The notes under the pieces: model-generated
Seen by the model: the letters and a program-made list of their open reading frames with translations, nothing else
Databases searched by the model: none
Told to the model about the DNA's origin: nothing
Part shown: one piece after another, positions 1-54,705 of the stretch
Numbering within the stretch: position 1 is the stretch's first letter
Layout: each line of letters begins with the position of its first letter
Position numbers and translations under genes: made by a program
Source of the DNA: Actinomycetota bacterium
GTDB taxonomy: Bacteria > Actinomycetota > Actinomycetes > S36-B12
DNA length: 54,705 nucleotides
NCBI GenBank assembly: GCA_009699315.1
Contig: WLOK01000002.1
Span: forward strand, 1 to 54,705
Reading direction: 5' to 3'

Positions 1-175
1 AAGAAGGCGACTGCGAAGAAGGCTGTAAAGCGCACTGCGAAGAAGGCCGTAAAGCGCACCGCCAAGAAGGCGACTGCGAAGAAGGCTGTAAAGCGCACTG
101 CGAAGAAGGCCGTAAAGCGCACCGCCAAGAAGGCGACTGCGAAGAAGGCTGTAAAGCGCACTGCCAAGAAGGCCG
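1..175 (+). repeat. 63-bp in-frame tandem repeat, about 2.8 copies, inside the Lys/Ala-rich CDS
   Basis: Bases 1-63 and 64-126 are identical. The third copy from 127 matches for 38 nt, has one mismatch, matches 10 nt more, then diverges. Confidence 0.9.
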
Positions 176-231
176 CTCCCCGCAAGGCCGCTGCGAAGCG
201 TCCGGCGAAGCGTGCCGCCAAGAAGGCCTAA
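1..231 (+). CDS. 3' end of a Lys/Ala-rich histone-like DNA-binding protein (actinobacterial HU/Hlp-type basic tail); 5' end lies outside the window
   Basis: Frame 1 is open from base 1 and reads KKATAKKAVKRTAKKAVKRTA repeated. TAA at 229-231, followed by a strong hairpin. Confidence 0.6.
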   Translation, partial: KKATAKKAVKRTAKKAVKRTAKKATAKKAVKRTAKKAVKRTAKKATAKKAVKRTAKKAAPRKAAAKRPAKRAAKKA

Positions 232-242
232 GTCCTTCACGT

Positions 243-278
243 AATGAAGCCCGGCTCCTTATGGAGCCGGGCTTCATT
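243..278. terminator. Bidirectional stem-loop between convergent genes
   Basis: Perfect 16-bp stem aatgaagcccggctcc / ggagccgggcttcatt with loop ttat. It lies between the stop at 231 (+) and the stop at 289 (-). No clear U-tract. Confidence 0.6.
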
Positions 279-288
279 CATTCCAGAG

Positions 289-477
289 CTAGTTGTCGTC
301 CTCGCGGTCCTGCGCATCTGTGCGTGAATGCATCCGCTCCAGCGCACCCTCAGCCTCGGCACGAGTTGCGTAGGGCCCAAGGCGATCGAGGTTTCCCTCG
401 CCGAGGCCCTGCTCCACTTGTTGGGTAGTGAGGTTGAACCACCACTGCTCATTCATGTCGCCCACGCCGGTGTCCAT
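289..477 (-). CDS. Small conserved hypothetical protein (62 aa; ...WWFNL...[16 protein letters not shown]...)
   Basis: Internal ATG at 477 is preceded by AAGAGGAG at 5-nt spacing. The longer ORF to 621 would run through the divergent map gene start region. Confidence 0.5.
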
Positions 478-571
478 GGTTACTCCTCTTTTTGACACGT
501 CGGATATCGCGCCCCATCGTCCCAAAGACTCTCTGCGACGCTCACACCGGAACCCGTTTACACTGGCGAAC

Positions 572-1414
572 ATGTTGAAGCAAGGTGTGGTGTCATCCCG
601 GCGGACGGTGCCTGCGCACATTGCGCGGCCCGAATATGTCGATAAGCCCCGCCCAACTCCTTATGACGGCCCCGAGGTCAAGGACGCTGACACCATCGCG
701 GCAATGCGTGTGGCGGGCCGAATCGCTGCGCAAGCCCTCGCTGCGGTCGGAGCCGCAATCGCCCCAGGGGTGACCACCGACTTCCTCGACCAGGTGGGGC
801 ATGAGTTCCTGCTCGATCACGGCGCCTATCCGTCCACCCTCGGCTATCGCGGGTTCCCCAAGTCGTTATGCACGTCGCTCAATGAGGTCATTTGCCATGG
901 GATACCCGACTCCACCGTGCTGGAAGACGGAGACATCTGCAACATCGACATCACTGGTTTCATCGGCGGCGTTCACGGCGACACAAACGCCACCTTTCTC
1001 GTGGGTGACGTCGATGAGGCGTCGCGACTCCTCGTGGAACGCACTCACGAGGCGATGATGCGCGGAATCAAGGCGGTCGCTCCCGGGCGCCCACTCAATG
1101 TTGTCGGTCGGGTCATCGAGAGCTACGCAAAGCGATTCGACTATGGCGTCGTACGTGACTTCACCGGACACGGCATTGGTACCTCGTTTCACACCGGCTT
1201 GGTCGTGCCCCACTACGACGACCCGGCCTTGAACGTGACCATCGAGGAAGGCATGACCTTCACCATTGAGCCGATGCTGACCCTCGGCACCCACGACTAC
1301 GAAATCTGGTCAGACGGGTGGACAGTCGTCACTCAGGACCGGCTTCGCACCGCGCAGTGGGAACACACCATCTTGGTAACTTCCAGCGGCGCTGAGATCC
1401 TGACGCTCCCCTAG
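572..1414 (+). CDS. map: Type I methionine aminopeptidase (actinobacterial MapB-like)
   Basis: Translation closely resembles remembered M. tuberculosis MapB (ARPEYV..., GVTTD, STLGYxGFPKS.[42 protein letters not shown]). Start at ATG 572 gives a comparable N-terminus. Confidence 0.9.
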
Positions 1415-1447
1415 CCGCCAGATTTCGTACGATTTTCAACTACCGCC

Positions 1448-1453
1448 TAGACT
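1448..1453 (+). promoter_or_regulatory. Candidate -10 hexamer (TAGACT) placed for a leaderless marR transcript
   Basis: TANNNT hexamer ends 6 nt before GTG 1460. There is no Shine-Dalgarno sequence in between. Confidence 0.3.
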
Positions 1454-1459
1454 AAAGAC

Positions 1460-1918
1460 GTGGACACGACACCCCGTTGGTTGAACGAGAACGAGCAGCG
1501 GGCCTGGCGTGCCTGGATCGCCTCATCCCAACTTCTCCTTGACCGCCTCAGCCGAGACATCCAAGAACAGCATGGGCTCACGATGGCCGACTACGAGATT
1601 CTCGTACGTCTCTCTGAGGCCGCGGATCACCGCGTACGGATGAGTGATCTTGCCGATCGCACGCTTGCATCGCGCAGTCGCCTGTCGCACCAGATTGATC
1701 GGATGGAAAAGCGTGGCTTCGTCCTTCGTGAACAATGCACAGATGACAAGCGTGGCCAATTCGCGGTGTTGACCGAAACTGGCTGGCAGACTCTTGTCGC
1801 AGCGGCACCCGATCACGTCGAGAGCGTGCGGACCCACTTGGTCGACGTTCTCTCCCCCGCCGAGTTCGCTGCGCTCGGTGTCGCCTGCGAGAAGATCCTA
1901 GGAGGACTTCATGACTGA
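1460..1918 (+). CDS. MarR family transcriptional regulator
   Basis: 152-aa ORF with a winged-helix MarR pattern (LTMADYEILVRLSEA...RMSDLADRTLASRSRLSHQIDRMEKRGFV.R....DKRG). Confidence 0.85.
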   Translation: MDTTPRWLNENEQRAWRAWIASSQLLLDRLSRDIQEQHGLTMADYEILVRLSEAADHRVRMSDLADRTLASRSRLSHQIDRMEKRGFVLREQCTDDKRGQFAVLTETGWQTLVAAAPDHVESVRTHLVDVLSPAEFAALGVACEKILGGLHD

Positions 1919-2171
1919 TCACGGCTCGGTTGTTGTCTATGGTGCCGAATGGTGCGGGGATTGCCGCCGTTCCAAGGCGCAACTCGAGCGCTTGGGAATC
2001 GACTTTGATTATCGGGACGTAGCCGCGAATGACGCGGACAAGGACGAAGCCATTGCGATTTGTGGTCGTCAATCAATCCCGGTGATTGTTCTTCCCGATG
2101 GATCACACCTCGTGGAGCCGTCAAACCCGCAACTCGAGTCAGAGTTGCGTCGCTTGTCGCTCATCGACTGA
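1911..2171 (+). CDS. Glutaredoxin-like / mycoredoxin-like thioredoxin-fold protein (CGDC active site)
   Basis: 86 aa, VVVYGAEWCGDCRRSKAQLERLGIDFDYRDV. The ATG overlaps the marR stop by 8 nt. Confidence 0.75.
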   Translation: MTDHGSVVVYGAEWCGDCRRSKAQLERLGIDFDYRDVAANDADKDEAIAICGRQSIPVIVLPDGSHLVEPSNPQLESELRRLSLID

Positions 2172-2187
2172 CGCGAGTGAATCTCAG

Positions 2188-2582
2188 GGCGGCGGACGAG
2201 TCACCCTGTAAGCCGGATTCTGTCCCCGAAGGGGGCGATCATCCATCTGGGATCACCGTTGCCGGTGACCTCATGCGGTCTACCCGCGGATGCCTGATTG
2301 CTCAGGATGAGCGGGCCGCTCATCATCCGCGCAGCTGCACGCAGCCTTTTGACCTTGCTCCGGGTGGGGTTTGCCTAGCCACACCGATCACTCGGCATGC
2401 TGGTGGTCTCTTACACCGCCGTTTCACCCTTACCGACTCCGGAGAGCCGGCGGTCTGTTTTCTGTGGCACTTTCCCGTGGGTTGCCCCAGGTGGCCGTTA
2501 GCCACCACCTTGCCCTGTGGAGTCCGGACTTTCCTCGACAGATTTTACCTGCCGCGACCGCCCGAGCGACTCGTCCGCCGCC
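2188..2582 (-). ncRNA. rnpB: RNase P RNA (bacterial type A)
   Basis: The minus strand carries the conserved GAAAGTCCGGACTCCACAGGGCAAGGTGG and ACAGAATCCGGCTTACAGGG elements. P1 pairing joins GGCGGACGAGTC at the 5' end with GACTCGTCCGCC at the 3' end. Ends are approximate. Confidence 0.9.
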
Positions 2583-2598
2583 TTGCAAGGATAGCCCC

Positions 2599-3384
2599 GT
2601 GCTGATCCTGCTCCCACCCAGCGAGTCAAAATCGTCGCCAGATGGAGGTCCCCGACTCAATCTCACGGAACTCTTCGCTCCAGAACTGACTAAAGTCCGC
2701 CGGCCGCTTCTCGACGCGTTAATCCGCATGTGCGCCAAAGAGCCGCGAGTCGCCCTACGTAATCTTGCTCTCAGCGACCGCCAGGTCGGCGAGGTACACC
2801 GCAATACGGCGATCAAACAAGCCCCCTGTGCGCCCGCTGCGGAGATCTACACCGGTGTCCTATTCGACGCCCTGTGCCTATCTAATCTCCCGCGTGCCGC
2901 TCGCTCACGGGCCAACGAACGAGTTCTCATCGCGTCGGCCTTATTTGGCGCCATACGCCCGGAGGATCTCATCCCGGCTTACCGTCTCTCGGCAAGTTCA
3001 CGCGTGCCGGGCATTGACTCACTCAACCGCATGTGGAAGTCGCCACTTGGCCTCGCGCTGGAGACTCGGGCTGATGGAAGAGTCGTCTTGGATTTGCGCT
3101 CTAGCGACTACGCCGCATTGGCTCAGGTGCCCAGTTCCCTTGCCGAACGCACTGTCATCGGCAAGGTGGTGGATTCATCCACCGGCCGGAAAATCGCAGT
3201 GAGCCATTTCAATAAGGCAACTAAGGGCTACTTGACTAGGGAACTTCTACGCAGCGCAAAGACTCCACGCACACCGGACTCCTTGGCGGCAATGTGCGAA
3301 GCAGCGGGATTCGAAGTCAACTTGCTCGAGCCGAGCAAAGTCGATGCTCCATGGACACTCGAGATTGAACAGCACCACGGCTGA
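2599..3384 (+). CDS. yaaA: YaaA/DUF328 family peroxide-stress protein
   Basis: GTG 2599 gives VLILLPPSESK. Also IYTG..F, PAYRL and SHFNKATKG match the remembered E. coli YaaA pattern. The upstream part of the ORF overlaps rnpB. Confidence 0.8.
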   Translation: MLILLPPSESKSSPDGGPRLNLTELFAPELTKVRRPLLDALIRMCAKEPRVALRNLALSDRQVGEVHRNTAIKQAPCAPAAEIYTGVLFDALCLSNLPRAARSRANERVLIASALFGAIRPEDLIPAYRLSASSRVPGIDSLNRMWKSPLGLALETRADGRVVLDLRSSDYAALAQVPSSLAERTVIGKVVDSSTGRKIAVSHFNKATKGYLTRELLRSAKTPRTPDSLAAMCEAAGFEVNLLEPSKVDAPWTLEIEQHHG

Positions 3385-3394
3385 GACTCCGAGA

Positions 3395-4519
3395 TTAACC
3401 AAGGTGACGAGTGTGCGTCGCTTCCGCAAACCCGAGCAGGGAAGCGTGCCCGTCGGAAAACCAGGAAATCGTAGAGATGGAGCAGGGCGAAAGTTCCATT
3501 CGAAACACCGACTGCAATGGGGCCTCGAGCGCTCTTCCCACCAGGATCTTCGTGGGAGTCACGTGACTTATCACGGCAACGCGAAGCCCGTGGTGTCTGG
3601 CGATGATGTCTCGTCGGGCCTCTTCCACCCGAGATCGAACCTCGTTGAACGTCTCGCCCCCCGGCGGAGCGACATCTGCTGAAGACAGCCATGCGCGCAG
3701 TTGCTCTGGCCAACGTTCGTTGATCTCGGCGTACGTGCAGCCATCCCATTCACCATATGACGCCTCAGCGATACCGCCATGAATCTCCAGCGGGCAACCC
3801 AATGCGTCCGCCACAAACCCGGCTGTCTGTCGGGTACGGAGCAGCGGAGAGGTCACCACGATGTCTGCCCCACCACGAGCGATGAGTTCTGCGGCGAGCG
3901 CCTTGGCCTGAGCCTGTCCCAAGTCGGTCAGCGGAAGGTCTGCTCCCCCACTTCCACTAAATCGCTTCTCAGCCGTGTATTCGGTCACCCCATGTCGGCA
4001 GATAAGCGTGGTGGTGGATATGCCGAGATTCCCCGCCCAGCCAAGCTTTGGCGTAGTGGGCGCGGGTGCAGGGTCGCTTTGTGGGCGCACCAGGATTCGC
4101 CCGCTGCCACCGGCTCGCACATCATCGAGACTCATGTTGACTAGGCGATCCGCAGTTGTGTTCTTCTCCCGCGGAATCCACTCGTAGGTCACGTGCGTCT
4201 GATCAAAAGCCGCATGGGCCGCCTTGACGAGATCCTTCATGTTGGCGTTCTTGACTTGCCATCGACCGCTCATCTGCTCGACGACGAGCTTGGAATCCAT
4301 GCGCACTTCAATGGATGCGCTCGGATCGATGTGAGCACATTCATGCAAGCCAGCGACGAGACCGCTGTATTCGGCCACGTTATTGGTGGTCTCACCTACA
4401 TAGTCCGCTAATTCGGCGAGGAGGACTCCGGAGATCGCATCGATCACAACTGCGCCATAAGCGGCCGGACCCGGATTGCCGCGCGAGCCACCATCGGCCT
4501 CAATGATGAAACGGCGCAC
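3395..4519 (-). CDS. Bifunctional RNase H / histidine-phosphatase (Rv2228c-like)
   Basis: N-terminus has ADGGSRGNPGPAAYG (RNase HI). C-terminus has RHGVTEYT...SG and a HisPhos-like ending. Confidence 0.85.
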   Translation of the reverse strand: MRRFIIEADGGSRGNPGPAAYGAVVIDAISGVLLAELADYVGETTNNVAEYSGLVAGLHECAHIDPSASIEVRMDSKLVVEQMSGRWQVKNANMKDLVKAAHAAFDQTHVTYEWIPREKNTTADRLVNMSLDDVRAGGSGRILVRPQSDPAPAPTTPKLGWAGNLGISTTTLICRHGVTEYTAEKRFSGSGGADLPLTDLGQAQAKALAAELIARGGADIVVTSPLLRTRQTAGFVADALGCPLEIHGGIAEASYGEWDGCTYAEINERWPEQLRAWLSSADVAPPGGETFNEVRSRVEEARRDIIARHHGLRVAVISHVTPTKILVGRALEAPLQSVFRMELSPCSISTISWFSDGHASLLGFAEATHTRHLG

Positions 4520-4523
4520 GAAA

Positions 4524-5294
4524 CTACAGGCCCGACTCGGCGGTGCGGATCAGAATGCGACGGCACTCTTCGCAGCGCAACAGTTCGTGAGAAGGCGCCT
4601 CGCGAATGCGATTGATGTCCACTGCCGTGAGTTCCATGTGACAGCCCTCGCAGCGTCCGCGGTGCAATGCGGCAGCTGCCACACCGTCATGATCGGCCCG
4701 CAACTTCTCGTAGAACTTGAGCAAATCTGCGGGGACCTCACCAGCCATCAACGCCCGCTCATTCGTGAGTTCGGCTCTCTCTACACCAAGGGCATCGGCG
4801 GCGACATCCCGAGCCTCATTCGCTGCTGCCGAATCGACAGCAAGACCATCACGTCGAGTCACGAGCGCCGCAAGCTCGTGTTCTGCAATCTCCACGCGCT
4901 CCATGATCTCGATCTCCACATCCTCGAGATCGGCCTGTCGACGCGCAAGTGAGCCGAGCTCATGTTGGAGGTTCTCCAACTGCTTGGGATCGTTGATGCT
5001 GCCGGAGTCGAGCAAATGTTGATCCTTAGATACCCGTTGGCGCACCAACTCGACATCAGCATCGGCCCGGTTCTGCTCACGCCGAAGATCGAAGAGGGCG
5101 GCTTCGGCACCAGCGATCTCGTCGTCAAGCGCCATGACCTCCGCATGGAGGCTAGCCGCAGTGACCGCCTCAGGTAGGGTACGCGCGCGATGGGCGTTGC
5201 GGTCTAACTCGCTGTCGACCTTCTGCAGGTCCAACAACCGGATCTGAATGAACGGATCGATGTTCAGGGCATGCTCCTCAGATGTGCGGTCCAC
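4524..5294 (-). CDS. C4-type zinc-ribbon coiled-coil protein (DUF164, Rv2229c-like)
   Basis: Coiled-coil body plus a C-terminal CEGC...CEEC zinc ribbon. Start is uncertain: GTG 5294 has no SD, while CTG 5267 is preceded by GAGGAG. Confidence 0.75.
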   Translation of the reverse strand: MDRTSEEHALNIDPFIQIRLLDLQKVDSELDRNAHRARTLPEAVTAASLHAEVMALDDEIAGAEAALFDLRREQNRADADVELVRQRVSKDQHLLDSGSINDPKQLENLQHELGSLARRQADLEDVEIEIMERVEIAEHELAALVTRRDGLAVDSAAANEARDVAADALGVERAELTNERALMAGEVPADLLKFYEKLRADHDGVAAAALHRGRCEGCHMELTAVDINRIREAPSHELLRCEECRRILIRTAESGL

Positions 5295-6091
5295 GGATCG
5301 GTCACGATTCGCGACACGTCCACCGTAGCGCCCGGCAGCCCCACGCGAAGAACCCGCGCAAGGTCCTCCAGCCACGGCCACTCTGATGCCCAGTGGGACA
5401 CGTCGATGACGGCGCATCCTCCGGCGAGGACGTGGTCCTGGATGCGGTGGTGCTTGAGATCAGAGGTGACGTAGACGTCAGCCCCTGCAGCGGTCGCGGC
5501 GCTCAACAACGAGTCACCTGAGCCCCCACAGACGGCCACTCGAACCACCCGATGTGACGCGTCACCAGCGACTCGTACGCCGTGGGCGGTCCCTGGCAGA
5601 TCAGCAGCCACACGATTCGCGAAATCTCCCAAGCTCATCGGCTCGGCCAAAGAACCAATGCGACCGAGTCCAGTTTTCGGATCGCTGAGCGGGGATAGCG
5701 GTACACAATCGTGAACACCGAGCGCGGCGGCGAGTGCGTCGGAAACACCAGGGAATGCGTTGTCTGCATTCGTGTGTGCGTTAGCCAGCGCGATGCCCGC
5801 TCGAATGAGGTCGTGCACAGTTCGGCCCGCGACGGTGTCAGCTGCCACCGAGGTCACACCACTCAGAAAGAGCGGGTGGTGGGTGACGATCATGTTGTAC
5901 GAACCTGCAGCGGCTTGCGCGACAACCGCAGGCACGGGGTCGACTGCCAGCAGGATCCGCAGCGCCGGAGCAGCCGGATCACCACAGATGAGCCCGAAGG
6001 CGTCCCAACCCTCAGCCAGTTCCACCGGATAGGCGTCGGCGATCACCCCCAGAGCATCAGCCACCGTGGCCGTATTGAGGGATGCCTGCAT
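5264..6091 (-). CDS. Nif3-like dinuclear metal centre protein
   Basis: 275 aa with the NIF3 pattern (MIVTHHPL, NAHTNAD, VYVTSDLKHH). Confidence 0.85.
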   Translation of the reverse strand: MQASLNTATVADALGVIADAYPVELAEGWDAFGLICGDPAAPALRILLAVDPVPAVVAQAAAGSYNMIVTHHPLFLSGVTSVAADTVAGRTVHDLIRAGIALANAHTNADNAFPGVSDALAAALGVHDCVPLSPLSDPKTGLGRIGSLAEPMSLGDFANRVAADLPGTAHGVRVAGDASHRVVRVAVCGGSGDSLLSAATAAGADVYVTSDLKHHRIQDHVLAGGCAVIDVSHWASEWPWLEDLARVLRVGLPGATVDVSRIVTDPWTAHLRSMP

Positions 6092-6128
6092 GGCTGAAGG
6101 TTAGCCGTAGATGGCATGATTCAGCCGC

Positions 6129-6205
6129 GGGCCTGTAGCTCAGTTGGTTAGAGCGCTTCCCTTACAAGGAAGATGCCGGGGGTTCGAGTCCCTCCAGGCC
6201 CACCA
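6129..6205 (+). tRNA. tRNA-Val (anticodon TAC), CCA encoded
   Basis: Acceptor stem gggcctg/caggccc. Anticodon stem cttcc/ggaag with loop CTTACAA. T-loop GGTTCGAGTCC. Confidence 0.9.
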
Positions 6206-6211
6206 CACCTA

Positions 6212-6241
6212 CCAAGGCCAAGCCCTAGCGCTTGGCCTTGG
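6212..6241. terminator. Stem-loop between tRNA-Val and the convergent DUF3052 gene
   Basis: Perfect 12-bp stem ccaaggccaagc / gcttggccttgg with a 6-nt loop. The right arm overlaps the last codons of the minus-strand CDS. Confidence 0.5.
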
Positions 6242-6641
6242 GCGCAACCAGACGAGTGCCCTGCCAGTCTCGCGAGGCGCTCACGGTGGAGGTCTGCTGC
6301 AATCCGGCTGTCGGAGCAGCATCAGCGATGTCTTCGGGCTCCACGTGTCCGGGTCGGCCGGGCTTGGGCGTAAATAGCCAAATAACGCCGCTATCCGTGA
6401 GCGGTGCGAGTGCGTCCACTAAAGAATCCACGAGGTCACCATCGCTGTCGCGCCACCATAAAATTACGACATCGACAACATCGTTGTGGTCCTCGGCAAC
6501 CAGCTCGAGCCCCTCGACACTCGCTAGTGCGGCGCCCACTTCCTCGGCAACATCATCGTCGTAACCCACCTCCCAGACACTGCTGCCTGGCACGAGACCC
6601 ATCTTCGCCGCGAACGACGTCCCCTCCGCTGGCGCGGTCAC
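6225..6641 (-). CDS. DUF3052 domain protein (Rv2239c-like)
   Basis: GTG 6641 is preceded by AAGGAG. VWEVGYDDDV...VDVVILWWRD...LVD is the remembered DUF3052 pattern. Confidence 0.75.
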   Translation of the reverse strand: MTAPAEGTSFAAKMGLVPGSSVWEVGYDDDVAEEVGAALASVEGLELVAEDHNDVVDVVILWWRDSDGDLVDSLVDALAPLTDSGVIWLFTPKPGRPGHVEPEDIADAAPTAGLQQTSTVSASRDWQGTRLVAPKAKR

Positions 6642-6826
6642 GATTCTCCTTCGGTCGGGCACCACTGAACGATGCGTGGGGTTAGTCCACCGGAATGGGG
6701 CCCCAAGCGCAAGCCCCATGAGAAAAATTCGTCAGAGAAATTCCGGATTCACACTCACATAGGCCAAGATGGACCCAGTCCGCAGGATCGGCGATCCCGA
6801 GCCTGCCCACGATGGAGGGTCCCACC

Positions 6827-9571
6827 ATGACCGCACGTCAAGATGCATTTCGTGAATACGAGCCACTGATCCCGGCCGGGCTACCCAGCCAGTATGTCGA
6901 CGTTGATCCAGACGAGACACAGGAGTGGACGAGGGCCCTCGATCAGGTTGTCGACTCCGCAGGTGCCCAGCGCGCCCGATATCTCATGCTCTCGCTTCTC
7001 CGACGTGCGGATGAGCGCAATGTCGGTGTGCCCAGTCTGCGCAGCACCGACTACATCAACACGATCCCGCCCGAGCACGAGCCGTGGTTCCCGGGTGATG
7101 AAGACATCGAACGAAAAATTCGTTCCTACATTCGCTGGAATGCCGCGATCATGGTTCATCGCGCGCAACGGCCCGGTGTCGGAGTGGGTGGACACATCTC
7201 CACCTACGCCTCAGCATCCACGTTGTACGAAGTCGGTTTCAACCACTTCTTCCGCGGTCCCGATCACGTCGGTGGCGGAGATCAAGTGTTCTTCCAGGGC
7301 CACGCCTCCCCCGGCATCTACGCGCGCGCCTTCCTCGAGGGACGTCTGAGCGAGGGACAACTAGACGGGTTCAGGCAGGAGCTCACTCAGCCTCAATCCC
7401 TTCCCTCGTATCCGCATCCGCGTCTCATGCCGTGGTTCTGGCAGTTCCCCACGGTCTCCATGGGGCTAGGACCTCTCCATGCGATTTACCAGGCCCGCTT
7501 CAATCGCTATCTCCACGACCGAGGCATTAAAGACACGAGCCAGCAGCGGGTGTGGGCATTTCTAGGCGACGGCGAGATGGACGAGGTCGAGAGCATCGGC
7601 GCCATCGGCCTCGCGGCACGAGAGCGTCTCGACAATCTGACCTTCGTGGTCAACTGCAACCTGCAACGACTCGATGGACCGGTCCGCGGCAACGGAAAGA
7701 TCATTCAAGAACTTGAGTCGGTTTTCCGCGGTGCCGGATGGAATGTTCTCAAGGTGGTGTGGGGCCGCAATTGGGATCCCCTACTCGCGCAAGATCGCGA
7801 GGGTGCGCTCGTCAACATCATGAACTCCACACCCGACGGTGACTTCCAAACGTACAAAGCCGAAGACGGTGCATTTGTCCGCGAGAACTTCTTTGGTCGC
7901 GACCCTCGCACCGCAGCACTCGTGTCGAGTTACTCAGACGAGCAGATCTGGGCGCTTCAGCGAGGCGGTCATGACTATCGCAAGCTCTACGCGGCCTATC
8001 GCGCAGCGACGGAGACGCAAGGCCAACCAACCGTCATCCTCGCTAAGACCATCAAGGGCTGGACCTTGGGATCTCACTTCGAGGGACGCAACGCCACTCA
8101 TCAGATGAAGAAACTCAGCCTCGAAGATTTGAAGGAGTTTCGCGATCGCCTGCGCGTACCGATTGCTGATGACGCCATTGATGCAAAACTTCCGCCCTAT
8201 TTCCACCCGGGTGTTGACAGCGAGGAATACCGGTATTTGCTCGACCGCCGACGCAAGCTCGGTGGAGGCGTACCGGAGCGGAGGGTTCGCAGCAAGCCGC
8301 TACCCATGCCTGAGGATTCGGCATTCGACACGATCCGACACGGCTCCGGCAAACAACAGGTCGCCACAACAATGGCTTTTGTCCGACTTTTGAAAGACCT
8401 TATGAAGGATCCACAGATCGGCGAGCGCTTTGTACCGATCATCCCCGATGAGGCGCGCACATTCGGAATGGATTCCCTCTTCCCCACGGCACAGATCTAC
8501 TCACCTTTCGGACAGCGCTACACCTCGGTAGACCGCGAACACATCCTCAGCTACAAGGAATCGACAACCGGTCAGATCCTGCACGAAGGCATCAACGAGG
8601 CGGGTTCCGTCGCTTCATTCATTGCCGCGGGTTCTGCCTACTCCACTCACGGTGAGCCCATGATTCCGATCTACATCTTCTACTCGATGTTCGGTTTTCA
8701 GCGCACAGGCGATGCGTTTTGGGCCGCGATGGACCAGATGTGCCGGGGCTTCGTACTCGGGGCTACCGCAGGCCGCACCACACTCAACGGTGAAGGCCTG
8801 CAACATCAAGACGGTCATTCAATGTTGCTTGCCTCCACGAACCCCGCAGTCGTCGCCTACGACCCGGCGTTCTCCTACGAAATCGCACACATCGTTAAAG
8901 ACGGTCTGCGACGTATGTACGGCGAGAACTCCGAAAACATCTACTACTACCTCACTGTGTACAACGAGCCCTATGTGCAACCCGTTGAACCGGCAGACGT
9001 GGACGTCGAAGGAATCATCCGCGGCATGCATCTCATCTCACCGGCGAAAGAGAACTCCACTCCTCGGGCACAACTACTGGCGTCAGGCGTGGGAGTCAAT
9101 TGGGCATTGAAGGCCCAGCAGTTGCTCCATGAAGATTGGGGCATCAACACCGACCTGTGGTCGGTGACTTCTTGGAACGAGTTGCGCAGAGACGGTCTCG
9201 AGGTCGACCGATATAACCTCCTCAACCCCATGTCCGAACGTCGCACGGCGTACGTCACCCAGCGGCTCGCCCATGCGCCCGGACCCGTAATCGCCGTCTC
9301 AGACTGGATGAGGTCCGTGCAAGATCAGATCCGCGAGTGGGTGCCACAGCCGTTTGTTTCTTTAGGCACAGACGGTGCCGGCATGTCCGACACTCGCGGG
9401 GCTTTGCGCCGCCACTTCCTCGTGGATGCCGAGTCGATCGTGACGCAGACATTGTCGATTCTGGCTCAGACTGGTGAGGTCGGAGTCGAACGAGTAGCCC
9501 AAGCAATCGATCGGTATCGTCTTAATGATCCATCGGCGGCGGATGCAGGCAACACGGAAGGAGCTAGTTGA
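6827..9571 (+). CDS. aceE: Pyruvate dehydrogenase E1 component (homodimeric type)
   Basis: About 914 aa. [14 protein letters not shown] and GDGEMDE (ThDP motif) are typical of AceE. ATG 6827 follows GGAGGG; ATG 6812 is an alternative start. Confidence 0.92.
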
Positions 9572-10722
9572 TGTCCAGTAAACGGGACCCCCAGCGCTAC
9601 CTGAAGTACCTCGCGGCCGAACGCAATGCGATCCTGCTCTATGGCGCCCTTGCCGCTCAGGCAACGGGCGATCGGCGAGAAGCGCTTTTGGAGTTAGTGG
9701 AGATCGAGGCGCAGCATGCTCAGCACTGGATCGACATGCTCAAAGCCAATGGTGTCGAAGTCCCCCCCGCGCCCGAGCGTCTAGATCCCGACGATGCGGC
9801 CCTCGTGGCCCGCGCCCGCGCTGCCGGCCTTGACTCAGTTTTAGCCACCCTGGAAGAGACCGAGGGTGTCAACGCCGATATTTATGATGATGAACCTGAT
9901 GCCCCTGCCGTCATGAGCAGCGAAGAACGCATCCACATGCGCGTCTTCCAGCAGATGCAAGACGGCTCCCCGCTCACGGCACTCAGCGAGGCACCTCGCT
10001 CTGTGGACTTCGGTGAGACATGGCATCGGGGTGATCGCACGGGATCTGTGCGCGCTGCCATCTTCGGCGTGAGTGACGGCCTTGTGTCCAACACCGCACT
10101 GGTCATGGGATTCGCCGGGGCAGTGAGCGATCCGAAGGTGGTCCTATTCGCCGGCATCGCCGGACTCCTGGCCGGCGCTTTTTCCATGGCAGCGGGTGAA
10201 TACATCAGCGTGGCGAGCCAGCGAGATCTCTTCCGTCGCGAGATCGAGACCGAAGCTGCCGAACTCCGCGACAAGCCCGAAGAAGAGCGTCGTGAAATCG
10301 AGCTCATTTACCGCGCCAAGGGCATGGACAAGGAGACCGCCCGACGGGCCTCCGAACACATCATGGCGGACCCCGCCAAGGCCCTCGACACTCTTGCGCG
10401 CGAGGAACTCGGACTCGATCCATCAGCCCTCGGATCGCCTATCCGGGTGGCCTTCTCAAGTTTCATCGCTTTCGCCCTCGGGGCCGTTGTAGTCGTGATT
10501 CCCTACCTCTTCGCCAGCGGAGGGCTCGCCCTCGGGCTCGCGATCGCGATGTCCCTTACCTCCATGCTGGTCGTCGGTGGTCTCGTGGGCAAATTCTCCG
10601 GGAGGAACATGGGAGTCGCCGCCCTGCGGCAACTTGGAGTCGGGGCCGGTGCCGCGACCGTCACCTTCCTCATCGGACTCGCCGTTAGCCACTTCACGGG
10701 CCTTTCGGCTACCGGCGGGTAG
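9571..10722 (+). CDS. Ferritin-like (erythrin) domain fused to a VIT1/CCC1 iron transporter domain (MbfA-like)
   Basis: N-terminal four-helix EIEAQHAQHW segment. C-terminal RAAIFGVSDGLVSNTALVMG plus TM helices. The ATG shares one base with the aceE TGA. Confidence 0.7.
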   Translation: MSSKRDPQRYLKYLAAERNAILLYGALAAQATGDRREALLELVEIEAQHAQHWIDMLKANGVEVPPAPERLDPDDAALVARARAAGLDSVLATLEETEGVNADIYDDEPDAPAVMSSEERIHMRVFQQMQDGSPLTALSEAPRSVDFGETWHRGDRTGSVRAAIFGVSDGLVSNTALVMGFAGAVSDPKVVLFAGIAGLLAGAFSMAAGEYISVASQRDLFRREIETEAAELRDKPEEERREIELIYRAKGMDKETARRASEHIMADPAKALDTLAREELGLDPSALGSPIRVAFSSFIAFALGAVVVVIPYLFASGGLALGLAIAMSLTSMLVVGGLVGKFSGRNMGVAALRQLGVGAGAATVTFLIGLAVSHFTGLSATGG

Positions 10723-10792
10723 CCTCGGTCTTCCGCTAAGTTGTGACCTGCTCGTTACTCGCGGGCACTCGATACGTCGAAAGGCGCTTTTC

Positions 10793-11986
10793 GTGCTCGT
10801 CGTGGTTTGCCCCGGTCAAGGTTCACAGACTCCAGGTTTCCTCCGCCCATGGCTGGAGATGCCCGAGGTCTCTGCACGCCTGAAGTGGCTGTCTACGGTC
10901 GCCGAGATCGACCTCATTGAGCATGGCACCAATTCCGATGCCGACACGATCCGCGATACGGCCATTGCGCAGCCCCTGCTGGTCGGCGCTGGCCTGGTGA
11001 CACTCCTCGAGCTCTTCCCTCATCCCGCCGACGCATTTCGACGCATTGGTGCAGGCGCGGGCCATTCCGTCGGTGAAATCACCGCGGCTGCAGCTGGCGG
11101 AGTTCTCACGGCCGAGCAGGCCATGGTGTTCGTGCGTGAACGTGGCCGAGCAATGGCGGCCGCATCCGCCCGGACCCCAACCGGCATGAGCGCTGTGCTG
11201 GGTGGCGACCCCGATGAGGTCGTCGCAAAAGCCGAGTCGCATGGGCTTACTGCCGCTAATCGCAATGGTGCTGGTCAGATCGTGGTTGCGGGCACCCTCG
11301 AGCAACTCGCAGCATTTGCTGCCGATCCGCCAGAAAAGGCGCGCGTACGCGAGTTGCAGGTCGCCGGCGCTTTCCATACCCATCACATGGAGTCCGCCGT
11401 CTCCGTTTTGGGTGGATACGCACGAGCAATTTCCGTGCACGATCCCCGATCACGCCTCATCTCCAATACCGACGGCACTGTCGTACACGATGGACGCAAT
11501 GTCCTTCGCCGGCTCGTCACACAGGTGGCAAACCCCGTGCGCTGGGACTTGTGCATGGCGACCATGGAAGATCTTGGCGTCACAGCAGTGATCGAGATCC
11601 CGCCAGCTGGCGTTCTGACCGGGCTCATCAAGCGGGCTTTGCCGGGGGTGGAGACCCTCGCTGTCAACACCCCGGACGATCTTCAGGCAGCGTGGGACAT
11701 CATTGCCCGCCACGGCCGAGCCAACCAAATGGAAAGTACTCCGACCTGGCGCATGCTCGTCTCCCCCAGCAAGGGTGCTTTCACTCCCGAACCTCACGTC
11801 GTCGCCGGCGCCGAACTCGCTCCCGGTTCTGTGGCGGGCACCGTCACGAGTCGCCGCGAAACCACCAAAATTCTCGCTCCACACGGTGGCGTTGTCGTCG
11901 AAGTGCTCGCGCAAGCCGGCGATCCGGTCGCACCCGGGCAACCGCTGGTGCGCTTGCACCCGGTCCCGGGCTCAGAGGACATGTAG
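10793..11986 (+). CDS. fabD: Malonyl-CoA:ACP transacylase with a C-terminal biotinyl/lipoyl-like domain
   Basis: GTG 10793 gives VLVVVCPGQGSQ. GHSVGE active site and QVAGAFHT are present. The ORF continues about 85 aa past the usual FabD end into a barrel-sandwich-like segment. Confidence 0.85.
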   Translation: MLVVVCPGQGSQTPGFLRPWLEMPEVSARLKWLSTVAEIDLIEHGTNSDADTIRDTAIAQPLLVGAGLVTLLELFPHPADAFRRIGAGAGHSVGEITAAAAGGVLTAEQAMVFVRERGRAMAAASARTPTGMSAVLGGDPDEVVAKAESHGLTAANRNGAGQIVVAGTLEQLAAFAADPPEKARVRELQVAGAFHTHHMESAVSVLGGYARAISVHDPRSRLISNTDGTVVHDGRNVLRRLVTQVANPVRWDLCMATMEDLGVTAVIEIPPAGVLTGLIKRALPGVETLAVNTPDDLQAAWDIIARHGRANQMESTPTWRMLVSPSKGAFTPEPHVVAGAELAPGSVAGTVTSRRETTKILAPHGGVVVEVLAQAGDPVAPGQPLVRLHPVPGSEDM

Positions 11987-13002
11987 TGGCCAAGTTCCGT
12001 GCTTCGACCGGTGCTGCGTTCTCTCGAATCATGTCCGTAGGCGCCTACCGACCTGACCGAGTGGTCACGAACGCAGAAATTTGCGAATTGATCGACTCCT
12101 CCGATGAGTGGATTCGCGAACGTTCGGGCATCAGAGAACGCAGATGGGCGGCTCCTAATCAAAGTGTCGTCGACCTCGCGTGCGAAGCAGGGCGTATCGC
12201 GATTGAGCGTTCCGGCGTTGCGCCAGAGGACATTGGTTTGGTACTCGTCGCCTCGGTGACGCACCCCTATGTCACGCCCTCCGCATCTGCCGAAGTGTCG
12301 TGCCGTCTTGGAGCACTAAACGCCGCTGCTACAGACATCAGTTCAGCGTGCGCAGGCTTTTGCTACGGAATCGCCCTAGGCGATGGAGCCATTCGCTCCG
12401 GCGCTGCCAAATACGTGCTCCTCATTGGTGTCGAGAAACTCTCGGATTGGACCAGTAAGACCGACCGTGGCACCGCCTTTATTTTCGCCGATGGTGCTGG
12501 TGCAGTGATTCTTGGACCATCCGACGAACCTGCAATCGGTCCGGTGGTGTGGGGCGCGTTGGGTGAACAGCGCGAGGCGATCAGCATGACTCAGTCGTTT
12601 CTAGAGTACCGGGATCGCGGTGGTGACTTCCCCACCCTCACCATGCAGGGACAAGCTGTATTTCGCTGGGCGATCGGCGACATGAGCAAAGTCGCTGAAG
12701 AAGCACTTCGGGCCGCAGGCATCACTGCCGAGGACCTCGACGCTTTCCTGCCACATCAGGCCAACATGCGCATCACCGACGCCCTCGTAAAGGCGATCAA
12801 GCTCCCGGCCCATGTGCCCGTCGCCCGCGATATCGAATTCACCGGAAACACCTCAGCTGCCTCAATCCCGCTTGCGATGGATCGGATGCTGTCTGATGGT
12901 CACATCCCCTACGGTGGTACCGCTTTGATGATCGGATTTGGGGCTGGGCTCGTCTATGCATCTCAAGTCGTAACACTTCCACCCGCACCACAGCACCACT
13001 AG
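11986..13002 (+). CDS. fabH: Beta-ketoacyl-ACP synthase III
   Basis: GTG 11986 overlaps the fabD TAG by 1 nt. SDEWIRERSGI, SACAGF, HQAN and GNTSAAS motifs are present. Confidence 0.9.
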   Translation: MAKFRASTGAAFSRIMSVGAYRPDRVVTNAEICELIDSSDEWIRERSGIRERRWAAPNQSVVDLACEAGRIAIERSGVAPEDIGLVLVASVTHPYVTPSASAEVSCRLGALNAAATDISSACAGFCYGIALGDGAIRSGAAKYVLLIGVEKLSDWTSKTDRGTAFIFADGAGAVILGPSDEPAIGPVVWGALGEQREAISMTQSFLEYRDRGGDFPTLTMQGQAVFRWAIGDMSKVAEEALRAAGITAEDLDAFLPHQANMRITDALVKAIKLPAHVPVARDIEFTGNTSAASIPLAMDRMLSDGHIPYGGTALMIGFGAGLVYASQVVTLPPAPQHH

Positions 13003-13044
13003 TCATTCAACTCACCTGTTTCACCACACACCGAAAGGCACACC

Positions 13045-13287
13045 ATGGCAAACGCAGAGATCCTCGCTGGCCTCGCCGAGATCGTCAACGACGTCGCAGG
13101 CGTCCCGGTCTCCGACATCAGCGCCGAAAAGTCCTTCACTGATGATCTGGATATCGATTCGCTTTCAATGGTCGAGGTCGTCATGGCAGCTGAAGACAAG
13201 TGGGGCGTCAAGATTCCCGACGATGCAGTCAAGAACCTCAAGACTGTCGGCGATGCCGTCAACTTCATCGAGAGCGCCCAGGGCTGA
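13045..13287 (+). CDS. acpP: Acyl carrier protein
   Basis: 80 aa with the DDLDIDSLSMVE phosphopantetheine-attachment motif. Confidence 0.95.
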   Translation: MANAEILAGLAEIVNDVAGVPVSDISAEKSFTDDLDIDSLSMVEVVMAAEDKWGVKIPDDAVKNLKTVGDAVNFIESAQG

Positions 13288-13314
13288 TCGCCCCGAACTA
13301 CATCGGAGAATTCT

Positions 13315-14544
13315 GTGAGTCGCAATGTTGTCGTCACCGGCCTGGGGGCCACCACGCCCCTAGGCGGTGACGTCCCGTCCACCTGGGCACGTCTACTTCG
13401 TGCCGAGCCTGCCTTTGGCCCAACTCCAGCGGACTGGCATCAGGATTTGCCATGCAAGATCGCTGCATTCATGGCCGTTGATCCAGACACCGTGCTCGAT
13501 CGGGTCGAAGCTCGCAAGATGGACCGCTGTGAGCAGGCTGCTGTAGTGGCATCCCGCGAAGCATGGGCAGATGCGGGCAGCCCAGAAGTTGATCCACTAC
13601 GACTTGGCGCAGTCATGGCAACGGGCATCGGCGGCATTCTCTCGATGCTCGGCGCCTACGACCTCCTGTTGGAGCGCGGCCCGTCGCGCATTTCCCCGCA
13701 TACCGTGCCCATGCTGATGCCCAATGGACCCGCAGCGTTCGTGGGCCTTGATCTTGGCGCTCTAGCTGGCGTGCACAGCCCCGTGAGCGCATGTGCTTCT
13801 GGCGCGGAAGCCATTGCGTATGGCGCAGAGATGATCCGCAATGGCCGCGCAGATATCGTCGTCGCTGGCGGCACTGAAGCAGCCATTCATCCGCTGACAA
13901 TGTCCGGGTTCTCTGCCATGCGGGCACTCTCTACGCGCAACGACGACCCCAACGCTGCATCGCGTCCGTACGACACTGAGCGTGATGGATTTGTCATGGG
14001 TGAAGGTGCTGGCGCGCTCGTGCTCGAGGCTGAAGAATTCGCACGGGCGCGTGGTGCTCGCATTTACGCCTACGTCGCGGGTGCAGGCCTCACCGCTGAC
14101 GGTCACCACATAGCTCAACCAGACCCCGAAGGACTCGGCGCAGCTCGAGCGATGCGCTACGCGCTCACAGAAGCCGATCTCAGCCCACTCGACATCGTGC
14201 ACGTCAACGCGCACGCGACCTCGACCCCGCAGGGCGACGTCGCCGAGGCCATGGCCATTCGTTCGGCGTTAGGCCCCAACTCGCAGGCCATCATTAGCGC
14301 GACAAAATCGATGACCGGCCACATGTTGGGTGGCGCCGGATCAGTGGAGTCTGTCTTCACGATCCTTGCGCTCTACAACCGCTTGGCTCCCCCAACTGCC
14401 AATTTGCACAACCTTGACCCGCAGGTCGATCTTGACGTGACGCGATCGCAACCGCGAGCGCTTCCATCCGGCGACATCGCCGCTCTAAAGAACTCATTTG
14501 GGTTCGGCGGGCACGACGTAGCCGTTGCGTTCAGGAGTGCCTAG
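13315..14544 (+). CDS. fabF: Beta-ketoacyl-ACP synthase II (KasA/FabF type)
   Basis: 409 aa. SACASG active-site Cys, NAHATSTP and FGFGGH motifs. GTG follows GGAGAA. Confidence 0.92.
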   Translation: MSRNVVVTGLGATTPLGGDVPSTWARLLRAEPAFGPTPADWHQDLPCKIAAFMAVDPDTVLDRVEARKMDRCEQAAVVASREAWADAGSPEVDPLRLGAVMATGIGGILSMLGAYDLLLERGPSRISPHTVPMLMPNGPAAFVGLDLGALAGVHSPVSACASGAEAIAYGAEMIRNGRADIVVAGGTEAAIHPLTMSGFSAMRALSTRNDDPNAASRPYDTERDGFVMGEGAGALVLEAEEFARARGARIYAYVAGAGLTADGHHIAQPDPEGLGAARAMRYALTEADLSPLDIVHVNAHATSTPQGDVAEAMAIRSALGPNSQAIISATKSMTGHMLGGAGSVESVFTILALYNRLAPPTANLHNLDPQVDLDVTRSQPRALPSGDIAALKNSFGFGGHDVAVAFRSA

Positions 14545-15935
14545 TGAGTGACGACCTCGACGTACGTTCACCCTTAGTGCGACTCGGTGCATTCTTCGAC
14601 AACGGCGAATTCACCCTCGTCACACCCGCGGATGATCGAGGTGCAGTCAGCGCCGTGGGTTACATCAGTGGCGCCAATGTCGTCGCATTCGCCACCGATC
14701 CCACGGTCCAAGGTGGGGCGATGGGCACAGATGGCTGCCGCGCAATCGTGGCCGCCTACGACCGTGCCGTTGCAGACAATGCCCCCATCGTCGGGCTTTG
14801 GCATTCCGGTGGCGCGCGTCTGCGTGAAGGAGTGGCGAGTCTCGACGGAGTGGGTCGTGTTTTCGCGGCCATGACGCGCGCTTCAGGTCGAGTCCCCCAG
14901 ATTTCAGTCGTCTTGGGACCAGCAGCTGGCGGTGCTGCATACGGCCCAGCACTCACCGACATCGTGATCCTTGCCCCCGAGGGCCGAATTTTCGTCACCG
15001 GTCCTGAGGTAGTTCGCTCCGTCACTGGCGAAGACGTCGACATGCTCCGTCTAGGTGGCCCAGAACCACATGGTCGTCGAAGCGGCGTCGTCCACATCGT
15101 TGCTGAGTCTGAAGAAGATGCACTCGAGCAGGCCCGCAAATTGTGCCTACTTCTTGGTCGGCAAGGCTCACTCGACCTTGACGCAGTTGAAGACACCGAT
15201 CTTGGCGCATTTCTCCCTGACTCAGCGCGGCGCGCGTACGACGTACACCCGCTCGTCTTCGGATTCTGCGATCCGGGCTCCGTCGTCGAACTTCATGAGC
15301 GCTGGTCTCCCAATATTGTCACTGCTCTGGGACGCCTCAGTGGCCGCACCATTGGAGTGGTGGCCAATAATCCCCTGCGACTTGGCGGCTGCTTGGACTC
15401 CTCAAGTGCCGAAAAGGCCTCGCGCTTCGTGCGCATGTGTGACGCGTTCGCTGTGCCACTCGTCGTGTTAGTTGACGTACCGGGCTATCTCCCAGGAGTC
15501 GGGCAAGAGTGGGAAGGCGTGGTCCGACGCGGCGCCAAATTGCTGCACGCTTTCGCCGAGTGTGTTGTGCCGCGCGTAACAGTCGTGACACGCAAGGCAT
15601 ACGGCGGCGCATACGTCGCTATGAACTCTGCTTCGCTTGGTGCAACTCGTGTATTTGCCTGGCCAAATGCCGAGGTGGCAGTCATGGGTTCGGTCGCTGC
15701 TGTGCGCATTTTGCATCGACGCCGGCTCGCCGAACTGAGCGACGAGCAACAGCGAGCCGAGATGGAACTCGAACTCGCGGCCGAGCACGAAGTGATCTCC
15801 GGTGGAGTAACCCGAGCAGTCGAGTTGGGATTTGTTGACGAAATCGTTGCTCCTTCTGAGACGCGTCGAAGAGTCGCAAAGGTCATCCTCGACACACCCG
15901 GTGTCCGCGGCCTGCACGGCAACATCCCGCTGTAG
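14544..15935 (+). CDS. accD6: Acyl-CoA carboxylase carboxyltransferase beta subunit (AccD6-like)
   Basis: 463 aa carboxyl-transferase fold (GGAMG, GGARLREG, GPAAGGAAY, KAYGGAY). Same position as Rv2247 after the kas genes. Confidence 0.85.
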   Translation: MSDDLDVRSPLVRLGAFFDNGEFTLVTPADDRGAVSAVGYISGANVVAFATDPTVQGGAMGTDGCRAIVAAYDRAVADNAPIVGLWHSGGARLREGVASLDGVGRVFAAMTRASGRVPQISVVLGPAAGGAAYGPALTDIVILAPEGRIFVTGPEVVRSVTGEDVDMLRLGGPEPHGRRSGVVHIVAESEEDALEQARKLCLLLGRQGSLDLDAVEDTDLGAFLPDSARRAYDVHPLVFGFCDPGSVVELHERWSPNIVTALGRLSGRTIGVVANNPLRLGGCLDSSSAEKASRFVRMCDAFAVPLVVLVDVPGYLPGVGQEWEGVVRRGAKLLHAFAECVVPRVTVVTRKAYGGAYVAMNSASLGATRVFAWPNAEVAVMGSVAAVRILHRRRLAELSDEQQRAEMELELAAEHEVISGGVTRAVELGFVDEIVAPSETRRRVAKVILDTPGVRGLHGNIPL

Positions 15936-15937
15936 CG

Positions 15938-16426
15938 CTAAATGGCGTTGTGCAGTCTCGCGTGTGAGGCGTGCCCACCAGCCATGCGATAGGGCTCTAG
16001 AGCCCGGTCCCACTCCGCACCGAGAAGCTTCTCCAGCTCTGCCCGCAAATCTCCATCGCTCGCCAGCGCCGCGCGGATCCGGTCCTCGTGGATCATGACG
16101 TCGCCGTACGGACCGGTCGCTGCGCGATAAATACCCAGCTCAGGAGTCGAGGAGAAACGTTCAGCCTCGTGGCCCTCTGACGCCTCTTCAGTCACTTCGA
16201 ACCTCAGGTCCGGAAACGCCCGCAAGGCGCTGGCCAGACGGGCTGCGGTGCCTGCTGGGCCAGACCATGAGTGCTCGGCGCGCACGGTGCCCGGATGAAC
16301 GGGTTGGGGCGCCCAATCTAGGCGAACGTCCCGCCCTAATTCAGCAGAAAACGCCCACTCCACATGGGGGCATACCGCTCGAACACATGCGTGTACATAG
16401 ACCACGCCACGGGTACGCGACATCAC
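15938..16426 (-). CDS. DUF3145 domain protein
   Basis: 162 aa. GVVYVHACVRAVCPHVEWA...DWAPQP is the remembered DUF3145 signature. Confidence 0.75.
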   Translation of the reverse strand: MMSRTRGVVYVHACVRAVCPHVEWAFSAELGRDVRLDWAPQPVHPGTVRAEHSWSGPAGTAARLASALRAFPDLRFEVTEEASEGHEAERFSSTPELGIYRAATGPYGDVMIHEDRIRAALASDGDLRAELEKLLGAEWDRALEPYRMAGGHASHARLHNAI

Positions 16427-16474
16427 TCACCTCTCATCAGTTTCGCCTTCCCCAGCGTCCTGATCGAAGTAAGT

Positions 16475-16505
16475 CACACCAGTGTAACCCCGGTCACATG
16501 GTGTG
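16475..16505. promoter_or_regulatory. Imperfect 15-bp inverted repeat between mshC and the DUF3145 gene
   Basis: cacaccagtgtaacc cc ggtcacatggtgtg. The outer 7 bp are perfect and the inner arm matches 6 of 8. Could be an operator or an mshC terminator hairpin. Confidence 0.35.
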
Positions 16506-16516
16506 TGGCAAATCCA

Positions 16517-17638
16517 CTAGTCCAGCGCGAGCACCCGGGCAACTAGCCGGGCGGCCTGCCCGCCCTCTTCTAGGGCGATCCCGAGGGCTCTGGGCACGTC
16601 TAGATCGTCCAAGAGCGCTGCAGAGATGGCCGCCACTGCGGTCTCGGAGCCTCCTCGACGGCCAGCAGCTGCATGGAGGGAATCGAGTTGTCCCTCAGCG
16701 ATGTCCAGACCGGCCATGGTGAACTCCCAAGGCGCTGCCCAGGGGCGATCTGTGAGGAGCAGTCGGAGCGCAGCCGCCCGATGTCCTTCGAGGAGGTCTG
16801 AGACGAGCACCAAATTGCCGGTGGACTTCGCCATCTTCTCGCCGTCGACCATGACGGTGCCGACATGCATCCAGGCCCGCGCGAAGGGGGCCACACCAGT
16901 GGCCGCCTCGGCTTGGGCTGCTTCATAGGCATGGTGCGGGAACGCGAGATCGGCCCCGCCCGCGTGAATGTCCAAGGATGAACCGAAGGTGCGCAAGACC
17001 ATCGCGGTGCACTCTGCATGCCAGCCGGGTCGACCAGGCCCCCACGGACTTGGCCAGGACGGGTCGTCCGCTGCACTCGCGCGCCACACCGGCACGTCAA
17101 GGGCGTCTTCCTTTTGTGGGTCGTCAGGATTTTCACCGAAACGAGCACACGCCGCAAGGGCCACCTCACGCGATAGTGCATTGCGCGCAGGCACTTCGCC
17201 TCCGCGGAAATACACCGTGCCATTGCGCTCATAGGCAGCGCCGACGCTAAGTAAGACTTCGGCAAGTCGAATAACTGCGTCAATGTTTTGGTGCGCACGC
17301 GGTTCAAAGTCTGGGCGCCGCACATGCAGATCAGACATGTCGCGGTCGAATCGGTACTGCTGCATCGCGGCAAACTCGTCGTAGGGCGCTCCCGCACGCA
17401 ACGCTGCCGCTGTGAGCACATCATCCACATCGGTGATGTTGCGCGTGAGCAGAACCTCCAACCCTGAATGCCGTAGCGCTCGGGTCAGGGTGTCGACCCA
17501 CACGAAGGTCGCTGCGTGGCCGAGGTGCGTCACGTCATAGGGCGTGATTCCGCAGGAGTAGATGCGAACCGGACCGACCAGTGGAACCTCGCGGCCTCCT
17601 AGGCGCAGCGGGCCTGCGGCAATCGAATCGTGCGTCAT
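16517..17638 (-). CDS. mshC: L-cysteine:1D-myo-inositol 2-amino-2-deoxy-alpha-D-glucopyranoside ligase (mycothiol ligase)
   Basis: [32 protein letters not shown] and [13 protein letters not shown] match remembered MshC better than CysS. ATG 17638 avoids overlap with ung. Confidence 0.85.
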
Positions 17639-17671
17639 AGGGATGAGGTTACTCGCGCTAGCCTCGCTCGT

Positions 17672-18355
17672 ATGGGTAGCCAGCCACTCCACGAACTAGT
17701 CCATCCTTCGTGGCTGCCGATTCTCCTGCCCCATGAGGCAGCCTTGGAACGTATCGGCGAGCGATTGTGCGCAGAGACCACTGCCGGCCGGGCTTGGCTT
17801 CCGGAGAGCAATCTCGTCCTTCGAGCCTTTCGAATGCCCCTTCCAGAAGTCCGGGTACTCATCGTGGGCCAAGATCCCTACCCAACGCCTGGCCATCCGG
17901 TCGGTCTCTCCTTTTCTGTCGCGCCGGACGTGCGACCACTCCCACGAAGTCTGCGCAACATCTTCCAGGAACTTCACTCCGATCTGGGGCTGGTCGCACC
18001 CCCACATGGCGATCTGACGGCATGGAGCGATCGTGGGGTCTTGCTACTTAACCGAGTCCTGACCGTGGGCGCGGGTCAAGCCGGCAGCCACCGAGGATGG
18101 GGTTGGGAGTCCATCACTAATGCCGTAGTGCAGGGACTCGCGCAACGTGGCGGCCCCTTGGTCGCAATCCTGTGGGGCAAAGAAGCGCAGGCGGTTTCTG
18201 GTCTGCTCGGGGACGTGCCCATTATTGCCAGCGCACACCCGAGCCCGCTGAGTGCTCACCGAGGCTTTTTCGGTTCACGCCCGTTTAGTCGCGCGAACCA
18301 ACTGCTCATCGAATCAGGTGCTGAGCCGATCGATTGGTCTACAGATACCGCCTGA
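17672..18355 (+). CDS. ung: Uracil-DNA glycosylase, family 1
   Basis: [31 protein letters not shown] and HPSPLSA motifs are present. Confidence 0.9.
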
Positions 18356-18919
18356 TCACTCCGCAGCGATCGCGGCCAGGACTGGTTCGAGCATCCCCGG
18401 CTTCACCGTGCCAATAACACGGGCAGCAACTCGGCCTTGCTTGTCGATCACTACCGTGCTCGGGACAGCTTCTGGTGGAACCGTGGGGATCGTAAGGAGA
18501 ATCGAAGCACCGCGATCTACGATGCTGGGATAGGGAATCTTGTAGGTCGAGATCATCGCGTTGGCTTCATCTGGCTGATCTTTGACGTCTAGACCGACAA
18601 AAACCACATCCTGTTGCGCAGTGGCGAGGCTGACCAATACTGGAAGCTCCTCCTTGCAGGGCTCGCACCAGGAGGCCCAGGCATTCAGCACAACGACTTT
18701 GCCACGTAGGGAGGAAAGGTCGAGGTAGCCGCCATCGACCGTGACACCACTCACTACTGGCAGTTCTGGTCGATCTCCGGGAGCGAAGACCGACAACCCA
18801 AACGTGGAGATATCCGTGCCCGTTGCCGTGGTTACGGCTTCACCACCGGAGCGACCACATCCAGCCAACAACCCTGCAAGTAGGAGCACACCTGCTGCCA
18901 CGATGAGCCGTCGATTCAC
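18356..18919 (-). CDS. TlpA/ResA-like thiol:disulfide oxidoreductase lipoprotein
   Basis: Lipobox LLAGC and WASWCEPC active site. GTG 18919 overlaps the ctaG TGA (GTGA). Confidence 0.8.
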   Translation of the reverse strand: MNRRLIVAAGVLLLAGLLAGCGRSGGEAVTTATGTDISTFGLSVFAPGDRPELPVVSGVTVDGGYLDLSSLRGKVVVLNAWASWCEPCKEELPVLVSLATAQQDVVFVGLDVKDQPDEANAMISTYKIPYPSIVDRGASILLTIPTVPPEAVPSTVVIDKQGRVAARVIGTVKPGMLEPVLAAIAAE

Positions 18920-19764
18920 GATACGACGATATCCGCTGAATGCTCCTGATCCAGTTTTCGTCCTTTGCGTTCCTCGCTCGAGAACCACTCCACGGCAATA
19001 AGCATCATCCAGCCGGCTTCAATGACCATGACCAAAGCCCACATGAGCGCCCCTGCCATTTGCTGATCGGCTTTGGCGTCTGGACCAAACGGTCGACTAG
19101 CCTCCGCGAATACGGAATACAGGACCACCGGCGAGAAGTAGATCACGGCCCCCACGATCGCCTCCGGCACCATCATGATGGACATGGATGCGAGGCGGTG
19201 GCCTGCAGAAGCGCGGTGCGGCAGCATATTTTTGCCAATCATCGGCAAGTAGTACAGAAATGCTGCGATGAGAAACAACGGCTGCTCGATGAAGATGTCG
19301 GCATCATGATTGCGCAGTGCCCAGTCGAAAAACGGGGTGAAGTGCGTGAGGAGCAACACTCCAGCAAAGAAGAGCCAGGTCACCACCGGGTCAGTGATGA
19401 AGCGAACCGCTCTACTGCGCAAGATCGGGACCACGTACGCACGTCTGGCCCGCGGACTGCTTGCGCGAACCCACAATGTGACCGGAATGCCAAGCACCAA
19501 TAGTGGCGCCGCTGCCATCATGACAATGAGATGTTGCGTCATGTGCACCCAGAAAAAGGTGTGCGACCAGGCCGCAAGTGGACCTAGATAGGCGATGCAC
19601 AACAGTGCCCAACCGCTCATGAACGCGCAGGTGGCTCCAGCGGGCCAACCGCTTCGCGGTGATGCCCTGCGAACTCGCCGAACTCCCCACACGTACGCGA
19701 TCGGGATGACGAGCAGATTAACCACAACAAAGATGTCAAAGGACCAAGCGGAAAGGAACTCACG
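18916..19764 (-). CDS. ctaG: Cytochrome c oxidase assembly factor CtaG (caa3_CtaG family membrane protein)
   Basis: Polytopic protein. FFWVHMTQHLIVMMAAAPLLVLGIP is the remembered family motif. Start taken at MREFLSAW. Confidence 0.75.
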   Translation of the reverse strand, partial: REFLSAWSFDIFVVVNLLVIPIAYVWGVRRVRRASPRSGWPAGATCAFMSGWALLCIAYLGPLAAWSHTFFWVHMTQHLIVMMAAAPLLVLGIPVTLWVRASSPRARRAYVVPILRSRAVRFITDPVVTWLFFAGVLLLTHFTPFFDWALRNHDADIFIEQPLFLIAAFLYYLPMIGKNMLPHRASAGHRLASMSIMMVPEAIVGAVIYFSPVVLYSVFAEASRPFGPDAKADQQMAGALMWALVMVIEAGWMMLIAVEWFSSEERKGRKLDQEHSADIVVS

Positions 19765-19841
19765 CATGGCCGACACGCTCCATTCCGGGTATCTGCACGT
19801 TTGGTAGATCAACCCCTCATTTAAGGGTAACCTCGGCTTCT

Positions 19842-20549
19842 GTGAAGAGGCTGCTGATAGTACTGGGTACCGTAATTGTGGGCATCGGCATCGTTGCCGG
19901 TTCGGCCGCTTTTGGACACTGGAAAGCCGCGGAACCCGCCGTCATCAAGGCCGTGGTCGATGGAACCTCGCCGACGCCTGACGGAGACCGCACACACGCC
20001 AAGCTCGAATTGGCGATTTACCCGCAATCCTCCGGCGCCGTCCCCGGCCCGCAGCTCAATGACACGGGCGCAAATGTGGCTGCCAACGGCCAAGGGTGGC
20101 CCTTCTATTGGCCGTCCACTTCGATTGAGTTGCCCGCAAACTCCGTGGTCGAGGTCACTATTCATCAGTACGACTCGGGCGGCACGATTTACAACCCATG
20201 GTTTGCCAAGCCCCAGGGCATCGTGGAGGGTACGTTCACCGTGAATGGCAGTCCCGAAGTGGGAGTCAGCCCCACCAATGTGGCGCACACTTTCACCATT
20301 CACCAGTTGCCCGAGGGCAATCAGCCTTACCTGTTTGTCAGTGTCCCGGTCCCGGCTCAGTCGGCGAACGCCCCTACAGACGCAAACGGCTACCCCACTA
20401 AGCCCATTGACGTGACATTCACCTTCCGCACTGGTGCGCCGGGTACCTATGTCTGGAACTGCGAGTTCCCTTGCGGAACCTATTACGTCTCGTTTGGTGG
20501 CCCCATGAGTCAGCGCGGCTATATGAGCGGAACGGTCAAGGTGGTCTGA
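19842..20549 (+). CDS. Membrane-anchored cupredoxin-fold protein with a C-x3-C ... M site
   Basis: N-terminal TM helix. Beta-sandwich pattern VVEVTIHQYD...HTFTIHQL...YVWNCEFPCG...GPMSQRGYM. Confidence 0.6.
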   Translation: MKRLLIVLGTVIVGIGIVAGSAAFGHWKAAEPAVIKAVVDGTSPTPDGDRTHAKLELAIYPQSSGAVPGPQLNDTGANVAANGQGWPFYWPSTSIELPANSVVEVTIHQYDSGGTIYNPWFAKPQGIVEGTFTVNGSPEVGVSPTNVAHTFTIHQLPEGNQPYLFVSVPVPAQSANAPTDANGYPTKPIDVTFTFRTGAPGTYVWNCEFPCGTYYVSFGGPMSQRGYMSGTVKVV

Positions 20550-21418
20550 TGACAATCGATCAGCGTCCCCCCACGGCCGAAGAAGGCCCAGAGGAACCCA
20601 CAAATCGCCCCACGCCCATGCACCTATTCCGCAACTGGCTCAAGCGTCGGTACGCGAAGCGCCTCATCTGGCTCACCCTGATTATTTCTGCAGGCTGGAT
20701 TGCCGCGACTTTCCTGGCCGTCTACTTCATGAACATGTCGGGCGGACCGGCCTCCGCGATCATGAGCGAAATCGAACTCACCATGTACGTCTTGGCGTGG
20801 GTGTGCGCTCCCCTGATGGGCGTTACGCTTGCCATCGCTCTCTACAGCATGATCGGCGGTTGGGGTCGCGTCAAAGGTGACAAGCAACCCGATCAGGACG
20901 GTCCGGGCATCCGCAACAACTCCATTGCCACAATTGGCTGGGCCGTGTGGGTGAGCGCGCTCGCCGCATTCTTGGTCGTGTGGGGTCTGGTTGAACTTGC
21001 GAATATCCAAGCATTCGCCAATGGTTCAGTGGCCGCCAACCAACAACCCAACTCCCAGCAGTCGATCACGGTGAATGTGACCGGCCAGCAGTGGGTGTGG
21101 ACCTTCGCCTACCCCGATCAAAACAAAGTGACAACTGATGTGCTTGTTGTGCCCATCAATACCCCGATCTACTTCAACGTCACCTCAAAAGACGTGGTGC
21201 ATAGCTTCTGGGTGGTCGAGATGGGCGTCAAGATTGATGCTAATCCTGGCGCCATCACCAACACCGGTTTCACCGCAACAAAGCTGGGAACCTTCAATAT
21301 CCGATGTGCCGAACTCTGCGGTCTGCACCATGCCTACATGGAGACTCAGGTCAAGGTGGTGACTCAGGACGAATACAACTCCTGGGTCCGTGAGAACGGC
21401 GGGGTGAGACTGTCATGA
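20549..21418 (+). CDS. ctaC: Cytochrome c oxidase subunit II (CuA site present)
   Basis: VVHSFWV and the CAELCGLHHAYM CuA motif. The ATG overlaps the upstream TGA (TGATG). Confidence 0.88.
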   Translation: MTIDQRPPTAEEGPEEPTNRPTPMHLFRNWLKRRYAKRLIWLTLIISAGWIAATFLAVYFMNMSGGPASAIMSEIELTMYVLAWVCAPLMGVTLAIALYSMIGGWGRVKGDKQPDQDGPGIRNNSIATIGWAVWVSALAAFLVVWGLVELANIQAFANGSVAANQQPNSQQSITVNVTGQQWVWTFAYPDQNKVTTDVLVVPINTPIYFNVTSKDVVHSFWVVEMGVKIDANPGAITNTGFTATKLGTFNIRCAELCGLHHAYMETQVKVVTQDEYNSWVRENGGVRLS

Positions 21419-23388
21419 CGACGGCCACGGTCACGGTCACAATTCACGAGGCGCCTGACGTGATTCAACCACGACAGCACGGCAAGCCTGGTGGCCTACT
21501 TCGCTATTGCAACTTCGTCACCGCCCTCATCCTCGGTATCGTCTTGGCGGCCTTGGCCTACTGGATCACCGGCATGTTCACCACCGGTGAAGCACTCAAC
21601 GCTAATTTCGTTCCCATCGGCATCAACGTCCAGATCACAGCGATGTACGTCGGCTGGGTCGTGGGATTCATGATCGGCATCGGCGCGTTCGTCGGCCCGA
21701 TTCGCTGGTTCCTCGGCCGCGATCTCACCCACGCCGACGCCGAATACCTTGCCGGTCGTGGCCAAGGACGAATGAAGTTCTGGAAATACACGACTGATCA
21801 CAAAATCGTCGGAATTCAGTACCTCATTGTGTCGATGGCCCTGCTGGGCTTTGGTGGACTGCTCGCCATGCTCATTCGCACCGAACTCGGTGTGACGTGG
21901 GCCGAACTCTTCAATCCCAACTTCTACAACTCGATCATTGGCACACACGGCATCGTGATGATCATCGCCATGATCGTGGTGGTGTCTGGTCCACTCGGCA
22001 ACTTCATCGTGCCGATCATGGTCGGTGCTCGCGATATGGCGTTCCCGCGACTCAACGCGCTGAGCATCTGGCTGCTCGTTGCGGCTATTCCACCACTTGC
22101 GAGCAACCTTGCGCTCGGTGGCCTCCGCGACGGATGGACCGTCTACCAACCTCTCGCCGATCAGGCTCCGGTAGGCATGATTGGTTACCAAATCACCATC
22201 ATCACTTTCGGGTTCTCGACAGCGATCGCCTCGGTCAATCTCATGACCACGATTGTCAAGATGCGCGCAAAGGGCATGACGTGGAGCAGGGTCCCGATCT
22301 TCGTCTACGGCATCTTCGCCTCATCACTCATGGGGCTCATCTGGTTCCCGATGTACCAGTACTCGCAGTGGTTCGCGCTCTCTGATCGGGTGATCAACAC
22401 GTCGTTCTATGTGCCAGCCCAGGGCGGCAGCGTGTGGCTGTACGAAAACTTGTTCTGGCTTTTGGGTCACCCTGAGGTCTACGTCATTGTGTTGCCAGGC
22501 GTCGCAGCTCTCCTCGAACTCATGGTGGTGTTCCTACGCAAACCACTCTTCTCGTATAAATTCGCGGTCGCCGGCATTTTCGGCATCGTCGGGTTGAGCG
22601 CGGTCGTATGGGTCCATCACATGTACATGACTGGATGGGCGCCGTCGTCCAATTATCCGTTCATGCTGTCGACTGAGATGATCTCGATTCCGATCAGTTT
22701 CTTGGTGCTTGTCATGCTGGGAACGATGTGGCGGGCCCGTCCTTGGACCCGCCTGCCCATGATGGCTGTCTACGCGGTTGTCTGGAACAAGGTCATCGGT
22801 GGCATCACCGGTGTCTTCTTGTCCGACGTCCCCGTCGATCAGTACATGCACGGCAGTATGTTCGTCGTTGCCCACTTCCACTACATGCTCATGGGCGCCG
22901 GCCTCTTCTCCGCAATGGCCGCCATCGCTTATTGGTTCCCGAAGATGACCGGTCGCTACCTCGACAATCGTTGGGGTTCGATCGGTTTCTGGGTTGCCTT
23001 CGGCGGCTTCCAGCTCACCTTCTTGTCAATGTTCGCAGCGGGACTTCAAGGTATGCCTCGACGCGTCCTGCAATTCGATTCGCTCTTCAATGTCTCGAAC
23101 TGGATCTCGACTATCGGCGCCTACATCATTGGCATCGGTATGTTGATCTTCCTCGCTGCAGTCATCAACTCGTGGCGCAGCGGCGAGATCGCACCTGCGA
23201 ACCCATACGGAGCCAAAACACTTGAGGCGCAGGTGCCCACGCCCGTACCGCCTGAGAACTTCGCGGTACTTCCCGTCATCACTTCCGATCCTTATGGCTA
23301 TGGTTCGCCTGACCCATACGAGCTCGAAGACGAGGCACGTCGTGCTGCTCTAGAAGGCGGCGAACCAGCGAAGGTGGGTGCATCATGA
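21415..23388 (+). CDS. ctaD: Cytochrome c oxidase subunit I (A-type) with an N-terminal extension of about 115 aa containing two TM helices
   Basis: TTDHK.VG, GHPEVYV, WVHHMY and VVAHFHYMLMG ligand motifs. ATGA overlap with ctaC. Confidence 0.92.
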   Translation: MTTATVTVTIHEAPDVIQPRQHGKPGGLLRYCNFVTALILGIVLAALAYWITGMFTTGEALNANFVPIGINVQITAMYVGWVVGFMIGIGAFVGPIRWFLGRDLTHADAEYLAGRGQGRMKFWKYTTDHKIVGIQYLIVSMALLGFGGLLAMLIRTELGVTWAELFNPNFYNSIIGTHGIVMIIAMIVVVSGPLGNFIVPIMVGARDMAFPRLNALSIWLLVAAIPPLASNLALGGLRDGWTVYQPLADQAPVGMIGYQITIITFGFSTAIASVNLMTTIVKMRAKGMTWSRVPIFVYGIFASSLMGLIWFPMYQYSQWFALSDRVINTSFYVPAQGGSVWLYENLFWLLGHPEVYVIVLPGVAALLELMVVFLRKPLFSYKFAVAGIFGIVGLSAVVWVHHMYMTGWAPSSNYPFMLSTEMISIPISFLVLVMLGTMWRARPWTRLPMMAVYAVVWNKVIGGITGVFLSDVPVDQYMHGSMFVVAHFHYMLMGAGLFSAMAAIAYWFPKMTGRYLDNRWGSIGFWVAFGGFQLTFLSMFAAGLQGMPRRVLQFDSLFNVSNWISTIGAYIIGIGMLIFLAAVINSWRSGEIAPANPYGAKTLEAQVPTPVPPENFAVLPVITSDPYGYGSPDPYELEDEARRAALEGGEPAKVGAS

Positions 23389-24032
23389 GCGTGACTGAAC
23401 CCCTATCCCCCACCACCGGTGAACCGGTCTCGGTCGTAGCGAGTCGCAATCGCCTCGGCGTGTGGTTCATCATCATCTCCTGCACCACTGGGTCGCTGTC
23501 TCTGTTGATCTCCTACTCCTACCTGTGGTCACTCAACGTCAACAGTGCGTGGGCACCGCCCAACAACGCCTGGGCAACCCTGTGGCCCTTCTGGGCAATT
23601 TTCGTCGGAGAGATCCTCGCTGGCCTCGCCATGCGATGGGGCTGGAAGGGCATGGAAAAGGGCGACCGCGGACGCATGCTCGCCGGATCGCTGATCTCGT
23701 CGCTGCTGCTTATTGCCGCGTTCGTCGGGCAAGTCGCACAGATCATGACCTTCCCGTTCGGGCCCAGTGATGGCGCATACGCCTCCGTTACCTTCTGGTT
23801 TGCGCTCTCCAACGCTGGCTGGGTGCTCCTGAGTTCCTTCCTCGCGTTCGGCATCTTCAACCGCACGCTCGCAGGGAAGATCACCGCGACGAATGCCTCG
23901 CATGCTGGTCTCGTGGCGATGTGGCTGGTGTGGCTCGCGGGTGTGGCGTTTATCGGGGCTATCTGCACCACAACGATGCAGGAGAGTCCCAATACAAATT
24001 CGCCAGACTTCGGTAACTTTCAGGAGCCATGA
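23385..24032 (+). CDS. Heme-copper oxidase subunit III-like membrane protein
   Basis: 215 aa, about 5 TM helices. NRLGVWFIIIS and GAYASVTFWF resemble subunit III. ATGA overlap on both sides. Confidence 0.55.
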   Translation: MSVTEPLSPTTGEPVSVVASRNRLGVWFIIISCTTGSLSLLISYSYLWSLNVNSAWAPPNNAWATLWPFWAIFVGEILAGLAMRWGWKGMEKGDRGRMLAGSLISSLLLIAAFVGQVAQIMTFPFGPSDGAYASVTFWFALSNAGWVLLSSFLAFGIFNRTLAGKITATNASHAGLVAMWLVWLAGVAFIGAICTTTMQESPNTNSPDFGNFQEP

Positions 24033-25480
24033 CATTTCTGAAGGTCACCCGCAACCTCTGGTGGGGTCTGCCGGTCCTAATTGTTCTGCTCTGGACCGCT
24101 GGGGTGCTCGTTGCGCCTGACATACCTGGCCTGCCCACGGCTCCAGAAGTCACCTGGATAGTCCTTCCTATAGCTCGCTTTGTGCGAGACATTGCTGCGG
24201 CGATCGTTGTAGGTGGAATCGTTGTCGGTGGGCTCCTCGGAATACGCCCCATCGGCCGGGTTCTGAGGTGGACCTCAGTGTGGGCACTTATCTGGCTGGC
24301 AGCTCTGGCTGTCCAAATCGTGTTCACGCTGTCTGATCTGGCCGCAGCGGACCCCATGGCGATGATCAACGGACCAGCGCTGTGGTCCTTTCTCACCCAG
24401 ATCCAGGTAGGACAGGTTTTCCTCGCCCAGTGCATCGGGGCGCTACTCATCGCCGCCACTGCGTGGGCCGTTATCAATCGAGCCACAGCATGGATCGTCA
24501 CGCTCATTGCTATCGCCGCGGCTGCCGCGCCGGGACTGAGCGGCCATGGCGGGCTGACCGGTGGCCACGAGTCAGCATCGATCAGTCTTGCCATCCACCT
24601 CGCGAGTGTCTCGGCGTGGGTTGGTGGTCTAGTCATAGTTGTCGCGCTGCTGCGCCTTGAGCCGCAACGGGCGGCCTATCTCCTACCGAGGTTCAGCACT
24701 CTCGCCCTGATCTGCGTGATCGTGGTCGCGGAATCTGGCCTGCTCAACGCGTCTATGCGCATTTCGAGTTTCTCGAGTTTCGTGAGTTCGACCTATGGCG
24801 CCTTGCTCGTCGCTAAAGCGGTGCTGCTTGGTTGCCTAGTGCTGCTCGGCTGGCAACAGCGAACTCGCCTGATTCCCGCTATTCGCGCGGGTGAGGCTGT
24901 CTCGGGCTCAATTTTGGCCCGACTAGCTTCCTGGGAATTTCTCGCAATGGGCGTGGCCGTCGCGGTTTCCATCACCATGGCCCGTATCGGCCCTGCTCCC
25001 GAGACCGTGCAAACACATCTCGTGACCCCGCTCATGCTGGTGCTCGTCGCGTTGGCAATCCCCATCGTCATCCGCGTCGCCTTGCCACGCGAACCTCGCA
25101 TGCCACGCTGGGCAACTCAATACCCGGAGATTTCAGCAGTTCTTTTGCTCATTGTTGGCACCGAATTCGCGGGCGTCGGATTGCCTCAATCCCTGCTCGG
25201 GCAAAATCTTGGCTCCCTCCTGGGAGCCAGCGTGTTGCTTCTCTGCGGCTGGCTCTTCATCGGATGTTTGCGAGGTGGTCGGGCGACTCCAGCACTTGTC
25301 ATCACCATGATCGGATGGCCCGTCATGGCTGTAGGAGTGGCCATCTTTGAAGCGCAGCAACTCACAGCCCCTGCGCTAGCACCCATCATCTGGGCCACAC
25401 TCCTCGCAGAGGCACTACTCACTATGGTCTTATTGCGAATGCGCCGCGCTACTCCTGTTCTCGTGGAAGTGCTGACATGA
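24029..25480 (+). CDS. CopD-family polytopic membrane protein (copper handling / oxidase assembly)
   Basis: 483 aa with many TM helices. The GLSGHGG...HLASVSAWVGGL pattern is typical of CopD. Confidence 0.55.
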   Translation: MTFLKVTRNLWWGLPVLIVLLWTAGVLVAPDIPGLPTAPEVTWIVLPIARFVRDIAAAIVVGGIVVGGLLGIRPIGRVLRWTSVWALIWLAALAVQIVFTLSDLAAADPMAMINGPALWSFLTQIQVGQVFLAQCIGALLIAATAWAVINRATAWIVTLIAIAAAAAPGLSGHGGLTGGHESASISLAIHLASVSAWVGGLVIVVALLRLEPQRAAYLLPRFSTLALICVIVVAESGLLNASMRISSFSSFVSSTYGALLVAKAVLLGCLVLLGWQQRTRLIPAIRAGEAVSGSILARLASWEFLAMGVAVAVSITMARIGPAPETVQTHLVTPLMLVLVALAIPIVIRVALPREPRMPRWATQYPEISAVLLLIVGTEFAGVGLPQSLLGQNLGSLLGASVLLLCGWLFIGCLRGGRATPALVITMIGWPVMAVGVAIFEAQQLTAPALAPIIWATLLAEALLTMVLLRMRRATPVLVEVLT

Positions 25481-25809
25481 GCGAGCCTCGTAGGTTTTGG
25501 CGTGACTTCTGGCAACTCGATATTCCGTTAGTCGTCGTTGTGGCCGGCTGCGCCGCGGCAACAATCGTGGAGCTCGGTCGGGCTGAAGAAGGCGTGTGGC
25601 GGGCATGGGTCTACACCTTCGAATGGCCACTGATTGGCCTCTTCGCCATCTGGATCTGGTACCGATATCGCATCCGAGGGGGCATCCGGCGCGCCCGTAA
25701 GCCGAAGGTGACGGACGATCTCGGCGCCAGCACACCCCAGGACCCCGCGCTCTCACGTTGGCAGGAATACCAGCGCGCACTTCGCGAAAACGCTGCTCCC
25801 GAGGAGTAA
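25477..25809 (+). CDS. Small two-TM membrane protein, last gene of the oxidase operon
   Basis: 110 aa, ATGA overlap with the upstream gene. Two hydrophobic helices. Confidence 0.5.
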   Translation: MSEPRRFWRDFWQLDIPLVVVVAGCAAATIVELGRAEEGVWRAWVYTFEWPLIGLFAIWIWYRYRIRGGIRRARKPKVTDDLGASTPQDPALSRWQEYQRALRENAAPEE

Positions 25810-25844
25810 GTCACAAAGGTAAGGCACACCTCATGAGCGCCACT

Positions 25845-25870
25845 TCACAGGTCGCGTGTGAGTTGTTTTT
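25845..25870 (+). terminator. Weak intrinsic terminator candidate after the oxidase operon
   Basis: tcaca-ggtcgcg-tgtga (5-bp stem) followed by gttgttttt. Confidence 0.3.
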
Positions 25871-25905
25871 GCATTGACGCATGTGCCCGGTGCAACACTG
25901 CTTGC

Positions 25906-26673
25906 ATGAGTCACTACAAGATGCAGATTCTCGAAGAGACTGGCTACGTGGTTCTGAGTTCTTATGCGGGCGATGTGATACCAGCTGAATGGTTGGAGTT
26001 GGAATACGTCGACTGGCTCTCGTCGGGCGTTACGCGGTTTGCTCCACTTGCTTCCGCTCAAGGCGACATTGATTGCAACGGCTTTTGGAAATTTGATCCG
26101 CCGAAGGCCGACAAAGACGGCGTGTGGATCGAGAGCCAGACTCAGATAGCTCCCGCTCTCACCGCTCGCGCCCAGGCGATTGGCGCTAACGTCGGTCGCT
26201 GCCGCGTGATTGAACTTCAACCAAATTCCTATGCCGATGCGCTCTACAACTCACACTTAGATGACAACAACCGACTAAATCCCGAGGGTGAAGGGTGGGT
26301 GGTTCGTTGCTTCATGCAACTCAGCGATAACCCCGACTCGTACATGGTCCTTCGTGATGACATCGATGATCCGAGCAGCGAAATTCGTGTCCCGTTACCT
26401 GCTGGAGCACAGTTAGTCGTTGACTCTGAGCGCATGTGGCATTCGGTGTGGCATCAAGGCGACGAACCGCGCTACTGCCTGATCACTTCGCTGGAGTCCG
26501 GGCCTGAATTGGAAAAGTGGATCTGGGAGAACGATCCGATCAATCACGTTGAATCGGCCCACATCGACCCGTGGCTTGAGGCCGTCCAGCGTGAAGAAGG
26601 TATGTCTCGTCGCGACGGGCGCACGGCTCATTATGGCTACGACCCCACGCGCGTCGCCTACGACGAGGCCTGA
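25906..26673 (+). CDS. Hypothetical protein, possibly a cupin-fold Fe(II)/2OG oxygenase-like protein (HxD ... H)
   Basis: NSHLDDN and VVDSERMWHSVWHQGDEPRYCLI resemble the Asp/Asn beta-hydroxylase-type H-x-D...H..N...R pattern. Start is uncertain (25906 or 25921). Confidence 0.45.
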   Translation: MSHYKMQILEETGYVVLSSYAGDVIPAEWLELEYVDWLSSGVTRFAPLASAQGDIDCNGFWKFDPPKADKDGVWIESQTQIAPALTARAQAIGANVGRCRVIELQPNSYADALYNSHLDDNNRLNPEGEGWVVRCFMQLSDNPDSYMVLRDDIDDPSSEIRVPLPAGAQLVVDSERMWHSVWHQGDEPRYCLITSLESGPELEKWIWENDPINHVESAHIDPWLEAVQREEGMSRRDGRTAHYGYDPTRVAYDEA

Positions 26674-27122
26674 GCGCCCCGAGTCACACGAAAAACGGGG
26701 ATGTAGCGGCCGGCCTTGCGTTCGTACATCGGGTAGAGCTTCCACACACTGGTCAATGCAGAGTAGAGCCGATCTCGTTCTTCGCCCGTGGCCTCGAAGA
26801 TGTGTCCGGACCAGGTTTCGCCGTCGACCTCAAAGGTGCACCGTGAGTCGGAGCGTGCGTTGAAGACCCAGCCGGGCATGCGCGCTTGGCCGCCATTGGA
26901 GCCGGTCACGATCCACTCTTCACCCACCTGAACCGACAGCAGCGGCGTCACGCGCCATTCGCCGGACTTGCGCCCCATGGTGGTCAAGAAGGCCATCCGG
27001 CCTCCTCGGGGCAGTTTGCTCCACAGGCGCCCACCGGTAGCCCGATGTGCCGCCGTATGCACCACGGTGATCGAGCGTACGAATGCACCCCACGCCGCGT
27101 CATACAGTGTTTTGGAGTTCAT
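26658..27122 (-). CDS. Deazaflavin(F420)-dependent nitroreductase family protein (DUF385/Ddn-like)
   Basis: LTTMGRKSGEWRVTPL...GSNGG...PGW..N...YPMYERKAGR.IPVFRV is the remembered family pattern. Confidence 0.8.
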   Translation of the reverse strand: MNSKTLYDAAWGAFVRSITVVHTAAHRATGGRLWSKLPRGGRMAFLTTMGRKSGEWRVTPLLSVQVGEEWIVTGSNGGQARMPGWVFNARSDSRCTFEVDGETWSGHIFEATGEERDRLYSALTSVWKLYPMYERKAGRYIPVFRVTRGAQASS

Positions 27123-27430
27123 GCTCGGGATTTCTCACCCGGCAGGGAAATCAACCAGCACAGTACGCCGGCTACTACTGCGACTCCGATGGCCGAGGGC
27201 CACGCGCCGATGACTTCACCGAGCGGGTGCGACACCGCAAAGGCCACACTGAAAATTGCCAAGATGTGCAGCGTGCGCCACCAGCCGCTGAGCCGCCATG
27301 ACCGCCACACACAATATGCGCCGCCTATGACGAGGATCACGCCACCAAGCCAAAAGATCTTTGTTCCGAACGCGAGCGCGAAACCGAGAATGAGGCTCAA
27401 CGCACCTACGAGGGCGATCTGAAGGCGCAT
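27119..27430 (-). CDS. Small integral membrane protein
   Basis: About 103 aa with 3-4 hydrophobic helices. The stop overlaps the Ddn-like start (ATGA). Confidence 0.5.
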   Translation of the reverse strand: MRLQIALVGALSLILGFALAFGTKIFWLGGVILVIGGAYCVWRSWRLSGWWRTLHILAIFSVAFAVSHPLGEVIGAWPSAIGVAVVAGVLCWLISLPGEKSRA

Positions 27431-27440
27431 GACATGGAGT

Positions 27441-28433
27441 CTAGGAGATCGCGGTGCGCACAGCGCGAAACACGCGGGTGTCGCTCGATAGCGCAGACAC
27501 GGTGACACGCCAGTGCTTTCCGGAGTGGGCCGGAATAGTCCACGAATTCACTGCATTGGCCGAGTGCGCAGCAAAGTCGCTGGTTGGCACCTTGCTGAAT
27601 CGGTCGTACATGTAGACGGTGTAACTCCGGGTCACGTCGGGGATCCGCACATGCGCTGTCAGTCGAATCCGGGAGGGAGTCGGTGGCGATACAAGACGAG
27701 ATTGGTTTTCCAGCCCCTCGCCATCAGACGACGATGTGAGCCAAACTGGAATGGTCTCGCGCTTGGGATCCAAGATTCCGGTCACGGCTGTGCCGTAATG
27801 CGCGGACCCGAGCGCTAGGGAGTAGATCGGTCCACCCAACAGGTTTGCTGCGCGACGACTGAGCGGGAAATCAGAGAACCGATAGGTGTACACAAAGGGA
27901 TAGTTCGAGCCCACGTTATGTAGACCGTTATCACTGATCGTGATGGTGTCCGAGGGTGCAGACGCGCCGATGCCCAGCACCGGCACGATGTGGTCGTAGC
28001 TTCCGACTTGACCGGGAATCGGCTCGCCGAGGATTCGTACGTTGTTGTCGACGCCGATGATGACAACATCGCCACGCACAAACCGGCTTTTCACCCAGCC
28101 CAAGAATCGTGCAGGGGTGTCGCGATTGCCCGTGTCGAACGCCACCGCACTCAGTCTCATTCGCCGAGCGGCAGCCAGATCATTACCGCCAAGGAGCAGT
28201 TGACTCGATGCCCGAGTCTGGGGGACGTGCGGCGAAGCCAGGGCCCGGGCTGTCCATTGAGAGGTGTACTGACCAAAGCGCATCCCGGCGCTAATGAAGC
28301 TGGTCTCCCCGCAATAGCCAAAGTTGGCATTCCACTGCAGACGGGGCTCCACAGGCTGTGCCACGCTCGGAACAGCGCCCACTACTGCCACGATGCCTAG
28401 ACACATCAAGACGGATAGCAGCCTGATCTTCAC
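27441..28433 (-). CDS. Secreted hypothetical protein (possible papain-fold Cys/His enzyme)
   Basis: GTG 28433 gives the signal peptide VKIRLLSVLMCLGIVAVVGAVPSVAQP. GYCGETS and YDHIVPV lie 107 aa apart. Confidence 0.55.
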   Translation of the reverse strand: MKIRLLSVLMCLGIVAVVGAVPSVAQPVEPRLQWNANFGYCGETSFISAGMRFGQYTSQWTARALASPHVPQTRASSQLLLGGNDLAAARRMRLSAVAFDTGNRDTPARFLGWVKSRFVRGDVVIIGVDNNVRILGEPIPGQVGSYDHIVPVLGIGASAPSDTITISDNGLHNVGSNYPFVYTYRFSDFPLSRRAANLLGGPIYSLALGSAHYGTAVTGILDPKRETIPVWLTSSSDGEGLENQSRLVSPPTPSRIRLTAHVRIPDVTRSYTVYMYDRFSKVPTSDFAAHSANAVNSWTIPAHSGKHWRVTVSALSSDTRVFRAVRTAIS

Positions 28434-28449
28434 ACCGTCATCCTGCCGG

Positions 28450-29880
<1,431 letters not shown>

Positions 29881-29924
29881 CACCCCAAGCAGGTAGTTGT
29901 CTCCTGTTTGTGGGACAGTTCAAT

Positions 29925-30860
29925 ATGACATCAACCTCCCGGACAAAGCGCATCCTTGCCTCAGTCGCAATCGTTGGCGTTCTCGTGCCCGCTTCGATCG
30001 TGGGGGTATCCATCTCTCAGGCGGCGATTGCTCCTGTAACGGAATGCACGCCCGGGCCGGAGGCCGAATGCGCTGGCGCAGATCTGCGAGGCGCGAACCT
30101 CAGTGGACTTGATTTGTCCGGGATTGACCTGTCCGGAGCCAATCTGTCCGGAGCCAATGTCTCCGGCGCGAAACTGGTGGACGCGGACCTGTCCGGGGCA
30201 AACCTCCGATACGTGAACGCTCGCGGCGCTGCATTCAATGGGGCCAATCTGCAAGACGCAAATCTGGTGAAGGCCAACCTTCGACGCGCTGACTTTAGTC
30301 AGAGCTACTACTCCTGCACATCTAGTTATGGTTCTACGTGCTACGGAGCAGACTTGACCAGAGCGGACCTGTATGGCGCAAATCTCAGCTACGCACGCTT
30401 AAAGAACGCAACGCTGATCCTCACAAATCTAGATTCGGCCACACTCGTGAAGGCCTCGCTCATTTCGACGTACTTGCTCCTTGCTGACTTCACCGACGCC
30501 CGTCTCGATTACGCAAACTTACGAAATTCCAACGCGGATCGTGCCATTTTCACCCGCGCGACACTTATCGGTGCCAACCTCACTGGGTTTACCGCAACCA
30601 ACGCGCAATTCCGCAGCGCGAACATGAACCGTGCCATTATCCGAGGATTCTACGGATCTTATACGAACTTCAGCTATGCCTACATGGGCGACGCTTTGCT
30701 CATCGGCAGCTATTTCCTAAACTCCAATTTGACTGGGGTGCATTTTCTTAATGCCAAGCTCTATAGCAACTCCTTCACAGGTTCCACCTTGCGCGATGTC
30801 CGGTGCCCAAATGGCGTAGTGCAGAACGTGGCGTGCCCGCAGCTGTCTGATCCGACCTAA
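29925..30860 (+). CDS. Exported pentapeptide-repeat protein with six cysteines
   Basis: Signal/TM segment ILASVAIVGVLVPASIVGVSISQA, then A(D/N)LxG-type pentapeptides (ADLRGANLSGLDLSGIDLSGANLSGANVSGAKL...). GTG 29910 is an alternative start. Confidence 0.8.
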   Translation: MTSTSRTKRILASVAIVGVLVPASIVGVSISQAAIAPVTECTPGPEAECAGADLRGANLSGLDLSGIDLSGANLSGANVSGAKLVDADLSGANLRYVNARGAAFNGANLQDANLVKANLRRADFSQSYYSCTSSYGSTCYGADLTRADLYGANLSYARLKNATLILTNLDSATLVKASLISTYLLLADFTDARLDYANLRNSNADRAIFTRATLIGANLTGFTATNAQFRSANMNRAIIRGFYGSYTNFSYAYMGDALLIGSYFLNSNLTGVHFLNAKLYSNSFTGSTLRDVRCPNGVVQNVACPQLSDPT

Positions 30861-30880
30861 TCGCCCACTACGATTTAGGG

Positions 30881-31525
30881 ATGGACTATCCCTGGCCTGA
30901 TCGTGTGTGGCTTAGGGCACTCATGCTCATGGACCTTGAGGGATCCATCGCGGGCCCGGATGGTCGAAGTGGCTCGCTAAGCGGTCCGGCTGACCGAAGA
31001 GTCTTTAGCGCGGTTCGCAGCCATGCCGATGCCGTCATCATCGGGGCCAGCACAATGCGCGCCGAGCGTTACCGACCCATGGTGCCCAGAGTTGAGCTAG
31101 TCGAGAGCCGCGCTGCTGCTGGGCTCCAACCCGCGTTGCAATTGGTCATCGTCAGTGTGTCCTTGGATCTTCCTTGGGATGAGGCGGTTTTCGCCGAATC
31201 AACTTTTCTCCCCATCGTGGCAACATCTGAAGCGGCTGACCCGGCCAACCTTGATACGGCGCGGGAGCATTCTGAGGTCCTCATCTGCCCCGGCGAGTCA
31301 GTGGACCCGGCGTGGTTGCTTGCTCAGCTGACGTCGCGTGGGCTTCGTCGCTTTATCTGCGAAGGGGGCCGCAACTTGCTCAATGCCTTTGCCGAGGCTG
31401 GTCTCGTCGATGAATGGGACTTGACCCTTGGACCTTCGGCCGCTGGGGTCGGTTTCGATTTGGTAGACACTACCGACGATGAAGGATTCCACTTCCTGCG
31501 TTATGTGAAAAGAGATAACACATGA
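30881..31525 (+). CDS. RibD C-terminal domain / dihydrofolate-reductase-like reductase
   Basis: DLEGSIAGPDGRSG.LSGP.DR..F...R..ADAVIIGASTMR...Y and CEGG..L pattern. Confidence 0.65.
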   Translation: MDYPWPDRVWLRALMLMDLEGSIAGPDGRSGSLSGPADRRVFSAVRSHADAVIIGASTMRAERYRPMVPRVELVESRAAAGLQPALQLVIVSVSLDLPWDEAVFAESTFLPIVATSEAADPANLDTAREHSEVLICPGESVDPAWLLAQLTSRGLRRFICEGGRNLLNAFAEAGLVDEWDLTLGPSAAGVGFDLVDTTDDEGFHFLRYVKRDNT

Positions 31526-32421
31526 TCACTCTGAAGACCCTCCACGATCTCGCAGCGCGATTTCCTGACGCGCTCGCTGTGACATGTGAGCCAATGCGGG
31601 TTGGTGATGACGTCTTCGATAGCGAGTCGCGACCTGCCGTGATGGCCACAGTCAATCTTTCGCGTGACTCCACCTACCGGGAGAGCATCGCGACTTCAAC
31701 TGCCTCCGCCATCCGGAAGGCGCGGGTCGCTCACGCGCAAGGGGCACACATCATCGACATTGGCGCCGAATCAACGACCGCGAAGGCTGTGCGTGTCTCG
31801 ATCGATGAGCAATTGAGCAAATTGCTCCCAGTTGTTGAGGCGTGTGTTGCTGATGGCATGCATGTCTCCGCGGAGACCTATGAGCCAGCAATCGCGGAGG
31901 CGTGTCTCGCGGCGGGTGCGCGAGTGTTGAACATGACCGGAGCCGAACATCAGGAAGCGATGCTTGATCTAGCCGCTCGATACGACGCGACTGTCGTGCT
32001 GTGTTACGTCCGTGGTGCGAATGTTCGCGAGATCACGAATGTCGAGCTCGAGGCTGATCCGCTGCCAGGCATCATTGACCACTTCCGCGACCGAGTCGCC
32101 GTCGCCAAGGCTCAGGGCGTCGATCGCATTGTCATTGACCCAGGCATGGGCTTCTTCTATGGCAATCTCGTCGACCCGATGACGCGCATACGCCATCAGA
32201 CACAGGTCATTCTCAATACATTCCGGCTGCGAGTTCTGGGGCTGCCCATCTGCCACGCACTCCCCCACGCATTCGATCTCTTCGAAGACAACTTCCGGAC
32301 AGCCGAGGGCTTCTTCGCCGTCTTGGCCCGACTAGGTGGCGCCACTCTGTACCGCACCCACGAGGTGGCGCAGGTCAGCGCCGTACTGCGATCCATGATC
32401 GAGTTAGATGCAGGAATCTGA
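31522..32421 (+). CDS. Divergent dihydropteroate synthase-like (pterin-binding domain) protein
   Basis: VMATVNLSRDS..., GAHIIDIGAEST and IDPGMGF match the DHPS TIM-barrel layout. However, the canonical TPDSFSDGG and GGESTRPG segments are altered. ATGA overlap with the upstream gene. Confidence 0.65.
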   Translation: MITLKTLHDLAARFPDALAVTCEPMRVGDDVFDSESRPAVMATVNLSRDSTYRESIATSTASAIRKARVAHAQGAHIIDIGAESTTAKAVRVSIDEQLSKLLPVVEACVADGMHVSAETYEPAIAEACLAAGARVLNMTGAEHQEAMLDLAARYDATVVLCYVRGANVREITNVELEADPLPGIIDHFRDRVAVAKAQGVDRIVIDPGMGFFYGNLVDPMTRIRHQTQVILNTFRLRVLGLPICHALPHAFDLFEDNFRTAEGFFAVLARLGGATLYRTHEVAQVSAVLRSMIELDAGI

Positions 32422-32490
32422 CGCATGTGGCCGCATGCCCGAATCTGAGCGCTATGGAACAATGGGCTACTCGGAACGGAGGTCGGATTA

Positions 32491-33378
32491 GTGGATGCAG
32501 TCTTTGATGTACCCACCTCTCTTGGTGCACCTTCCGCCCGACTGACACTCGAGGGTCCGCATCCCTCCTACGTGCGCACATCGATTCTTCGTCGCGGGAT
32601 TCTCGGTTATGGCGGATTCACTGCCGCGGCGCTTTACGCACTCGCCGGCCGCAAGCCACGCGGCACCTTCTTCGACATTGGCGCGAATATTGGCCTGTAT
32701 TCAGCCCTCTTGGGTACGTCATTTCCCCACCTCAACATTCACGCTTTCGAGCCCTTCCCAGACTCCTGCGACAATCTTGAGGCCATCGCGGCAGCTAATG
32801 GGCTCGACATCACTTTGCATCGATGCGCGATCAGTGACGCAATTGGGACTGCGAGCCTCACAATCTCAGCCCAGAGCGACGCCTCGCACTCGCTCAGTAC
32901 ACGGCGCAACTCGGGCACTGGCAATATCGAAGTCCCCACCACAACGCTCGATGCCCTGGTGCGCGAGCTGGGCGTTATCCCCGATCTGATCAAGGTCGAT
33001 GTCGAGCGTCACGAGCCCGCTGTAGTCCGTGGCGGCATAAGGACTCTTACCGAACATCGGCCAATCGTTGTCATAGAACTTCTCGGAAGTCGGTCAGAGG
33101 CTGACAAAGCTCTCTCGACTCGCAAAGGCGCCACTCTTAACCCAGAGGCACGCGAAACTCGTCAGGCTTTCGTGCAGATGGGCTACGCACCACAACGCAT
33201 CAAACGGCCCGCCCACCTAGATGACACAGTCGGCAAGGGAACATCACACGACTTCATCATGTGGCCCGATGGAATCGACCCAGAATTCGATGCAACGTAC
33301 GCCCGATGGGTAGATACCTTGGTGGAGCTGCGCAATGACGCGCGCACACAGCGCCAGGAGCCGGATTCCGGAATCTGA
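32491..33378 (+). CDS. FkbM family SAM-dependent methyltransferase
   Basis: FFDIGANIGLYS, AFEP, and IKVDVERHEP (equivalent to the family KIDVEG.E motif). GTG follows GGAGG. Confidence 0.8.
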   Translation: MDAVFDVPTSLGAPSARLTLEGPHPSYVRTSILRRGILGYGGFTAAALYALAGRKPRGTFFDIGANIGLYSALLGTSFPHLNIHAFEPFPDSCDNLEAIAAANGLDITLHRCAISDAIGTASLTISAQSDASHSLSTRRNSGTGNIEVPTTTLDALVRELGVIPDLIKVDVERHEPAVVRGGIRTLTEHRPIVVIELLGSRSEADKALSTRKGATLNPEARETRQAFVQMGYAPQRIKRPAHLDDTVGKGTSHDFIMWPDGIDPEFDATYARWVDTLVELRNDARTQRQEPDSGI

Positions 33379-33431
33379 ACGCTAGGCAACCCATTTGTAG
33401 TCAACTACGGGCGCAACGCCCCTAGATTGCG

Positions 33432-34157
33432 TTGATGGACGCAATGGGCTTTGCACTTGTCGAGGTAGCGATCTTCGTCGCTGCTATCGTCCAAGGCTCT
33501 AGCGGACTAGGTTTCAATCTGGTGAGCGCGCCGGTCATCAATGCGATCAGTCCTGGCCCCCAATCCGTTGGACTCATTAACCTCTTTGCGTTGCTTCAAA
33601 ACGCATGGCTGCTTAGCCGCGAGAAGGGCCGAATCCATTGGGAGTCCTTTCGAGTGCTTGGCCCCTCCTTGGCGGTCGGCGTCGCCATCGGATTTGGCTT
33701 GCTGAGACTGATTCCCGAGCAGGCCATGCCGATCATCGTCGCCGTGTCGTCTCTCGCCTCCCTCGCGGTACTGATTTTGTGGCGAGCCAGCCCTGGCTCA
33801 GTAGCTGGCGGGATCGCGGGCGTGTGGAGCGGCACCATTAACACCTATGCCGGTGTAGGGGGACCGCCTGTGGCCTCTTACCTCATCAGTCAAGGCTGGC
33901 CGCATGGAGATTTCCTTCGCACGCTGCAGATCGTGTTTGTGGGCATCGACATCGTGAGCCTGCCGATTCTCGGGCTTCCTGCGTGGCCATGGTGGTTCTA
34001 CGCAGTTGGTGTCGCGTGCTTATTGCTTGGCACCGGGGTCGGCTCTCTCTTGCGCCGTCGTCTCTCCCAGCATCAGGCGACGATGTTGTCTCGGACAGTA
34101 ATCGGTGTAGCTGCGATTGTGTCTCTGGTCTATTCGATTGTGGGACTGGTTGTCTAG
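33432..34157 (+). CDS. TauE/SafE family anion (sulfite-type) exporter
   Basis: 241 aa, about 7-8 TM helices. GSSGLGFNLVSAP and GVGGPP motifs. Start ambiguous (TTG 33432, ATG 33435 or ATG 33444). Confidence 0.7.
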   Translation: MMDAMGFALVEVAIFVAAIVQGSSGLGFNLVSAPVINAISPGPQSVGLINLFALLQNAWLLSREKGRIHWESFRVLGPSLAVGVAIGFGLLRLIPEQAMPIIVAVSSLASLAVLILWRASPGSVAGGIAGVWSGTINTYAGVGGPPVASYLISQGWPHGDFLRTLQIVFVGIDIVSLPILGLPAWPWWFYAVGVACLLLGTGVGSLLRRRLSQHQATMLSRTVIGVAAIVSLVYSIVGLVV

Positions 34158-34159
34158 AC

Positions 34160-36211
34160 CTACTGCTTGATTGGGAGTGAATTCCAGACACTGTCTGCCA
34201 CTTCAGCTGAAAAGGTCGCCGTGATGTGAGTTGAGTTACGGTACATTATGGTTCCCTTTGAAGAATACAACGAGCATGTACTTGGACCACAGAAGAGATC
34301 CGTTGGGTCAACAAATGCCAAACCCGAGATGCGTTGCTCAGCTCGATAGAGAATCTCATCTGGATGCGCGACGTCCTCGCGGGCCATGTCACACGAATTG
34401 GGGTCCGAAAGGTGCTTCCCGAGACACGTTGCGTAATTCAGGCCAGGATCCGGCTGCGAGCGAATCATCGCGAATTTTAGGGTCGGCTTGGGGAGCCGTG
34501 CCATGAAGACCTGAACACCCTGCTGCCATGTTGACTCAAAAGCATCAGGAGACAGCGCATTGCCTGCGGAATCGCGAACAGCAGTTTGGTCTGACCAGGT
34601 ACGGCCAAAGACGATTATATCGATACTGCCGAGAGCGCTGACCTTTTCAACGACCGCATCGCGCCACTCGTCGCATTCGGTGTAGATGCGCTTCATCTTC
34701 TCGTTGTAGACAATGACCTCGCTCGCCGGACAGGCCGCCTTAGCAAAGAGATAGAGACGCCAGTGGTGTTCCCTCGCAGCTACGTCAAAGGCAGGAAGCC
34801 ACTGGGCCACATTCGAATCCCCGATAAGGACTAGGGTCTGAGTGCCATTCGCATCCCCGAATAAGCAATCCGCAGGTGGCCGGGTTTGCGGCACTGTCAG
34901 ACGGCACCCACGCGCCTTCTCGATATCAGCACCGGCTTGCTCAAGGGTCATTGTCAAAGGTGATCCGGTTGGAATGCCTTGATCGCCCAACGCCATGGCC
35001 CAGAACAGGGTCGCCACCACAACCGGTGCGCCAATCAGCCCGAGCCCGAGCAACAACGATCTGCGCGGCAGACCGCTCAACCAGCGATTCGATCGAACGG
35101 GGTTCTCCACGAACCGATGACTGGCCCAAGCCAGTACAAGTGACAGAGCCAAAGCGATGATGATCACAAAAGCCGGCGAGTCAGCGGAGTTGGGTGATCG
35201 TCCCGGGAAGAGCGCGCGCGCAAAAACAAGCACTGGCCAATGCCAGAGGTACCAGGAGTAGGAGATGAGGCCAACGGCTACAAATGGTCGCAGTGCAAGT
35301 ATTCGGGACGGCCCGGAGCGAACCCCAGTTATACCCGCAAAAATGATTAGTACGGCACCCAGCACGGGGAGTAGTGCCGCGTAGCCTGGAAAGGAAGTTT
35401 CCGGTGAGAACATGAAAAATGACAACAGGATCATGGCGAGCCCGACACCGGCCGCCATTGAGGCGGCACGTCGAGTGAGTTTGGGAAGACTCCTCGCCGT
35501 GAGTGCCAAGACACCGCCGAGCGCAAGCTCCCATGCGCGTGTGGGCAGACCGAAGAACGCCCAGTTACCATCTACTGGCGTTAAGAGAACCGACGCGAGT
35601 AACGACGCACCTGCCACAACTCCCAGGGCGAGAGCCAACGCCCGGCGGGTCACTTCCGGTTCCCACGCGCGACGCCGGGCAAGAAGAGCCACCGCGATAA
35701 TGAGCAGAGGCCAGATCACGTAGAACTGCTCTTCAACCGAGAGCGACCAGTAGTGCAGTACTGGACTTGTTTCAACTTGTGCAGCCATGTAGTCAGTCGC
35801 CTGGCTCGAAAACACGATGTTGGAGATAAATAGAGCGGCGGCGGCGACGTTGGTGGATATGTCGACTACCGCAACAGGAGAGAAACATAACCAAGCCGCT
35901 ACGAGAATTAGAATCAGCACCAGCGAAGATAACGGAAGTATTCGCCGTATACGACGTGCATAGAAACCTTGGATTGAGACAGTGCCGTTACGTGCAACCT
36001 CGTTGAACAGCAGTCCGGTAATCAGAAATCCTGAGATGACGAAGAAGACGTCTACCCCGACGAATCCCCCTGGCAAAAGACCGGGGAAGGCGTGGAAAAT
36101 GACGACGGAGCTGACTGCGACCGCTCGAAGCCCATCGATGTCAGGTCGATATCCTCGCCCAGAAGAGACTGAGGGACTCGAAACCGCGGCCCTCGGTTCT
36201 CCGATGCTCAC
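34160..36211 (-). CDS. Acyltransferase-3 (OafA/YrhL-type) membrane O-acyltransferase fused to a C-terminal SGNH domain
   Basis: RPDIDGLRAVAV..V...H, FFVISGFLIT and about 10 TM helices, then LIGDSN...SGNH-like periplasmic domain. Confidence 0.85.
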   Translation of the reverse strand: MSIGEPRAAVSSPSVSSGRGYRPDIDGLRAVAVSSVVIFHAFPGLLPGGFVGVDVFFVISGFLITGLLFNEVARNGTVSIQGFYARRIRRILPLSSLVLILILVAAWLCFSPVAVVDISTNVAAAALFISNIVFSSQATDYMAAQVETSPVLHYWSLSVEEQFYVIWPLLIIAVALLARRRAWEPEVTRRALALALGVVAGASLLASVLLTPVDGNWAFFGLPTRAWELALGGVLALTARSLPKLTRRAASMAAGVGLAMILLSFFMFSPETSFPGYAALLPVLGAVLIIFAGITGVRSGPSRILALRPFVAVGLISYSWYLWHWPVLVFARALFPGRSPNSADSPAFVIIIALALSLVLAWASHRFVENPVRSNRWLSGLPRRSLLLGLGLIGAPVVVATLFWAMALGDQGIPTGSPLTMTLEQAGADIEKARGCRLTVPQTRPPADCLFGDANGTQTLVLIGDSNVAQWLPAFDVAAREHHWRLYLFAKAACPASEVIVYNEKMKRIYTECDEWRDAVVEKVSALGSIDIIVFGRTWSDQTAVRDSAGNALSPDAFESTWQQGVQVFMARLPKPTLKFAMIRSQPDPGLNYATCLGKHLSDPNSCDMAREDVAHPDEILYRAEQRISGLAFVDPTDLFCGPSTCSLYSSKGTIMYRNSTHITATFSAEVADSVWNSLPIKQ

Positions 36212-36280
36212 GACCCCACCTTCACATCTGCGGCCTGCATGATCCGACCGAAACTTTGCCTTTCCTGCTGTGCCTCAGAT

Positions 36281-37238
36281 TCATAAAATTGGAGGCAAAT
36301 CCACCAGAAGTCTGCGCCAGATAAAGGCTGAAATTTCACTCGAAAAGGTCGCTGTCATGTGAGTTTGGTTCCGGAACTTGATCGTTCCTCTTAGCGACAC
36401 TAGTGAGCAAGTGCGCCGAGTAAAATGCATCAGTCGGATCGACGAGAGTCAAATTTGGGATTCTCGACTCAGCCCGTGCAAGCAACCCATCCGGATGTGC
36501 AACTTGAACACGAGCCTGATCGCAGATGCTCGGTGTCGCCAGATTCTTACCGAGACACACCGTGTAGTCGAGACCGGGATTGGGTTGAGACCTAATCACG
36601 GCAACACGAGGGCGCGGGACGGACAATCGGGCAAGAAATCCGGTCATGCCACTGCGCCAAGCCGCCTCCAACTTGACTGGGGACATCGTCCGCCCCTGAG
36701 AATCGCGAATCAAATCTTGGTACTGCCAGGTTCGACCGATAACCAGAACATCGATAGGACCAATTTCACTCAGTTTTTCTACGAGCGAATCGCGCCAAAT
36801 GTCGCACTCAACATAGATACGCTTAAATCTGATTTGGTAGACGGGAACCTGTGCGATAGGGCAGGCTGCATTTGCGAAAAAGTAGAGACGCCACCCATGC
36901 CTCTTCGCCGCACGATCAAGGGCGGGAAGCCAATGAGATGCGTTTGAGTCGCCAATCAGCACCATAGAGTGATTCCCGGATACATCACCGAAAAGGCAGT
37001 TGTCCAGGGGCCGTATCGATACAGTCAACCGACAACCGCGAGTCTGTTCGATGTCCTTCGCTGCCTGCGCGAGCGTCATCGGAACAACAGAATCTACAGG
37101 CAGTCCAGCCGCGGTTGCGGTAAGTGCGAGAACTGGGATACACGCCATCAATGCCGCACGGCCCGCCAGCCGCACCGCAAATGCCCTTCTGCAGACCAAC
37201 ATAGGCCGAAGACACCTCTCAACGCGTCGTTGATTCAA
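36281..37238 (-). pseudogene. Stand-alone paralogue of the last TM helix plus SGNH domain of the neighbouring acyltransferase, with an apparent +1 frameshift near its 3' end
   Basis: Collinear similarity to the C-terminal ~290 aa of the 34160-36211 product. After ...DPTDAF the similarity continues in another frame (TCSLVSLRGTIKFRNQTHMTATFSSEI) to a TGA at 36281. The annotated frame stops at 36336. Confidence 0.55.
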
Positions 37239-38758
37239 CTTGCGGTCCCCTCCTGTGCGAGAACACCCGCGCGAATTGAATGGGCATATCTGAACTCGAC
37301 GACCACGAAATCGGAATTAACACCTCCGGTGTATTGGAATCGCTTCGACTTATGGGGAAGATTCAGGGGAAATGCGCATTTCTTCTGCCCCGGGAAACAG
37401 ACGATGACGATTGTCAAATCGGCGGCGATCTGCCCCCAATCACCATCAGCGATTCGATCCCCCTTCGAGGCCAACAAATGACAGTGCAGTCCAAACGCGA
37501 TCGGCAATGCGTAGTAGCCGGCAACCCCGCAAGGTTCTGTGATAATGGACCGAGCTTGATTTGCGAGAATGGGTGCAAAAGCACCACGCGACCTCTCCGT
37601 AGCAACCGTGTGCGCAAGTACCCCCACCTGCATAATGAGAACGGCAATAGCGACACAGGCAACTGGTATGCGAATCAGCAATAATGCTCTGCCGCTAACG
37701 ACTCCCCAGAGCCAAGTGACTGAATACGCAACCGCGATCGCGAAGCATCCCCACATGGGGAGTAGAAACCTCGGGGCACCGTATTGCATAGTCAATCCGT
37801 AGAAGGCCAAGAAGGCGATTCCCACTACCACCGGTGACGCCAGAACGGGGAGCACTCTTCCCCGAATTGAGACAATGACCGCTAGAACTACGAGACTGAG
37901 GGCAAGAACTAGGAGAGTTGTACCAGCGATAGGGAACCCCGCTTTGATAGCGAGGCACGGCTTGCACAGCATCGGACCATCCAATGCTCGCCACTGTGCA
38001 AGGAAGTCGAGGCTCTTGCCGCGTCCGCCTTGAAACTCACTGGCTTCGAGCAGTCGCGACTGAGGTCCACCGAATCGCTGGAATGCATCGATCACCCATG
38101 GCACCCAGCCGACGATGAGGCCAAATACGAGAGATGCGAAAGCCAACCCTCGCCATTTCCAAGATCCCAGATGGATCATTATCAACAAACATAGGGTGAC
38201 TCCGACAAAAACGACGAGACTGTCAACTGGACGAAAGAGGGCAACTACTGCCAGGGAACATGCCGTGGCAGCAATTGCGAGTTTTGACTTGTTTTGGACA
38301 GCCAATACCGCCCACCCGATAGCGCTCACTGCCCCAAAGGCAACCCAAAGGTTGGGGAAAATAAGAGATCCCGAGATCACCCAGATCCACGAGAGAAGCA
38401 GAATGCTGGCGGCCAGGGGCGCGTTCCATCGTCCGAGTCCACGCACTCGAATCCACGGCAGAAAAGCAACCACGAACCCGATCGACGATGTGAACGCAAC
38501 ATAAGCCCGGATGATTGTGGGGCTGGACGTCCAAACTGACACTGGGGAGACAAGCCACGCCTCCCCGAAAGCGCGCGGAGCAGAGAAATACGGTGCGGGC
38601 ATGGCTGATGATGTTTGGCCCAAATAGAGGACCTCATCCCATCGAAGTGGAACGGCGCGAATGACGGGTATCTGAACAATAAGGTAAACAAGCCCGATCG
38701 CGACCAGTCCCAAAGTTGGCGCCCAGCTCGAACTGCAGAATCTGCGCACAACCCCCAT
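37235..38758 (-). CDS. Large polytopic membrane protein, probable GT-C-type glycosyltransferase (ArnT/PMT-like)
   Basis: 507 aa, about 11-12 TM helices with a cytoplasm-facing N-terminus and a soluble C-terminal tail. Stop overlaps the downstream TTG (TTGA). Family assignment rests on architecture only. Confidence 0.45.
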   Translation of the reverse strand: MGVVRRFCSSSWAPTLGLVAIGLVYLIVQIPVIRAVPLRWDEVLYLGQTSSAMPAPYFSAPRAFGEAWLVSPVSVWTSSPTIIRAYVAFTSSIGFVVAFLPWIRVRGLGRWNAPLAASILLLSWIWVISGSLIFPNLWVAFGAVSAIGWAVLAVQNKSKLAIAATACSLAVVALFRPVDSLVVFVGVTLCLLIMIHLGSWKWRGLAFASLVFGLIVGWVPWVIDAFQRFGGPQSRLLEASEFQGGRGKSLDFLAQWRALDGPMLCKPCLAIKAGFPIAGTTLLVLALSLVVLAVIVSIRGRVLPVLASPVVVGIAFLAFYGLTMQYGAPRFLLPMWGCFAIAVAYSVTWLWGVVSGRALLLIRIPVACVAIAVLIMQVGVLAHTVATERSRGAFAPILANQARSIITEPCGVAGYYALPIAFGLHCHLLASKGDRIADGDWGQIAADLTIVIVCFPGQKKCAFPLNLPHKSKRFQYTGGVNSDFVVVEFRYAHSIRAGVLAQEGTAS

Positions 38759-38775
38759 GTGGACACACTAAAGAG

Positions 38776-38799
38776 TTGAGTTGCGTTTTCGCAACTCAA
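38776..38799 (-). other. 10-bp stem-loop between tRNA-Met and the GT-C gene
   Basis: ttgagttgcg-tttt-cgcaactcaa. Either a tRNA terminator or a 5'-UTR structure. Confidence 0.35.
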
Positions 38800-38822
38800 T
38801 CTACCGGCAGAGTGAACTCCAG

Positions 38823-38897
<75 letters not shown>

Positions 38898-38961
38898 GAC
38901 CCCGAGAGTCTAGACGCTCGTCATTCCCCCATGATCAACGCCAGCATGACATCGTTGGGCC

Positions 38962-40332
38962 ATGGATCGACGGCACTTCCTTGGCCTCGTGGGCGTGGCT
39001 GCCCTTGGCGTTGCCACACCTGAGAGTTCAGCAATCTCGTTGCCGGCTAGGTCAAGCAATCCCCTGCCTACCGCCTCGCTCGTATCTCGCTGGGACACCG
39101 ATCCGTGGGCTCGAGGCGCGTACTCAGCATTGCCTGCCGGCACGTCCCCCAACGTGCGCCGGATTCTTGCTGACGCGGTTCTTGGCCACCGAATCGTGCT
39201 CGCAGGTGAGTACGCCAGCCCGTACCACCCATCGACAACAACGGGGGCGTACCTCTCGGGTCAACATGCAGCACAACGGATCCTCAATCATGCCCAGCCA
39301 CGCACCGCAATCGTGATCGGTGCAGGCATGGCCGGAGCAGCAGCGGCGCAGAAGTTGGCGCAGGCTGGTGTGCGAGTCAAGGTCATCGAAGCTCAAAATC
39401 GAGTCGGTGGAAGAATTCGTAGCGAAAACTCGTGGGGTGCTCCAGTCGAGCTTGGCGCAGCATGGATTCACGGCACACGCGATAACCCCATAGTCCCCTT
39501 AGCAAAGAAGCAAAATCTCCCACTCATTCGAACCGATTACGAAAACTCAATCGCGCGCGACACGATGACCGGTCGCGAATCTGAGGCAGCAGATCGACGA
39601 TCAACACAGTTGGTGCGACTGACTGAATCGATCGATGACGCGTGGCCACCTCAATCGCAGAGTGTGGGCGGCTGGTTAGCCAATCAGGGCTGGAAGCGTG
39701 ATCGCATCGGCGTATGGGCTGAGGCAACCGAGATCACCCAGGAGTACGGCATCGACCCAGCGGCACTGGGCGTTCGCGCATACTCCGAGGGCGGCACCTA
39801 CCAAGGCGGCGATGTAATGGTCGGTGGTGGTTACAGCTCCATCGTGAGCGGGCTCCTGACAGATGTGACTGTTCAGCGCAGCACTCCTATTCGCGACGTC
39901 TCAATCGCCGGCCAGCAGGTCGAGATGCGGACTAATGACGGGCGCATCTTGCGAGCCGATGCAGTAGTTATCGCTGTGCCGTTGGCGCTACTGCGCGCTC
40001 AGTACCCGCTCATCGCTGATCTGACACCAGCCGTACGCCGCGCCCTGACAAGTCTTCGCACGGGCGATCTCGAGAAGGTCGTGCTGCGCTACGACCGACA
40101 GTGGTGGGGCGACTATCGCGTCTACGGCATCGTGGGCGGTGGCGCACCGGGAGCACCGGCGGGTAGCCCGGCGGCACTGCGATGGACTGAGTTCTATTCG
40201 CTCACCGACGTGCTCGGATTTCCCGCACTAGTGGGATTCTCTGGCGGGTCTGCGGCCGCCACGAGGCCAAAGTCCGACGCAGGGTGCGTACGAGAGGCCA
40301 CTGCCGCGCTACAAGCCGCATTTCACGGCTAA
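38962..40332 (+). CDS. Tat-signal flavin amine oxidase family protein with a permuted domain order
   Basis: MDRRHFLGLVG twin-arginine signal. Residues ~40-108 resemble the usual C-terminal FAD segment (RWDTDPWARGAYS...VLAGEYAS...GAYLSG..AA). The GxGxxG motif (VIGAGMAG) appears only at ~120. Confidence 0.75.
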   Translation: MDRRHFLGLVGVAALGVATPESSAISLPARSSNPLPTASLVSRWDTDPWARGAYSALPAGTSPNVRRILADAVLGHRIVLAGEYASPYHPSTTTGAYLSGQHAAQRILNHAQPRTAIVIGAGMAGAAAAQKLAQAGVRVKVIEAQNRVGGRIRSENSWGAPVELGAAWIHGTRDNPIVPLAKKQNLPLIRTDYENSIARDTMTGRESEAADRRSTQLVRLTESIDDAWPPQSQSVGGWLANQGWKRDRIGVWAEATEITQEYGIDPAALGVRAYSEGGTYQGGDVMVGGGYSSIVSGLLTDVTVQRSTPIRDVSIAGQQVEMRTNDGRILRADAVVIAVPLALLRAQYPLIADLTPAVRRALTSLRTGDLEKVVLRYDRQWWGDYRVYGIVGGGAPGAPAGSPAALRWTEFYSLTDVLGFPALVGFSGGSAAATRPKSDAGCVREATAALQAAFHG

Positions 40333-40402
40333 CTAACAGGTTCGGGGCCCAGCCGGGGGGTCATCCCCTGACGATCGGTCGTTGGTATTCTTCTGGGGCT
40401 GA

Positions 40403-40478
40403 TCCCGCATAGCTCAATTGGCAGAGCATACGACTGTTAATCGTAGGGTTCCTGGTTCGAGTCCAGGTGCGGGAGCCA
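40403..40478 (+). tRNA. tRNA-Asn (anticodon GTT), CCA encoded
   Basis: Acceptor stem tcccgca/tgcggga. Anticodon loop CTGTTAA. T-loop GGTTCGAGTCC. Confidence 0.9.
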
Positions 40479-40487
40479 CGTGTTTCG

Positions 40488-40883
40488 TTAGTCGTCCCGA
40501 CCCTCAGACTCTGTTTCCTGCTCTGAGTTCGCTCCACCGGTGGCACCAGATGCGCCCGTACTTGCGTGCGTGGGTTGTGGCGCGGGTTGAGGCTGCGGAG
40601 TCACGATCACAGGGGCGGGATCCGGAGTAGAAGTCGTCGTTGAGGTCACCTGTGGCACCGGGCCAGAAGCAGCTGCATTGTTCAGTAGACCTCGCAGACG
40701 CGCTGCCTCGGTCTGAAGTGCGATAAGGGTGGTCGATGCCGTCTGTGTGGCCTGAACACTCGTTTGCGGATCACCTTGAGCCCCCGCATTCACCCAGGCT
40801 GTGCCCGACAACGCTGCACCCGCACCCACGATCGCGCCTACCGCTGAGAGTGCTGCGAAGGTTGCTCGAGTTGTCCGCTTCAT
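40488..40883 (-). CDS. Small exported Pro/Thr-rich hypothetical protein
   Basis: ATG 40883 follows AGGGAGA. Signal/anchor segment MKRTTRATFAALSAVGAIVGAGAALS, then a TSTTTSTPDPAPVIVTPQPQPAPQP tail. Confidence 0.55.
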   Translation of the reverse strand: MKRTTRATFAALSAVGAIVGAGAALSGTAWVNAGAQGDPQTSVQATQTASTTLIALQTEAARLRGLLNNAAASGPVPQVTSTTTSTPDPAPVIVTPQPQPAPQPTHASTGASGATGGANSEQETESEGRDD

Positions 40884-40995
40884 GATGTCTCCCTTGGTCT
40901 GGCGTGTAGTTCCATCAGACACTGCCGCGGGCAAGGTGACCCACCAGAGAGGGTTGGTTCCAGGTAAAAGGAGAGCAAGATTCGGCGGGCCGCTA

Positions 40996-41033
40996 TCGGT
41001 CAAAGTTTGTCCGATCTCGGTCAAAGTTTGTCC
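40996..41033 (+). promoter_or_regulatory. Two copies of a 17-bp direct repeat (TCGGTCAAAGTTTGTCC) with 21-bp phasing in the divergent promoter region
   Basis: Exact copies at 40996-41012 and 41017-41033. The TGTCC core recurs at 41093-41097 and inverted (GGACA) at 41070-41074. Confidence 0.5.
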
Positions 41034-41113
41034 TTCGAAGGCTCTACGAACGCTTTTGCTACCTAGTGTGGACAGATCGCGGTCACGAGGACTGTCCGAA
41101 TTGAGGAGACACC

Positions 41114-44100
41114 GTGCGCGGTGTTCAGGTTTTCGTTCGGGCGGTTTTAGGCATAGCGATTGTGGCTGCAGGGGTCTCGGGGGCGGTGCTGCCGGCTCAT
41201 GCGGGTGGCGTCGTTGCCCCGGGTGTTCCGAGGTGGGTGGTGGTGTCGAATCCGGATTTCACGTCGTTTGATGTTGCGTGGACGGCGCCGGCGTCAGATG
41301 GTGGCGCAGAGATCATGGCTTACGACATCGAGTATCGCAAAGTGGGTGAACTGTCCTGGACTTCTTTCGCGCCCGCAATACCGATGTTGACCTCGAGTGC
41401 CGTCAACGGCCTGGATTCGAATTCTACCTATCAGTTCAGAATCGCTGCGGTAAACTCTGCAGGGCAGGGCCCCTGGAGCGTGCAGGACTCCGCGATTGCG
41501 GTGGGTGACTACCATGCTTGCGCGGTGTTGGCAGACGGCACCGTCACATGTTGGGGAGACAACAACTTCGGCCAATTGGGCGACGACACGATTATCAGCA
41601 GCCTCGTGCCGGTACAGGTCTCGGTGTTGAGTATTGACGGATTGACTCCTGCAACCACCGCGGTCAGCGTGAGTACGGGCGGCGATCATTCGTGTGCAGT
41701 GATGGCAGACGGCTCCGCTACCTGCTGGGGCTACAACGGTTACGGCCAATTGGGTGACACGTCTAACACGAGCCGCGAGATTCCCGTAGCGGTGACGGGC
41801 ATCACTGGGTTTACTCCTGCGTCGACCGCTCTCAGTGTGACTGCCGGTGAATTCTTCTCGTGTGCAGTGATGGCGGATGGCACCGCGAAATGCTGGGGCT
41901 ACAACGCCTACGGCCAATTGGGCGACAACACAGCCGGAGATAGCAATATTCCAGTACAGGTCTCGGTGTTGAGCATTGACGGATTGACTACGGCGACCTC
42001 TGCGATCAGCGTGAGTGCCGGTAAAAATCAAGCGTGCGCTGTGATGGTAGATGGCGCCGTCAAATGCTGGGGCTCCAACAGCAACGGCCAATTGGGCAAC
42101 AATTTGACCGCAGACAGCCCCGTGCCAGTCCAGGTATCGGGTATCGACGGAGCGGACGCCGGATCGGCCGCGGTCAGCGTGAGTGCCGGTGACTACCAAT
42201 CGTGTGCGGTCTTGGCAGATGGCACCGCCACATGTTGGGGAGACAACAGCTACGGCCAGCTAGGCAACGCCACAGAAATATCCAGCCCTGTGCCCGTACC
42301 GGTGTCGGCTATCAGCGGGTTGACGCCTGAGGCAACCGCGGTGAGCGTGAGCACCGGCATGTTCCATTCGTGCGCGGTGATGGCGACCGGCACTGCTGCA
42401 TGCTGGGGCAGGGAGAGCCACGGCCAGTTGGGCAGCAACACGGGCGTGAACAGCTCCGTGCCTGTTCCGGTCTCTGGCATCGATGGATTAACACCGGCCA
42501 CAACGGCCGACAATGTGATTGTTCGTGTAAATCAATCGTGCGCCGTCATGGCAGATGTCACCGCCGCATGCTGGGGCAACAACACGCACGGCCAGTTGGG
42601 CAACAACTCAAACACGAACAGCCCTGTGCCTGAGTCAGTGTGGGTTCTCGACGGGTCCACGCCAGCAACCTCTCTTCGCCGGGTTTCGTCTTTCGGTCGC
42701 ACCCTTCAACCTTCGCGCCCTAGTGTGCCGCTGCACGTGGTGACATCGAACGCCACGCCAACTTCTCTTGATGTGGCGTGGACGGTGCCTACTAGTGATG
42801 GTGGCGTATACATCGAGAGTTACACGATTGAATATCGCAAGGTGGGTGAACAGTCGTGGGCGACATTCACGCCCGTGGTTCCGCCAGAAACATCAGCCAC
42901 TGTGGACGGTCTTGATTCAAATTCTACTTATCAGTTCAGAATCGCTGCGGTGAACTCTGCCGGGCCCGGACCCTGGAGTGTGCAGGAGTCCGCGATTGCT
43001 GCTGGTTTCGCACATTCGTGTGCGGTCATGGCGAATAGCACCGTGAAATGCTGGGGCATCAACATCTACGGCCAATTGGGTGACAACACAACCGATGAAA
43101 GTTCCGCGCCGGTGTTGGTGTGGGTCATCGACGGGTCGACACCCGCCACTAGCGCGGTCAGCGTGAGCGCAGGGGGCAATCATTCGTGTGCCCTGATGGC
43201 TGATGGCACCGTCACATGCTGGGGCTACAACTATTACGGCCAGTTAGGCAACAATTCGGGCGCGGACAGTCCCACCCCAGTGCTGGTGTCTGTGTTGAGT
43301 ATCGACGGCTTGACACCCGCTACGACTGCAGTCAGTGTCAGCTTGGGTGCCGGGCATTCATGTGCCTTGATGGCCGATGGTACTGCGAAATGTTGGGGCA
43401 ACAACGGCTATGGCCAATTGGGTGGTGCCACAGGCCAATGGAATTCCGTGCCGGTGCAGGTGTCAATGTTAACTATTGACGGATTGACTCCTGCGACCAC
43501 CGCAGTCAGCGTGAGCGCCGGTTTCTACCACTCGTGTGCGGTAATGGTAGACGGCACTGCGAAGTGCTGGGGCAACAACGCCACCGGCCAGTTGGGTGAC
43601 AACACGACCAATGAACGTTCCGTGCCGGTGTTGGTGTCGGTGTTGAGTATCGACGGGTTGACAGCCGCCACGTCTGCGGTCAGTGTCAGCGCCGGTAGTG
43701 ATCACACGTGTGCTCTGATGGCGGATGGCACCGCGAAATGCTGGGGCTATAACTATTTCGGCCAGTTAGGCAACAATTCGGGCACGGATAGTCACGCCCC
43801 GGTCTCGGTGTTGGAGATCACCGGGTTGACTCCCGCCACGACCGCAGTCAGCGTGAGCACTGGTGAGAACCACTCGTGTGCTCTGATGGCAGATGGCACC
43901 GCGAAGTGCTGGGGCTTTAACAGCTACGGCCAGTTGGGTGACAACACGGTCGATCAACGCCCCGTGCCGGTGTCGGTTTTGGGTATGACCGGGCTGACTC
44001 CCGGATCGACTGCATTCAGCGTGGTCACCGGTGGCTCTCATTCGTGTGCAGCGATGACGGACAGCACAGCCAGGTGCTGGGGTAACAACGCCTACGGTCA

Positions 44101-46291
44101 GTTGGGCAGCAACGCGACGCCAAGCAGCCCTGTGCCCGAGCCGGTGTCGGTTATCGACGGGTCCACGTTGGCGAAGTCGCTTCGCCACGTTTCCGCTTTC
44201 GGTCGGACTCTTGAGCCCTCGCTCCCAAGCGAGCCACTTCTTGTGGCGACCTCGAACGCCACATCGAGCTCCCTTGATGTGTCGTGGACAGCGCCGGCTA
44301 ATGATGGTGGCGCAGCAATCTCGGCCTACACCCTTGAGTACCGCCAGGTAAATGAACCTCTGTGGTCTACTTTCACACCCGCAGATCCGACAGTAACAAC
44401 GGTCACCGTGGATGGTCTTGATTCGGATTCTTCCTATCAGTTCAGAGTCGCTGCGATAAACTCTGCCGGCACCGGCCCATGGAGCGGCAAAGTGCGCTCG
44501 ATTGCAACGAGTGAATCCGATTCGTGTTCGGTTACCGTGGACGGCACCGTCATCTGTTGGGGTAGCAACGACGATGGCCAATTGGGCAATGACTCGACCA
44601 CGGAGAGCTTCGTGCCGGTACAGGTGTCAGGCATCACCGGGTTGACACCGGCAACGAGAGCAGTCAGCGTGGGCACCAAAGCCCGGCATTCTTGTTCATT
44701 GATGGCCGACGGATCCATCACCTGCTGGGGGAAGAACAACAACGGCCAGTTGGGAAATGGCTCTTTTGAGGACAGCCTCGTACCCGTGCCGGTGTCAGAC
44801 ATCACCGGGTTAGCACCCGCCACGACCGCAACCTCCGTGGGCGCGGGTGGCCAGCATTCGTGTGCGCTGATGGCAAACGGCACCGTCACATGTTGGGGAG
44901 ACAACTACTTGGGTCAGTTGGGTAACAACTTCATGGTGTGGTTTAGTTTTGTGCCGGTGCCGGTGTCAGGGATATCCGGATTAACGCCCGAAGCAACAGC
45001 GGTGACCTTGAGCGTCGGTGTGCATTATTCGTGTGTAGTGATGGCAGATGGAACTGCGGCGTGTTGGGGCAAGAACGATTACGGCCAGCTGGGTGACAAC
45101 TCAACCACGGAGAAGCTCGTTCCCGTACCCGTTCGAGGAATCAACGGGTCGACTCCTGGCACAACTGCAGTCAGCGTAAGTGCAGGTGGTACTCATACGT
45201 GTGCGGTGATGGCGGACGGCACCGCAAAATGCTGGGGCGACAACAGGTACGGCCAGTTGGGCGACGACTCAACGACGGACAGTCTTGTGCCAATGCAGGT
45301 CTCGGTGTTGAGCATTGACGGATTGACCCCTGGAACGACCGCAGTCAGCGTGAGCGCCGGTGACGGTCATTCTTGCGCAGTCATGGCGGACGGCAGCGCC
45401 ATCTGCTGGGGCGACAACAGGTATGGCCAGTTGGGTAACGAATCGAATACGGACAGCCATGTACCCGTGCAGGTGTTTGGTATCACCGGGTTGACACCTG
45501 GATCGACCACAATCAGCGTGAGCGCCGGTGGCTACCATTCGTGTGCTTTGTTGGCAGACGGCAACACCACCTGCTGGGGCTACAACAGCCGTGGCGAGTT
45601 AGGTGACAACTCCACGACCAACAGTAACGTGCCGGTGCGGGTGTTAGACACGGCCGGAGCCGGCTCCTCATTCGGCCGTACCTTGGCGGAACCGCTTCCA
45701 CCGGAGCCTTCTCAACTAAGTCGTCCAGTCCGACTCATGGTGACAGATCGCAATGCGGATTCGATTGCGATTAGTTGGGGCGTGCCGACGAGTAACGGCG
45801 GGAAACATATCGATCGCTACCGGGTGAGCTACCGCCCAAAGGGTTCTGCTTCTTGGACCGCTTTCGCGATCGTTCCCTACTCACAACTGCACCTTCGGGT
45901 GCGGGGCTTGCGTACAGGCGTGACCTATGAGTTCCAAGTACGTGCCCATAATGCTGACGGCCTCGGCAATCCTTCACGGATCGTGTCAGAGACGGTTCCG
46001 ATGCGAGCGGCAGCACCGATCGTGGTGCAGAAGTTCCGGGATCAAAGCGCAATCGCGTTAACGTGGCGGGCTGTGAAGGCCCCTGCACACAGTCCCCTGA
46101 CTGCGTACGTGATGTCCTGCCGTGACAGCAACGGCGACACTCTCCGCACCAGCGTTACAACGGTTAACCTGAGCGCATCAATCAGAGTTCTGGCCGCGCA
46201 ACCATATTCCTGCCGCGTAGCAGCCATAACCGAAGCTGGGCGCGGTGTCGGCTCTGAGCGGGTGCAAATCTCTAGCCGCATTCGAGATTGA
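41114..46291 (+). CDS. Giant secreted FN3 / RCC1-repeat protein (3 x [FN3 + 7 RCC1 blades] + 2 FN3)
   Basis: GTG follows GAGGAG. Signal peptide ends ...LPAHA/GG. There are 21 CWGxNxxGQLG-type blades in three runs of seven, and five FN3-like segments. Confidence 0.85.
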   Translation: MRGVQVFVRAVLGIAIVAAGVSGAVLPAHAGGVVAPGVPRWVVVSNPDFTSFDVAWTAPASDGGAEIMAYDIEYRKVGELSWTSFAPAIPMLTSSAVNGLDSNSTYQFRIAAVNSAGQGPWSVQDSAIAVGDYHACAVLADGTVTCWGDNNFGQLGDDTIISSLVPVQVSVLSIDGLTPATTAVSVSTGGDHSCAVMADGSATCWGYNGYGQLGDTSNTSREIPVAVTGITGFTPASTALSVTAGEFFSCAVMADGTAKCWGYNAYGQLGDNTAGDSNIPVQVSVLSIDGLTTATSAISVSAGKNQACAVMVDGAVKCWGSNSNGQLGNNLTADSPVPVQVSGIDGADAGSAAVSVSAGDYQSCAVLADGTATCWGDNSYGQLGNATEISSPVPVPVSAISGLTPEATAVSVSTGMFHSCAVMATGTAACWGRESHGQLGSNTGVNSSVPVPVSGIDGLTPATTADNVIVRVNQSCAVMADVTAACWGNNTHGQLGNNSNTNSPVPESVWVLDGSTPATSLRRVSSFGRTLQPSRPSVPLHVVTSNATPTSLDVAWTVPTSDGGVYIESYTIEYRKVGEQSWATFTPVVPPETSATVDGLDSNSTYQFRIAAVNSAGPGPWSVQESAIAAGFAHSCAVMANSTVKCWGINIYGQLGDNTTDESSAPVLVWVIDGSTPATSAVSVSAGGNHSCALMADGTVTCWGYNYYGQLGNNSGADSPTPVLVSVLSIDGLTPATTAVSVSLGAGHSCALMADGTAKCWGNNGYGQLGGATGQWNSVPVQVSMLTIDGLTPATTAVSVSAGFYHSCAVMVDGTAKCWGNNATGQLGDNTTNERSVPVLVSVLSIDGLTAATSAVSVSAGSDHTCALMADGTAKCWGYNYFGQLGNNSGTDSHAPVSVLEITGLTPATTAVSVSTGENHSCALMADGTAKCWGFNSYGQLGDNTVDQRPVPVSVLGMTGLTPGSTAFSVVTGGSHSCAAMTDSTARCWGNNAYGQLGSNATPSSPVPEPVSVIDGSTLAKSLRHVSAFGRTLEPSLPSEPLLVATSNATSSSLDVSWTAPANDGGAAISAYTLEYRQVNEPLWSTFTPADPTVTTVTVDGLDSDSSYQFRVAAINSAGTGPWSGKVRSIATSESDSCSVTVDGTVICWGSNDDGQLGNDSTTESFVPVQVSGITGLTPATRAVSVGTKARHSCSLMADGSITCWGKNNNGQLGNGSFEDSLVPVPVSDITGLAPATTATSVGAGGQHSCALMANGTVTCWGDNYLGQLGNNFMVWFSFVPVPVSGISGLTPEATAVTLSVGVHYSCVVMADGTAACWGKNDYGQLGDNSTTEKLVPVPVRGINGSTPGTTAVSVSAGGTHTCAVMADGTAKCWGDNRYGQLGDDSTTDSLVPMQVSVLSIDGLTPGTTAVSVSAGDGHSCAVMADGSAICWGDNRYGQLGNESNTDSHVPVQVFGITGLTPGSTTISVSAGGYHSCALLADGNTTCWGYNSRGELGDNSTTNSNVPVRVLDTAGAGSSFGRTLAEPLPPEPSQLSRPVRLMVTDRNADSIAISWGVPTSNGGKHIDRYRVSYRPKGSASWTAFAIVPYSQLHLRVRGLRTGVTYEFQVRAHNADGLGNPSRIVSETVPMRAAAPIVVQKFRDQSAIALTWRAVKAPAHSPLTAYVMSCRDSNGDTLRTSVTTVNLSASIRVLAAQPYSCRVAAITEAGRGVGSERVQISSRIRD
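41219..42718 (+). repeat. Intragenic module 1 (FN3 + 7 RCC1 blades), 1500 nt
   Basis: Starts at PGVP. The FN3 core tcagttcagaatcgctgcgg is at 41431. Confidence 0.75.
42719..44224 (+). repeat. Intragenic module 2 (FN3 + 7 RCC1 blades), 1506 nt
   Basis: Starts at PSVP. The same FN3 core is at 42931, exactly 1500 nt after module 1. Confidence 0.75.
44225..45706 (+). repeat. Intragenic module 3 (FN3 + 7 RCC1 blades)
   Basis: Starts at PSEP. The FN3 core tcagttcagagtcgctgcg is at 44437, 1506 nt after module 2. Confidence 0.7.
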
Positions 46292-46294
46292 CCC

Positions 46295-48136
46295 TCAGAC
46301 TCCGTGGACCTGTTCGCGTAGATCTCGTCGATAGGCCTCGACGGCCATGAGTTCGGCGAAAATTGCCGCGTGAATCTCTGGATCGGTTTCTGCGTCGGCT
46401 CGCTGCATGCGGCCACGCAGTTCGGTGATCATGCGCGTTGCCGACATCTCGAGTAGCCGAGCCACCATCGACGTGGCATAACGAGCATCGGCTCCCGCGT
46501 TGGAGGGCAGTGGCTCCACGGCGAGGGCTCGCACGTGCGAACGCACAGAATCATCCACGCACTCAGCCAACACCGCGTCAATCCACGCGAGATCGAGCAA
46601 CTCCAAGCGCGGACCGCCCGCAGCGGCAATAGCCACATGGATCGCTCGATAGTCCGGGTCGAGATAGGACTGATCCTCGACTGAGGCGTACCACGCAGAC
46701 ACTGCCTCGGGTTGCTGCAGCGCGCACTTGAGCGCCTCGCGCTCGACGGTGGCCTCTGGGCCGCTGGGGCGTGGGCGCTCATTGCGCTCCGGCGGCGCCA
46801 CGGGGGCCTGGGATCTGGCCGCAGTAGAGATCGCCTTGGTGACCGTTTCGACATCCATGCCCAGCCATCCCGCAAGCCGACGGCCGTATTCGGGTCGCAA
46901 CGCTGGATCGCGAATCTTGCCCACGACGGGCGCCGCATCGCGCAACGCAGCCACTCGGCCCTCTGCGGAATTGAGGTCGTACGTCGCAAGTGTCGAGCGA
47001 ATCGCAAACTCAAAAAGCGGGGTCCGGGATTCGATGAGTGCCACCACCGCAGGATCACCGTGCTGCTGGCGCAACTCACACGGATCGAGACCATTGGGCT
47101 CGACCGCTACGAAGGTTCCTGCAACGAAACGCTGATCGTCTTCGAAGGCCTTCAAGGCTGCGCGCTGACCGGCCGCATCACCGTCGAAGGTGAAAATGAC
47201 TTCACCACGCATGCGGTCATCGTCCATCAAGAGTCGGCGAAGCAACTTGATGTGTTCGGTGCCGAATGCCGTGCCACAGGTGGCGACAGCGGTAGTCACT
47301 CCGGCCACGTGACACGCCATGACATCGGTGTAGCCCTCGACTACGACAACGCGTTGTTCCTTGGAGATCTCTCGGCGCGCAAGATTGATGCCGTAGAGCA
47401 CACTGCTCTTCTTGTAGAGCGGCGTCTCAGGCGTGTTGAGGTACTTCGGCCCCTCGTCATCGTCATAGAGTTTGCGCGCACCGAAACCGACGACATCTCC
47501 CCCGAGATCGGCAATGGGCCACACCAGTCGCCCTCGGAAACGGTCATAGACGCCCCGACTGCCTTGTGACACCAAACCAGCAGCCATGATCTCGGCGTCG
47601 GTGAACCCCGACTTTCGCAAATGCGTGGTGAGCGCATCCCAGGACTTTGGCGCATAGCCCACACCGAAGTGTGTAATCGTCTCCGCGCCGAAGCCTCGCT
47701 CGGCTAGAAACGTACGGCCGGTCTGCGCCTCAGGTCCGGCTAACTGCCCCACGAAGTAGGCCGCCGCAATCTTGTTGGCTTCCACCAGACGAGTGCGCTG
47801 CCCCTGCTGACGGTTGACTGCAGTGCCGCCCTCGACATAGCGCAACTCGATGCCAGCGCGTGCTGCGAGTTTTTCGACTGACTCCGCGAAGGTCAGATGG
47901 TCGAGCTTTTGCACGAAGGAGATGACGTCGCCGCCCTCCTGGCAGCCGAAGCAGTAATACATGCCACGGCTGGGAGTGACATGGAAGGAGGGAGATCGCT
48001 CATCGTGGAATGGGCATAGCCCCTTAAGGCTTCCTCCGCCGGCGTTCTTCAGGGTGACGTATTCACGCACGACCTCATCGATGCGGGCCTGCTCGCGTAC
48101 AAGGGTGACGTCCTCGTCTCGAATGCGTCCGGCCAT
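46295..48136 (-). CDS. dnaG: DNA primase
   Basis: CPFHDERSPSFHV...YYCFGC zinc finger, EGYTDV TOPRIM segment, 613 aa. Confidence 0.93.
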   Translation of the reverse strand: MAGRIRDEDVTLVREQARIDEVVREYVTLKNAGGGSLKGLCPFHDERSPSFHVTPSRGMYYCFGCQEGGDVISFVQKLDHLTFAESVEKLAARAGIELRYVEGGTAVNRQQGQRTRLVEANKIAAAYFVGQLAGPEAQTGRTFLAERGFGAETITHFGVGYAPKSWDALTTHLRKSGFTDAEIMAAGLVSQGSRGVYDRFRGRLVWPIADLGGDVVGFGARKLYDDDEGPKYLNTPETPLYKKSSVLYGINLARREISKEQRVVVVEGYTDVMACHVAGVTTAVATCGTAFGTEHIKLLRRLLMDDDRMRGEVIFTFDGDAAGQRAALKAFEDDQRFVAGTFVAVEPNGLDPCELRQQHGDPAVVALIESRTPLFEFAIRSTLATYDLNSAEGRVAALRDAAPVVGKIRDPALRPEYGRRLAGWLGMDVETVTKAISTAARSQAPVAPPERNERPRPSGPEATVEREALKCALQQPEAVSAWYASVEDQSYLDPDYRAIHVAIAAAGGPRLELLDLAWIDAVLAECVDDSVRSHVRALAVEPLPSNAGADARYATSMVARLLEMSATRMITELRGRMQRADAETDPEIHAAIFAELMAVEAYRRDLREQVHGV

Positions 48137-48164
48137 GCCTGCATCGTAGGCGCTCGGCCAGCCC

Positions 48165-49385
48165 TCAGGGGCAGAGCCGCTCGTGCCAGTGGACGGCGCT
48201 CACGTCGGTGAGGCTGGCGACTTGGTCAATGATGACTCGGAGCCGCCCAGCATCGTCGGTGGCTGCCGCATAGTCCGGGGCTAGTGCTGGCTCGAGGTCT
48301 CGCCCCCCGCGGAGCACGAGGGCGGCCACGAGCTCCTGGAGCAGCTCCTGCTGGCGGGCATACATCTCATCGGCCCCCGGCCGGCGCATGACGTACTGCA
48401 TCGCGACGGCCTTGAGGATCGCGACCTCCGCCTCTGCCTCCGACGGGATGCGCAGATCGGCGGAGTAGCGCGTAAGGTCACGATCTCCGAACTCCACCCG
48501 GGTTGCGACCTCGGCGGCCGAACAGAACCGGCCGATCAGTTGCGAACTAAGGTCCTTCAGCGCCGCAAGGTGCGGCAAAGTCGCGTCATAGGTCCTCAAC
48601 CAACACGGCAACTCGATGAGACGCCCCCACGCGGCCTCAAGGTCACCAGCTGAGATGTGAGTCGCATAACTGCGTGACGCGAGTTGGATGACGACATCAC
48701 GCTCCTCTTGCGAGTCGAAGACACGCAGGTCAAGCAAGCCGGCGTGAATCGAGTCTTCGAGGTCGTGCACTGAGTAGGCCACGTCATCTGCCCAGTCCAT
48801 GACCTGGGTCTCTAGGCACCGACGCTCCCCCGGTGCGCCTTCGCGGGCCCAGTGAAACACGTCCATGTCGTCGGAATAGACGTTGAACTTGCGGGTGCCT
48901 TTACGACGGGGCCATGGGTACTTGCACACGCTGTCGAGCGCCGCGCGCGTGAGATTGAGTCCGGCGCTTCGGCCTTGAGCGTCGAAGATCTTCGCTTCGA
49001 GCCGAGTGAGCACGCGCAAGGACTGCGCATTGCCCTCGAAGCCACCGATGTCACTTGCCACAACATTTAGTGCGTCTTCACCATTGTGGCCGAACGGTGG
49101 ATGACCAAGATCGTGCGCGAGACCCGCAACATCGACAAGATCGGGATCGCAACCCAGTGAGGCGCCGATCTCGCGAGCGATCTGCGCGACCTCGAGGGTG
49201 TGCGTGAGGCGCGTACGCGGGAAGTCGGCTTCACCCGCCGATCGCACCTGGGTCTTCGCAGCGAGTCGACGCAAGCCCACCGAATGCAACACACGAGCGC
49301 GATCGCGAGCGAACTCCGTGCGCTGGAACCGCTTGATGGGTTCTTGGACGTAGCGCTCTACGTCTGCCTCGGTGTAGCCGTCCAC
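48165..49385 (-). CDS. dgt: dGTP triphosphohydrolase-like HD-domain protein
   Basis: RTRLTHTLEVAQI, HDLGHPPFGH and DWADDVAY motifs. Confidence 0.9.
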   Translation of the reverse strand: MDGYTEADVERYVQEPIKRFQRTEFARDRARVLHSVGLRRLAAKTQVRSAGEADFPRTRLTHTLEVAQIAREIGASLGCDPDLVDVAGLAHDLGHPPFGHNGEDALNVVASDIGGFEGNAQSLRVLTRLEAKIFDAQGRSAGLNLTRAALDSVCKYPWPRRKGTRKFNVYSDDMDVFHWAREGAPGERRCLETQVMDWADDVAYSVHDLEDSIHAGLLDLRVFDSQEERDVVIQLASRSYATHISAGDLEAAWGRLIELPCWLRTYDATLPHLAALKDLSSQLIGRFCSAAEVATRVEFGDRDLTRYSADLRIPSEAEAEVAILKAVAMQYVMRRPGADEMYARQQELLQELVAALVLRGGRDLEPALAPDYAAATDDAGRLRVIIDQVASLTDVSAVHWHERLCP

Positions 49386-50525
49386 TTAACCCCCCGACAC
49401 GGACAACTCGGCGTGACGAAGTTCGGCAGTTGCCATTTCATCCACGTACGGACTATCCAACCACCCGTCGGGCAGGGTGGGTGGTCGTTCGCCACCCGTG
49501 CGTCCACGCGGTCCGGCAAGAACTTCTGAGTTGGCTTCCTGATCGATATCGATCTGACTGAGTAGGTCATCGAGTTCGGCGAGGGTGAACACCATGCTGA
49601 GAGCGTGGCGGATCTGCTGTCGCACGCTAAAGCCCTTGAGGTACCACGCCATGTGCTTGCGCATATCGCGGCAGCCCTTACCTTCGCCGTAGTCGATCGA
49701 CAACAACTCCGCATGGCGCTTCAGTGTGGCCAGGACATGCCGCAAATCGGGGTCAGGTGCGACGGGTTCGCCCGCGAAGGCTTGGGCAAGTTGTCCGAAG
49801 AGCCACGGGCGTCCCAGACAGCCACGCCCGACGACCACACCGGCGCACCCGGTTGTCTCCACCATGCGCAACGCATCTGCTGCGGTCCAGATGTCGCCAT
49901 TGCCGAGCACGGGCGTGCCGAGTGGTGCGAGATGGTCGACCAACCGTGCAATCGTGTCCCAGTCGGCGCGACCTGAGTACATCTGCGAAGCCGTGCGCGC
50001 GTGCAACGCGACCCACGCAACACCCTCTTCGGCGGCCGCTTGCCCCGCGTCGAGGTAGGTGATGTGATCGGCGTCAACTCCCACGCGCATCTTCACCGTG
50101 ACGGGCACCCGACCATCAGCGGCCTTAACAACCGAGGCCACGATCGCCCGAAAGAGATCGCGCTTCCACGGCAATGCACTGCCGCCGCCTCGCCGGGTCA
50201 CCTTGGGCACCGGGCAGCCGAAGTTCATGTCAATGTGATCGCACCGATCCTCGTCAAGGAGCAGCCGCACCGCCTCGCCCATCACGTATGGGTCCACTCC
50301 ATAAAGCTGCACGGAGCGAGGTGATTCATCTGGGCCAAAGGTGACCATGTCGAGTGTCTCGGCATTGCGCTCAATCAACGCCCGCGAAGTCACCATCTCC
50401 GAAACGTAGAGACCTGCCCCTGCTTCACGGCAAAGTCGCCGAAACGCCCGGTTAGTGATCCCCGCCATAGGGGCCAGCACGACGGGCGGATCCACCGTCA
50501 AGGCCCCGGCACGGAGTAGCGTCAC
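49386..50525 (-). CDS. dusB: tRNA dihydrouridine synthase
   Basis: LAPMAGITNRAFR and IDMNFGCP motifs. GTG 50525 follows GGGAGA and leaves room for the divergent MFS promoter. Confidence 0.85.
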   Translation of the reverse strand: MTLLRAGALTVDPPVVLAPMAGITNRAFRRLCREAGAGLYVSEMVTSRALIERNAETLDMVTFGPDESPRSVQLYGVDPYVMGEAVRLLLDEDRCDHIDMNFGCPVPKVTRRGGGSALPWKRDLFRAIVASVVKAADGRVPVTVKMRVGVDADHITYLDAGQAAAEEGVAWVALHARTASQMYSGRADWDTIARLVDHLAPLGTPVLGNGDIWTAADALRMVETTGCAGVVVGRGCLGRPWLFGQLAQAFAGEPVAPDPDLRHVLATLKRHAELLSIDYGEGKGCRDMRKHMAWYLKGFSVRQQIRHALSMVFTLAELDDLLSQIDIDQEANSEVLAGPRGRTGGERPPTLPDGWLDSPYVDEMATAELRHAELSVSGG

Positions 50526-50573
50526 CAGAGGATTCTCCCTCAACGACCGTTGGGGCAGATGCAGGAGGTACAC

Positions 50574-52190
50574 ATGTCGACCGCAGCGGGCACGATTTTG
50601 ACCGGAAAGCGTCGTTGGTTTGCCCTGGTACCCGTCGCGGTCGGCGTCGCGATGATCATTCTCGATGCGACTGTGGTCAATGTTGTCCTACCCACACTCA
50701 TCAAGGAAGTCGGCCTCACCACGACTGATGCCGAATGGGTCACCGCGGCATACTCGCTCACCTTCGCGTCACTGCTCATTGTTGCCGGGCGTCTTGCTGA
50801 CAGATTCGGTAGGCGCCTGATCTTCGTGATCGGTCTGGTGGTCTTTGTCGTCTCGAGCGTGCTGGTTGCGATGTCCGATAGCCCAGTGAGCATTATTGGA
50901 GCTCGCGCGTTGCAGGGCGTAGGCGCCGCGATGATCCTGCCGTCTTCGCTGTCGATCCTTAATTCCGTTTTCGTGGGCAAGTCACGTGCCGCGGCCTTCG
51001 CAGTGTGGGGCGCGACGATCGGCGGCATGGCGGCAATGGGCCCACTTGTTGGCGGCTGGCTGACGACAGACTTCTCGTGGCACTGGGCGTTCTTGATCAA
51101 CGTACCGATCGGCGTCGTGGTCTTGATCGGTGCGCTCGTCTTCGTACCGGAGACCAGAGACAAGGCTTCTGCGAATGGCGCGGACGTCCTCGGCATCGTG
51201 TTCTCCACTCTCGGACTCCTTGGCGTCGTATTCGCGCTCATTGAGGGCCAACGCTACGGCTGGATCATCGCCACTCAAGAATTCACGGCCGGGCCCATCA
51301 CCTGGAGCGCAGGCACAATATCGATCGTTTTTGTCTCGCTGATCGTCGGTATAGCGAGTCTCGTTGCTTTGCTCTTCGTTGAGCGCTCACGCGTCGCGTC
51401 GGGCAAGGCAGTTATCTTCGACCTAAGACTGTTCAAGATCCGTTCCTTCGCTGCGGGCAACGTGGTCGCACTCGTCGTAAGTCTCGGCGAGTTTGGTCTG
51501 CTGTTCACATTGCCGCTCTTCTTGCAGTCTGTGCGCGCCTACACAGCACTAGAAACTGGCGTCATCCTGCTTGCTCTAGCCGTTGGCTCCTTCGTGGCTT
51601 CGGGCGCTGGTGCGGCAATGGCACAGCGCATTGGTCCGGTGCGTGTTCTTCAGATCGGCATGGCGTTGGAGGCGCTAGGCATCATCGGCTTGGGCTTTGC
51701 TATCTCCACGACTGTCGGCGGTTGGGGTCTGGTGCCGTGGCTGTTCCTCTATGGCCTTGGTGTGGGGTTCGCAACCGCCCAACTCACCGGTGTCATTCTC
51801 TCCGAAACTCCCGTGGCTCAATCTGGTCAAGCTTCCGCAATGCAATCGACTTCACGTCAGGTTGGCGCCGCCATTGGCACCGCAATCCTTGGCACGACGC
51901 TGCTGCTCGGATTGGGGCACTTCGTCAACAATGACCTGCAAGATGCCGGCGTCCCGTCTGCTCAAGCCGAGCAGATCACCCAAGTGGTGGCATCAAGTGC
52001 TGGTCAGGCAATCCCTGGTCTCGGCGACCCGGTGATCGTTGAAGCAGCTTCGCAAGGCTTCTCGTCAGCCACGAAGACCGTCTCCCTCGTCGCGGCGATC
52101 TTCGTCTCGCTCGGGTTGCTTGCGAGCTTCTTGCTCCCCCGCAATGCGGCGCGCATCAGAGCTGAGGGTTACGAGCCACCCAAGGGATAA
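50574..52190 (+). CDS. MFS transporter, DHA2 (EmrB/QacA, 14-TM) family
   Basis: ATG follows AGGAGG. LDATVVNVVLPTL and GRLADRFGRR motifs. About 14 TM helices. Confidence 0.85.
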   Translation: MSTAAGTILTGKRRWFALVPVAVGVAMIILDATVVNVVLPTLIKEVGLTTTDAEWVTAAYSLTFASLLIVAGRLADRFGRRLIFVIGLVVFVVSSVLVAMSDSPVSIIGARALQGVGAAMILPSSLSILNSVFVGKSRAAAFAVWGATIGGMAAMGPLVGGWLTTDFSWHWAFLINVPIGVVVLIGALVFVPETRDKASANGADVLGIVFSTLGLLGVVFALIEGQRYGWIIATQEFTAGPITWSAGTISIVFVSLIVGIASLVALLFVERSRVASGKAVIFDLRLFKIRSFAAGNVVALVVSLGEFGLLFTLPLFLQSVRAYTALETGVILLALAVGSFVASGAGAAMAQRIGPVRVLQIGMALEALGIIGLGFAISTTVGGWGLVPWLFLYGLGVGFATAQLTGVILSETPVAQSGQASAMQSTSRQVGAAIGTAILGTTLLLGLGHFVNNDLQDAGVPSAQAEQITQVVASSAGQAIPGLGDPVIVEAASQGFSSATKTVSLVAAIFVSLGLLASFLLPRNAARIRAEGYEPPKG

Positions 52191-52223
52191 CCTGTCCTCC
52201 TCGCCTACGTGAAGGAGTTTCCC

Positions 52224-52883
52224 ATGGTCAAGTCTCGACGGTCCGTCATCCTCATCGCCGCTGGTGCTGCGGTCCTTATCGCTGTGACTTCGGCATCATC
52301 TGCGGTCGCCACCCGAATGATCACTGGCGCAGACATCCAGAATCACACGATCACCGGCAAAGACCTCAAGGCCGGAACCATCGCCCTCGAACACCTTGAT
52401 CGCACGAGTGTGAGAGCAGGACATGTGCACCATTCGCGCGAGGCGTTCGTCGTCGGACGAGGCGCGTCAAAGTCTAAGGTCACTCGAGACAGCAACTCGA
52501 GTGTCAGGCTAAACAACTTTGCCATGACCCGCATCGCCGCCGTGACCTCGCTGCCCGTGGGGACCTACACCGTGGTTGTCGGGGGCTCGGTACAGACGAC
52601 CGTTGTCATGGACCAGAGCAAAAAGTATTACCCTTCATCCGTCTGGTGCACACTTAATGCCCTGGGCACTCAGGTGGCTATGCAGGGATACGGTTCGTCG
52701 CCTAACGCCGCCACCAACTACAACCCCACCGTCGCAATGACTCGCGTGGTGACCCTCACTTCACCTGGCGACATCTCCGTGGCGTGCGAGATCGCCAGTT
52801 CCCTCTCGGGTTACAACGGCACTGCTGGCAACGCACTCATCGATCTGGTGGCGTTCCCGGCGACGTCCTCTAGCGAGGGATAA
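52224..52883 (+). CDS. Exported hypothetical protein
   Basis: ATG follows GAAGGAG. Signal segment SVILIAAGAAVLIAVTSASSAVA. No recognisable motif. Confidence 0.5.
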   Translation: MVKSRRSVILIAAGAAVLIAVTSASSAVATRMITGADIQNHTITGKDLKAGTIALEHLDRTSVRAGHVHHSREAFVVGRGASKSKVTRDSNSSVRLNNFAMTRIAAVTSLPVGTYTVVVGGSVQTTVVMDQSKKYYPSSVWCTLNALGTQVAMQGYGSSPNAATNYNPTVAMTRVVTLTSPGDISVACEIASSLSGYNGTAGNALIDLVAFPATSSSEG

Positions 52884-52888
52884 CGGAT

Positions 52889-53575
52889 TCAGGCTGGGGC
52901 ATGCGCAACGAAGGCGACGCGCTCGCCCCAGCCGGTTTCACTGGCGTCGAGTTCATCGACCTCGGCAAAGCCCGCTGCACGCAAACGATCAACCCAGACA
53001 TACTGAGGGAACAGACCGATGTCGTGTGACTCCTCAATGACGCGGTCTCCCACGGTCACGGTGAAGTCGATACGAATGCCACCTTCGCGCTCGCAGTAAC
53101 GCGCTTCGTAGTGAACGTCACCTGAGCCGCCGGTCATGACGGAGGGCTGCCAGTAATCAGCGAGGTGGTCGGGCACGACGAGCAACATGCCGCCGGGCCG
53201 CAGGTGCTTGCGTGCCGTACGGAACGCCGCGTCCATTTGATCGGTGTCGAGGATGTAGTCGGCCGCATCATGGATCAAGACCGCATCAAAATCCCGGCCC
53301 AGATTGGCCTTGAACATATCCGCGACCTTGTTGTCGCACATCGGGTTGCGTCGTCGTGACATGTCGACCATCTCCGGCGAGATGTCCGTCAGCGTCATGG
53401 TGAAGTCATCACGTAGGTGATACGACAGATGACCGCCGCCGCACCCAAACTCCAGAATCTCGTGGGCCTTCCCGGCCTTGAGAATTCCAGCAATGAATCG
53501 ACCTTCGTCTTCGTATGCGTTGACCGGGGAGATGATCGGCCAGTACTGCGCTAGCTCTCCGTAGAGCGCTGACAT
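52889..53575 (-). CDS. Class I SAM-dependent methyltransferase
   Basis: ILEFGCGGGHLS motif I. The ATG overlaps the glyQS TAA by 1 nt (TAATG). Confidence 0.8.
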   Translation of the reverse strand: MSALYGELAQYWPIISPVNAYEDEGRFIAGILKAGKAHEILEFGCGGGHLSYHLRDDFTMTLTDISPEMVDMSRRRNPMCDNKVADMFKANLGRDFDAVLIHDAADYILDTDQMDAAFRTARKHLRPGGMLLVVPDHLADYWQPSVMTGGSGDVHYEARYCEREGGIRIDFTVTVGDRVIEESHDIGLFPQYVWVDRLRAAGFAEVDELDASETGWGERVAFVAHAPA

Positions 53576-54705
53576 TAAAACGCTGGCAAGCGAGAGGACA
53601 GCCAACCTTGCACTGCATCAAGGCCAATGCGCTCCTGCGACATGGCGTCACGGTCACGCACAGTGACCGCCTGGTCCTCGAGAGTGTCAAAGTCGACAGT
53701 CACACAAAATGGTGTGCCGATCTCATCCTGACGACGGTAACGCCGTCCGATTGCACCCGCATCATCGAAGTCGACATTCCAGCGCTTGCGCAACTGCGCA
53801 GCCAGATCGCGCGCTTTCGGCGAGAGATCGGCATGACGCGACAGCGGCAGGACAGCGACTTTGACCGGCGACAGACGTGGATCAAGACGCAACACCGTGC
53901 GGACGTCGACGCCACCTTTGGAGTTGGGTGCCTCGTCCTCGTCGTAGGCATCCAGCAAGAACGCCAACACGCAGCGAGTCAGCCCCGCAGCGGGCTCAAT
54001 GACGTAGGGCACCCAACGCTCATTGGCGTCCTGATCGAAGTAGGACAGATCAACGCCGCTATTCTCGCCATGCGAAGTCAGGTCGAAGTCAGTGCGGTTG
54101 GCAATGCCTTCAAGTTCGGCCCACTCAGACCCAGCGAAGCGGAAGCGGTATTCGATGTCGACCGTGCGCTTAGAGTAGTGACTGAGTTTCTCCTTGGGGT
54201 GCTCGAAGAAGCGCATGTTGTCGGGGTTCATGCCGAGTTCTGTGTACCAATCCCAGCGGGCCTTGAGCCAGTATTCGTGCCACTCCTCATCAGAACCCGG
54301 CTTGACGAAGAACTCCATCTCCATCTGCTCGAACTCACGGGTACGGAAGATGAAGTTGCCGGGCGTGATCTCGTTGCGGAAGCTCTTGCCGGTCTGGCCG
54401 ATGCCAAACGGCGGCTTCTTGCGGGAGGAGTTGAGCACGTTGAGGTAGTTGACGAAGATGCCTTGCGCAGTCTCGGGCCGCAGGTAATGCATCGACGATG
54501 CATCTTCCACCGGTCCGACGGTGGTCCTGAGCATGCCGTTGAAGTCGCGCGGCTCAGTGAAGTCACCAGTCGTTCCGCAGTTGGTGCAGACGATGACAGA
54601 AAGGCCTTCAGCAGGCTTTCCGTGCTTTTCTTCGTATGCGTCGAGCAGTTGATCTGCTCGCCAGCGCTTGTGGCACTTCTTGCACTCAGTCAGCGGGTCG
54701 GTGAA
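53575..54705 (-). CDS. glyQS: Glycine--tRNA ligase (class II, dimeric GlyQS type); 5' end outside the window
   Basis: The frame stays open to the window edge. FNLMF-type region, [17 protein letters not shown] and [11 protein letters not shown] motifs. Confidence 0.92.

What the first reader, a model, noticed from the sequence alone, without database searches (positions are those of the whole stretch)
11729..11986. FabD fused to a biotinyl/lipoyl-like domain lacking the modifiable lysine, in an operon ending with AccD6
After a complete ~305-aa malonyl-CoA:ACP transacylase, the same ORF runs on without a stop. It continues into MESTPTWRMLVSPSKGAFTPEPHVVAGAELAPGSVAGTVTSRRETTKILAPHGGVVVEVLAQAGDPVAPGQPLVRLHP. 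This follows the barrel-sandwich pattern of BCCP/lipoyl domains (V.aP..G.f......G..v..G...g.v....m..i.a...G.v.ev....Gd.V..GqpL..l). At the position of the E-A-M-K biotinylation motif, however, it reads T-S-R-R. M. tuberculosis FabD (302 aa, as remembered) and S. coelicolor FabD (~316 aa, as remembered) lack such a tail. The operon ends with an AccD6-type carboxyltransferase, the enzyme that produces malonyl-CoA and normally docks a biotinyl domain. A lysine-less swinging-arm mimic on FabD could tether FabD to the carboxylase for substrate channelling, or could act regulatorily.
Basis: partly seen in the sequence, partly recalled or inferred. Interest (0 to 1): 0.6.

Follow-up and report, generated by a model that had tools for sequence, protein, structure and literature searches.

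The report
FabD carries a lysine-less biotinyl-like domain
The fatty-acid enzyme FabD here ends in a small domain shaped like a biotin carrier but unable to carry biotin; the fusion is real, occurs in about half of sampled Actinomycetes, and most likely clamps FabD onto the neighbouring AccD6 carboxylase that makes its substrate, malonyl-CoA.

Summary
One ORF (10793-11986, 397 aa) joins an intact FabD to a 74-residue biotinyl/lipoyl-type barrel-sandwich domain. Support: Pfam hit over cut-off, profile E=3e-11 to the transcarboxylase 1.3S biotinyl domain, and fold TM 0.82 to E. coli BCCP. An invariant Arg (R355) sits where the biotinyl-lysine should be, and no conserved Lys lies there.

It is not a sequencing error. 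The same in-frame fusion occurs in at least 492 species genomes and in 214 of 401 sampled Actinomycetes.

The reverse does hold. Among class-sample genomes checked, 22 of 23 tail-bearing operons with a usable FabF hit have accD6 after fabF, against 7 of 26 tail-less ones. About five independent lineages lost both together (sign test p about 0.06).

A fold of an AccD6 dimer with the tail passed (ipSAE 0.71, best control 0.00). The confident contacts are family-invariant residues at the domain's N/C-terminal end, not the Arg hairpin, so the docking does not look like canonical BCCP docking.

Best reading (about 50%): a docking module that tethers FabD to AccD6. No paper describing it was found. 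I rate it a new variant of a known kind.

The parts
10793..11986 (+). Whole fabD-BSH gene, 397 aa (GTG start, TAG stop)
   Evidence: P0003 identical, 397 aa; homologues start at the same position.
10793..11719 (+). FabD (malonyl-CoA:ACP transacylase) catalytic core, residues 1-309, with intact GHSVGE Ser92, Arg117, His195 and GQGxQ
   Evidence: Pfam Acyl_transf_1, E=2.5e-18. Catalytic residues are invariant in A1. The AF2 model superposes on S. coelicolor MCAT 1NM2 at 57% identity and rmsd 1.0 A.
11720..11740 (+). Short linker (HGRANQMEST), lower model confidence
   Evidence: pLDDT is 59 for residues 311-320. Linker length is conserved in close relatives. It is long and acidic in some distant ones (P0147/L082).
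11741..11962 (+). Barrel-sandwich (biotinyl/lipoyl-type) domain, residues 317-390 (PTWR...VRLHP)
   Evidence: Invariant residues: P317, W319, P325, G328, R355, A362, G365, G366, E370, G376, D377, V379, P381-G-Q-P384, V386, R387, L388, P390.
11855..11857 (+). Codon of invariant Arg355 at the position of the biotinyl/lipoyl lysine
   Evidence: The HMM alignment to 1DCZ places R on the K of EAMK. R is present in 101/101 distinct tails.
11984..11988 (+). TAGTG overlap of the fabD-BSH stop with the fabH GTG start (translational coupling)
11986..13002 (+). fabH (KAS III)
   Evidence: Pfam ACP_syn_III and ACP_syn_III_C.
13045..13287 (+). Acyl carrier protein
   Evidence: Pfam PP-binding.
13315..14544 (+). 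fabF/kasA-type ketoacyl-ACP synthase
   Evidence: Pfam ketoacyl-synt N and C domains.
14544..15935 (+). accD6-type carboxyltransferase beta subunit, proposed docking partner of the tail
   Evidence: Pfam Carboxyl_trans, E=2e-120. Orthologue of M. tuberculosis AccD6 4FB8, E=3e-184. Predicted complex with the tail: ipSAE 0.71 against a best control of 0.00.

Best explanation
The C-terminal 74 residues of this FabD form an apo biotinyl-carrier-like domain that can never be biotinylated. I propose it works as a protein-protein docking module.

Proposed mechanism. The domain binds the AccD6 carboxyltransferase encoded at the end of the same operon, at the interface of two AccD6 subunits beside the active-site region. 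It uses the family-specific invariant residues at its N/C-terminal end (PTWR strand, APHGG turn, PGQP loop, Arg387). This places FabD next to the enzyme that releases malonyl-CoA, so malonyl-CoA formation is physically coupled to malonyl-ACP formation at the entry of type II fatty-acid synthesis.

Shown:
- the fusion and the fold;
- loss of the lysine, with an invariant Arg in its place;
- wide conservation of the fusion;
- the one-way association with operonic accD6.

Inferred: physical binding (a model prediction only) and the consequence of binding (channelling or coordination).

Unexplained: the role of the invariant hairpin Arg355. It is not among the confident predicted contacts.
For: 1. 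Domain identity. Pfam 24.4 bits against a 22.1 cut-off. Profile E=3.1e-11 to the 1.3S biotinyl domain with R on the biotinyl-K. Fold TM 0.82 to 1BDO.

2. Purifying selection over a very wide range. 198 clusters, at least 492 species genomes, and 214/401 genomes and 116/175 genera of the class sample. Twenty invariant tail positions.

3. Association with accD6.
- accD6 directly follows fabF in 20/20 tail-bearing genomes from 19 families.
- The same holds wherever the contig is long enough in the 80 named loci, except L008.
- In the class sample, 22 of the 23 tail-bearing operons with a usable FabF hit have accD6 after fabF (G220 is the exception). G297, a broken assembly that was left out of the tree, also carries both a tail and an accD6.
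- Only 7/26 tail-less operons have it.

4. Independent co-loss. On a FabD-core + FabF tree, operons lacking both tail and accD6 nest inside operons having both at several well-supported places. Examples: L094/L095 with the window's clade; L134/L135 sister to L025. In about 5 independent contrasts both traits change together, in 0-1 they go opposite ways, and in 3-4 only one changes.

5. Predicted complex. AccD6 dimer + tail scored ipSAE 0.71 (runs 0.71/0.77/0.71), with the best of 3 controls at 0.00. That mark was reached by 58 of 80 solved complexes and 2 of 110 mismatched pairs. Partner pLDDT was at least 82, and runs agreed in at least 53% of contacts. Own alignments and a 2+1 chain set-up were used, so the calibration holds only roughly.

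6. Interface content. The confident tail contacts are alignment positions 2-11, 51-52, 58, 66, 68-72 and 75. They largely coincide with the family-invariant residues P317, T318, W319, R320, P363, H364, E370, P381-P384 and R387. They do not include the biotin hairpin, so the pose does not look like a copy of solved BCCP-carboxyltransferase docking.

7. Autonomy of the module. Apparent stand-alone or split versions sit in the same operon position (L083, L081).

8. Precedent. An accessory protein that docks on a mycobacterial AccD subunit at a BCCP site has been solved (MSMEG_0435-0436 on AccD5; PMC13012033).
Against: - Binding is only predicted. Solved carboxylase holoenzymes contain biotinyl domains on carboxyltransferases, so part of the score may come from likeness.
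- The phylogenetic association is suggestive but not significant (sign test p about 0.06). Genes in one operon are inherited together.
- Seven sampled tail-less lineages keep operonic accD6, so AccD6 does not need the tail.
- Two tail-bearing operons (L008, G220/L140) have no accD6 within 3-5 kb.
- The most striking conserved residue, Arg355, is not explained by the predicted interface.
- AccD6 columns conserved only in tail-bearing lineages are not clearly enriched near the predicted interface: 3 of 10 columns, against 12% of positions.
- If the tail occupies the BCCP docking site it would inhibit the carboxylase rather than channel its product.
Confidence: 0.5

Rival explanations
1. BADC-like regulator. 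The lysine-less carrier domain competes with the genuine biotinylated BCCP of the AccA3-type alpha subunit for AccD6 or for the biotin carboxylase. It thereby throttles malonyl-CoA synthesis according to FabD abundance or occupancy, rather than channelling product.
For: - Plant BADC proteins are BCCP homologues without the biotinyl lysine that inhibit heteromeric ACCase (PMC12706156; bioRxiv 10.1101/634550).
- The predicted site spans both AccD6 subunits next to the conserved DVPGYLPG...QEW motif, close to the active-site region.
- MSMEG_0435-0436 lowers carboxylase activity by displacing a BCCP on AccD5.
- The genome has ordinary BCCPs to compete with.
Against: - Fusing an inhibitor of malonyl-CoA synthesis to the first consumer of malonyl-CoA, at 1:1 stoichiometry, is an odd design.
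- BADCs are free-standing and act on the BC/BCCP subcomplex.
- The confident contacts avoid the hairpin that would enter the biotin site.
- No test was done of whether the predicted site overlaps the BCCP site.
Confidence: 0.17
2. The domain docks FabD to another fatty-acid-synthesis partner (ACP, FabH or another FabD molecule), or packs in cis on the FabD core to shape the ACP-binding surface. On this reading the accD6 association reflects shared inheritance of an operon type.
For: - The linker is short and conserved in most lineages, and both domains are modelled with high confidence.
- The tail's stop codon overlaps the fabH start, both here and in L083.
- Conserved basic residues (R320, R355, R387, H364, H389) would suit an acidic partner such as ACP (the inference is mine).
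- The association test is not significant.
Against: - Tail-less FabDs work with the same FabH/ACP/FabF set in many sampled Actinomycetes.
- The tail was lost repeatedly together with accD6, while FabH, ACP and FabF stayed.
- Long-linker and apparently split forms argue against an obligatory cis packing.
- The AccD6 prediction passed with zero-score controls. No equivalent prediction with ACP or FabH could be run, because only one job was allowed.
Confidence: 0.18
3. A conserved but partner-less stabilising or solubility appendage, or a relic of an ancient BCCP fusion.
For: - No experiment exists.
- The function of Arg355 is unexplained.
- Several lineages lost the tail without obvious consequence.
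Against: - Twenty invariant surface-type positions (PTWR, PGQP, R355, R387) persist across at least 116 genera. That is far more constraint than fold maintenance needs.
- Ordinary biotinyl domains do not conserve these residues (alignments).
Confidence: 0.1
4. Assembly or sequencing artefact that fuses fabD to a separate small gene.
For: The window comes from a 191-contig draft genome. Some apparent split forms exist elsewhere.
Against: - The same in-frame fusion of the same length (391-407 aa) is found in hundreds of independent isolates and MAGs, including complete chromosomes.
- The one clearly split long-contig case (L129) is a 1-nt homopolymer deletion in a 4.4x assembly.
Confidence: 0.01

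Closest known systems
Biotinyl domains of biotin carboxyl carrier proteins (E. coli BCCP 1BDO; P. shermanii transcarboxylase 1.3S 1DCZ; AccA3-type alpha subunits)
   Same: - Same barrel-sandwich hybrid fold (TM 0.82).
- Same sequence family (profile E=3e-11; Pfam PF00364 over cut-off).
- Same metabolic neighbourhood, acyl-CoA carboxylation.
   Different: - The biotinyl Lys is replaced by an invariant Arg, so the domain cannot carry biotin or CO2.
- It is fused to FabD through a short linker, not to a BC domain through a long flexible one.
- It has its own invariant motifs (PTWR, APHGG, VEWxVxDGDxVxPGQPxVRLHP).
- The predicted contact with the carboxyltransferase uses the end opposite the hairpin.
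Plant BADC proteins (biotin attachment domain-containing, lysine-less BCCP homologues that inhibit plastid ACCase)
   Same: A BCCP-like domain that has lost the biotinyl lysine and acts, or is proposed to act, by binding acetyl-CoA carboxylase components in fatty-acid synthesis.
   Different: - BADCs are free-standing plant proteins that join the BC/BCCP subcomplex.
- This domain is bacterial, fused to FabD, and co-varies with the carboxyltransferase subunit.
- No homology closer than the shared superfamily was shown here.
Canonical FabD / MCAT (S. coelicolor 1NM2, M. tuberculosis 2QC3, E. coli 1MLA)
   Same: The core is 57% identical to 1NM2 with rmsd 1.0 A, and all catalytic residues are present.
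   Different: Those enzymes end at about residue 302-316. This one has 88 more residues forming an extra domain.
[quoted passage not shown]
   Same: An accessory protein that docks on an actinobacterial AccD carboxyltransferase at or near a BCCP site and modulates the carboxylase.
   Different: The fold is unrelated, it is a stand-alone complex, it sequesters biotin, and it has been shown experimentally.

Membership tests
Biotin_lipoyl superfamily (Pfam PF00364, barrel-sandwich hybrid / single hybrid motif) | Significant match to the family model | tested here: met
   24.4 bits against a 22.1 cut-off for the tail alone, and 21.4 bits within the whole protein. Family profile against PDB biotinyl domains: E=3.1e-11.
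Biotin_lipoyl superfamily (Pfam PF00364, barrel-sandwich hybrid / single hybrid motif) | Flattened eight-strand beta-barrel fold of biotinyl/lipoyl domains | tested here: met
   The AF2 tail model has pLDDT 93.1 and is all-beta. Foldseek gives TM 0.82 and rmsd 1.9 A to 1BDO, and the top hits are nearly all biotinyl domains.
Functional biotin (or lipoyl) carrier domain | Modifiable Lys at the tip of the beta-hairpin (E-A-M-K-M / D-K-A) | tested here: not met
   Arg355 aligns to the Lys. R is present in 101/101 distinct tails, and no Lys column lies within the hairpin.
Functional biotin (or lipoyl) carrier domain | Actual biotinylation or lipoylation | not testable with these tools
   Needs a streptavidin blot or mass spectrometry. 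It is expected to be negative because the acceptor Lys is absent.
BADC-like non-catalytic BCCP mimics | BCCP-type domain lacking the biotinyl Lys | tested here: met
BADC-like non-catalytic BCCP mimics | Binds ACCase subunits and inhibits carboxylase activity | not testable with these tools
   Only a predicted complex with AccD6 exists. The effect on activity is unknown.
FabD / malonyl-CoA:ACP transacylase | Acyltransferase fold with GHSxG Ser, Arg117, His and the GQGxQ oxyanion region | tested here: met
   Pfam Acyl_transf_1. S92, R117, H195, Q9 and Q12 are invariant. 57% identity and rmsd 1.0 A to 1NM2. NCBIfam TIGR00128 gives 158 bits, below its 260.9 equivalog cut-off.
AccD6-type carboxyltransferase | Orthology to M. 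tuberculosis AccD6 and position at the end of the FAS-II operon | tested here: met
   4FB8 at E=3.2e-184 over residues 3-463, against E=1e-116 for PccB. The gene follows fabF with a 1-nt overlap.

The most novel reading that the evidence does not exclude
About half of Actinomycetes build a physical bridge between acetyl-CoA carboxylase and type II fatty-acid synthase. A degenerate, Arg-tipped biotinyl domain on FabD docks by a non-canonical face (its N/C-terminal end) onto the AccD6 dimer. The freed hairpin Arg serves a second role, for example probing the biotin site of the carboxyltransferase or biotin carboxylase. The module would then both channel malonyl-CoA and tune carboxylase activity.
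Probability: 0.3. Interest if true: 0.75.

Novelty: new variant of a known kind. Interest (0 to 1): 0.6.

Why it matters
Bacterial type II fatty-acid synthesis is usually described as a set of free, diffusing enzymes, and how malonyl-CoA is handed from the carboxylase to FabD is not settled. A conserved docking domain on FabD that recognises AccD6 would be direct genomic evidence for a carboxylase-FabD assembly in a very large bacterial group, including Nocardioides, Kribbella, Nanopelagicales and many other families.

It would also be a bacterial counterpart of the plant BADC idea, in which a biotin-carrier fold is re-used as a pure binding module.

It gives a simple handle, the tail and its invariant PTWR/PGQP/Arg residues, for testing channelling. 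It could also be used to engineer malonyl-CoA flux in actinomycete producers.

Finally, it explains why NCBI's curated FabD model falls short of its cut-off on this protein, and why NCBI labels the homologues it names in the search results only 'acyltransferase domain-containing protein'.

Tried and rejected
1. Hidden stop or frameshift between FabD and the tail: rejected by conservation of the in-frame fusion.

2. A conserved Lys at the modification site: rejected. K359 (TTKIL) is not conserved. K327 is conserved but lies in the first strand-turn and aligns to A/G of real carriers.

3. 'An operon ending in accD6 is peculiar to the fusion': rejected, because 7 tail-less operons also end in accD6.

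4. Split genes as proof of an autonomous domain: only partly usable.
- L129 is a 1-nt homopolymer deletion in a low-coverage long-read contig, and L131 is riddled with frameshifts.
- P0147/L082 is a fused form cut by a contig end.
- L081 (ATGA overlap, different linker) and L083 (tail gene directly after a PucR-type regulator and before fabH) remain candidates. Both are short metagenomic contigs.

5. Search for AccD6 positions conserved only in tail-bearing lineages near the predicted interface: 3 of 10 such columns (R158, S159, V165) fall within ±3 residues of contact positions, which make up 12% of the protein. With only 7 tail-less sequences this is too weak to count.

6. Phylogenetic sign test of tail against accD6: the direction is consistent but p is about 0.06-0.125.

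7. Literature: six full-text searches found no description of a FabD-biotinyl-domain fusion (BADC search).

8. This scan's earlier notes held nothing for the sequence.

9. NCBIfam has no model for the fusion or the tail.

10. The relative placement of tail and FabD core in the full-length AF2 model could not be read, because coordinates and PAE are not returned.
Full report
**What is in the window**

The + strand carries the following genes:
- aceE (6812-9571)
- a VIT1-family gene (9568-10722)
- a 397-aa gene from GTG 10793 to TAG 11986
- fabH (11986-13002; its GTG overlaps the preceding TAG by one base)
- an ACP gene (13045-13287)
- a fabF/kasA-type synthase (13315-14544)
- a carboxyltransferase (14544-15935)

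The carboxyltransferase is the orthologue of M. tuberculosis AccD6. It matches 4FB8 at E=3e-184 over its whole length, against E=1e-116 for PccB.

Residues 1-~309 of the 397-aa protein are a complete FabD.

**The tail**

Residues 317-390 (window 11741-11962) are a biotinyl/lipoyl-type barrel-sandwich domain.
- Alone, the tail scores 24.4 bits on Pfam Biotin_lipoyl (cut-off 22.1).
- A profile of 28 tails finds the biotinyl domain of the P. shermanii transcarboxylase 1.3S subunit at E=3.1e-11, followed by lipoyl and other biotinyl domains.
- The AF2 model of the tail (pLDDT 93) has E. coli BCCP 1BDO as its best PDB fold match (TM 0.82), followed by the BCCP domains of mycobacterial MCC, human PCC and archaeal BCCP.

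In the HMM alignment the biotinyl Lys of E-A-M-K falls on Arg355 (T-S-R-R here; usually N-L-R-G or T-L-R-D). That Arg is present in all 101 distinct tails examined.

In more distant FabD tails found in the 1.8-billion-protein library, an Arg sits at this position or one residue earlier.

No Lys is conserved in the hairpin. The K of TTKIL is P/A/E/D elsewhere. The nearly invariant K327 lies in the first strand-turn and aligns with A/G of true carriers.

So the domain cannot accept biotin or lipoate. All three fail.

**It is a conserved architecture, not an accident**

- Searching FabD-length proteins with the tail gave 198 clusters, nearly all 391-407 aa. JGI labels them '[acyl-carrier-protein] S-malonyltransferase' and NCBI 'acyltransferase domain-containing protein'.
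They include Nocardioides, Kribbella, Actinopolymorpha, Phytoactinopolyspora, Propionicimonas, Marmoricola, Nanopelagicales and Jiangellaceae.
- In an even sample of 401 genomes of the window's class, 214 (116 of 175 genera) have the tail at E<=1e-8. A few of the weakest matches may be ordinary carriers. 372 of the 401 have FabD.
- These tallies include eight genomes flagged as unpublished: G006, G023, G031, G035, G042, G262, G303 and G372. One row of the synteny table (G042/L113, family f48) rests on one of them.
- The tail has twenty invariant positions: P317, W319, P325, G328, R355, A362, G365, G366, E370, G376, D377, V379, P381-G-Q-P384, V386, R387, L388, P390. Ordinary biotinyl domains do not share most of them.
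- NCBIfam has no model for the fusion.
- Six full-text literature searches found no description of it.

**Does accD6 matter?**

It is not. Tail-less fab operons from a Mycobacterium-like genome (fabD-acp-kasA-kasB-accD6) and six other lineages also end in accD6.

The converse is striking, however.

| Operon type | accD6 directly after fabF |
|---|---|
| Tail-bearing, 20 genomes from 19 families | 20 of 20 |
| Tail-bearing, 80 named loci, wherever the contig is long enough | all but L008 |
| Tail-bearing, class sample, usable FabF hit | 22 of 23 (exception G220) |
| Tail-less, all examined | 7 of 26 |

In the 80 named loci, L029 and L057 have frameshifted accD6 matches. G297, a broken assembly left out of the tree, also carries both a tail and an accD6.

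Operon genes travel together, so I built a tree from FabD core plus FabF (66 operons, tail columns excluded) and counted independent contrasts.
- Operons lacking both features nest inside clades having both at several well-supported nodes. Examples are the window's own family (L094/L095, next to L023, L039 and the window) and a Nocardioides-like genus (L134/L135, sister to L025).
- Of 8-10 independent pairs that differ in one trait, about 5 differ in the other in the same direction, 0-1 in the opposite direction, and 3-4 not at all.
- The sign test gives p of about 0.06-0.125, so the result is suggestive but not significant.

The pattern reads as follows. AccD6 can do without the tail, but the tail is almost never kept once accD6 leaves the operon.

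**Predicted complex**

One job was allowed. I folded two copies of AccD6 (residues 3-462, 26-row alignment) with the tail (80 residues, 28-row alignment).
- The verdict was that the model supports binding. ipSAE was 0.71 (runs 0.71, 0.77, 0.71) and the best of three controls was 0.00.
- This mark was reached by 58 of 80 solved complexes and 2 of 110 mismatched pairs.
- Partner pLDDT was at least 82, and the runs agreed in at least 53% of contacts.
- The calibration holds only roughly, because my own alignments and a three-chain set-up were used.

Biotinyl domains bound to carboxyltransferases exist in solved holoenzymes, so a pass could partly reflect likeness. What argues against a mere copy is the interface.
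- The confident tail contacts are alignment positions 2-11, 51-52, 58, 66, 68-72 and 75. These are the PTWRxLV strand, the P-H of APHGG, E370, the PGQP loop and R387.
- They are the family-specific invariant residues at the N/C-terminal end of the domain. The hairpin is not among them.
- On AccD6 the contacts span both subunits: 156-163 of one, and 229, 279-283, 313-324 (the DVPGYLPG..QEW motif) and 385 of the other. All are nearly invariant in 85 tail-associated AccD6 sequences.

An attempt to show that positions conserved only in tail-associated AccD6 cluster at this surface was inconclusive.

**Other context**

- The genome has ordinary carriers the tail could coexist or compete with. These are an AccA3-type BC-BCCP (contig C9), an AccC/AccB-like pair (C155), a 72-aa biotinyl protein (C12), another 166-aa frame with a biotinyl domain (C61), and an E2 with two lipoyl domains (C24). 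Two further carboxyltransferases lie on C71 and C86.
- Linker length varies. It is about 8-10 conserved residues here and in close relatives, but about 30 acidic residues in P0147/L082.
- Two short metagenomic contigs suggest free-standing versions in the same operon slot. L081 has FabD with its own stop, an ATGA overlap, a 126-aa tail gene and then fabH. L083 has a PucR-type regulator, a 122-aa tail gene and then fabH.
- Other apparent splits are assembly errors or contig-end truncations.

**Interpretation**

The best-supported mechanism is that the domain is a binding module derived from a biotin carrier that tethers FabD to AccD6. Malonyl-CoA made by the carboxyltransferase would then be used at once for malonyl-ACP (confidence about 0.5). 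The fusion of a product-consuming enzyme to a domain whose family natively recognises the producing enzyme fits this directly.

A regulatory, BADC-like reading shares the binding step and differs only in its consequence (0.17). It cannot be separated from channelling without knowing whether the predicted site overlaps the BCCP site. A recent structure shows that mycobacterial AccD5 is regulated by an accessory complex at a BCCP site (PMC13012033), so such control exists in this phylum.

Docking to ACP, FabH or FabD itself (0.18) and a partner-less appendage (0.1) remain possible.

The invariant Arg at the former biotinylation site is not explained by any of the evidence and is the main open point.

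**Verdict**

The feature is a widespread but, as far as I could find, undescribed variant of two well-known parts. It is testable with simple biochemistry.

Noticed in passing
window 15938-16426 (-): A DUF3145 gene (162 aa, E=1e-60) lies convergently right after accD6. The same family follows the carboxyltransferase in an unrelated locus (L131), so it may be a conserved neighbour of actinobacterial fab operons.
   Followed up: partly
window 9568-10722 (+): A VIT1-family protein (iron/manganese transporter type) has a ~160-residue N-terminal extension. Its start overlaps the aceE stop. The aceE-VIT1-fabD order recurs in many related loci (e.g. L003, L005, L018), whereas others have a ~1.2-2 kb gap before fabD instead. 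L131 has a GGDEF_2/HTH_30 (PucR-type) gene upstream of its fab genes, and L083 has a PucR-type C-terminus.
   Followed up: partly
window 16517-17692 (-): A 391-aa class-I Cys-tRNA-synthetase-like protein. Its size suggests a possible MshC (mycothiol ligase), but that assignment rests on my own knowledge. It is followed by a UDG-superfamily gene at 17630-18355 (+).
   Followed up: no
window 2193-2573 (-); 6129-6202 (+); 38823-38897 (-); 40403-40475 (+): RNase P RNA class A (300 bits) and three tRNA genes.
   Followed up: no
own genome: contigs C9, C155, C61, C12, C86, C71: This 2.1-Mb draft genome encodes both an AccA3-type fused BC-BCCP and an E. coli-type separate AccC + ~166-aa BCCP pair. 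It also has a 72-aa stand-alone biotinyl protein and three carboxyltransferases.
   Followed up: partly
L083:584-952 and L081:966-1346: Apparent free-standing versions of the FabD tail with 37-40-residue low-complexity N-termini. In L083 the tail gene sits directly after a PucR-type regulator and before fabH, with no fabD between them. Both are short metagenomic contigs, so they remain unverified.
   Followed up: partly
L032 and L033 (Kribbella jiaozuonensis, two scaffolds): The whole fabD-tail/fabH/acp/fabF/accD6 block appears twice with identical layout and identities. This is either a duplicated operon or an assembly duplication.
   Followed up: no
L140 (G220, family f60) and L008 (Phytoactinopolyspora halophila): These are the only tail-bearing operons seen without accD6 within 3-5 kb of fabF. 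The G220 tail is also the most divergent (42% identity). Whether accD6 lies elsewhere in these genomes was not checked.
   Followed up: no

Follow-up and report, generated by a model that had tools for sequence, protein, structure and literature searches.

A flavin amine oxidase with a circularly permuted chain order behind a twin-arginine signal in a freshwater actinobacterium

We analyzed a 54,705-nucleotide stretch of DNA (the window) from a planktonic freshwater actinobacterium, a lake bacterium, in which a complete amine oxidase reading frame lies between genes for tRNA-Met and tRNA-Asn (Table 1). Its product, the window protein, falls in a cluster at 100% identity (P0001) that is present on two contigs. 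An earlier note on this DNA had described the gene as isolated between two tRNA genes, with only 70 nt between its stop codon and tRNA-Asn. The spacing was confirmed, and the isolation holds for the window locus and its closest relatives (L001 and L002), but not as a trait of the family. A promoter scan found no sigma-70-like promoter in the intergenic regions around the gene, and no RNA run containing the gene was found. The terminator-like hairpin downstream of the stop codon is weak evidence, because the scan found three such sites in all against 1.0 expected by chance. In a tblastn search of the 54.7-kb window, the two segments described below each occurred once, and no second C-terminal segment turned up in other frames or in the rest of the window, in agreement with the earlier note's claim that none is hidden there.

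Table 1. Features of the amine oxidase locus, in window coordinates
Feature	Position	Strand	Basis or remark
tRNA-Met	38822-38897	-	64 nt upstream of the amine oxidase reading frame
Complete ORF (456 aa, then stop) for the precursor of a circularly permuted flavin amine oxidase	38962..40332	+	ORF list, Pfam
Tat signal peptide, aa 1-24 (MDRRHFLGLVGVAALGVATPESSA)	38962..39033	+	TIGR01409
Translocated FAD-binding segment, aa 32-110	39055..39291	+	Canonical profile, Pfam, LSD2 match
Tyr54 codon, putative active-site tyrosine from the moved segment	39121..39123	+	LSD1 alignment
New junction, aa 109-115 (NHAQPRT)	39286..39306	+	DSSP on model, profile jump
Main segment, aa 113-455, Rossmann fold and substrate-binding domain	39298..40326	+	Canonical profile, LSD2 match
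Rossmann beta-alpha-beta dinucleotide-binding unit, aa 116-151	39307..39414	+	Pfam NAD_binding_8, aa 118-176 (E 3.8e-17)
ELGAAWIHGTRDNP motif, aa 163-176	39448..39489	+	Alignment with SMOX, PAOX
Lys372 codon, conserved flavin-N5 lysine	40075..40077	+	LSD1 alignment
Terminator-like hairpin, then T-rich tail, between amine oxidase stop and tRNA-Asn	40368..40385	+	Pattern match
tRNA-Asn	40403-40478	+	Starts 70 nt past the amine oxidase stop

Few flavoenzymes have been studied as much as the flavin amine oxidases (MAO, LSD1/2, polyamine oxidases and L-amino-acid oxidases), whose chain order is taken to be constant throughout the family, with the GxGxxG motif first and the FAD-site segment last. 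The window protein is arranged differently: a Tat signal is followed by the normally terminal segment, then by the GxGxxG Rossmann fold with the substrate domain, and then by the stop codon. The moved segment corresponds to the ~80 residues that are C-terminal in canonical family members, and it carries the motifs W44-D45-x-D-P, G52-A-Y54-S55 and L80-A-G-E83, with the final helix behind them. When aligned to a profile that we built from 77 canonical relatives, aa 32-110 matched nodes 378-455 (E 1.9e-28) and aa 110-455 matched nodes 30-376 (E 4.8e-88); at aa 110 the match jumps from node 455 back to node 30. These breakpoints abut exactly, and each segment of the parent fold is present once, with none lost or duplicated. 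A linker of 5-7 residues connects the old C-terminal helix with the old N-terminal beta-strand 1 (DSSP on the structural model places a helix at 93-110 and a strand at 115-119, flanking the junction), while the main segment ends in a helix (439-453) exactly where canonical enzymes enter the W..DP strand.

The same arrangement emerged from independent references. Pfam Amino_oxidase (PF01593) matched the protein with 168.9 bits against a cut-off of 19.8, in two stretches: aa 31-108 alone aligned to model positions 367-443 of 443 (E 1.3e-14) and aa 123-454 to positions 1-365. The score rose to 185.1 bits for the de-permuted sequence. Alignment to LSD2 (4gu0_A) paired query residues 113-184 with 336-408, 280-454 with 522-695, and 33-107 with 700-773, and the rotated sequence aligned through the native termini to both LSD2 and LSD1, with the score increasing from 129 to 144 bits. 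The E-values of the segment matches are far past chance, and the Pfam, PDB and custom-profile matches become collinear over the new junction only once the sequence is rotated back. A collinear order of Rossmann fold, substrate domain and C-terminal FAD segment was thus not what we found, and the rotated topology in a homologue therefore leads us to file the protein as a variant rather than as a standard Amino_oxidase member. The earlier note had placed the usual C-terminal segment right after the signal, GxGxxG only behind it, and the chain end where family members enter the W..DP segment. All three placements held, at aa 32-110 (Pfam, profile and LSD2), at G120-A-G122-M-A-G125 and at profile node 376, respectively, and the check that it had proposed for a collinear HMM or structure match came out non-collinear exactly as predicted. 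No dedicated NCBIfam model for the permuted family was found (the best match, HpnE, scored 72 bits against a cut-off of 283), and no solved structure with the permuted order was present among the PDB sequence matches, all of which aligned non-collinearly.

The residues expected of a flavin amine oxidase are distributed over both segments. The Rossmann unit contains GAGMAG at 120-125, E143 and R147-V-G-G-R151, so that GxGxxG is present though not N-terminal, and G120, G122, G125, E143, R147, G149, G150 and R151 are invariant in 68 aligned homologues. Y54, from the moved segment, is likewise invariant and aligns with Tyr761 of LSD1, the tyrosine in ARGSYSY. From the main segment, invariant K372 aligns with LSD1 Lys661, the lysine in NLNKVVL, and invariant W408 aligns with LSD1 W695, the tryptophan in LFLFWN. 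The roles of the flavin-N5 lysine and of the flavin-covering aromatics are established for LSD1, MAO and PAO. Behind the Rossmann fold, ELGAAWIHGTRDNP aligns with ELGATWIHGSHGNP of SMOX (7oxl) and ELGAHWIHGPSQDNP of PAOX (5lae), and the best PDB matches of the Rossmann-proximal 104 aa are SMOX (E 3.6e-16) and PAOX (E 2.2e-14). Overall, the window protein is closer to PAO, SMOX and LSD than to MAO or LAAO. The conserved catalytic positions and the ELGAxWIHG..NP motif common to SMOX and PAOX suggest that the protein is an active enzyme. An AlphaFold2 model showed one compact fold (pLDDT 89.9, pTM 0.88), with pLDDT below 50 for aa 1-29 and 86-98 in the moved segment, and only the signal peptide is disordered in it. 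The best Foldseek matches of this model were LSD2, LSD1, maize PAO and PAOX (probability 1.00). As Foldseek superposition is sequential, it spans the main segment only (TM 0.65 normalised on the query for the LSD match), and it is solely from AlphaFold confidence that the moved segment is predicted to be placed as the canonical C-terminal FAD segment is. The three-dimensional fold is accordingly a predicted one, modelled as unchanged relative to canonical amine oxidases.

The permuted order is not confined to this locus. As the earlier note had anticipated, orthologues with the same order exist: we found 80 genome loci that align collinearly with aa 1-454, at identities as low as 34%, and the closest protein clusters share the motif order without exception (120/120). 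At the 50% clustering level, 66 of the 150 best representatives are permuted. The family ranges over Nanopelagicales, Gaiellales/Thermoleophilia, Acidimicrobiia and cultured marine Rhodobacterales represented by isolate genomes (the cultured Roseobacter sp. HKCCA2468 has the orthologue WP_340244823.1), and its members are labelled in databases simply as "monoamine oxidase" or "polyamine oxidase". Because of these plain labels and the split Pfam match, permuted members can be mistaken for fragments or fusions. Gene neighbourhoods are not conserved over the permuted family, in which we found subgroup-specific neighbours only, so gene context tells little of the substrate. Some orthologues adjoin a secreted S33/TAP-like hydrolase and an NCS1 permease, and no conserved polyamine transporter or aldehyde dehydrogenase was found in the neighbourhoods of orthologues. 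The acI lineage has been predicted to consume polyamines (PMC5574706). Our full-text literature searches found no description of circular permutation for flavin amine oxidases, and yielded nothing of use on Tat-exported or periplasmic members of that enzyme family.

We considered whether the unusual order could reflect something other than a functional, exported, rotated enzyme. Were the first ~110 codons an untranslated remnant of a truncated upstream paralogue, with the true start near aa 110, the family-atypical motif order would be explained, but nothing else speaks for this reading. Within aa 30-112, synonymous outnumbered non-synonymous codon changes by 27:5 against a 90% identical relative and by 8:1 in a second comparison, and 72 columns over both segments are invariant in the 68 homologues, down to 53% identity, including W44, D45, G52, Y54, S55, A81, G82 and others in the moved segment. 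Collinearity among genome loci extends further, to the 34% noted above. The only Met between Met1 and the Rossmann helix is M123, inside GxGxxG, and AlphaFold packs aa 30-110 with high confidence. A protein starting at about aa 110 would also be without the xAGE/Tyr FAD-site segment, because the window holds no other copy and only 70 nt remain before tRNA-Asn. As judged from these codon and conservation patterns, the front segment is shown to be translated and under purifying selection. We therefore rejected an internal start, which has next to no probability, and both outcomes that the earlier note had named as telling against it, a collinear match and an untranslated front, turned out in favour of its permutation reading. 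We likewise rejected, as vanishingly improbable, a chimera created in assembly or a false join at the tRNA repeats on either side. Short-read contigs from public runs do break at both tRNA genes, where word depth reaches 15367, but these breaks fall outside the reading frame. A single contig from an independent run spans tRNA-Met to tRNA-Asn (38861-40437, 1577 nt) with one mismatch, a second independent contig covers the signal, the moved segment and the Rossmann junction (38861-39645, 785 nt) with none, these runs come from independent studies, and the identical order recurs at the 80 genome loci, in several orders and in Rhodobacterales isolate genomes. The window clade does sit on a long branch relative to canonical enzymes, as might be seen in a catalytically dead derivative such as a binding protein or sensor. 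However, GxGxxG, E143, RxGGR, xAGE, K372, Y54 and W408 are all present and invariant, and such conservation would be unexpected after loss of catalysis, making a dead derivative very unlikely.

Export by the Tat pathway can be weighed in the same way. The N-terminus reads MDRRHFLG..., followed by a hydrophobic region and SSA, after which the signal would be cleaved. A twin-arginine signal, read there by the earlier note, was recovered by NCBIfam TIGR01409 (TAT_signal_seq) with 18.2 bits against a cut-off of 16.7; in the 68 homologues, R3 and R4 never vary, and F6 and L7 show conservation of at least 90%. An RR motif with a hydrophobic region occurs in 48 of 68 permuted relatives and in 36 of 77 canonical ones. 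Export by Sec, or anchoring by an uncleaved signal, would fit the Pfam TAT_signal score (PF10518; 16.1, under its cut-off of 22.7) and the lipobox-like Cys in 27 of 68 permuted relatives, a proportion that points to surface anchoring as common in the permuted family. Against this, the signal region of the window protein is without Cys, the arginine pair is followed by F-L, TIGR01409 is above its cut-off, and a cofactor-loaded flavoprotein is a classical Tat client, so that we consider Sec export or anchoring quite unlikely and favour export of the amine oxidase by Tat. Whether the rotation arose once is a harder question. We de-permuted the sequences, aligned them to the profile and built neighbour-joining trees (100-200 bootstraps) from all columns, from the main segment only or from the moved segment only; as the tree backbone is without resolution, these trees showed neither a single nor a multiple origin. 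Independent gains or reversions of the permutation among bacterial exported amine oxidases would be consistent with several observations: permuted sequences did not form one clan (0/100 bootstraps); mean distances were nearly equal (1.13 permuted-permuted, 1.16 canonical-canonical, 1.23 permuted-canonical); 24 canonical representatives had a permuted nearest neighbour and two permuted ones a canonical nearest neighbour; and canonical P0181 shares 48-49% identity with permuted P0148 and P0166, both of which are ~36% identical to the window protein. Fused tandem amine oxidases also exist in the wider family, although not among close relatives (P0196, 2x, 971 aa; P0146, 3x, 1449 aa), which means that a duplication intermediate is accessible; none was found within the permuted clade. 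On the other hand, no split against monophyly had bootstrap support above 0.53, and the breakpoints are near-identical: in nearly all of the 67 permuted representatives that we examined, the chain stops 0-5 residues from nodes 374-377, with ends mostly at those nodes and starts at about 374-384. The linker varies little as well: xAGE and GxGxxG lie 38-40 residues apart in 54 of these 67. Against the core-clade profile, permuted sequences outside the core clade also scored ~30 bits better than held-out canonical sequences (AUC 0.8, p about 1e-6), which leans toward shared ancestry, although taxonomy or composition may confound this test. We regard repeated origin or reversion as unlikely, if credible.

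Collectively, these data make it highly probable that the product of the gene is a genuine and functional natural circular permutant within the polyamine-oxidase/LSD branch of the flavin amine oxidases (PF01593). The window protein is most likely an exported polyamine-type amine oxidase. We propose a model in which the chain has been rotated, such that the Tat signal is followed by the formerly C-terminal segment, a linker and the main segment, and the chain ends at what would be a surface loop, the one through which canonical enzymes return to the FAD domain. The active site would be assembled from both pieces, with Tyr54 and xAGE contributed by the moved segment and GxGxxG, Glu143, Lys372 and Trp408 by the main one. 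The protein would fold and bind FAD in the cytoplasm, be exported in its folded state through the Tat pathway and, outside the cell, convert a polyamine-like amine and O2 into an aminoaldehyde or imine and H2O2, a reaction by which a planktonic freshwater actinobacterium might scavenge nitrogen and carbon. Most parsimoniously, the rotation would go back to a canonical Tat-exported ancestor that was duplicated in tandem and fused in frame, after which the first main segment and the last C-segment were lost. This event was probably single, and the permuted form would later have spread over Actinomycetota and into Rhodobacterales. A more speculative idea, which we think unlikely to be correct, is that the rotation is non-neutral, having been reached repeatedly at the same surface loop or kept by selection through an altered folding order. 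The FAD-site segment would then leave the ribosome first, and the Tat signal would sit on a strand at the surface rather than on Rossmann strand 1, which is buried. Such an order could improve cofactor loading or Tat proofreading ahead of export and, if so, the family would be a natural experiment on chain order in flavoenzyme maturation and export.

The permuted order adds a new topological variant to a known enzyme family. It indicates that the fold tolerates chain rotation at the loop that links the substrate domain to the final segment of the FAD domain, and the variant is fixed in a large, diverse family that includes abundant freshwater Actinomycetota and marine Rhodobacterales. The natural breakpoints and linker offer validated sites at which to permute or split MAO- and LSD-type enzymes. 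As probable exported oxidases of planktonic bacteria, members of the permuted family are candidates for extracellular polyamine or amine turnover and H2O2 production in lakes and the sea.

Among solved structures, the best sequence and fold matches are LSD2/KDM1B and LSD1/KDM1A (4FWE, 4GU0, 4HSU; 2DW4, 6NQM), with a sequence E-value of 2e-36 and a Foldseek E-value of 6e-23. Their FAD-binding motifs, flavin-N5 Lys and active-site Tyr and Trp align with those of the window protein, whereas both are histone demethylases of the eukaryotic nucleus that carry SWIRM, zinc-finger or tower insertions, follow the canonical chain order without a signal peptide, and are 17-23% identical to it in structural alignments. 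The polyamine oxidases SMOX (7OXL), N1-acetylpolyamine oxidase (5LAE, 5MBX), maize polyamine oxidase (1B37) and yeast Fms1 (1RSG) are of similar size, are single-domain-pair FAD enzymes and have the ELGAxWIHG..NP motif after the Rossmann fold in common with the window protein (Foldseek probability 1.00, TM 0.60-0.63), but they are eukaryotic, cytosolic, peroxisomal or apoplastic, and canonical in order. Canonical bacterial proteins of the 'flavin monoamine oxidase family' (P0181 and relatives from Anaerolineae, Gammaproteobacteria and others) share 33-39% identity with the window protein, and their identity to other permuted members reaches 49%. They have the size and motifs of the window protein, and many carry Tat signals, but their Rossmann strand comes right after the signal and their W..DP/xAGE segment is C-terminal; they are probably the ancestral stock. 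Other natural circular permutants are known in swaposin/saposin and in the permuted motif orders of DNA methyltransferases. These have different folds but record the same kind of event, in which each part is present once, rotated and joined by a short linker, and which is explicable by duplication, fusion and double truncation.

The permutation of the window protein is real and exact. The Pfam Amino_oxidase profile matched it in two stretches: the main one (aa 123-454) covered profile positions 1-365 of 443, and the first 110 residues, scanned alone, fell on positions 367-443 (E 1.3e-14). Against a profile built from 77 canonical relatives (GxGxxG first, W..DP/xAGE last), aa 110-455 aligned to nodes 30-376 (E 4.8e-88) and the moved segment, aa 32-110, to nodes 378-455 (E 1.9e-28), such that the two matches abut with no residue lost or doubled. 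The best match among PDB sequences was LSD2, with query residues 113-184 and 280-454 aligned to 336-408 and 522-695, and query residues 33-107 to 700-773, the end of the LSD2 amine-oxidase domain. With the canonical order restored (aa 111-456, then aa 30-110), LSD2 and LSD1 aligned continuously across the native termini (...LQAAFHG joined to RSSNPLPTASLVSRWDTDPW...) and the score rose from 129 to 144 bits. Each segment is present once, with no second copy of either in the 54.7-kb window. The protein begins with MDRRHFLGLVGVAALGVATPESSA, carries LAGE at 80-83 and GxGxxG at G120-G125, and ends in ...ATAALQAAFHG. These split, reordered matches to Pfam, PDB and the canonical profile bear out the earlier note, which was correct both in observing the unusual order and in interpreting the protein as a permuted amine oxidase.

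Coordinates of the oxidase gene, its neighbors in the window, and example loci from relatives
Feature	Sequence	Coordinates	Strand	Remarks
Permuted amine oxidase ORF	window	38962..40332	+	456 codons + stop
tRNA-Met (CAT)	window	38822-38897	-	64 nt upstream of ORF
tRNA-Asn (GTT)	window	40403-40478	+	70 nt downstream of ORF
Polytopic membrane protein, 507 aa	window	37235-38758	-	no Pfam match; flanks tRNA-bounded oxidase gene
Secreted Thr/Pro-rich protein, 178 aa	window	40488-41024	-	no Pfam match; flanks tRNA-bounded oxidase gene
Predicted secreted protein, 1725 aa	window	41114-46291	+	FN3/RCC1-repeat
Hydrolase-oxidase arrangement, example	L010	3984-5948	+	
Hydrolase-oxidase arrangement, further example	L005	5604-6998	+	
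Tail-to-tail pair example	L061	5992-7332 and 7369-8628	+ and -	

An assembly artefact was ruled out by other public lake metagenomes, whose independently assembled contigs reproduce the gene: one of 1577 nt runs from tRNA-Met through tRNA-Asn with one mismatch, and another of 785 nt is free of mismatches from the signal through the moved segment to the Rossmann junction. A dead N-terminal remnant was ruled out by a synonymous excess and by invariant residues in the moved segment. Across codons 30-112, we counted 27 synonymous and 5 non-synonymous changes relative to a 90%-identical orthologue, and 8 and 1, respectively, relative to a 93%-identical one, mostly at third positions. An alignment of 68 homologues (53-95% identity) contains 72 invariant columns, including W44, D45, G52, Y54, S55, A81 and G82 in the moved segment and G120, G122, G125, E143, R147, G149, G150, R151, K372 and W408 in the main segment. 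A protein begun near aa 110 would be without part of the FAD site. Public short-read assemblies (runs X1-X5) break at both tRNA genes (window 38828-38897 and 40403-40443), leaving most gene-bearing contigs only ~1.6-2 kb long; as near-identical tRNA sequences recur in many genomes of the community, word depth there is in the thousands, and 5-10 in the ORF.

The permuted order is a family trait, not a one-off. All of the best 120 protein clusters (53-100% identity, ~455 aa) are ordered RR signal, W..DP/xAGE, GxGxxG, and 80 loci in species-representative genomes, from freshwater MAGs labelled Nanopelagicales, Gaiellales/Thermoleophilia, Acidimicrobiaceae or unclassified Actinomycetota, are collinear with aa 1-454 at identities down to 34%. 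When representatives at the 50% clustering level were searched exhaustively, the best 150 were 66 permuted and 77 canonical sequences, 6 fragments and one multi-domain protein. Almost all permuted representatives end 0-5 residues from canonical node 374-377, and the spacing from xAGE to GxGxxG is 38-40 residues in 54 of 67. Among the permuted clusters at greater distance are Ilumatobacter and Ca. Aldehydirespiratoraceae (Acidimicrobiia), and a 405-aa permuted form (the P0257 cluster) occurs in cultured Rhodobacterales: Roseobacter sp. HKCCA2468 (WP_340244823.1) and strains LSUCC1028, FZCC0069 and HKCCA1065, whose annotations go no further than "flavin monoamine oxidase family protein" or "NAD(P)-binding protein". 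Relative to the actinobacterial form, the 405-aa form is without ~50 residues of the substrate-binding domain, and its profile match is split (5-93 / 149-339). A few permuted representatives (P0152, P0156, P0158 and P0261) have no signal peptide and begin right at the '..VPDP..VTRW' strand. Their starts may have been mis-called, or they may represent permuted enzymes that stay in the cytoplasm, in which case permutation and export are not linked.

In a neighbor-joining tree of de-permuted, profile-aligned sequences, with the columns adjoining the junction removed, the window protein fell within an all-permuted clade of 17 members (bootstrap 100%) or 21 (82%). The other permuted sequences were scattered among canonical ones, with a backbone close to a star, a pattern that, like the 48-49% identity of canonical P0181 to permuted P0148 and P0166, would suit several independent origins; the nearest relatives of P0181 itself are all canonical. 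We nevertheless regard several origins as unlikely, as no split against permuted monophyly exceeded 53% support in this tree, and permuted sequences outside the clade were ~30 bits closer to a core-clade profile than held-out canonical sequences (AUC ~0.8). This profile result, the near-identical breakpoints and the uniform linker spacing lead us to favor a single permutation event, after which the window's clade diverged faster.

Two other proteins from the search of representatives contain two (P0196, 971 aa) and three (P0146, 1449 aa) complete canonical amine-oxidase domains in tandem in one polypeptide, so a duplication-fusion intermediate is accessible in the superfamily; cutting a fused duplicate of this sort can yield a circular permutant. 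Both have low-complexity, eukaryote-looking N-termini. Because many canonical relatives (36 of 77) have RR signals, the ancestor of the permuted form was probably already Tat-exported. For the signal to be retained, the first main segment would have to be deleted internally and in frame, which takes more than a new start codon.

An AlphaFold2 model made with the 68-homologue alignment had a mean pLDDT of 89.9 and a pTM of 0.88, with disorder limited to the signal (aa 1-29) and a pLDDT of 86-98 in the moved segment. In this model, helix 93-110 lies only four residues before strand 115-119, which leaves next to no linker between the former C-terminal helix and Rossmann strand 1, and the last helix (439-453) ends the chain. 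Foldseek against the PDB returned LSD2, LSD1, maize polyamine oxidase and murine N1-acetylpolyamine oxidase with probability 1.00 and a query-normalised TM-score of ~0.65, a value from a sequential aligner whose usable part is the ~340-residue main segment only.

All of the FAD-binding motifs are present in the alignment, and the invariant K372, Y54 and W408 align with LSD1 K661, Y761 and W695, respectively the flavin-N5 lysine, the active-site tyrosine and a tryptophan. In spermine oxidase and N1-acetylpolyamine oxidase, the best PDB matches for this region, the counterparts of the motif ELGAAWIHGTRDNP are ELGATWIHGSHGNP and ELGAHWIHGPSQDNP, respectively. We infer that the window protein is an FAD-dependent oxidase of a polyamine-like amine; specificity for polyamines themselves is a tentative proposal, with somewhat less than an even chance of being right. 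The signal scored above the cut-off of TIGR01409 and below that of Pfam TAT_signal. FAD would be loaded in the cytoplasm and the folded protein then exported via Tat, presumably to act at the cell surface or in the medium of this monoderm actinobacterium.

The gene had also been described as isolated between two tRNA genes. Both flanking genes are present in the window, but the setting is incidental: among L001-L080, the tRNA-Met(-)/tRNA-Asn(+) pair is shared only by the two closest relatives (L001 and L002). Several Nanopelagicales have the oxidase gene ~2.4 kb from a tRNA-Glu/Asp/Phe cluster, and the Gaiellales group has it 40-200 nt after a different, same-strand tRNA-Met; these three kinds of adjacency suggest that its position is mobile or often rearranged. 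A terminator-like but weak hairpin lies between the ORF stop and tRNA-Asn, and G+C content is 59.8% for the window and 61.6% for the ORF. The neighbors in the window are unrelated (the 507-aa membrane protein, SGNH/acyltransferase genes, the 178-aa and 1725-aa proteins, and dnaG). At least three near-identical modules are seen in the translation of the 1725-aa protein; in each, RCC1-type beta-propeller repeats come after a fibronectin type III domain.

Elsewhere, the context differs by group. In a Nanopelagicales subgroup (L004-L016, L031, L036 and L051), the oxidase gene begins 0-38 nt after that of a ~650-aa secreted alpha/beta-hydrolase of S33 type (Abhydrolase_1 plus a TAP-like C-terminal domain), with an NCS1 permease (Transp_cyt_pur) ~400 nt downstream, an arrangement that looks like an operon. 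In Gaiellales/Thermoleophilia MAGs (L058, L060-L063, L068 and L069), the permuted RR-signal oxidase lies tail-to-tail, 0-40 nt apart, with a signal-less canonical paralogue of ~418-480 aa, to which it is distantly related (37-47% identity, over short stretches only); such a pair could carry out an outside/inside two-step amine oxidation. In Rhodobacterales (L083-L085), the permuted gene sits between those of a Crp-family regulator and a universal stress protein (Usp). This context fits organic-nitrogen scavenging and names no substrate; polyamine consumption has been predicted for acI actinobacteria (PMC5574706).

No NCBIfam model is specific for the permuted oxidase, the permuted order is absent from the solved structures among the PDB sequence matches, and no permuted flavin amine oxidase is described in the full-text literature searched, a negative that does not amount to evidence of absence, as this literature does not cover all journals. 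Other folds offer well-known cases of natural circular permutation, and the permuted oxidase is therefore not categorically new. It is of interest to flavoenzyme and protein-evolution specialists, and as the family has cultured strains, the predictions are directly testable there. As far as sequence can tell, the window protein is a PF01593 homologue that would work like a polyamine or LSD-type amine oxidase, and it departs from that family in one defining feature, the usual collinear domain order.

What the first reader, a model, noticed from the sequence alone, without database searches (positions are those of the whole stretch)
41114..46291. Secreted 1725-aa protein built by tandem triplication of an [FN3 + seven-blade RCC1] module
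A single ORF with a good RBS and a signal peptide. In the translation, the blade motif (H/Q)xCA(V/L)xxDG(T/S)xxCWGxNxxGQLG occurs 21 times at about 50-55 aa spacing, in three runs of seven. Each run is preceded by an FN3-like segment (SNxxxxS(L/F)DVxWTxPxxDGGxxIxxYx(I/L)EYRxV...STYQFRxAAxNSAGxGPW). Two more FN3-like segments close the protein. At the DNA level, the FN3 core tcagttcaga(a/g)tcgctgcg sits at 41431, 42931 and 44437, offsets of 1500 and 1506 nt. Blade-linker strings such as ggtctcggtgttgag(t/c)attgacggattgac recur in all three modules. The gene therefore appears to have grown by tandem duplication of a ~1.5 kb unit that stays in frame. I saw no sortase motif, lipobox or C-terminal TM helix. 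Three consecutive seven-bladed propellers spaced by FN3 domains is not an architecture I can tie to a characterised bacterial function. The gene lies in the non-syntenic stretch between tRNA-Asn and dnaG.
Basis: partly seen in the sequence, partly recalled or inferred. Interest (0 to 1): 0.7.

Follow-up and report, generated by a model that had tools for sequence, protein, structure and literature searches.

The report
Exported three-propeller RCC1/FN3 repeat protein
A lake actinobacterium encodes a large exported protein with three seven-bladed propellers separated by FN3 spacers; close relatives carry zero, one or two such modules at the same site, so it is a real but fairly ordinary variable surface-type protein of unknown ligand.

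Summary
ORF 41114-46291 encodes 1725 aa: a signal peptide, three [FN3 + seven-blade RCC1-like propeller] modules, and two closing FN3 domains. Pfam, PDB sequence search and an AlphaFold model (UVR8, TM 0.91) all agree.

Growth by in-frame duplication of a 1.5 kb unit is supported. Close relatives (DnaG cluster, at least 90% aa) carry 0, 1 or 2 modules at this same tRNA-Asn/dnaG site. More distant paralogues range from 1 to about 11 modules.

The window's duplications are old (dS 0.8-1.4). Misassembly is unlikely: the longest internal exact repeat is 34 nt, and a second assembly gives the identical gene.

New points:
- Every blade has a C-x9-CWG cysteine pair, as in the disulfide-stabilised plant CRINKLY4 propeller.
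- The modules are acidic (pI 4.1-4.6) and the FN3 tail is basic (pI about 11). This holds across the family.
- dN/dS is 0.22-0.45, against 0.02 for dnaG.
- The most variable blade positions lie in loops on one propeller face.

Best reading: an exported, probably wall-associated, multivalent binding protein at a hypervariable locus. The ligand is unknown. Multi-propeller RCC1 proteins number in the thousands in bacteria, so novelty is modest.

The parts
40403..40478 (+). tRNA-Asn (GTT), left landmark of the variable site
   Evidence: ARAGORN; Rfam tRNA at 68 bits
40499..40511 (+). Left copy of the 13-bp direct repeat GACCCTCAGACTC that bounds the 5,791-bp indel
   Evidence: Only two copies in the window. 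The relative L033 has a single copy and joins tRNA-Asn directly to the dnaG stop.
40488..40883 (-). Divergent small gene, 131 aa: signal-peptide-like N-terminus and a Pro/Thr-rich tail. It lies inside the indel.
   Evidence: Translation. No Pfam, PHROG or PADLOC hit. A 120-aa divergent gene is called in the same position on contig 9604. It is absent from L038.
40990..41033 (+). Two tandem copies of an imperfect palindrome (TCGGTCAAAGTTTGTCC at 40996 and 41017, 21-nt spacing) in the divergent promoter region; candidate operator
   Evidence: the repeat finder family D1. Pattern search gives 3 matches against 0.09 expected. Not conserved in L038.
41103..41109 (+). Shine-Dalgarno-like GAGGAGA, 4 nt before the GTG start
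   Evidence: Sequence. L038 has GGGGAGA before a TTG start at the homologous position.
41114..41203 (+). Sec-type signal peptide (aa 1-30, ...LPAHA|GG)
   Evidence: The only Kyte-Doolittle peak in the protein. The homologous N-termini of P0001 and L038 end in AYA|D.
41219..41488 (+). FN3 domain 1 (aa 36-125)
   Evidence: Pfam fn3; motif at aa 106
41489..42718 (+). RCC1-like seven-bladed propeller 1 (aa 126-535)
   Evidence: Pfam WD40_RLD, RCC1 and RCC1_2; 7 blade motifs
42719..42988 (+). FN3 domain 2 (aa 536-625)
   Evidence: Pfam. The AF2 model has seven strands at E5-86, with block pLDDT 58-81.
42989..44224 (+). RCC1-like seven-bladed propeller 2 (aa 626-1037)
   Evidence: AF2 model with pLDDT mostly >90 and a 7 x 4-strand pattern. 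Foldseek top hit UVR8 6xzm_A, E 1e-39, TM 0.91. phmmer to UVR8, E 6e-40.
44225..44494 (+). FN3 domain 3 (aa 1038-1127)
   Evidence: Best-scoring Pfam fn3 stretch, aa 1042-1127
44495..45718 (+). RCC1-like seven-bladed propeller 3 (aa 1128-1535)
   Evidence: Pfam; 7 blade motifs
45719..46288 (+). Conserved basic C-terminal tail (pI ~11): a tandem FN3 pair, the last domain carrying the Cys1669/Cys1700 pair and the invariant HSP...C...CRV..T.AGRG signature
   Evidence: AF2 pLDDT 91.7 with two beta-sandwiches. Foldseek finds tandem FN3 pairs. Alignments A2 and A3. pI values.
46290..46302 (+). Right copy of the 13-bp direct repeat; it overlaps the RCC1 stop (46289-46291) and the dnaG stop (46295-46297)
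46295..48136 (-). dnaG, convergent with the RCC1 gene; right landmark of the variable site
   Evidence: Pfam DnaG domains

Best explanation
SHOWN. The gene encodes a Sec-exported protein of about 173 kDa (mature form). It is a chain of three acidic [FN3 spacer + seven-bladed RCC1-like propeller] modules, closed by a conserved, strongly basic pair of FN3 domains. The number of modules changes by unequal recombination of the in-frame ~1.5 kb unit. Within this group of lake Actinomycetota the same tRNA-Asn/dnaG site is empty or holds 1, 2 or 3 modules. More distant paralogues run from 1 to about 11 modules.

INFERRED.
- Each blade is pinned by a disulfide between its two invariant cysteines (C-x9-CWG), as in the solved extracellular CRINKLY4 propeller. 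That fits a life outside the cytoplasm.
- The basic tail holds the protein non-covalently on the anionic cell wall of this monoderm. The acidic propellers project outward.
- Each propeller offers its variable face as a separate binding surface. That face is formed by the loop before HSC and the loops after CWG and GQLG.
- The protein would therefore be a multivalent binder, adhesin- or receptor-like, for an unknown external ligand such as a glycan, a particle or another cell. Changes in copy number and in the loops would retune reach, valency and specificity, or evade phages and grazers that use it.
For: Fold and architecture:
- Pfam WD40_RLD at E 5.5e-278 and five fn3 stretches.
- UVR8, HERC2 and RCC1 by sequence, E down to 1e-41.
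- Module 2 model at pLDDT 86.3, matching UVR8 with TM 0.91 and rmsd 2.0.
- The tail is a tandem FN3 pair, pLDDT 91.7.

Export:
- One N-terminal hydrophobic segment with an AxA site; no TM helix, LPXTG or lipobox.
- 44 Cys in total: exactly two per blade at C-x9-C in 21 of 21 blades, plus one pair in the last FN3.
- CRINKLY4 repeats carry C(X~10)CWG, with one disulfide per blade in the crystal structure. ACR4 is a weak sequence hit.

Charge dipole:
- Window modules have pI 4.1-4.6 and the tail about 11.
- All 10 aligned tails, plus P0001 and P0020 with a different last domain, have pI 9.6-11.5. The modules in alignment A1 have pI 4.1-5.8.

Variable face:
- 8 of the 9 most variable blade columns lie in the two loops that share one face by beta-meander topology.
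- The 'xx' before HSC aligns with the W-R of UVR8's GWRHT.

Locus dynamics:
- Empty site in L033.
- One-module genes of 721, 728 and 622 aa next to dnaG.
- A two-module allele in L038.
- Identical three-module gene in a second assembly, L034.
- Paralogue arrays in L036 and L037.

Selection:
- omega is 0.22-0.45 in modules and tail, against 0.012-0.025 in dnaG.
- dS is the same, 0.49, for tail and dnaG.

Precedent: RCC1-domain proteins occur in a Synechococcus exoproteome, and extracellular anchor-less RCC1 giant proteins have been described.
Against: - No ligand, localisation or expression data exist for any member. NCBIfam gives no hit.
- Disulfides and wall binding are inferred from sequence pattern and charge only. 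Model coordinates could not be inspected.
- Mean entropy of the 'variable-face' loops is not significantly above that of the other face (p = 0.23), because the first set contains the invariant GQLG.
- Overall omega is below 1, so positive selection is not demonstrated.
- No conserved partner genes such as a secretion system, sortase or glycosyltransferase were found next to homologues.
- The phylum-level assignment rests only on names given to related MAG proteins.
Confidence: 0.55

Rival explanations
1. Secreted enzyme inhibitor of the BLIP-II type. Each propeller would bind and block a foreign or self enzyme (beta-lactamase/PBP-fold enzyme, lytic enzyme, protease). Tandem modules would give a multi-target inhibitor.
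For: BLIP-II is a secreted actinobacterial seven-bladed propeller of the same RCC1/BLIP-II lineage. It is detected weakly by sequence, 1jtd_B at E 1e-4. The closest homologue, P0001, lies next to a divergent PF00144 beta-lactamase-fold gene.
Against: Similarity to BLIP-II is limited to about 36 residues, and the fold search is dominated by UVR8, HERC and RCC1. Blades here are 56-58 aa. No beta-lactamase-fold gene is near the window gene or near the other homologues. The FN3 spacers and the conserved basic tail are not explained by this model.
Confidence: 0.12
2. Mainly a protective or decoy coat. The protein would be a surface shield whose presence, length and sequence vary under phage or grazer pressure, without a specific beneficial ligand.
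For: The gene is present or absent and varies in copy number at one locus among close relatives. Protein evolution is fast relative to dnaG. A neighbouring block next to tRNA-Met that carries AT3/SGNH acyltransferase genes is also replaced between strains. The L038/L039 tail is near-identical (dS 0.006) while dnaG differs (dS 0.31), which suggests allele exchange.
Against: PADLOC gives no hit. There is no evidence of abundance or lattice formation. Purifying selection on a conserved propeller scaffold with one variable face fits specific binding at least as well. This rival overlaps with the best explanation rather than excluding it.
Confidence: 0.15
3. Assembly artefact or decaying pseudogene: the three modules would result from mis-joined repeats, or the ORF would no longer be functional.
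For: Repeat genes fragment metagenome assemblies. Several relatives are known only as truncated pieces at contig ends.
Against: The longest exact repeat inside the gene is 34 nt, and the modules are only 67-71% identical in DNA. A differently assembled contig, L034, shows no differences from the window between 36295 and 47734, including the whole gene, while differing at 30 sites elsewhere. The 5.2 kb ORF is intact, and omega of 0.22-0.35 between modules indicates constraint.
Confidence: 0.02
4. Toxin-delivery protein or effector aimed at a eukaryotic host, as in the Legionella RCC1 effectors or RCC1-bearing Rhs/Tc toxins.
For: RCC1 repeats occur in Legionella effectors and in a Yersinia toxin complex. 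Some RCC1 homologues carry RHS domains.
Against: There is no toxin, RHS or enzymatic domain; the C-terminus is a plain FN3 pair. The protein has a Sec signal and paired cysteines. The sources are lake-water metagenomes of free-living plankton.
Confidence: 0.03

Closest known systems
Bacterial extracellular RCC1-like repeat proteins (Pfam RCC1/RCC1_2/WD40_RLD; COG5184 'alpha-tubulin suppressor-like'), including the RCC1-type giant proteins of Oscillospiraceae
   Same: Seven-bladed RCC1-like propellers repeated several times in one exported, anchor-less polypeptide. Function uncharacterised. Thought to evolve by amplification and diversification.
   Different: Here each propeller is preceded by one FN3. 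The chain ends in a conserved basic FN3 pair. The module number differs (0-3) at a single chromosomal site among close relatives.
Plant CRINKLY4 (ACR4/PpCR4) ectodomain propeller
   Same: An extracellular seven-bladed RCC1/BLIP-II-like propeller with a C(X~10)CWG pair in every blade. These pairs form one disulfide per blade in the crystal structures. Here C-x9-CWG is present in 21 of 21 blades.
   Different: Crinkly repeats are about 39 aa, against 56-58 aa here. CR4 has a pore-filling N-terminal strand, a TNFR-like cysteine-rich domain, a TM helix and a kinase, none of which is present here. Sequence similarity is weak (E 2.5e-5).
BLIP-II (Streptomyces exfoliatus beta-lactamase inhibitor protein II)
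   Same: A secreted actinobacterial seven-bladed propeller of the RCC1/BLIP-II lineage that acts purely as a binder through one face.
   Different: It is a single small propeller (273-aa chain) with no FN3 and no blade cysteine pairs. Only a ~36-residue local match at E 1e-4 was found.
UVR8, HERC2 RLDs and RCC1 (eukaryotic RCC1-like domains)
   Same: These are the best sequence and structure matches: E about 1e-40, TM 0.91, 26-28% identity, the same 7 x 4-strand topology and the GQLG/WG motifs.
   Different: They are cytoplasmic or nuclear, occur as single domains or in different contexts, and have no cysteine pairs. The UVR8 Trp cage (GWRHT) is replaced here by hypervariable residues.
Flexible genomic islands of planktonic bacteria
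   Same: A strain-variable block beside a tRNA gene that carries exported or envelope-related cargo, flanked by conserved core genes (background papers listed, not read in detail).
   Different: No integrase or mobility gene lies inside the 5.8 kb block. It is bounded by a 13-bp direct repeat that duplicates the dnaG 3' end.

Membership tests
RCC1-like domain (RLD) propellers (Pfam PF25390, PF00415, PF13540) | Pfam models matched above the gathering score | tested here: met
   WD40_RLD scores 921 bits (cut-off 150), RCC1_2 576 bits (cut-off 22) and RCC1 557 bits (cut-off 21.7)
RCC1-like domain (RLD) propellers (Pfam PF25390, PF00415, PF13540) | Seven repeats of about 50-60 aa per domain, folding into a seven-bladed, four-stranded propeller | tested here: met
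   3 x 7 motifs at 56-58 aa spacing. The AF2 model has 7 x 4 strands at pLDDT >90. Foldseek TM 0.91 to UVR8 and 0.86 to HERC2 RLD.
Fibronectin type III (PF00041) | Pfam fn3 above the gathering score and a seven-strand beta-sandwich | tested here: met
   230 bits in 5 stretches. The tail model matches tandem FN3 structures.
BLIP-II beta-lactamase inhibitor proteins | Full-length similarity to BLIP-II | tested here: not met
   Only a local match, aa 52-87 of propeller 2, at E 1e-4. Blades are 56-58 aa.
BLIP-II beta-lactamase inhibitor proteins | Tight binding and inhibition of class A beta-lactamases | not testable with these tools
   Needs biochemistry
CRINKLY4-type 'crinkly repeat' propellers | A C(X~10)CWG cysteine pair in every blade | tested here: met
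   C-x9-CWG in 21 of 21 blades.
CRINKLY4-type 'crinkly repeat' propellers | Repeats of about 39 aa, a TNFR-like cysteine-rich domain, a TM helix and a kinase | tested here: not met
   Repeats are 56-58 aa. There is no further Cys-rich domain, no TM helix and no kinase.
Sortase-anchored (LPXTG) or lipoprotein surface proteins | A C-terminal LPXTG motif with a TM helix and charged tail, or an N-terminal lipobox | tested here: not met
   Regex and hydropathy scans find none
tRNA-adjacent flexible or genomic island | Present or absent between conserved flanks in close relatives | tested here: met
   L033 is 91-94% identical in the flanks and lacks the 5,791 bp between the two 13-bp repeats
tRNA-adjacent flexible or genomic island | An integrase or other mobility gene within the island | tested here: not met
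   Only the 131-aa gene and the RCC1 gene lie between 40479 and 46294
Legionella-type RCC1 repeat effectors | Translocation by a type IV secretion system into a eukaryotic host, and Ran-pathway activity | not testable with these tools
   A Sec signal peptide and paired cysteines argue against it

The most novel reading that the evidence does not exclude
The [FN3 + disulfide-pinned RCC1 propeller]n family with a basic FN3 tail could be a major hypervariable surface receptor or shield of abundant uncultured lake Actinomycetota. Module number (0 to about 11) and the loops of one propeller face would be tuned by recombination under phage or grazer pressure. Its C-x9-CWG blades would be the bacterial counterpart, possibly the source, of the plant CRINKLY4 ectodomain, whose blade disulfides have been described as unique.
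Probability: 0.2. Interest if true: 0.6.

Novelty: new member of a known kind. Interest (0 to 1): 0.35.

Why it matters
The gene gives a clean natural series of 0, 1, 2 and 3 propeller modules at one chromosomal site. That shows how multi-propeller proteins grow and shrink, a process otherwise inferred only from repeat symmetry.

It also defines a recognisable, uncharacterised family in lake Actinomycetota, with three shared features: FN3-spaced RCC1 propellers, a cysteine pair in every blade, and an acidic-body/basic-tail charge dipole. Each feature suggests a direct experiment: disulfide mapping, wall binding by the tail, and ligand screening of single propellers.

It does not open a new class of system. 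Multi-RCC1 exported proteins are already known to be common in bacteria.

Tried and rejected
- NCBIfam: no model matches.
- PADLOC: no defence family. PHROGs: only generic RCC1 phrogs and an FN3-bearing 'minor tail protein', that is, domain-level hits.
- Genome-contig scan with the whole protein: only distant RCC1 proteins, at most 44% local identity apart from one 96-residue fragment at 50%, from many phyla.
- DnaG homologue search for taxonomy: names no finer than 'Actinomycetota bacterium'.
- Tail-only word search: five short fragments. These were useful only after cluster look-up.
- Tail profile against 1.84 billion representatives: swamped by generic poly-FN3 giant proteins. It was uninformative on whether the tail occurs with other passenger domains.
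- Promoter and terminator scan of 40380-46600: no sigma-70-like site and one terminator-like site inside the ORF, below shuffle expectation.
- Rfam on 36-49 kb: only the two tRNAs.
- Literature: no paper on this family. Only general RCC1 propeller evolution, exoproteome and giant-gene papers.
- Blade-by-blade orthology between modules was considered and rejected. Best partners of a blade are often in other positions or in the same module.
- A test for one variable face by mean loop entropy was not significant (p = 0.23). Only the location of the top-variable columns supports it.
Full report
**1. The observation**

ORF 41114-46291 (+) is real. It has a GTG start and encodes 1725 aa. GAGGAGA lies 4 nt upstream of the start.

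A regular-expression scan finds the blade motif exactly 21 times, in three runs of seven. The scan also finds the FN3 core at aa 106, 606, 1108 and 1605. The DNA core is at 41431, 42931 and 44437, as reported. The linker string occurs exactly at 41617, 41959 and 45298, that is in modules 1, 1 and 3.

Pfam gives WD40_RLD at E 5.5e-278, RCC1_2 in 20 stretches, RCC1 in 19 stretches and fn3 in 5 stretches. NCBIfam has no model for the protein.

**2. Structure**

Module 2 (aa 536-1037) matches solved structures by sequence. The propeller matches UVR8 (E about 1e-41), HERC2, HERC1, RPGR and RCC1. The FN3 matches titin-type FN3 domains.

An AlphaFold2 model was built on an alignment of 14 modules. 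It has mean pLDDT 86.3 and pTM 0.81, with an FN3 sandwich followed by 7 x 4 strands. Foldseek places it on UVR8 with TM 0.91 (normalised to the target) and rmsd 2.0 A, followed by the HERC and RCC1 RLDs.

The last roughly 190 aa model confidently (pLDDT 91.7) as a tandem FN3 pair.

The architecture is therefore: signal peptide, 3 x [FN3 + seven-bladed RLD], FN3, FN3.

**3. Export and anchoring**

The only hydrophobic segment is N-terminal and ends in AHA|GG. No LPXTG, lipobox, twin-arginine motif or C-terminal TM helix is present.

The protein has 44 cysteines. Exactly two sit in every blade at a fixed C-x9-C spacing (C-x9-CWG), and one pair sits in the last FN3. The plant CRINKLY4 ectodomain is an extracellular propeller of the same RCC1/BLIP-II lineage. 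It has C(X~10)CWG in each blade, and its crystal structures show one disulfide per blade. ACR4 is a weak sequence hit. I infer one disulfide per blade here. This is not shown.

The three modules have pI 4.1-4.6 and the tail about 11. The same holds across the family:
- The modules in alignment A1 have pI 4.1-5.8.
- All 10 aligned tails have pI 9.6-11.4.
- P0001 and P0020, whose last domain differs, have pI 11.0-11.5 over their last 200 residues.

A basic C-terminal domain on a secreted protein of a monoderm bacterium is a plausible non-covalent anchor to anionic wall polymers. This is inference.

**4. Origin of the modules**

The window's modules are 56-63% identical in protein and 67-71% in DNA. 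Synonymous divergence between them is 0.8-1.4, so the duplications are old.

Blades are 36-81% identical to each other, mostly above 50%, and they do not pair up by position between modules. Module boundaries and FN3 domains carry the duplication signal; individual blades do not.

In neighbour-joining trees the window's three module FN3 domains form one clade, with f1 and f2 as sisters. The same holds for FN3 domains 2-4 of the 4-module homologue P0001. This indicates lineage-specific duplication or homogenisation.

Homologues with the same design have different module counts:
- 2 modules: P0020, P0057, P0114, P0005.
- 4 modules: P0001, P0002, P0007.

P0001 is the best hit, at 52% identity, and has a homologous signal peptide.

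On contig L036, four paralogues lie in tandem: 5695, 1175, 722 and 2223 aa. The visible 2332 aa of the giant are perfectly regular F[7B] modules. The 722-aa protein has one propeller and the same tail. Lengths fit about 722 + 497n, so the giant should have about 11 modules. That count is an inference from length.

**5. The locus is polymorphic**

The window is a contig of an uncultured Actinomycetota MAG. Only phylum-level names are available.

*Empty site.* A relative that is 91-94% identical in DNA lacks the gene: L033, GCA_026392635.1. There the dnaG stop is followed directly by tRNA-Asn and the amine-oxidase gene. The difference is a 5,791-bp block bounded by a 13-bp direct repeat, GACCCTCAGACTC, at 40499-40511 and 46290-46302. 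L033 has a single copy. The repeat duplicates the 3' end of dnaG.

*Occupied sites.* Other contigs whose DnaG falls in the same 90% cluster carry different genes 3 to 14 nt beyond dnaG, on the opposite strand:
- a 721-aa one-module gene;
- a 728-aa one-module gene plus a 120-aa divergent small gene;
- an 860-aa gene with a weak fn3 hit plus a 622-aa one-module gene;
- in L038, a two-module gene of 1223 aa counted from a TTG at the homologous start, with tRNA-Asn about 210 nt upstream of that start and no small gene.

L038's two modules are 83-91% identical to each other (dS 0.21-0.24). None is a specific orthologue of a window module (60-72% aa).

*History.* The tail and dnaG show the same synonymous divergence between the window and L038 or L039 (dS 0.49-0.50). 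The gene has therefore been inherited with its flanks. By dnaG, L033 is closer to the window (dS 0.36) than L038 or L039 are. Loss in L033 by deletion between the short repeats is thus more parsimonious than repeated gain. The direction is not proven.

L038 and L039 share a nearly identical tail (dS 0.006) while their dnaG differs (dS 0.31). This hints at allele exchange, although chimeric assembly cannot be excluded.

**6. Not an artefact**

- The longest exact repeat inside the gene is 34 nt.
- A separately assembled 61.9 kb contig, L034, shows no differences from the window between 36295 and 47734. That span includes the whole gene. All 30 differences between the two lie elsewhere.
- omega between modules is 0.22-0.35. 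It is 0.23 for the tail and 0.45 for the young L038 duplicate pair, against 0.012-0.025 for dnaG. The gene is constrained but evolves about ten times faster than its neighbour.

**7. Where the variation sits**

In an alignment of the 21 blades, nine columns are the most variable (above 2.3 bits). They are the two residues before HSC, two positions after CWG, four in the loop after GQLG, and one elsewhere. Eight of the nine lie in the two loops that must share one face of the propeller, because loops in a beta-meander alternate between faces.

The 'xx' before HSC aligns with the W-R of UVR8's GWRHT motif. From my own knowledge of the UVR8 structure, that motif forms the functional top face.

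The mean entropy of the two loop sets does not differ significantly (p = 0.23). The first set includes the invariant GQLG.

**8. Function**

No member is characterised. I found no conserved partner genes around the homologues, no defence-system match and no paper on the family.

Relevant background:
- RCC1/BLIP-II is one of the main lineages of repetitive, mostly bacterial propellers.
- RCC1-domain proteins are exported by marine Synechococcus and rise in co-culture.
- Extracellular, anchor-less RCC1-type giant proteins have been described in Oscillospiraceae.

My best reading (confidence 0.55) is an exported, disulfide-stabilised binder that is held on the wall by its tail and is multivalent. 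Its module number and binding loops vary between strains.

Rivals:
- a BLIP-II-like inhibitor (0.12);
- a mainly protective or decoy coat (0.15, overlapping with the best reading);
- a toxin or effector (0.03);
- an artefact or pseudogene (0.02).

**9. Novelty**

The architecture is one instance of a large, annotated but uncharacterised class. At least 7655 proteins match at E <= 1e-10 among the 8000 candidates scored, and many of the best have several propellers.

Three things are new here: the 0/1/2/3 series at one locus, the per-blade cysteine pair shared with CRINKLY4, and the conserved charge dipole. I rate it a new member of a known kind, with interest 0.35.

Noticed in passing
window 40990-41033: Two tandem copies of a 17-nt imperfect palindrome, TCGGTCAAAGTTTGTCC, lie 21 nt apart between the divergent small gene and the RCC1 gene. 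The pattern search gives 3 matches against 0.09 expected. It looks like a paired operator for a dimeric regulator. It is absent from the L038 upstream region.
   Followed up: partly
window 34138-38819: A second strain-variable block lies next to tRNA-Met (38822-38897). The window has an AT3+SGNH acyltransferase (34160-36211), an SGNH protein (36336-37238) and a 507-aa protein with no family hit (37235-38758). L033 instead has a 234-aa gene and a DUF222 gene.
   Followed up: partly
window 40488-40883 (-): A 131-aa divergent gene with a signal-peptide-like N-terminus and a Pro/Thr-rich tail. Its last codons run through the left 13-bp direct repeat.
   Followed up: partly
window 47735-47813, 49947-50199, 53453-53623, 54337-54343: All 30 differences between the window and the second assembly, L034, fall in four tight patches in dnaG, dus and downstream genes. 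The 11.4 kb that include the RCC1 gene are identical. The clustering suggests recombination tracts or strain mixing in consensus assembly.
   Followed up: no
L036 1-17528 and L037 1-14148: Tandem arrays of paralogous [FN3+RLD]n genes lie head-to-tail with 2-14 nt gaps. L036 has 5695, 1175, 722 and 2223 aa. L037 has a gene called at 1722 aa that runs off the locus end, then 1177 and 2220 aa. This is a local gene-family expansion in other lake bacteria.
   Followed up: partly
L038 vs L039: The RCC1 tail is nearly identical (dS 0.006) while the adjacent dnaG differs (dS 0.31). The propeller part differs more (dS 0.11, omega 0.45). Possible causes are recent allele exchange or a chimeric assembly.
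   Followed up: partly
L001 870-3393: The closest full-length homologue, P0001 (4 modules), sits in a different context. It is divergent from a PF00144 beta-lactamase-fold gene, and a phage-type integrase lies next to that. No tRNA is found in the 18 kb locus.
   Followed up: no
window 41114-46288 (protein level): PHROG families annotated 'regulator of chromosome condensation' match the propellers (E 5e-81 to 7e-57). A 'minor tail protein' phrog matches the first FN3 region. RCC1 propellers therefore also occur in phage proteins.
   Followed up: no
contigs 11521 and 9604 (no DNA held): In the one-module alleles a DUF4436 gene (306 aa) lies between the RCC1 gene and the amine-oxidase gene. It is absent from the window, L033 and L038, so the site holds further variable cargo.
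   Followed up: no
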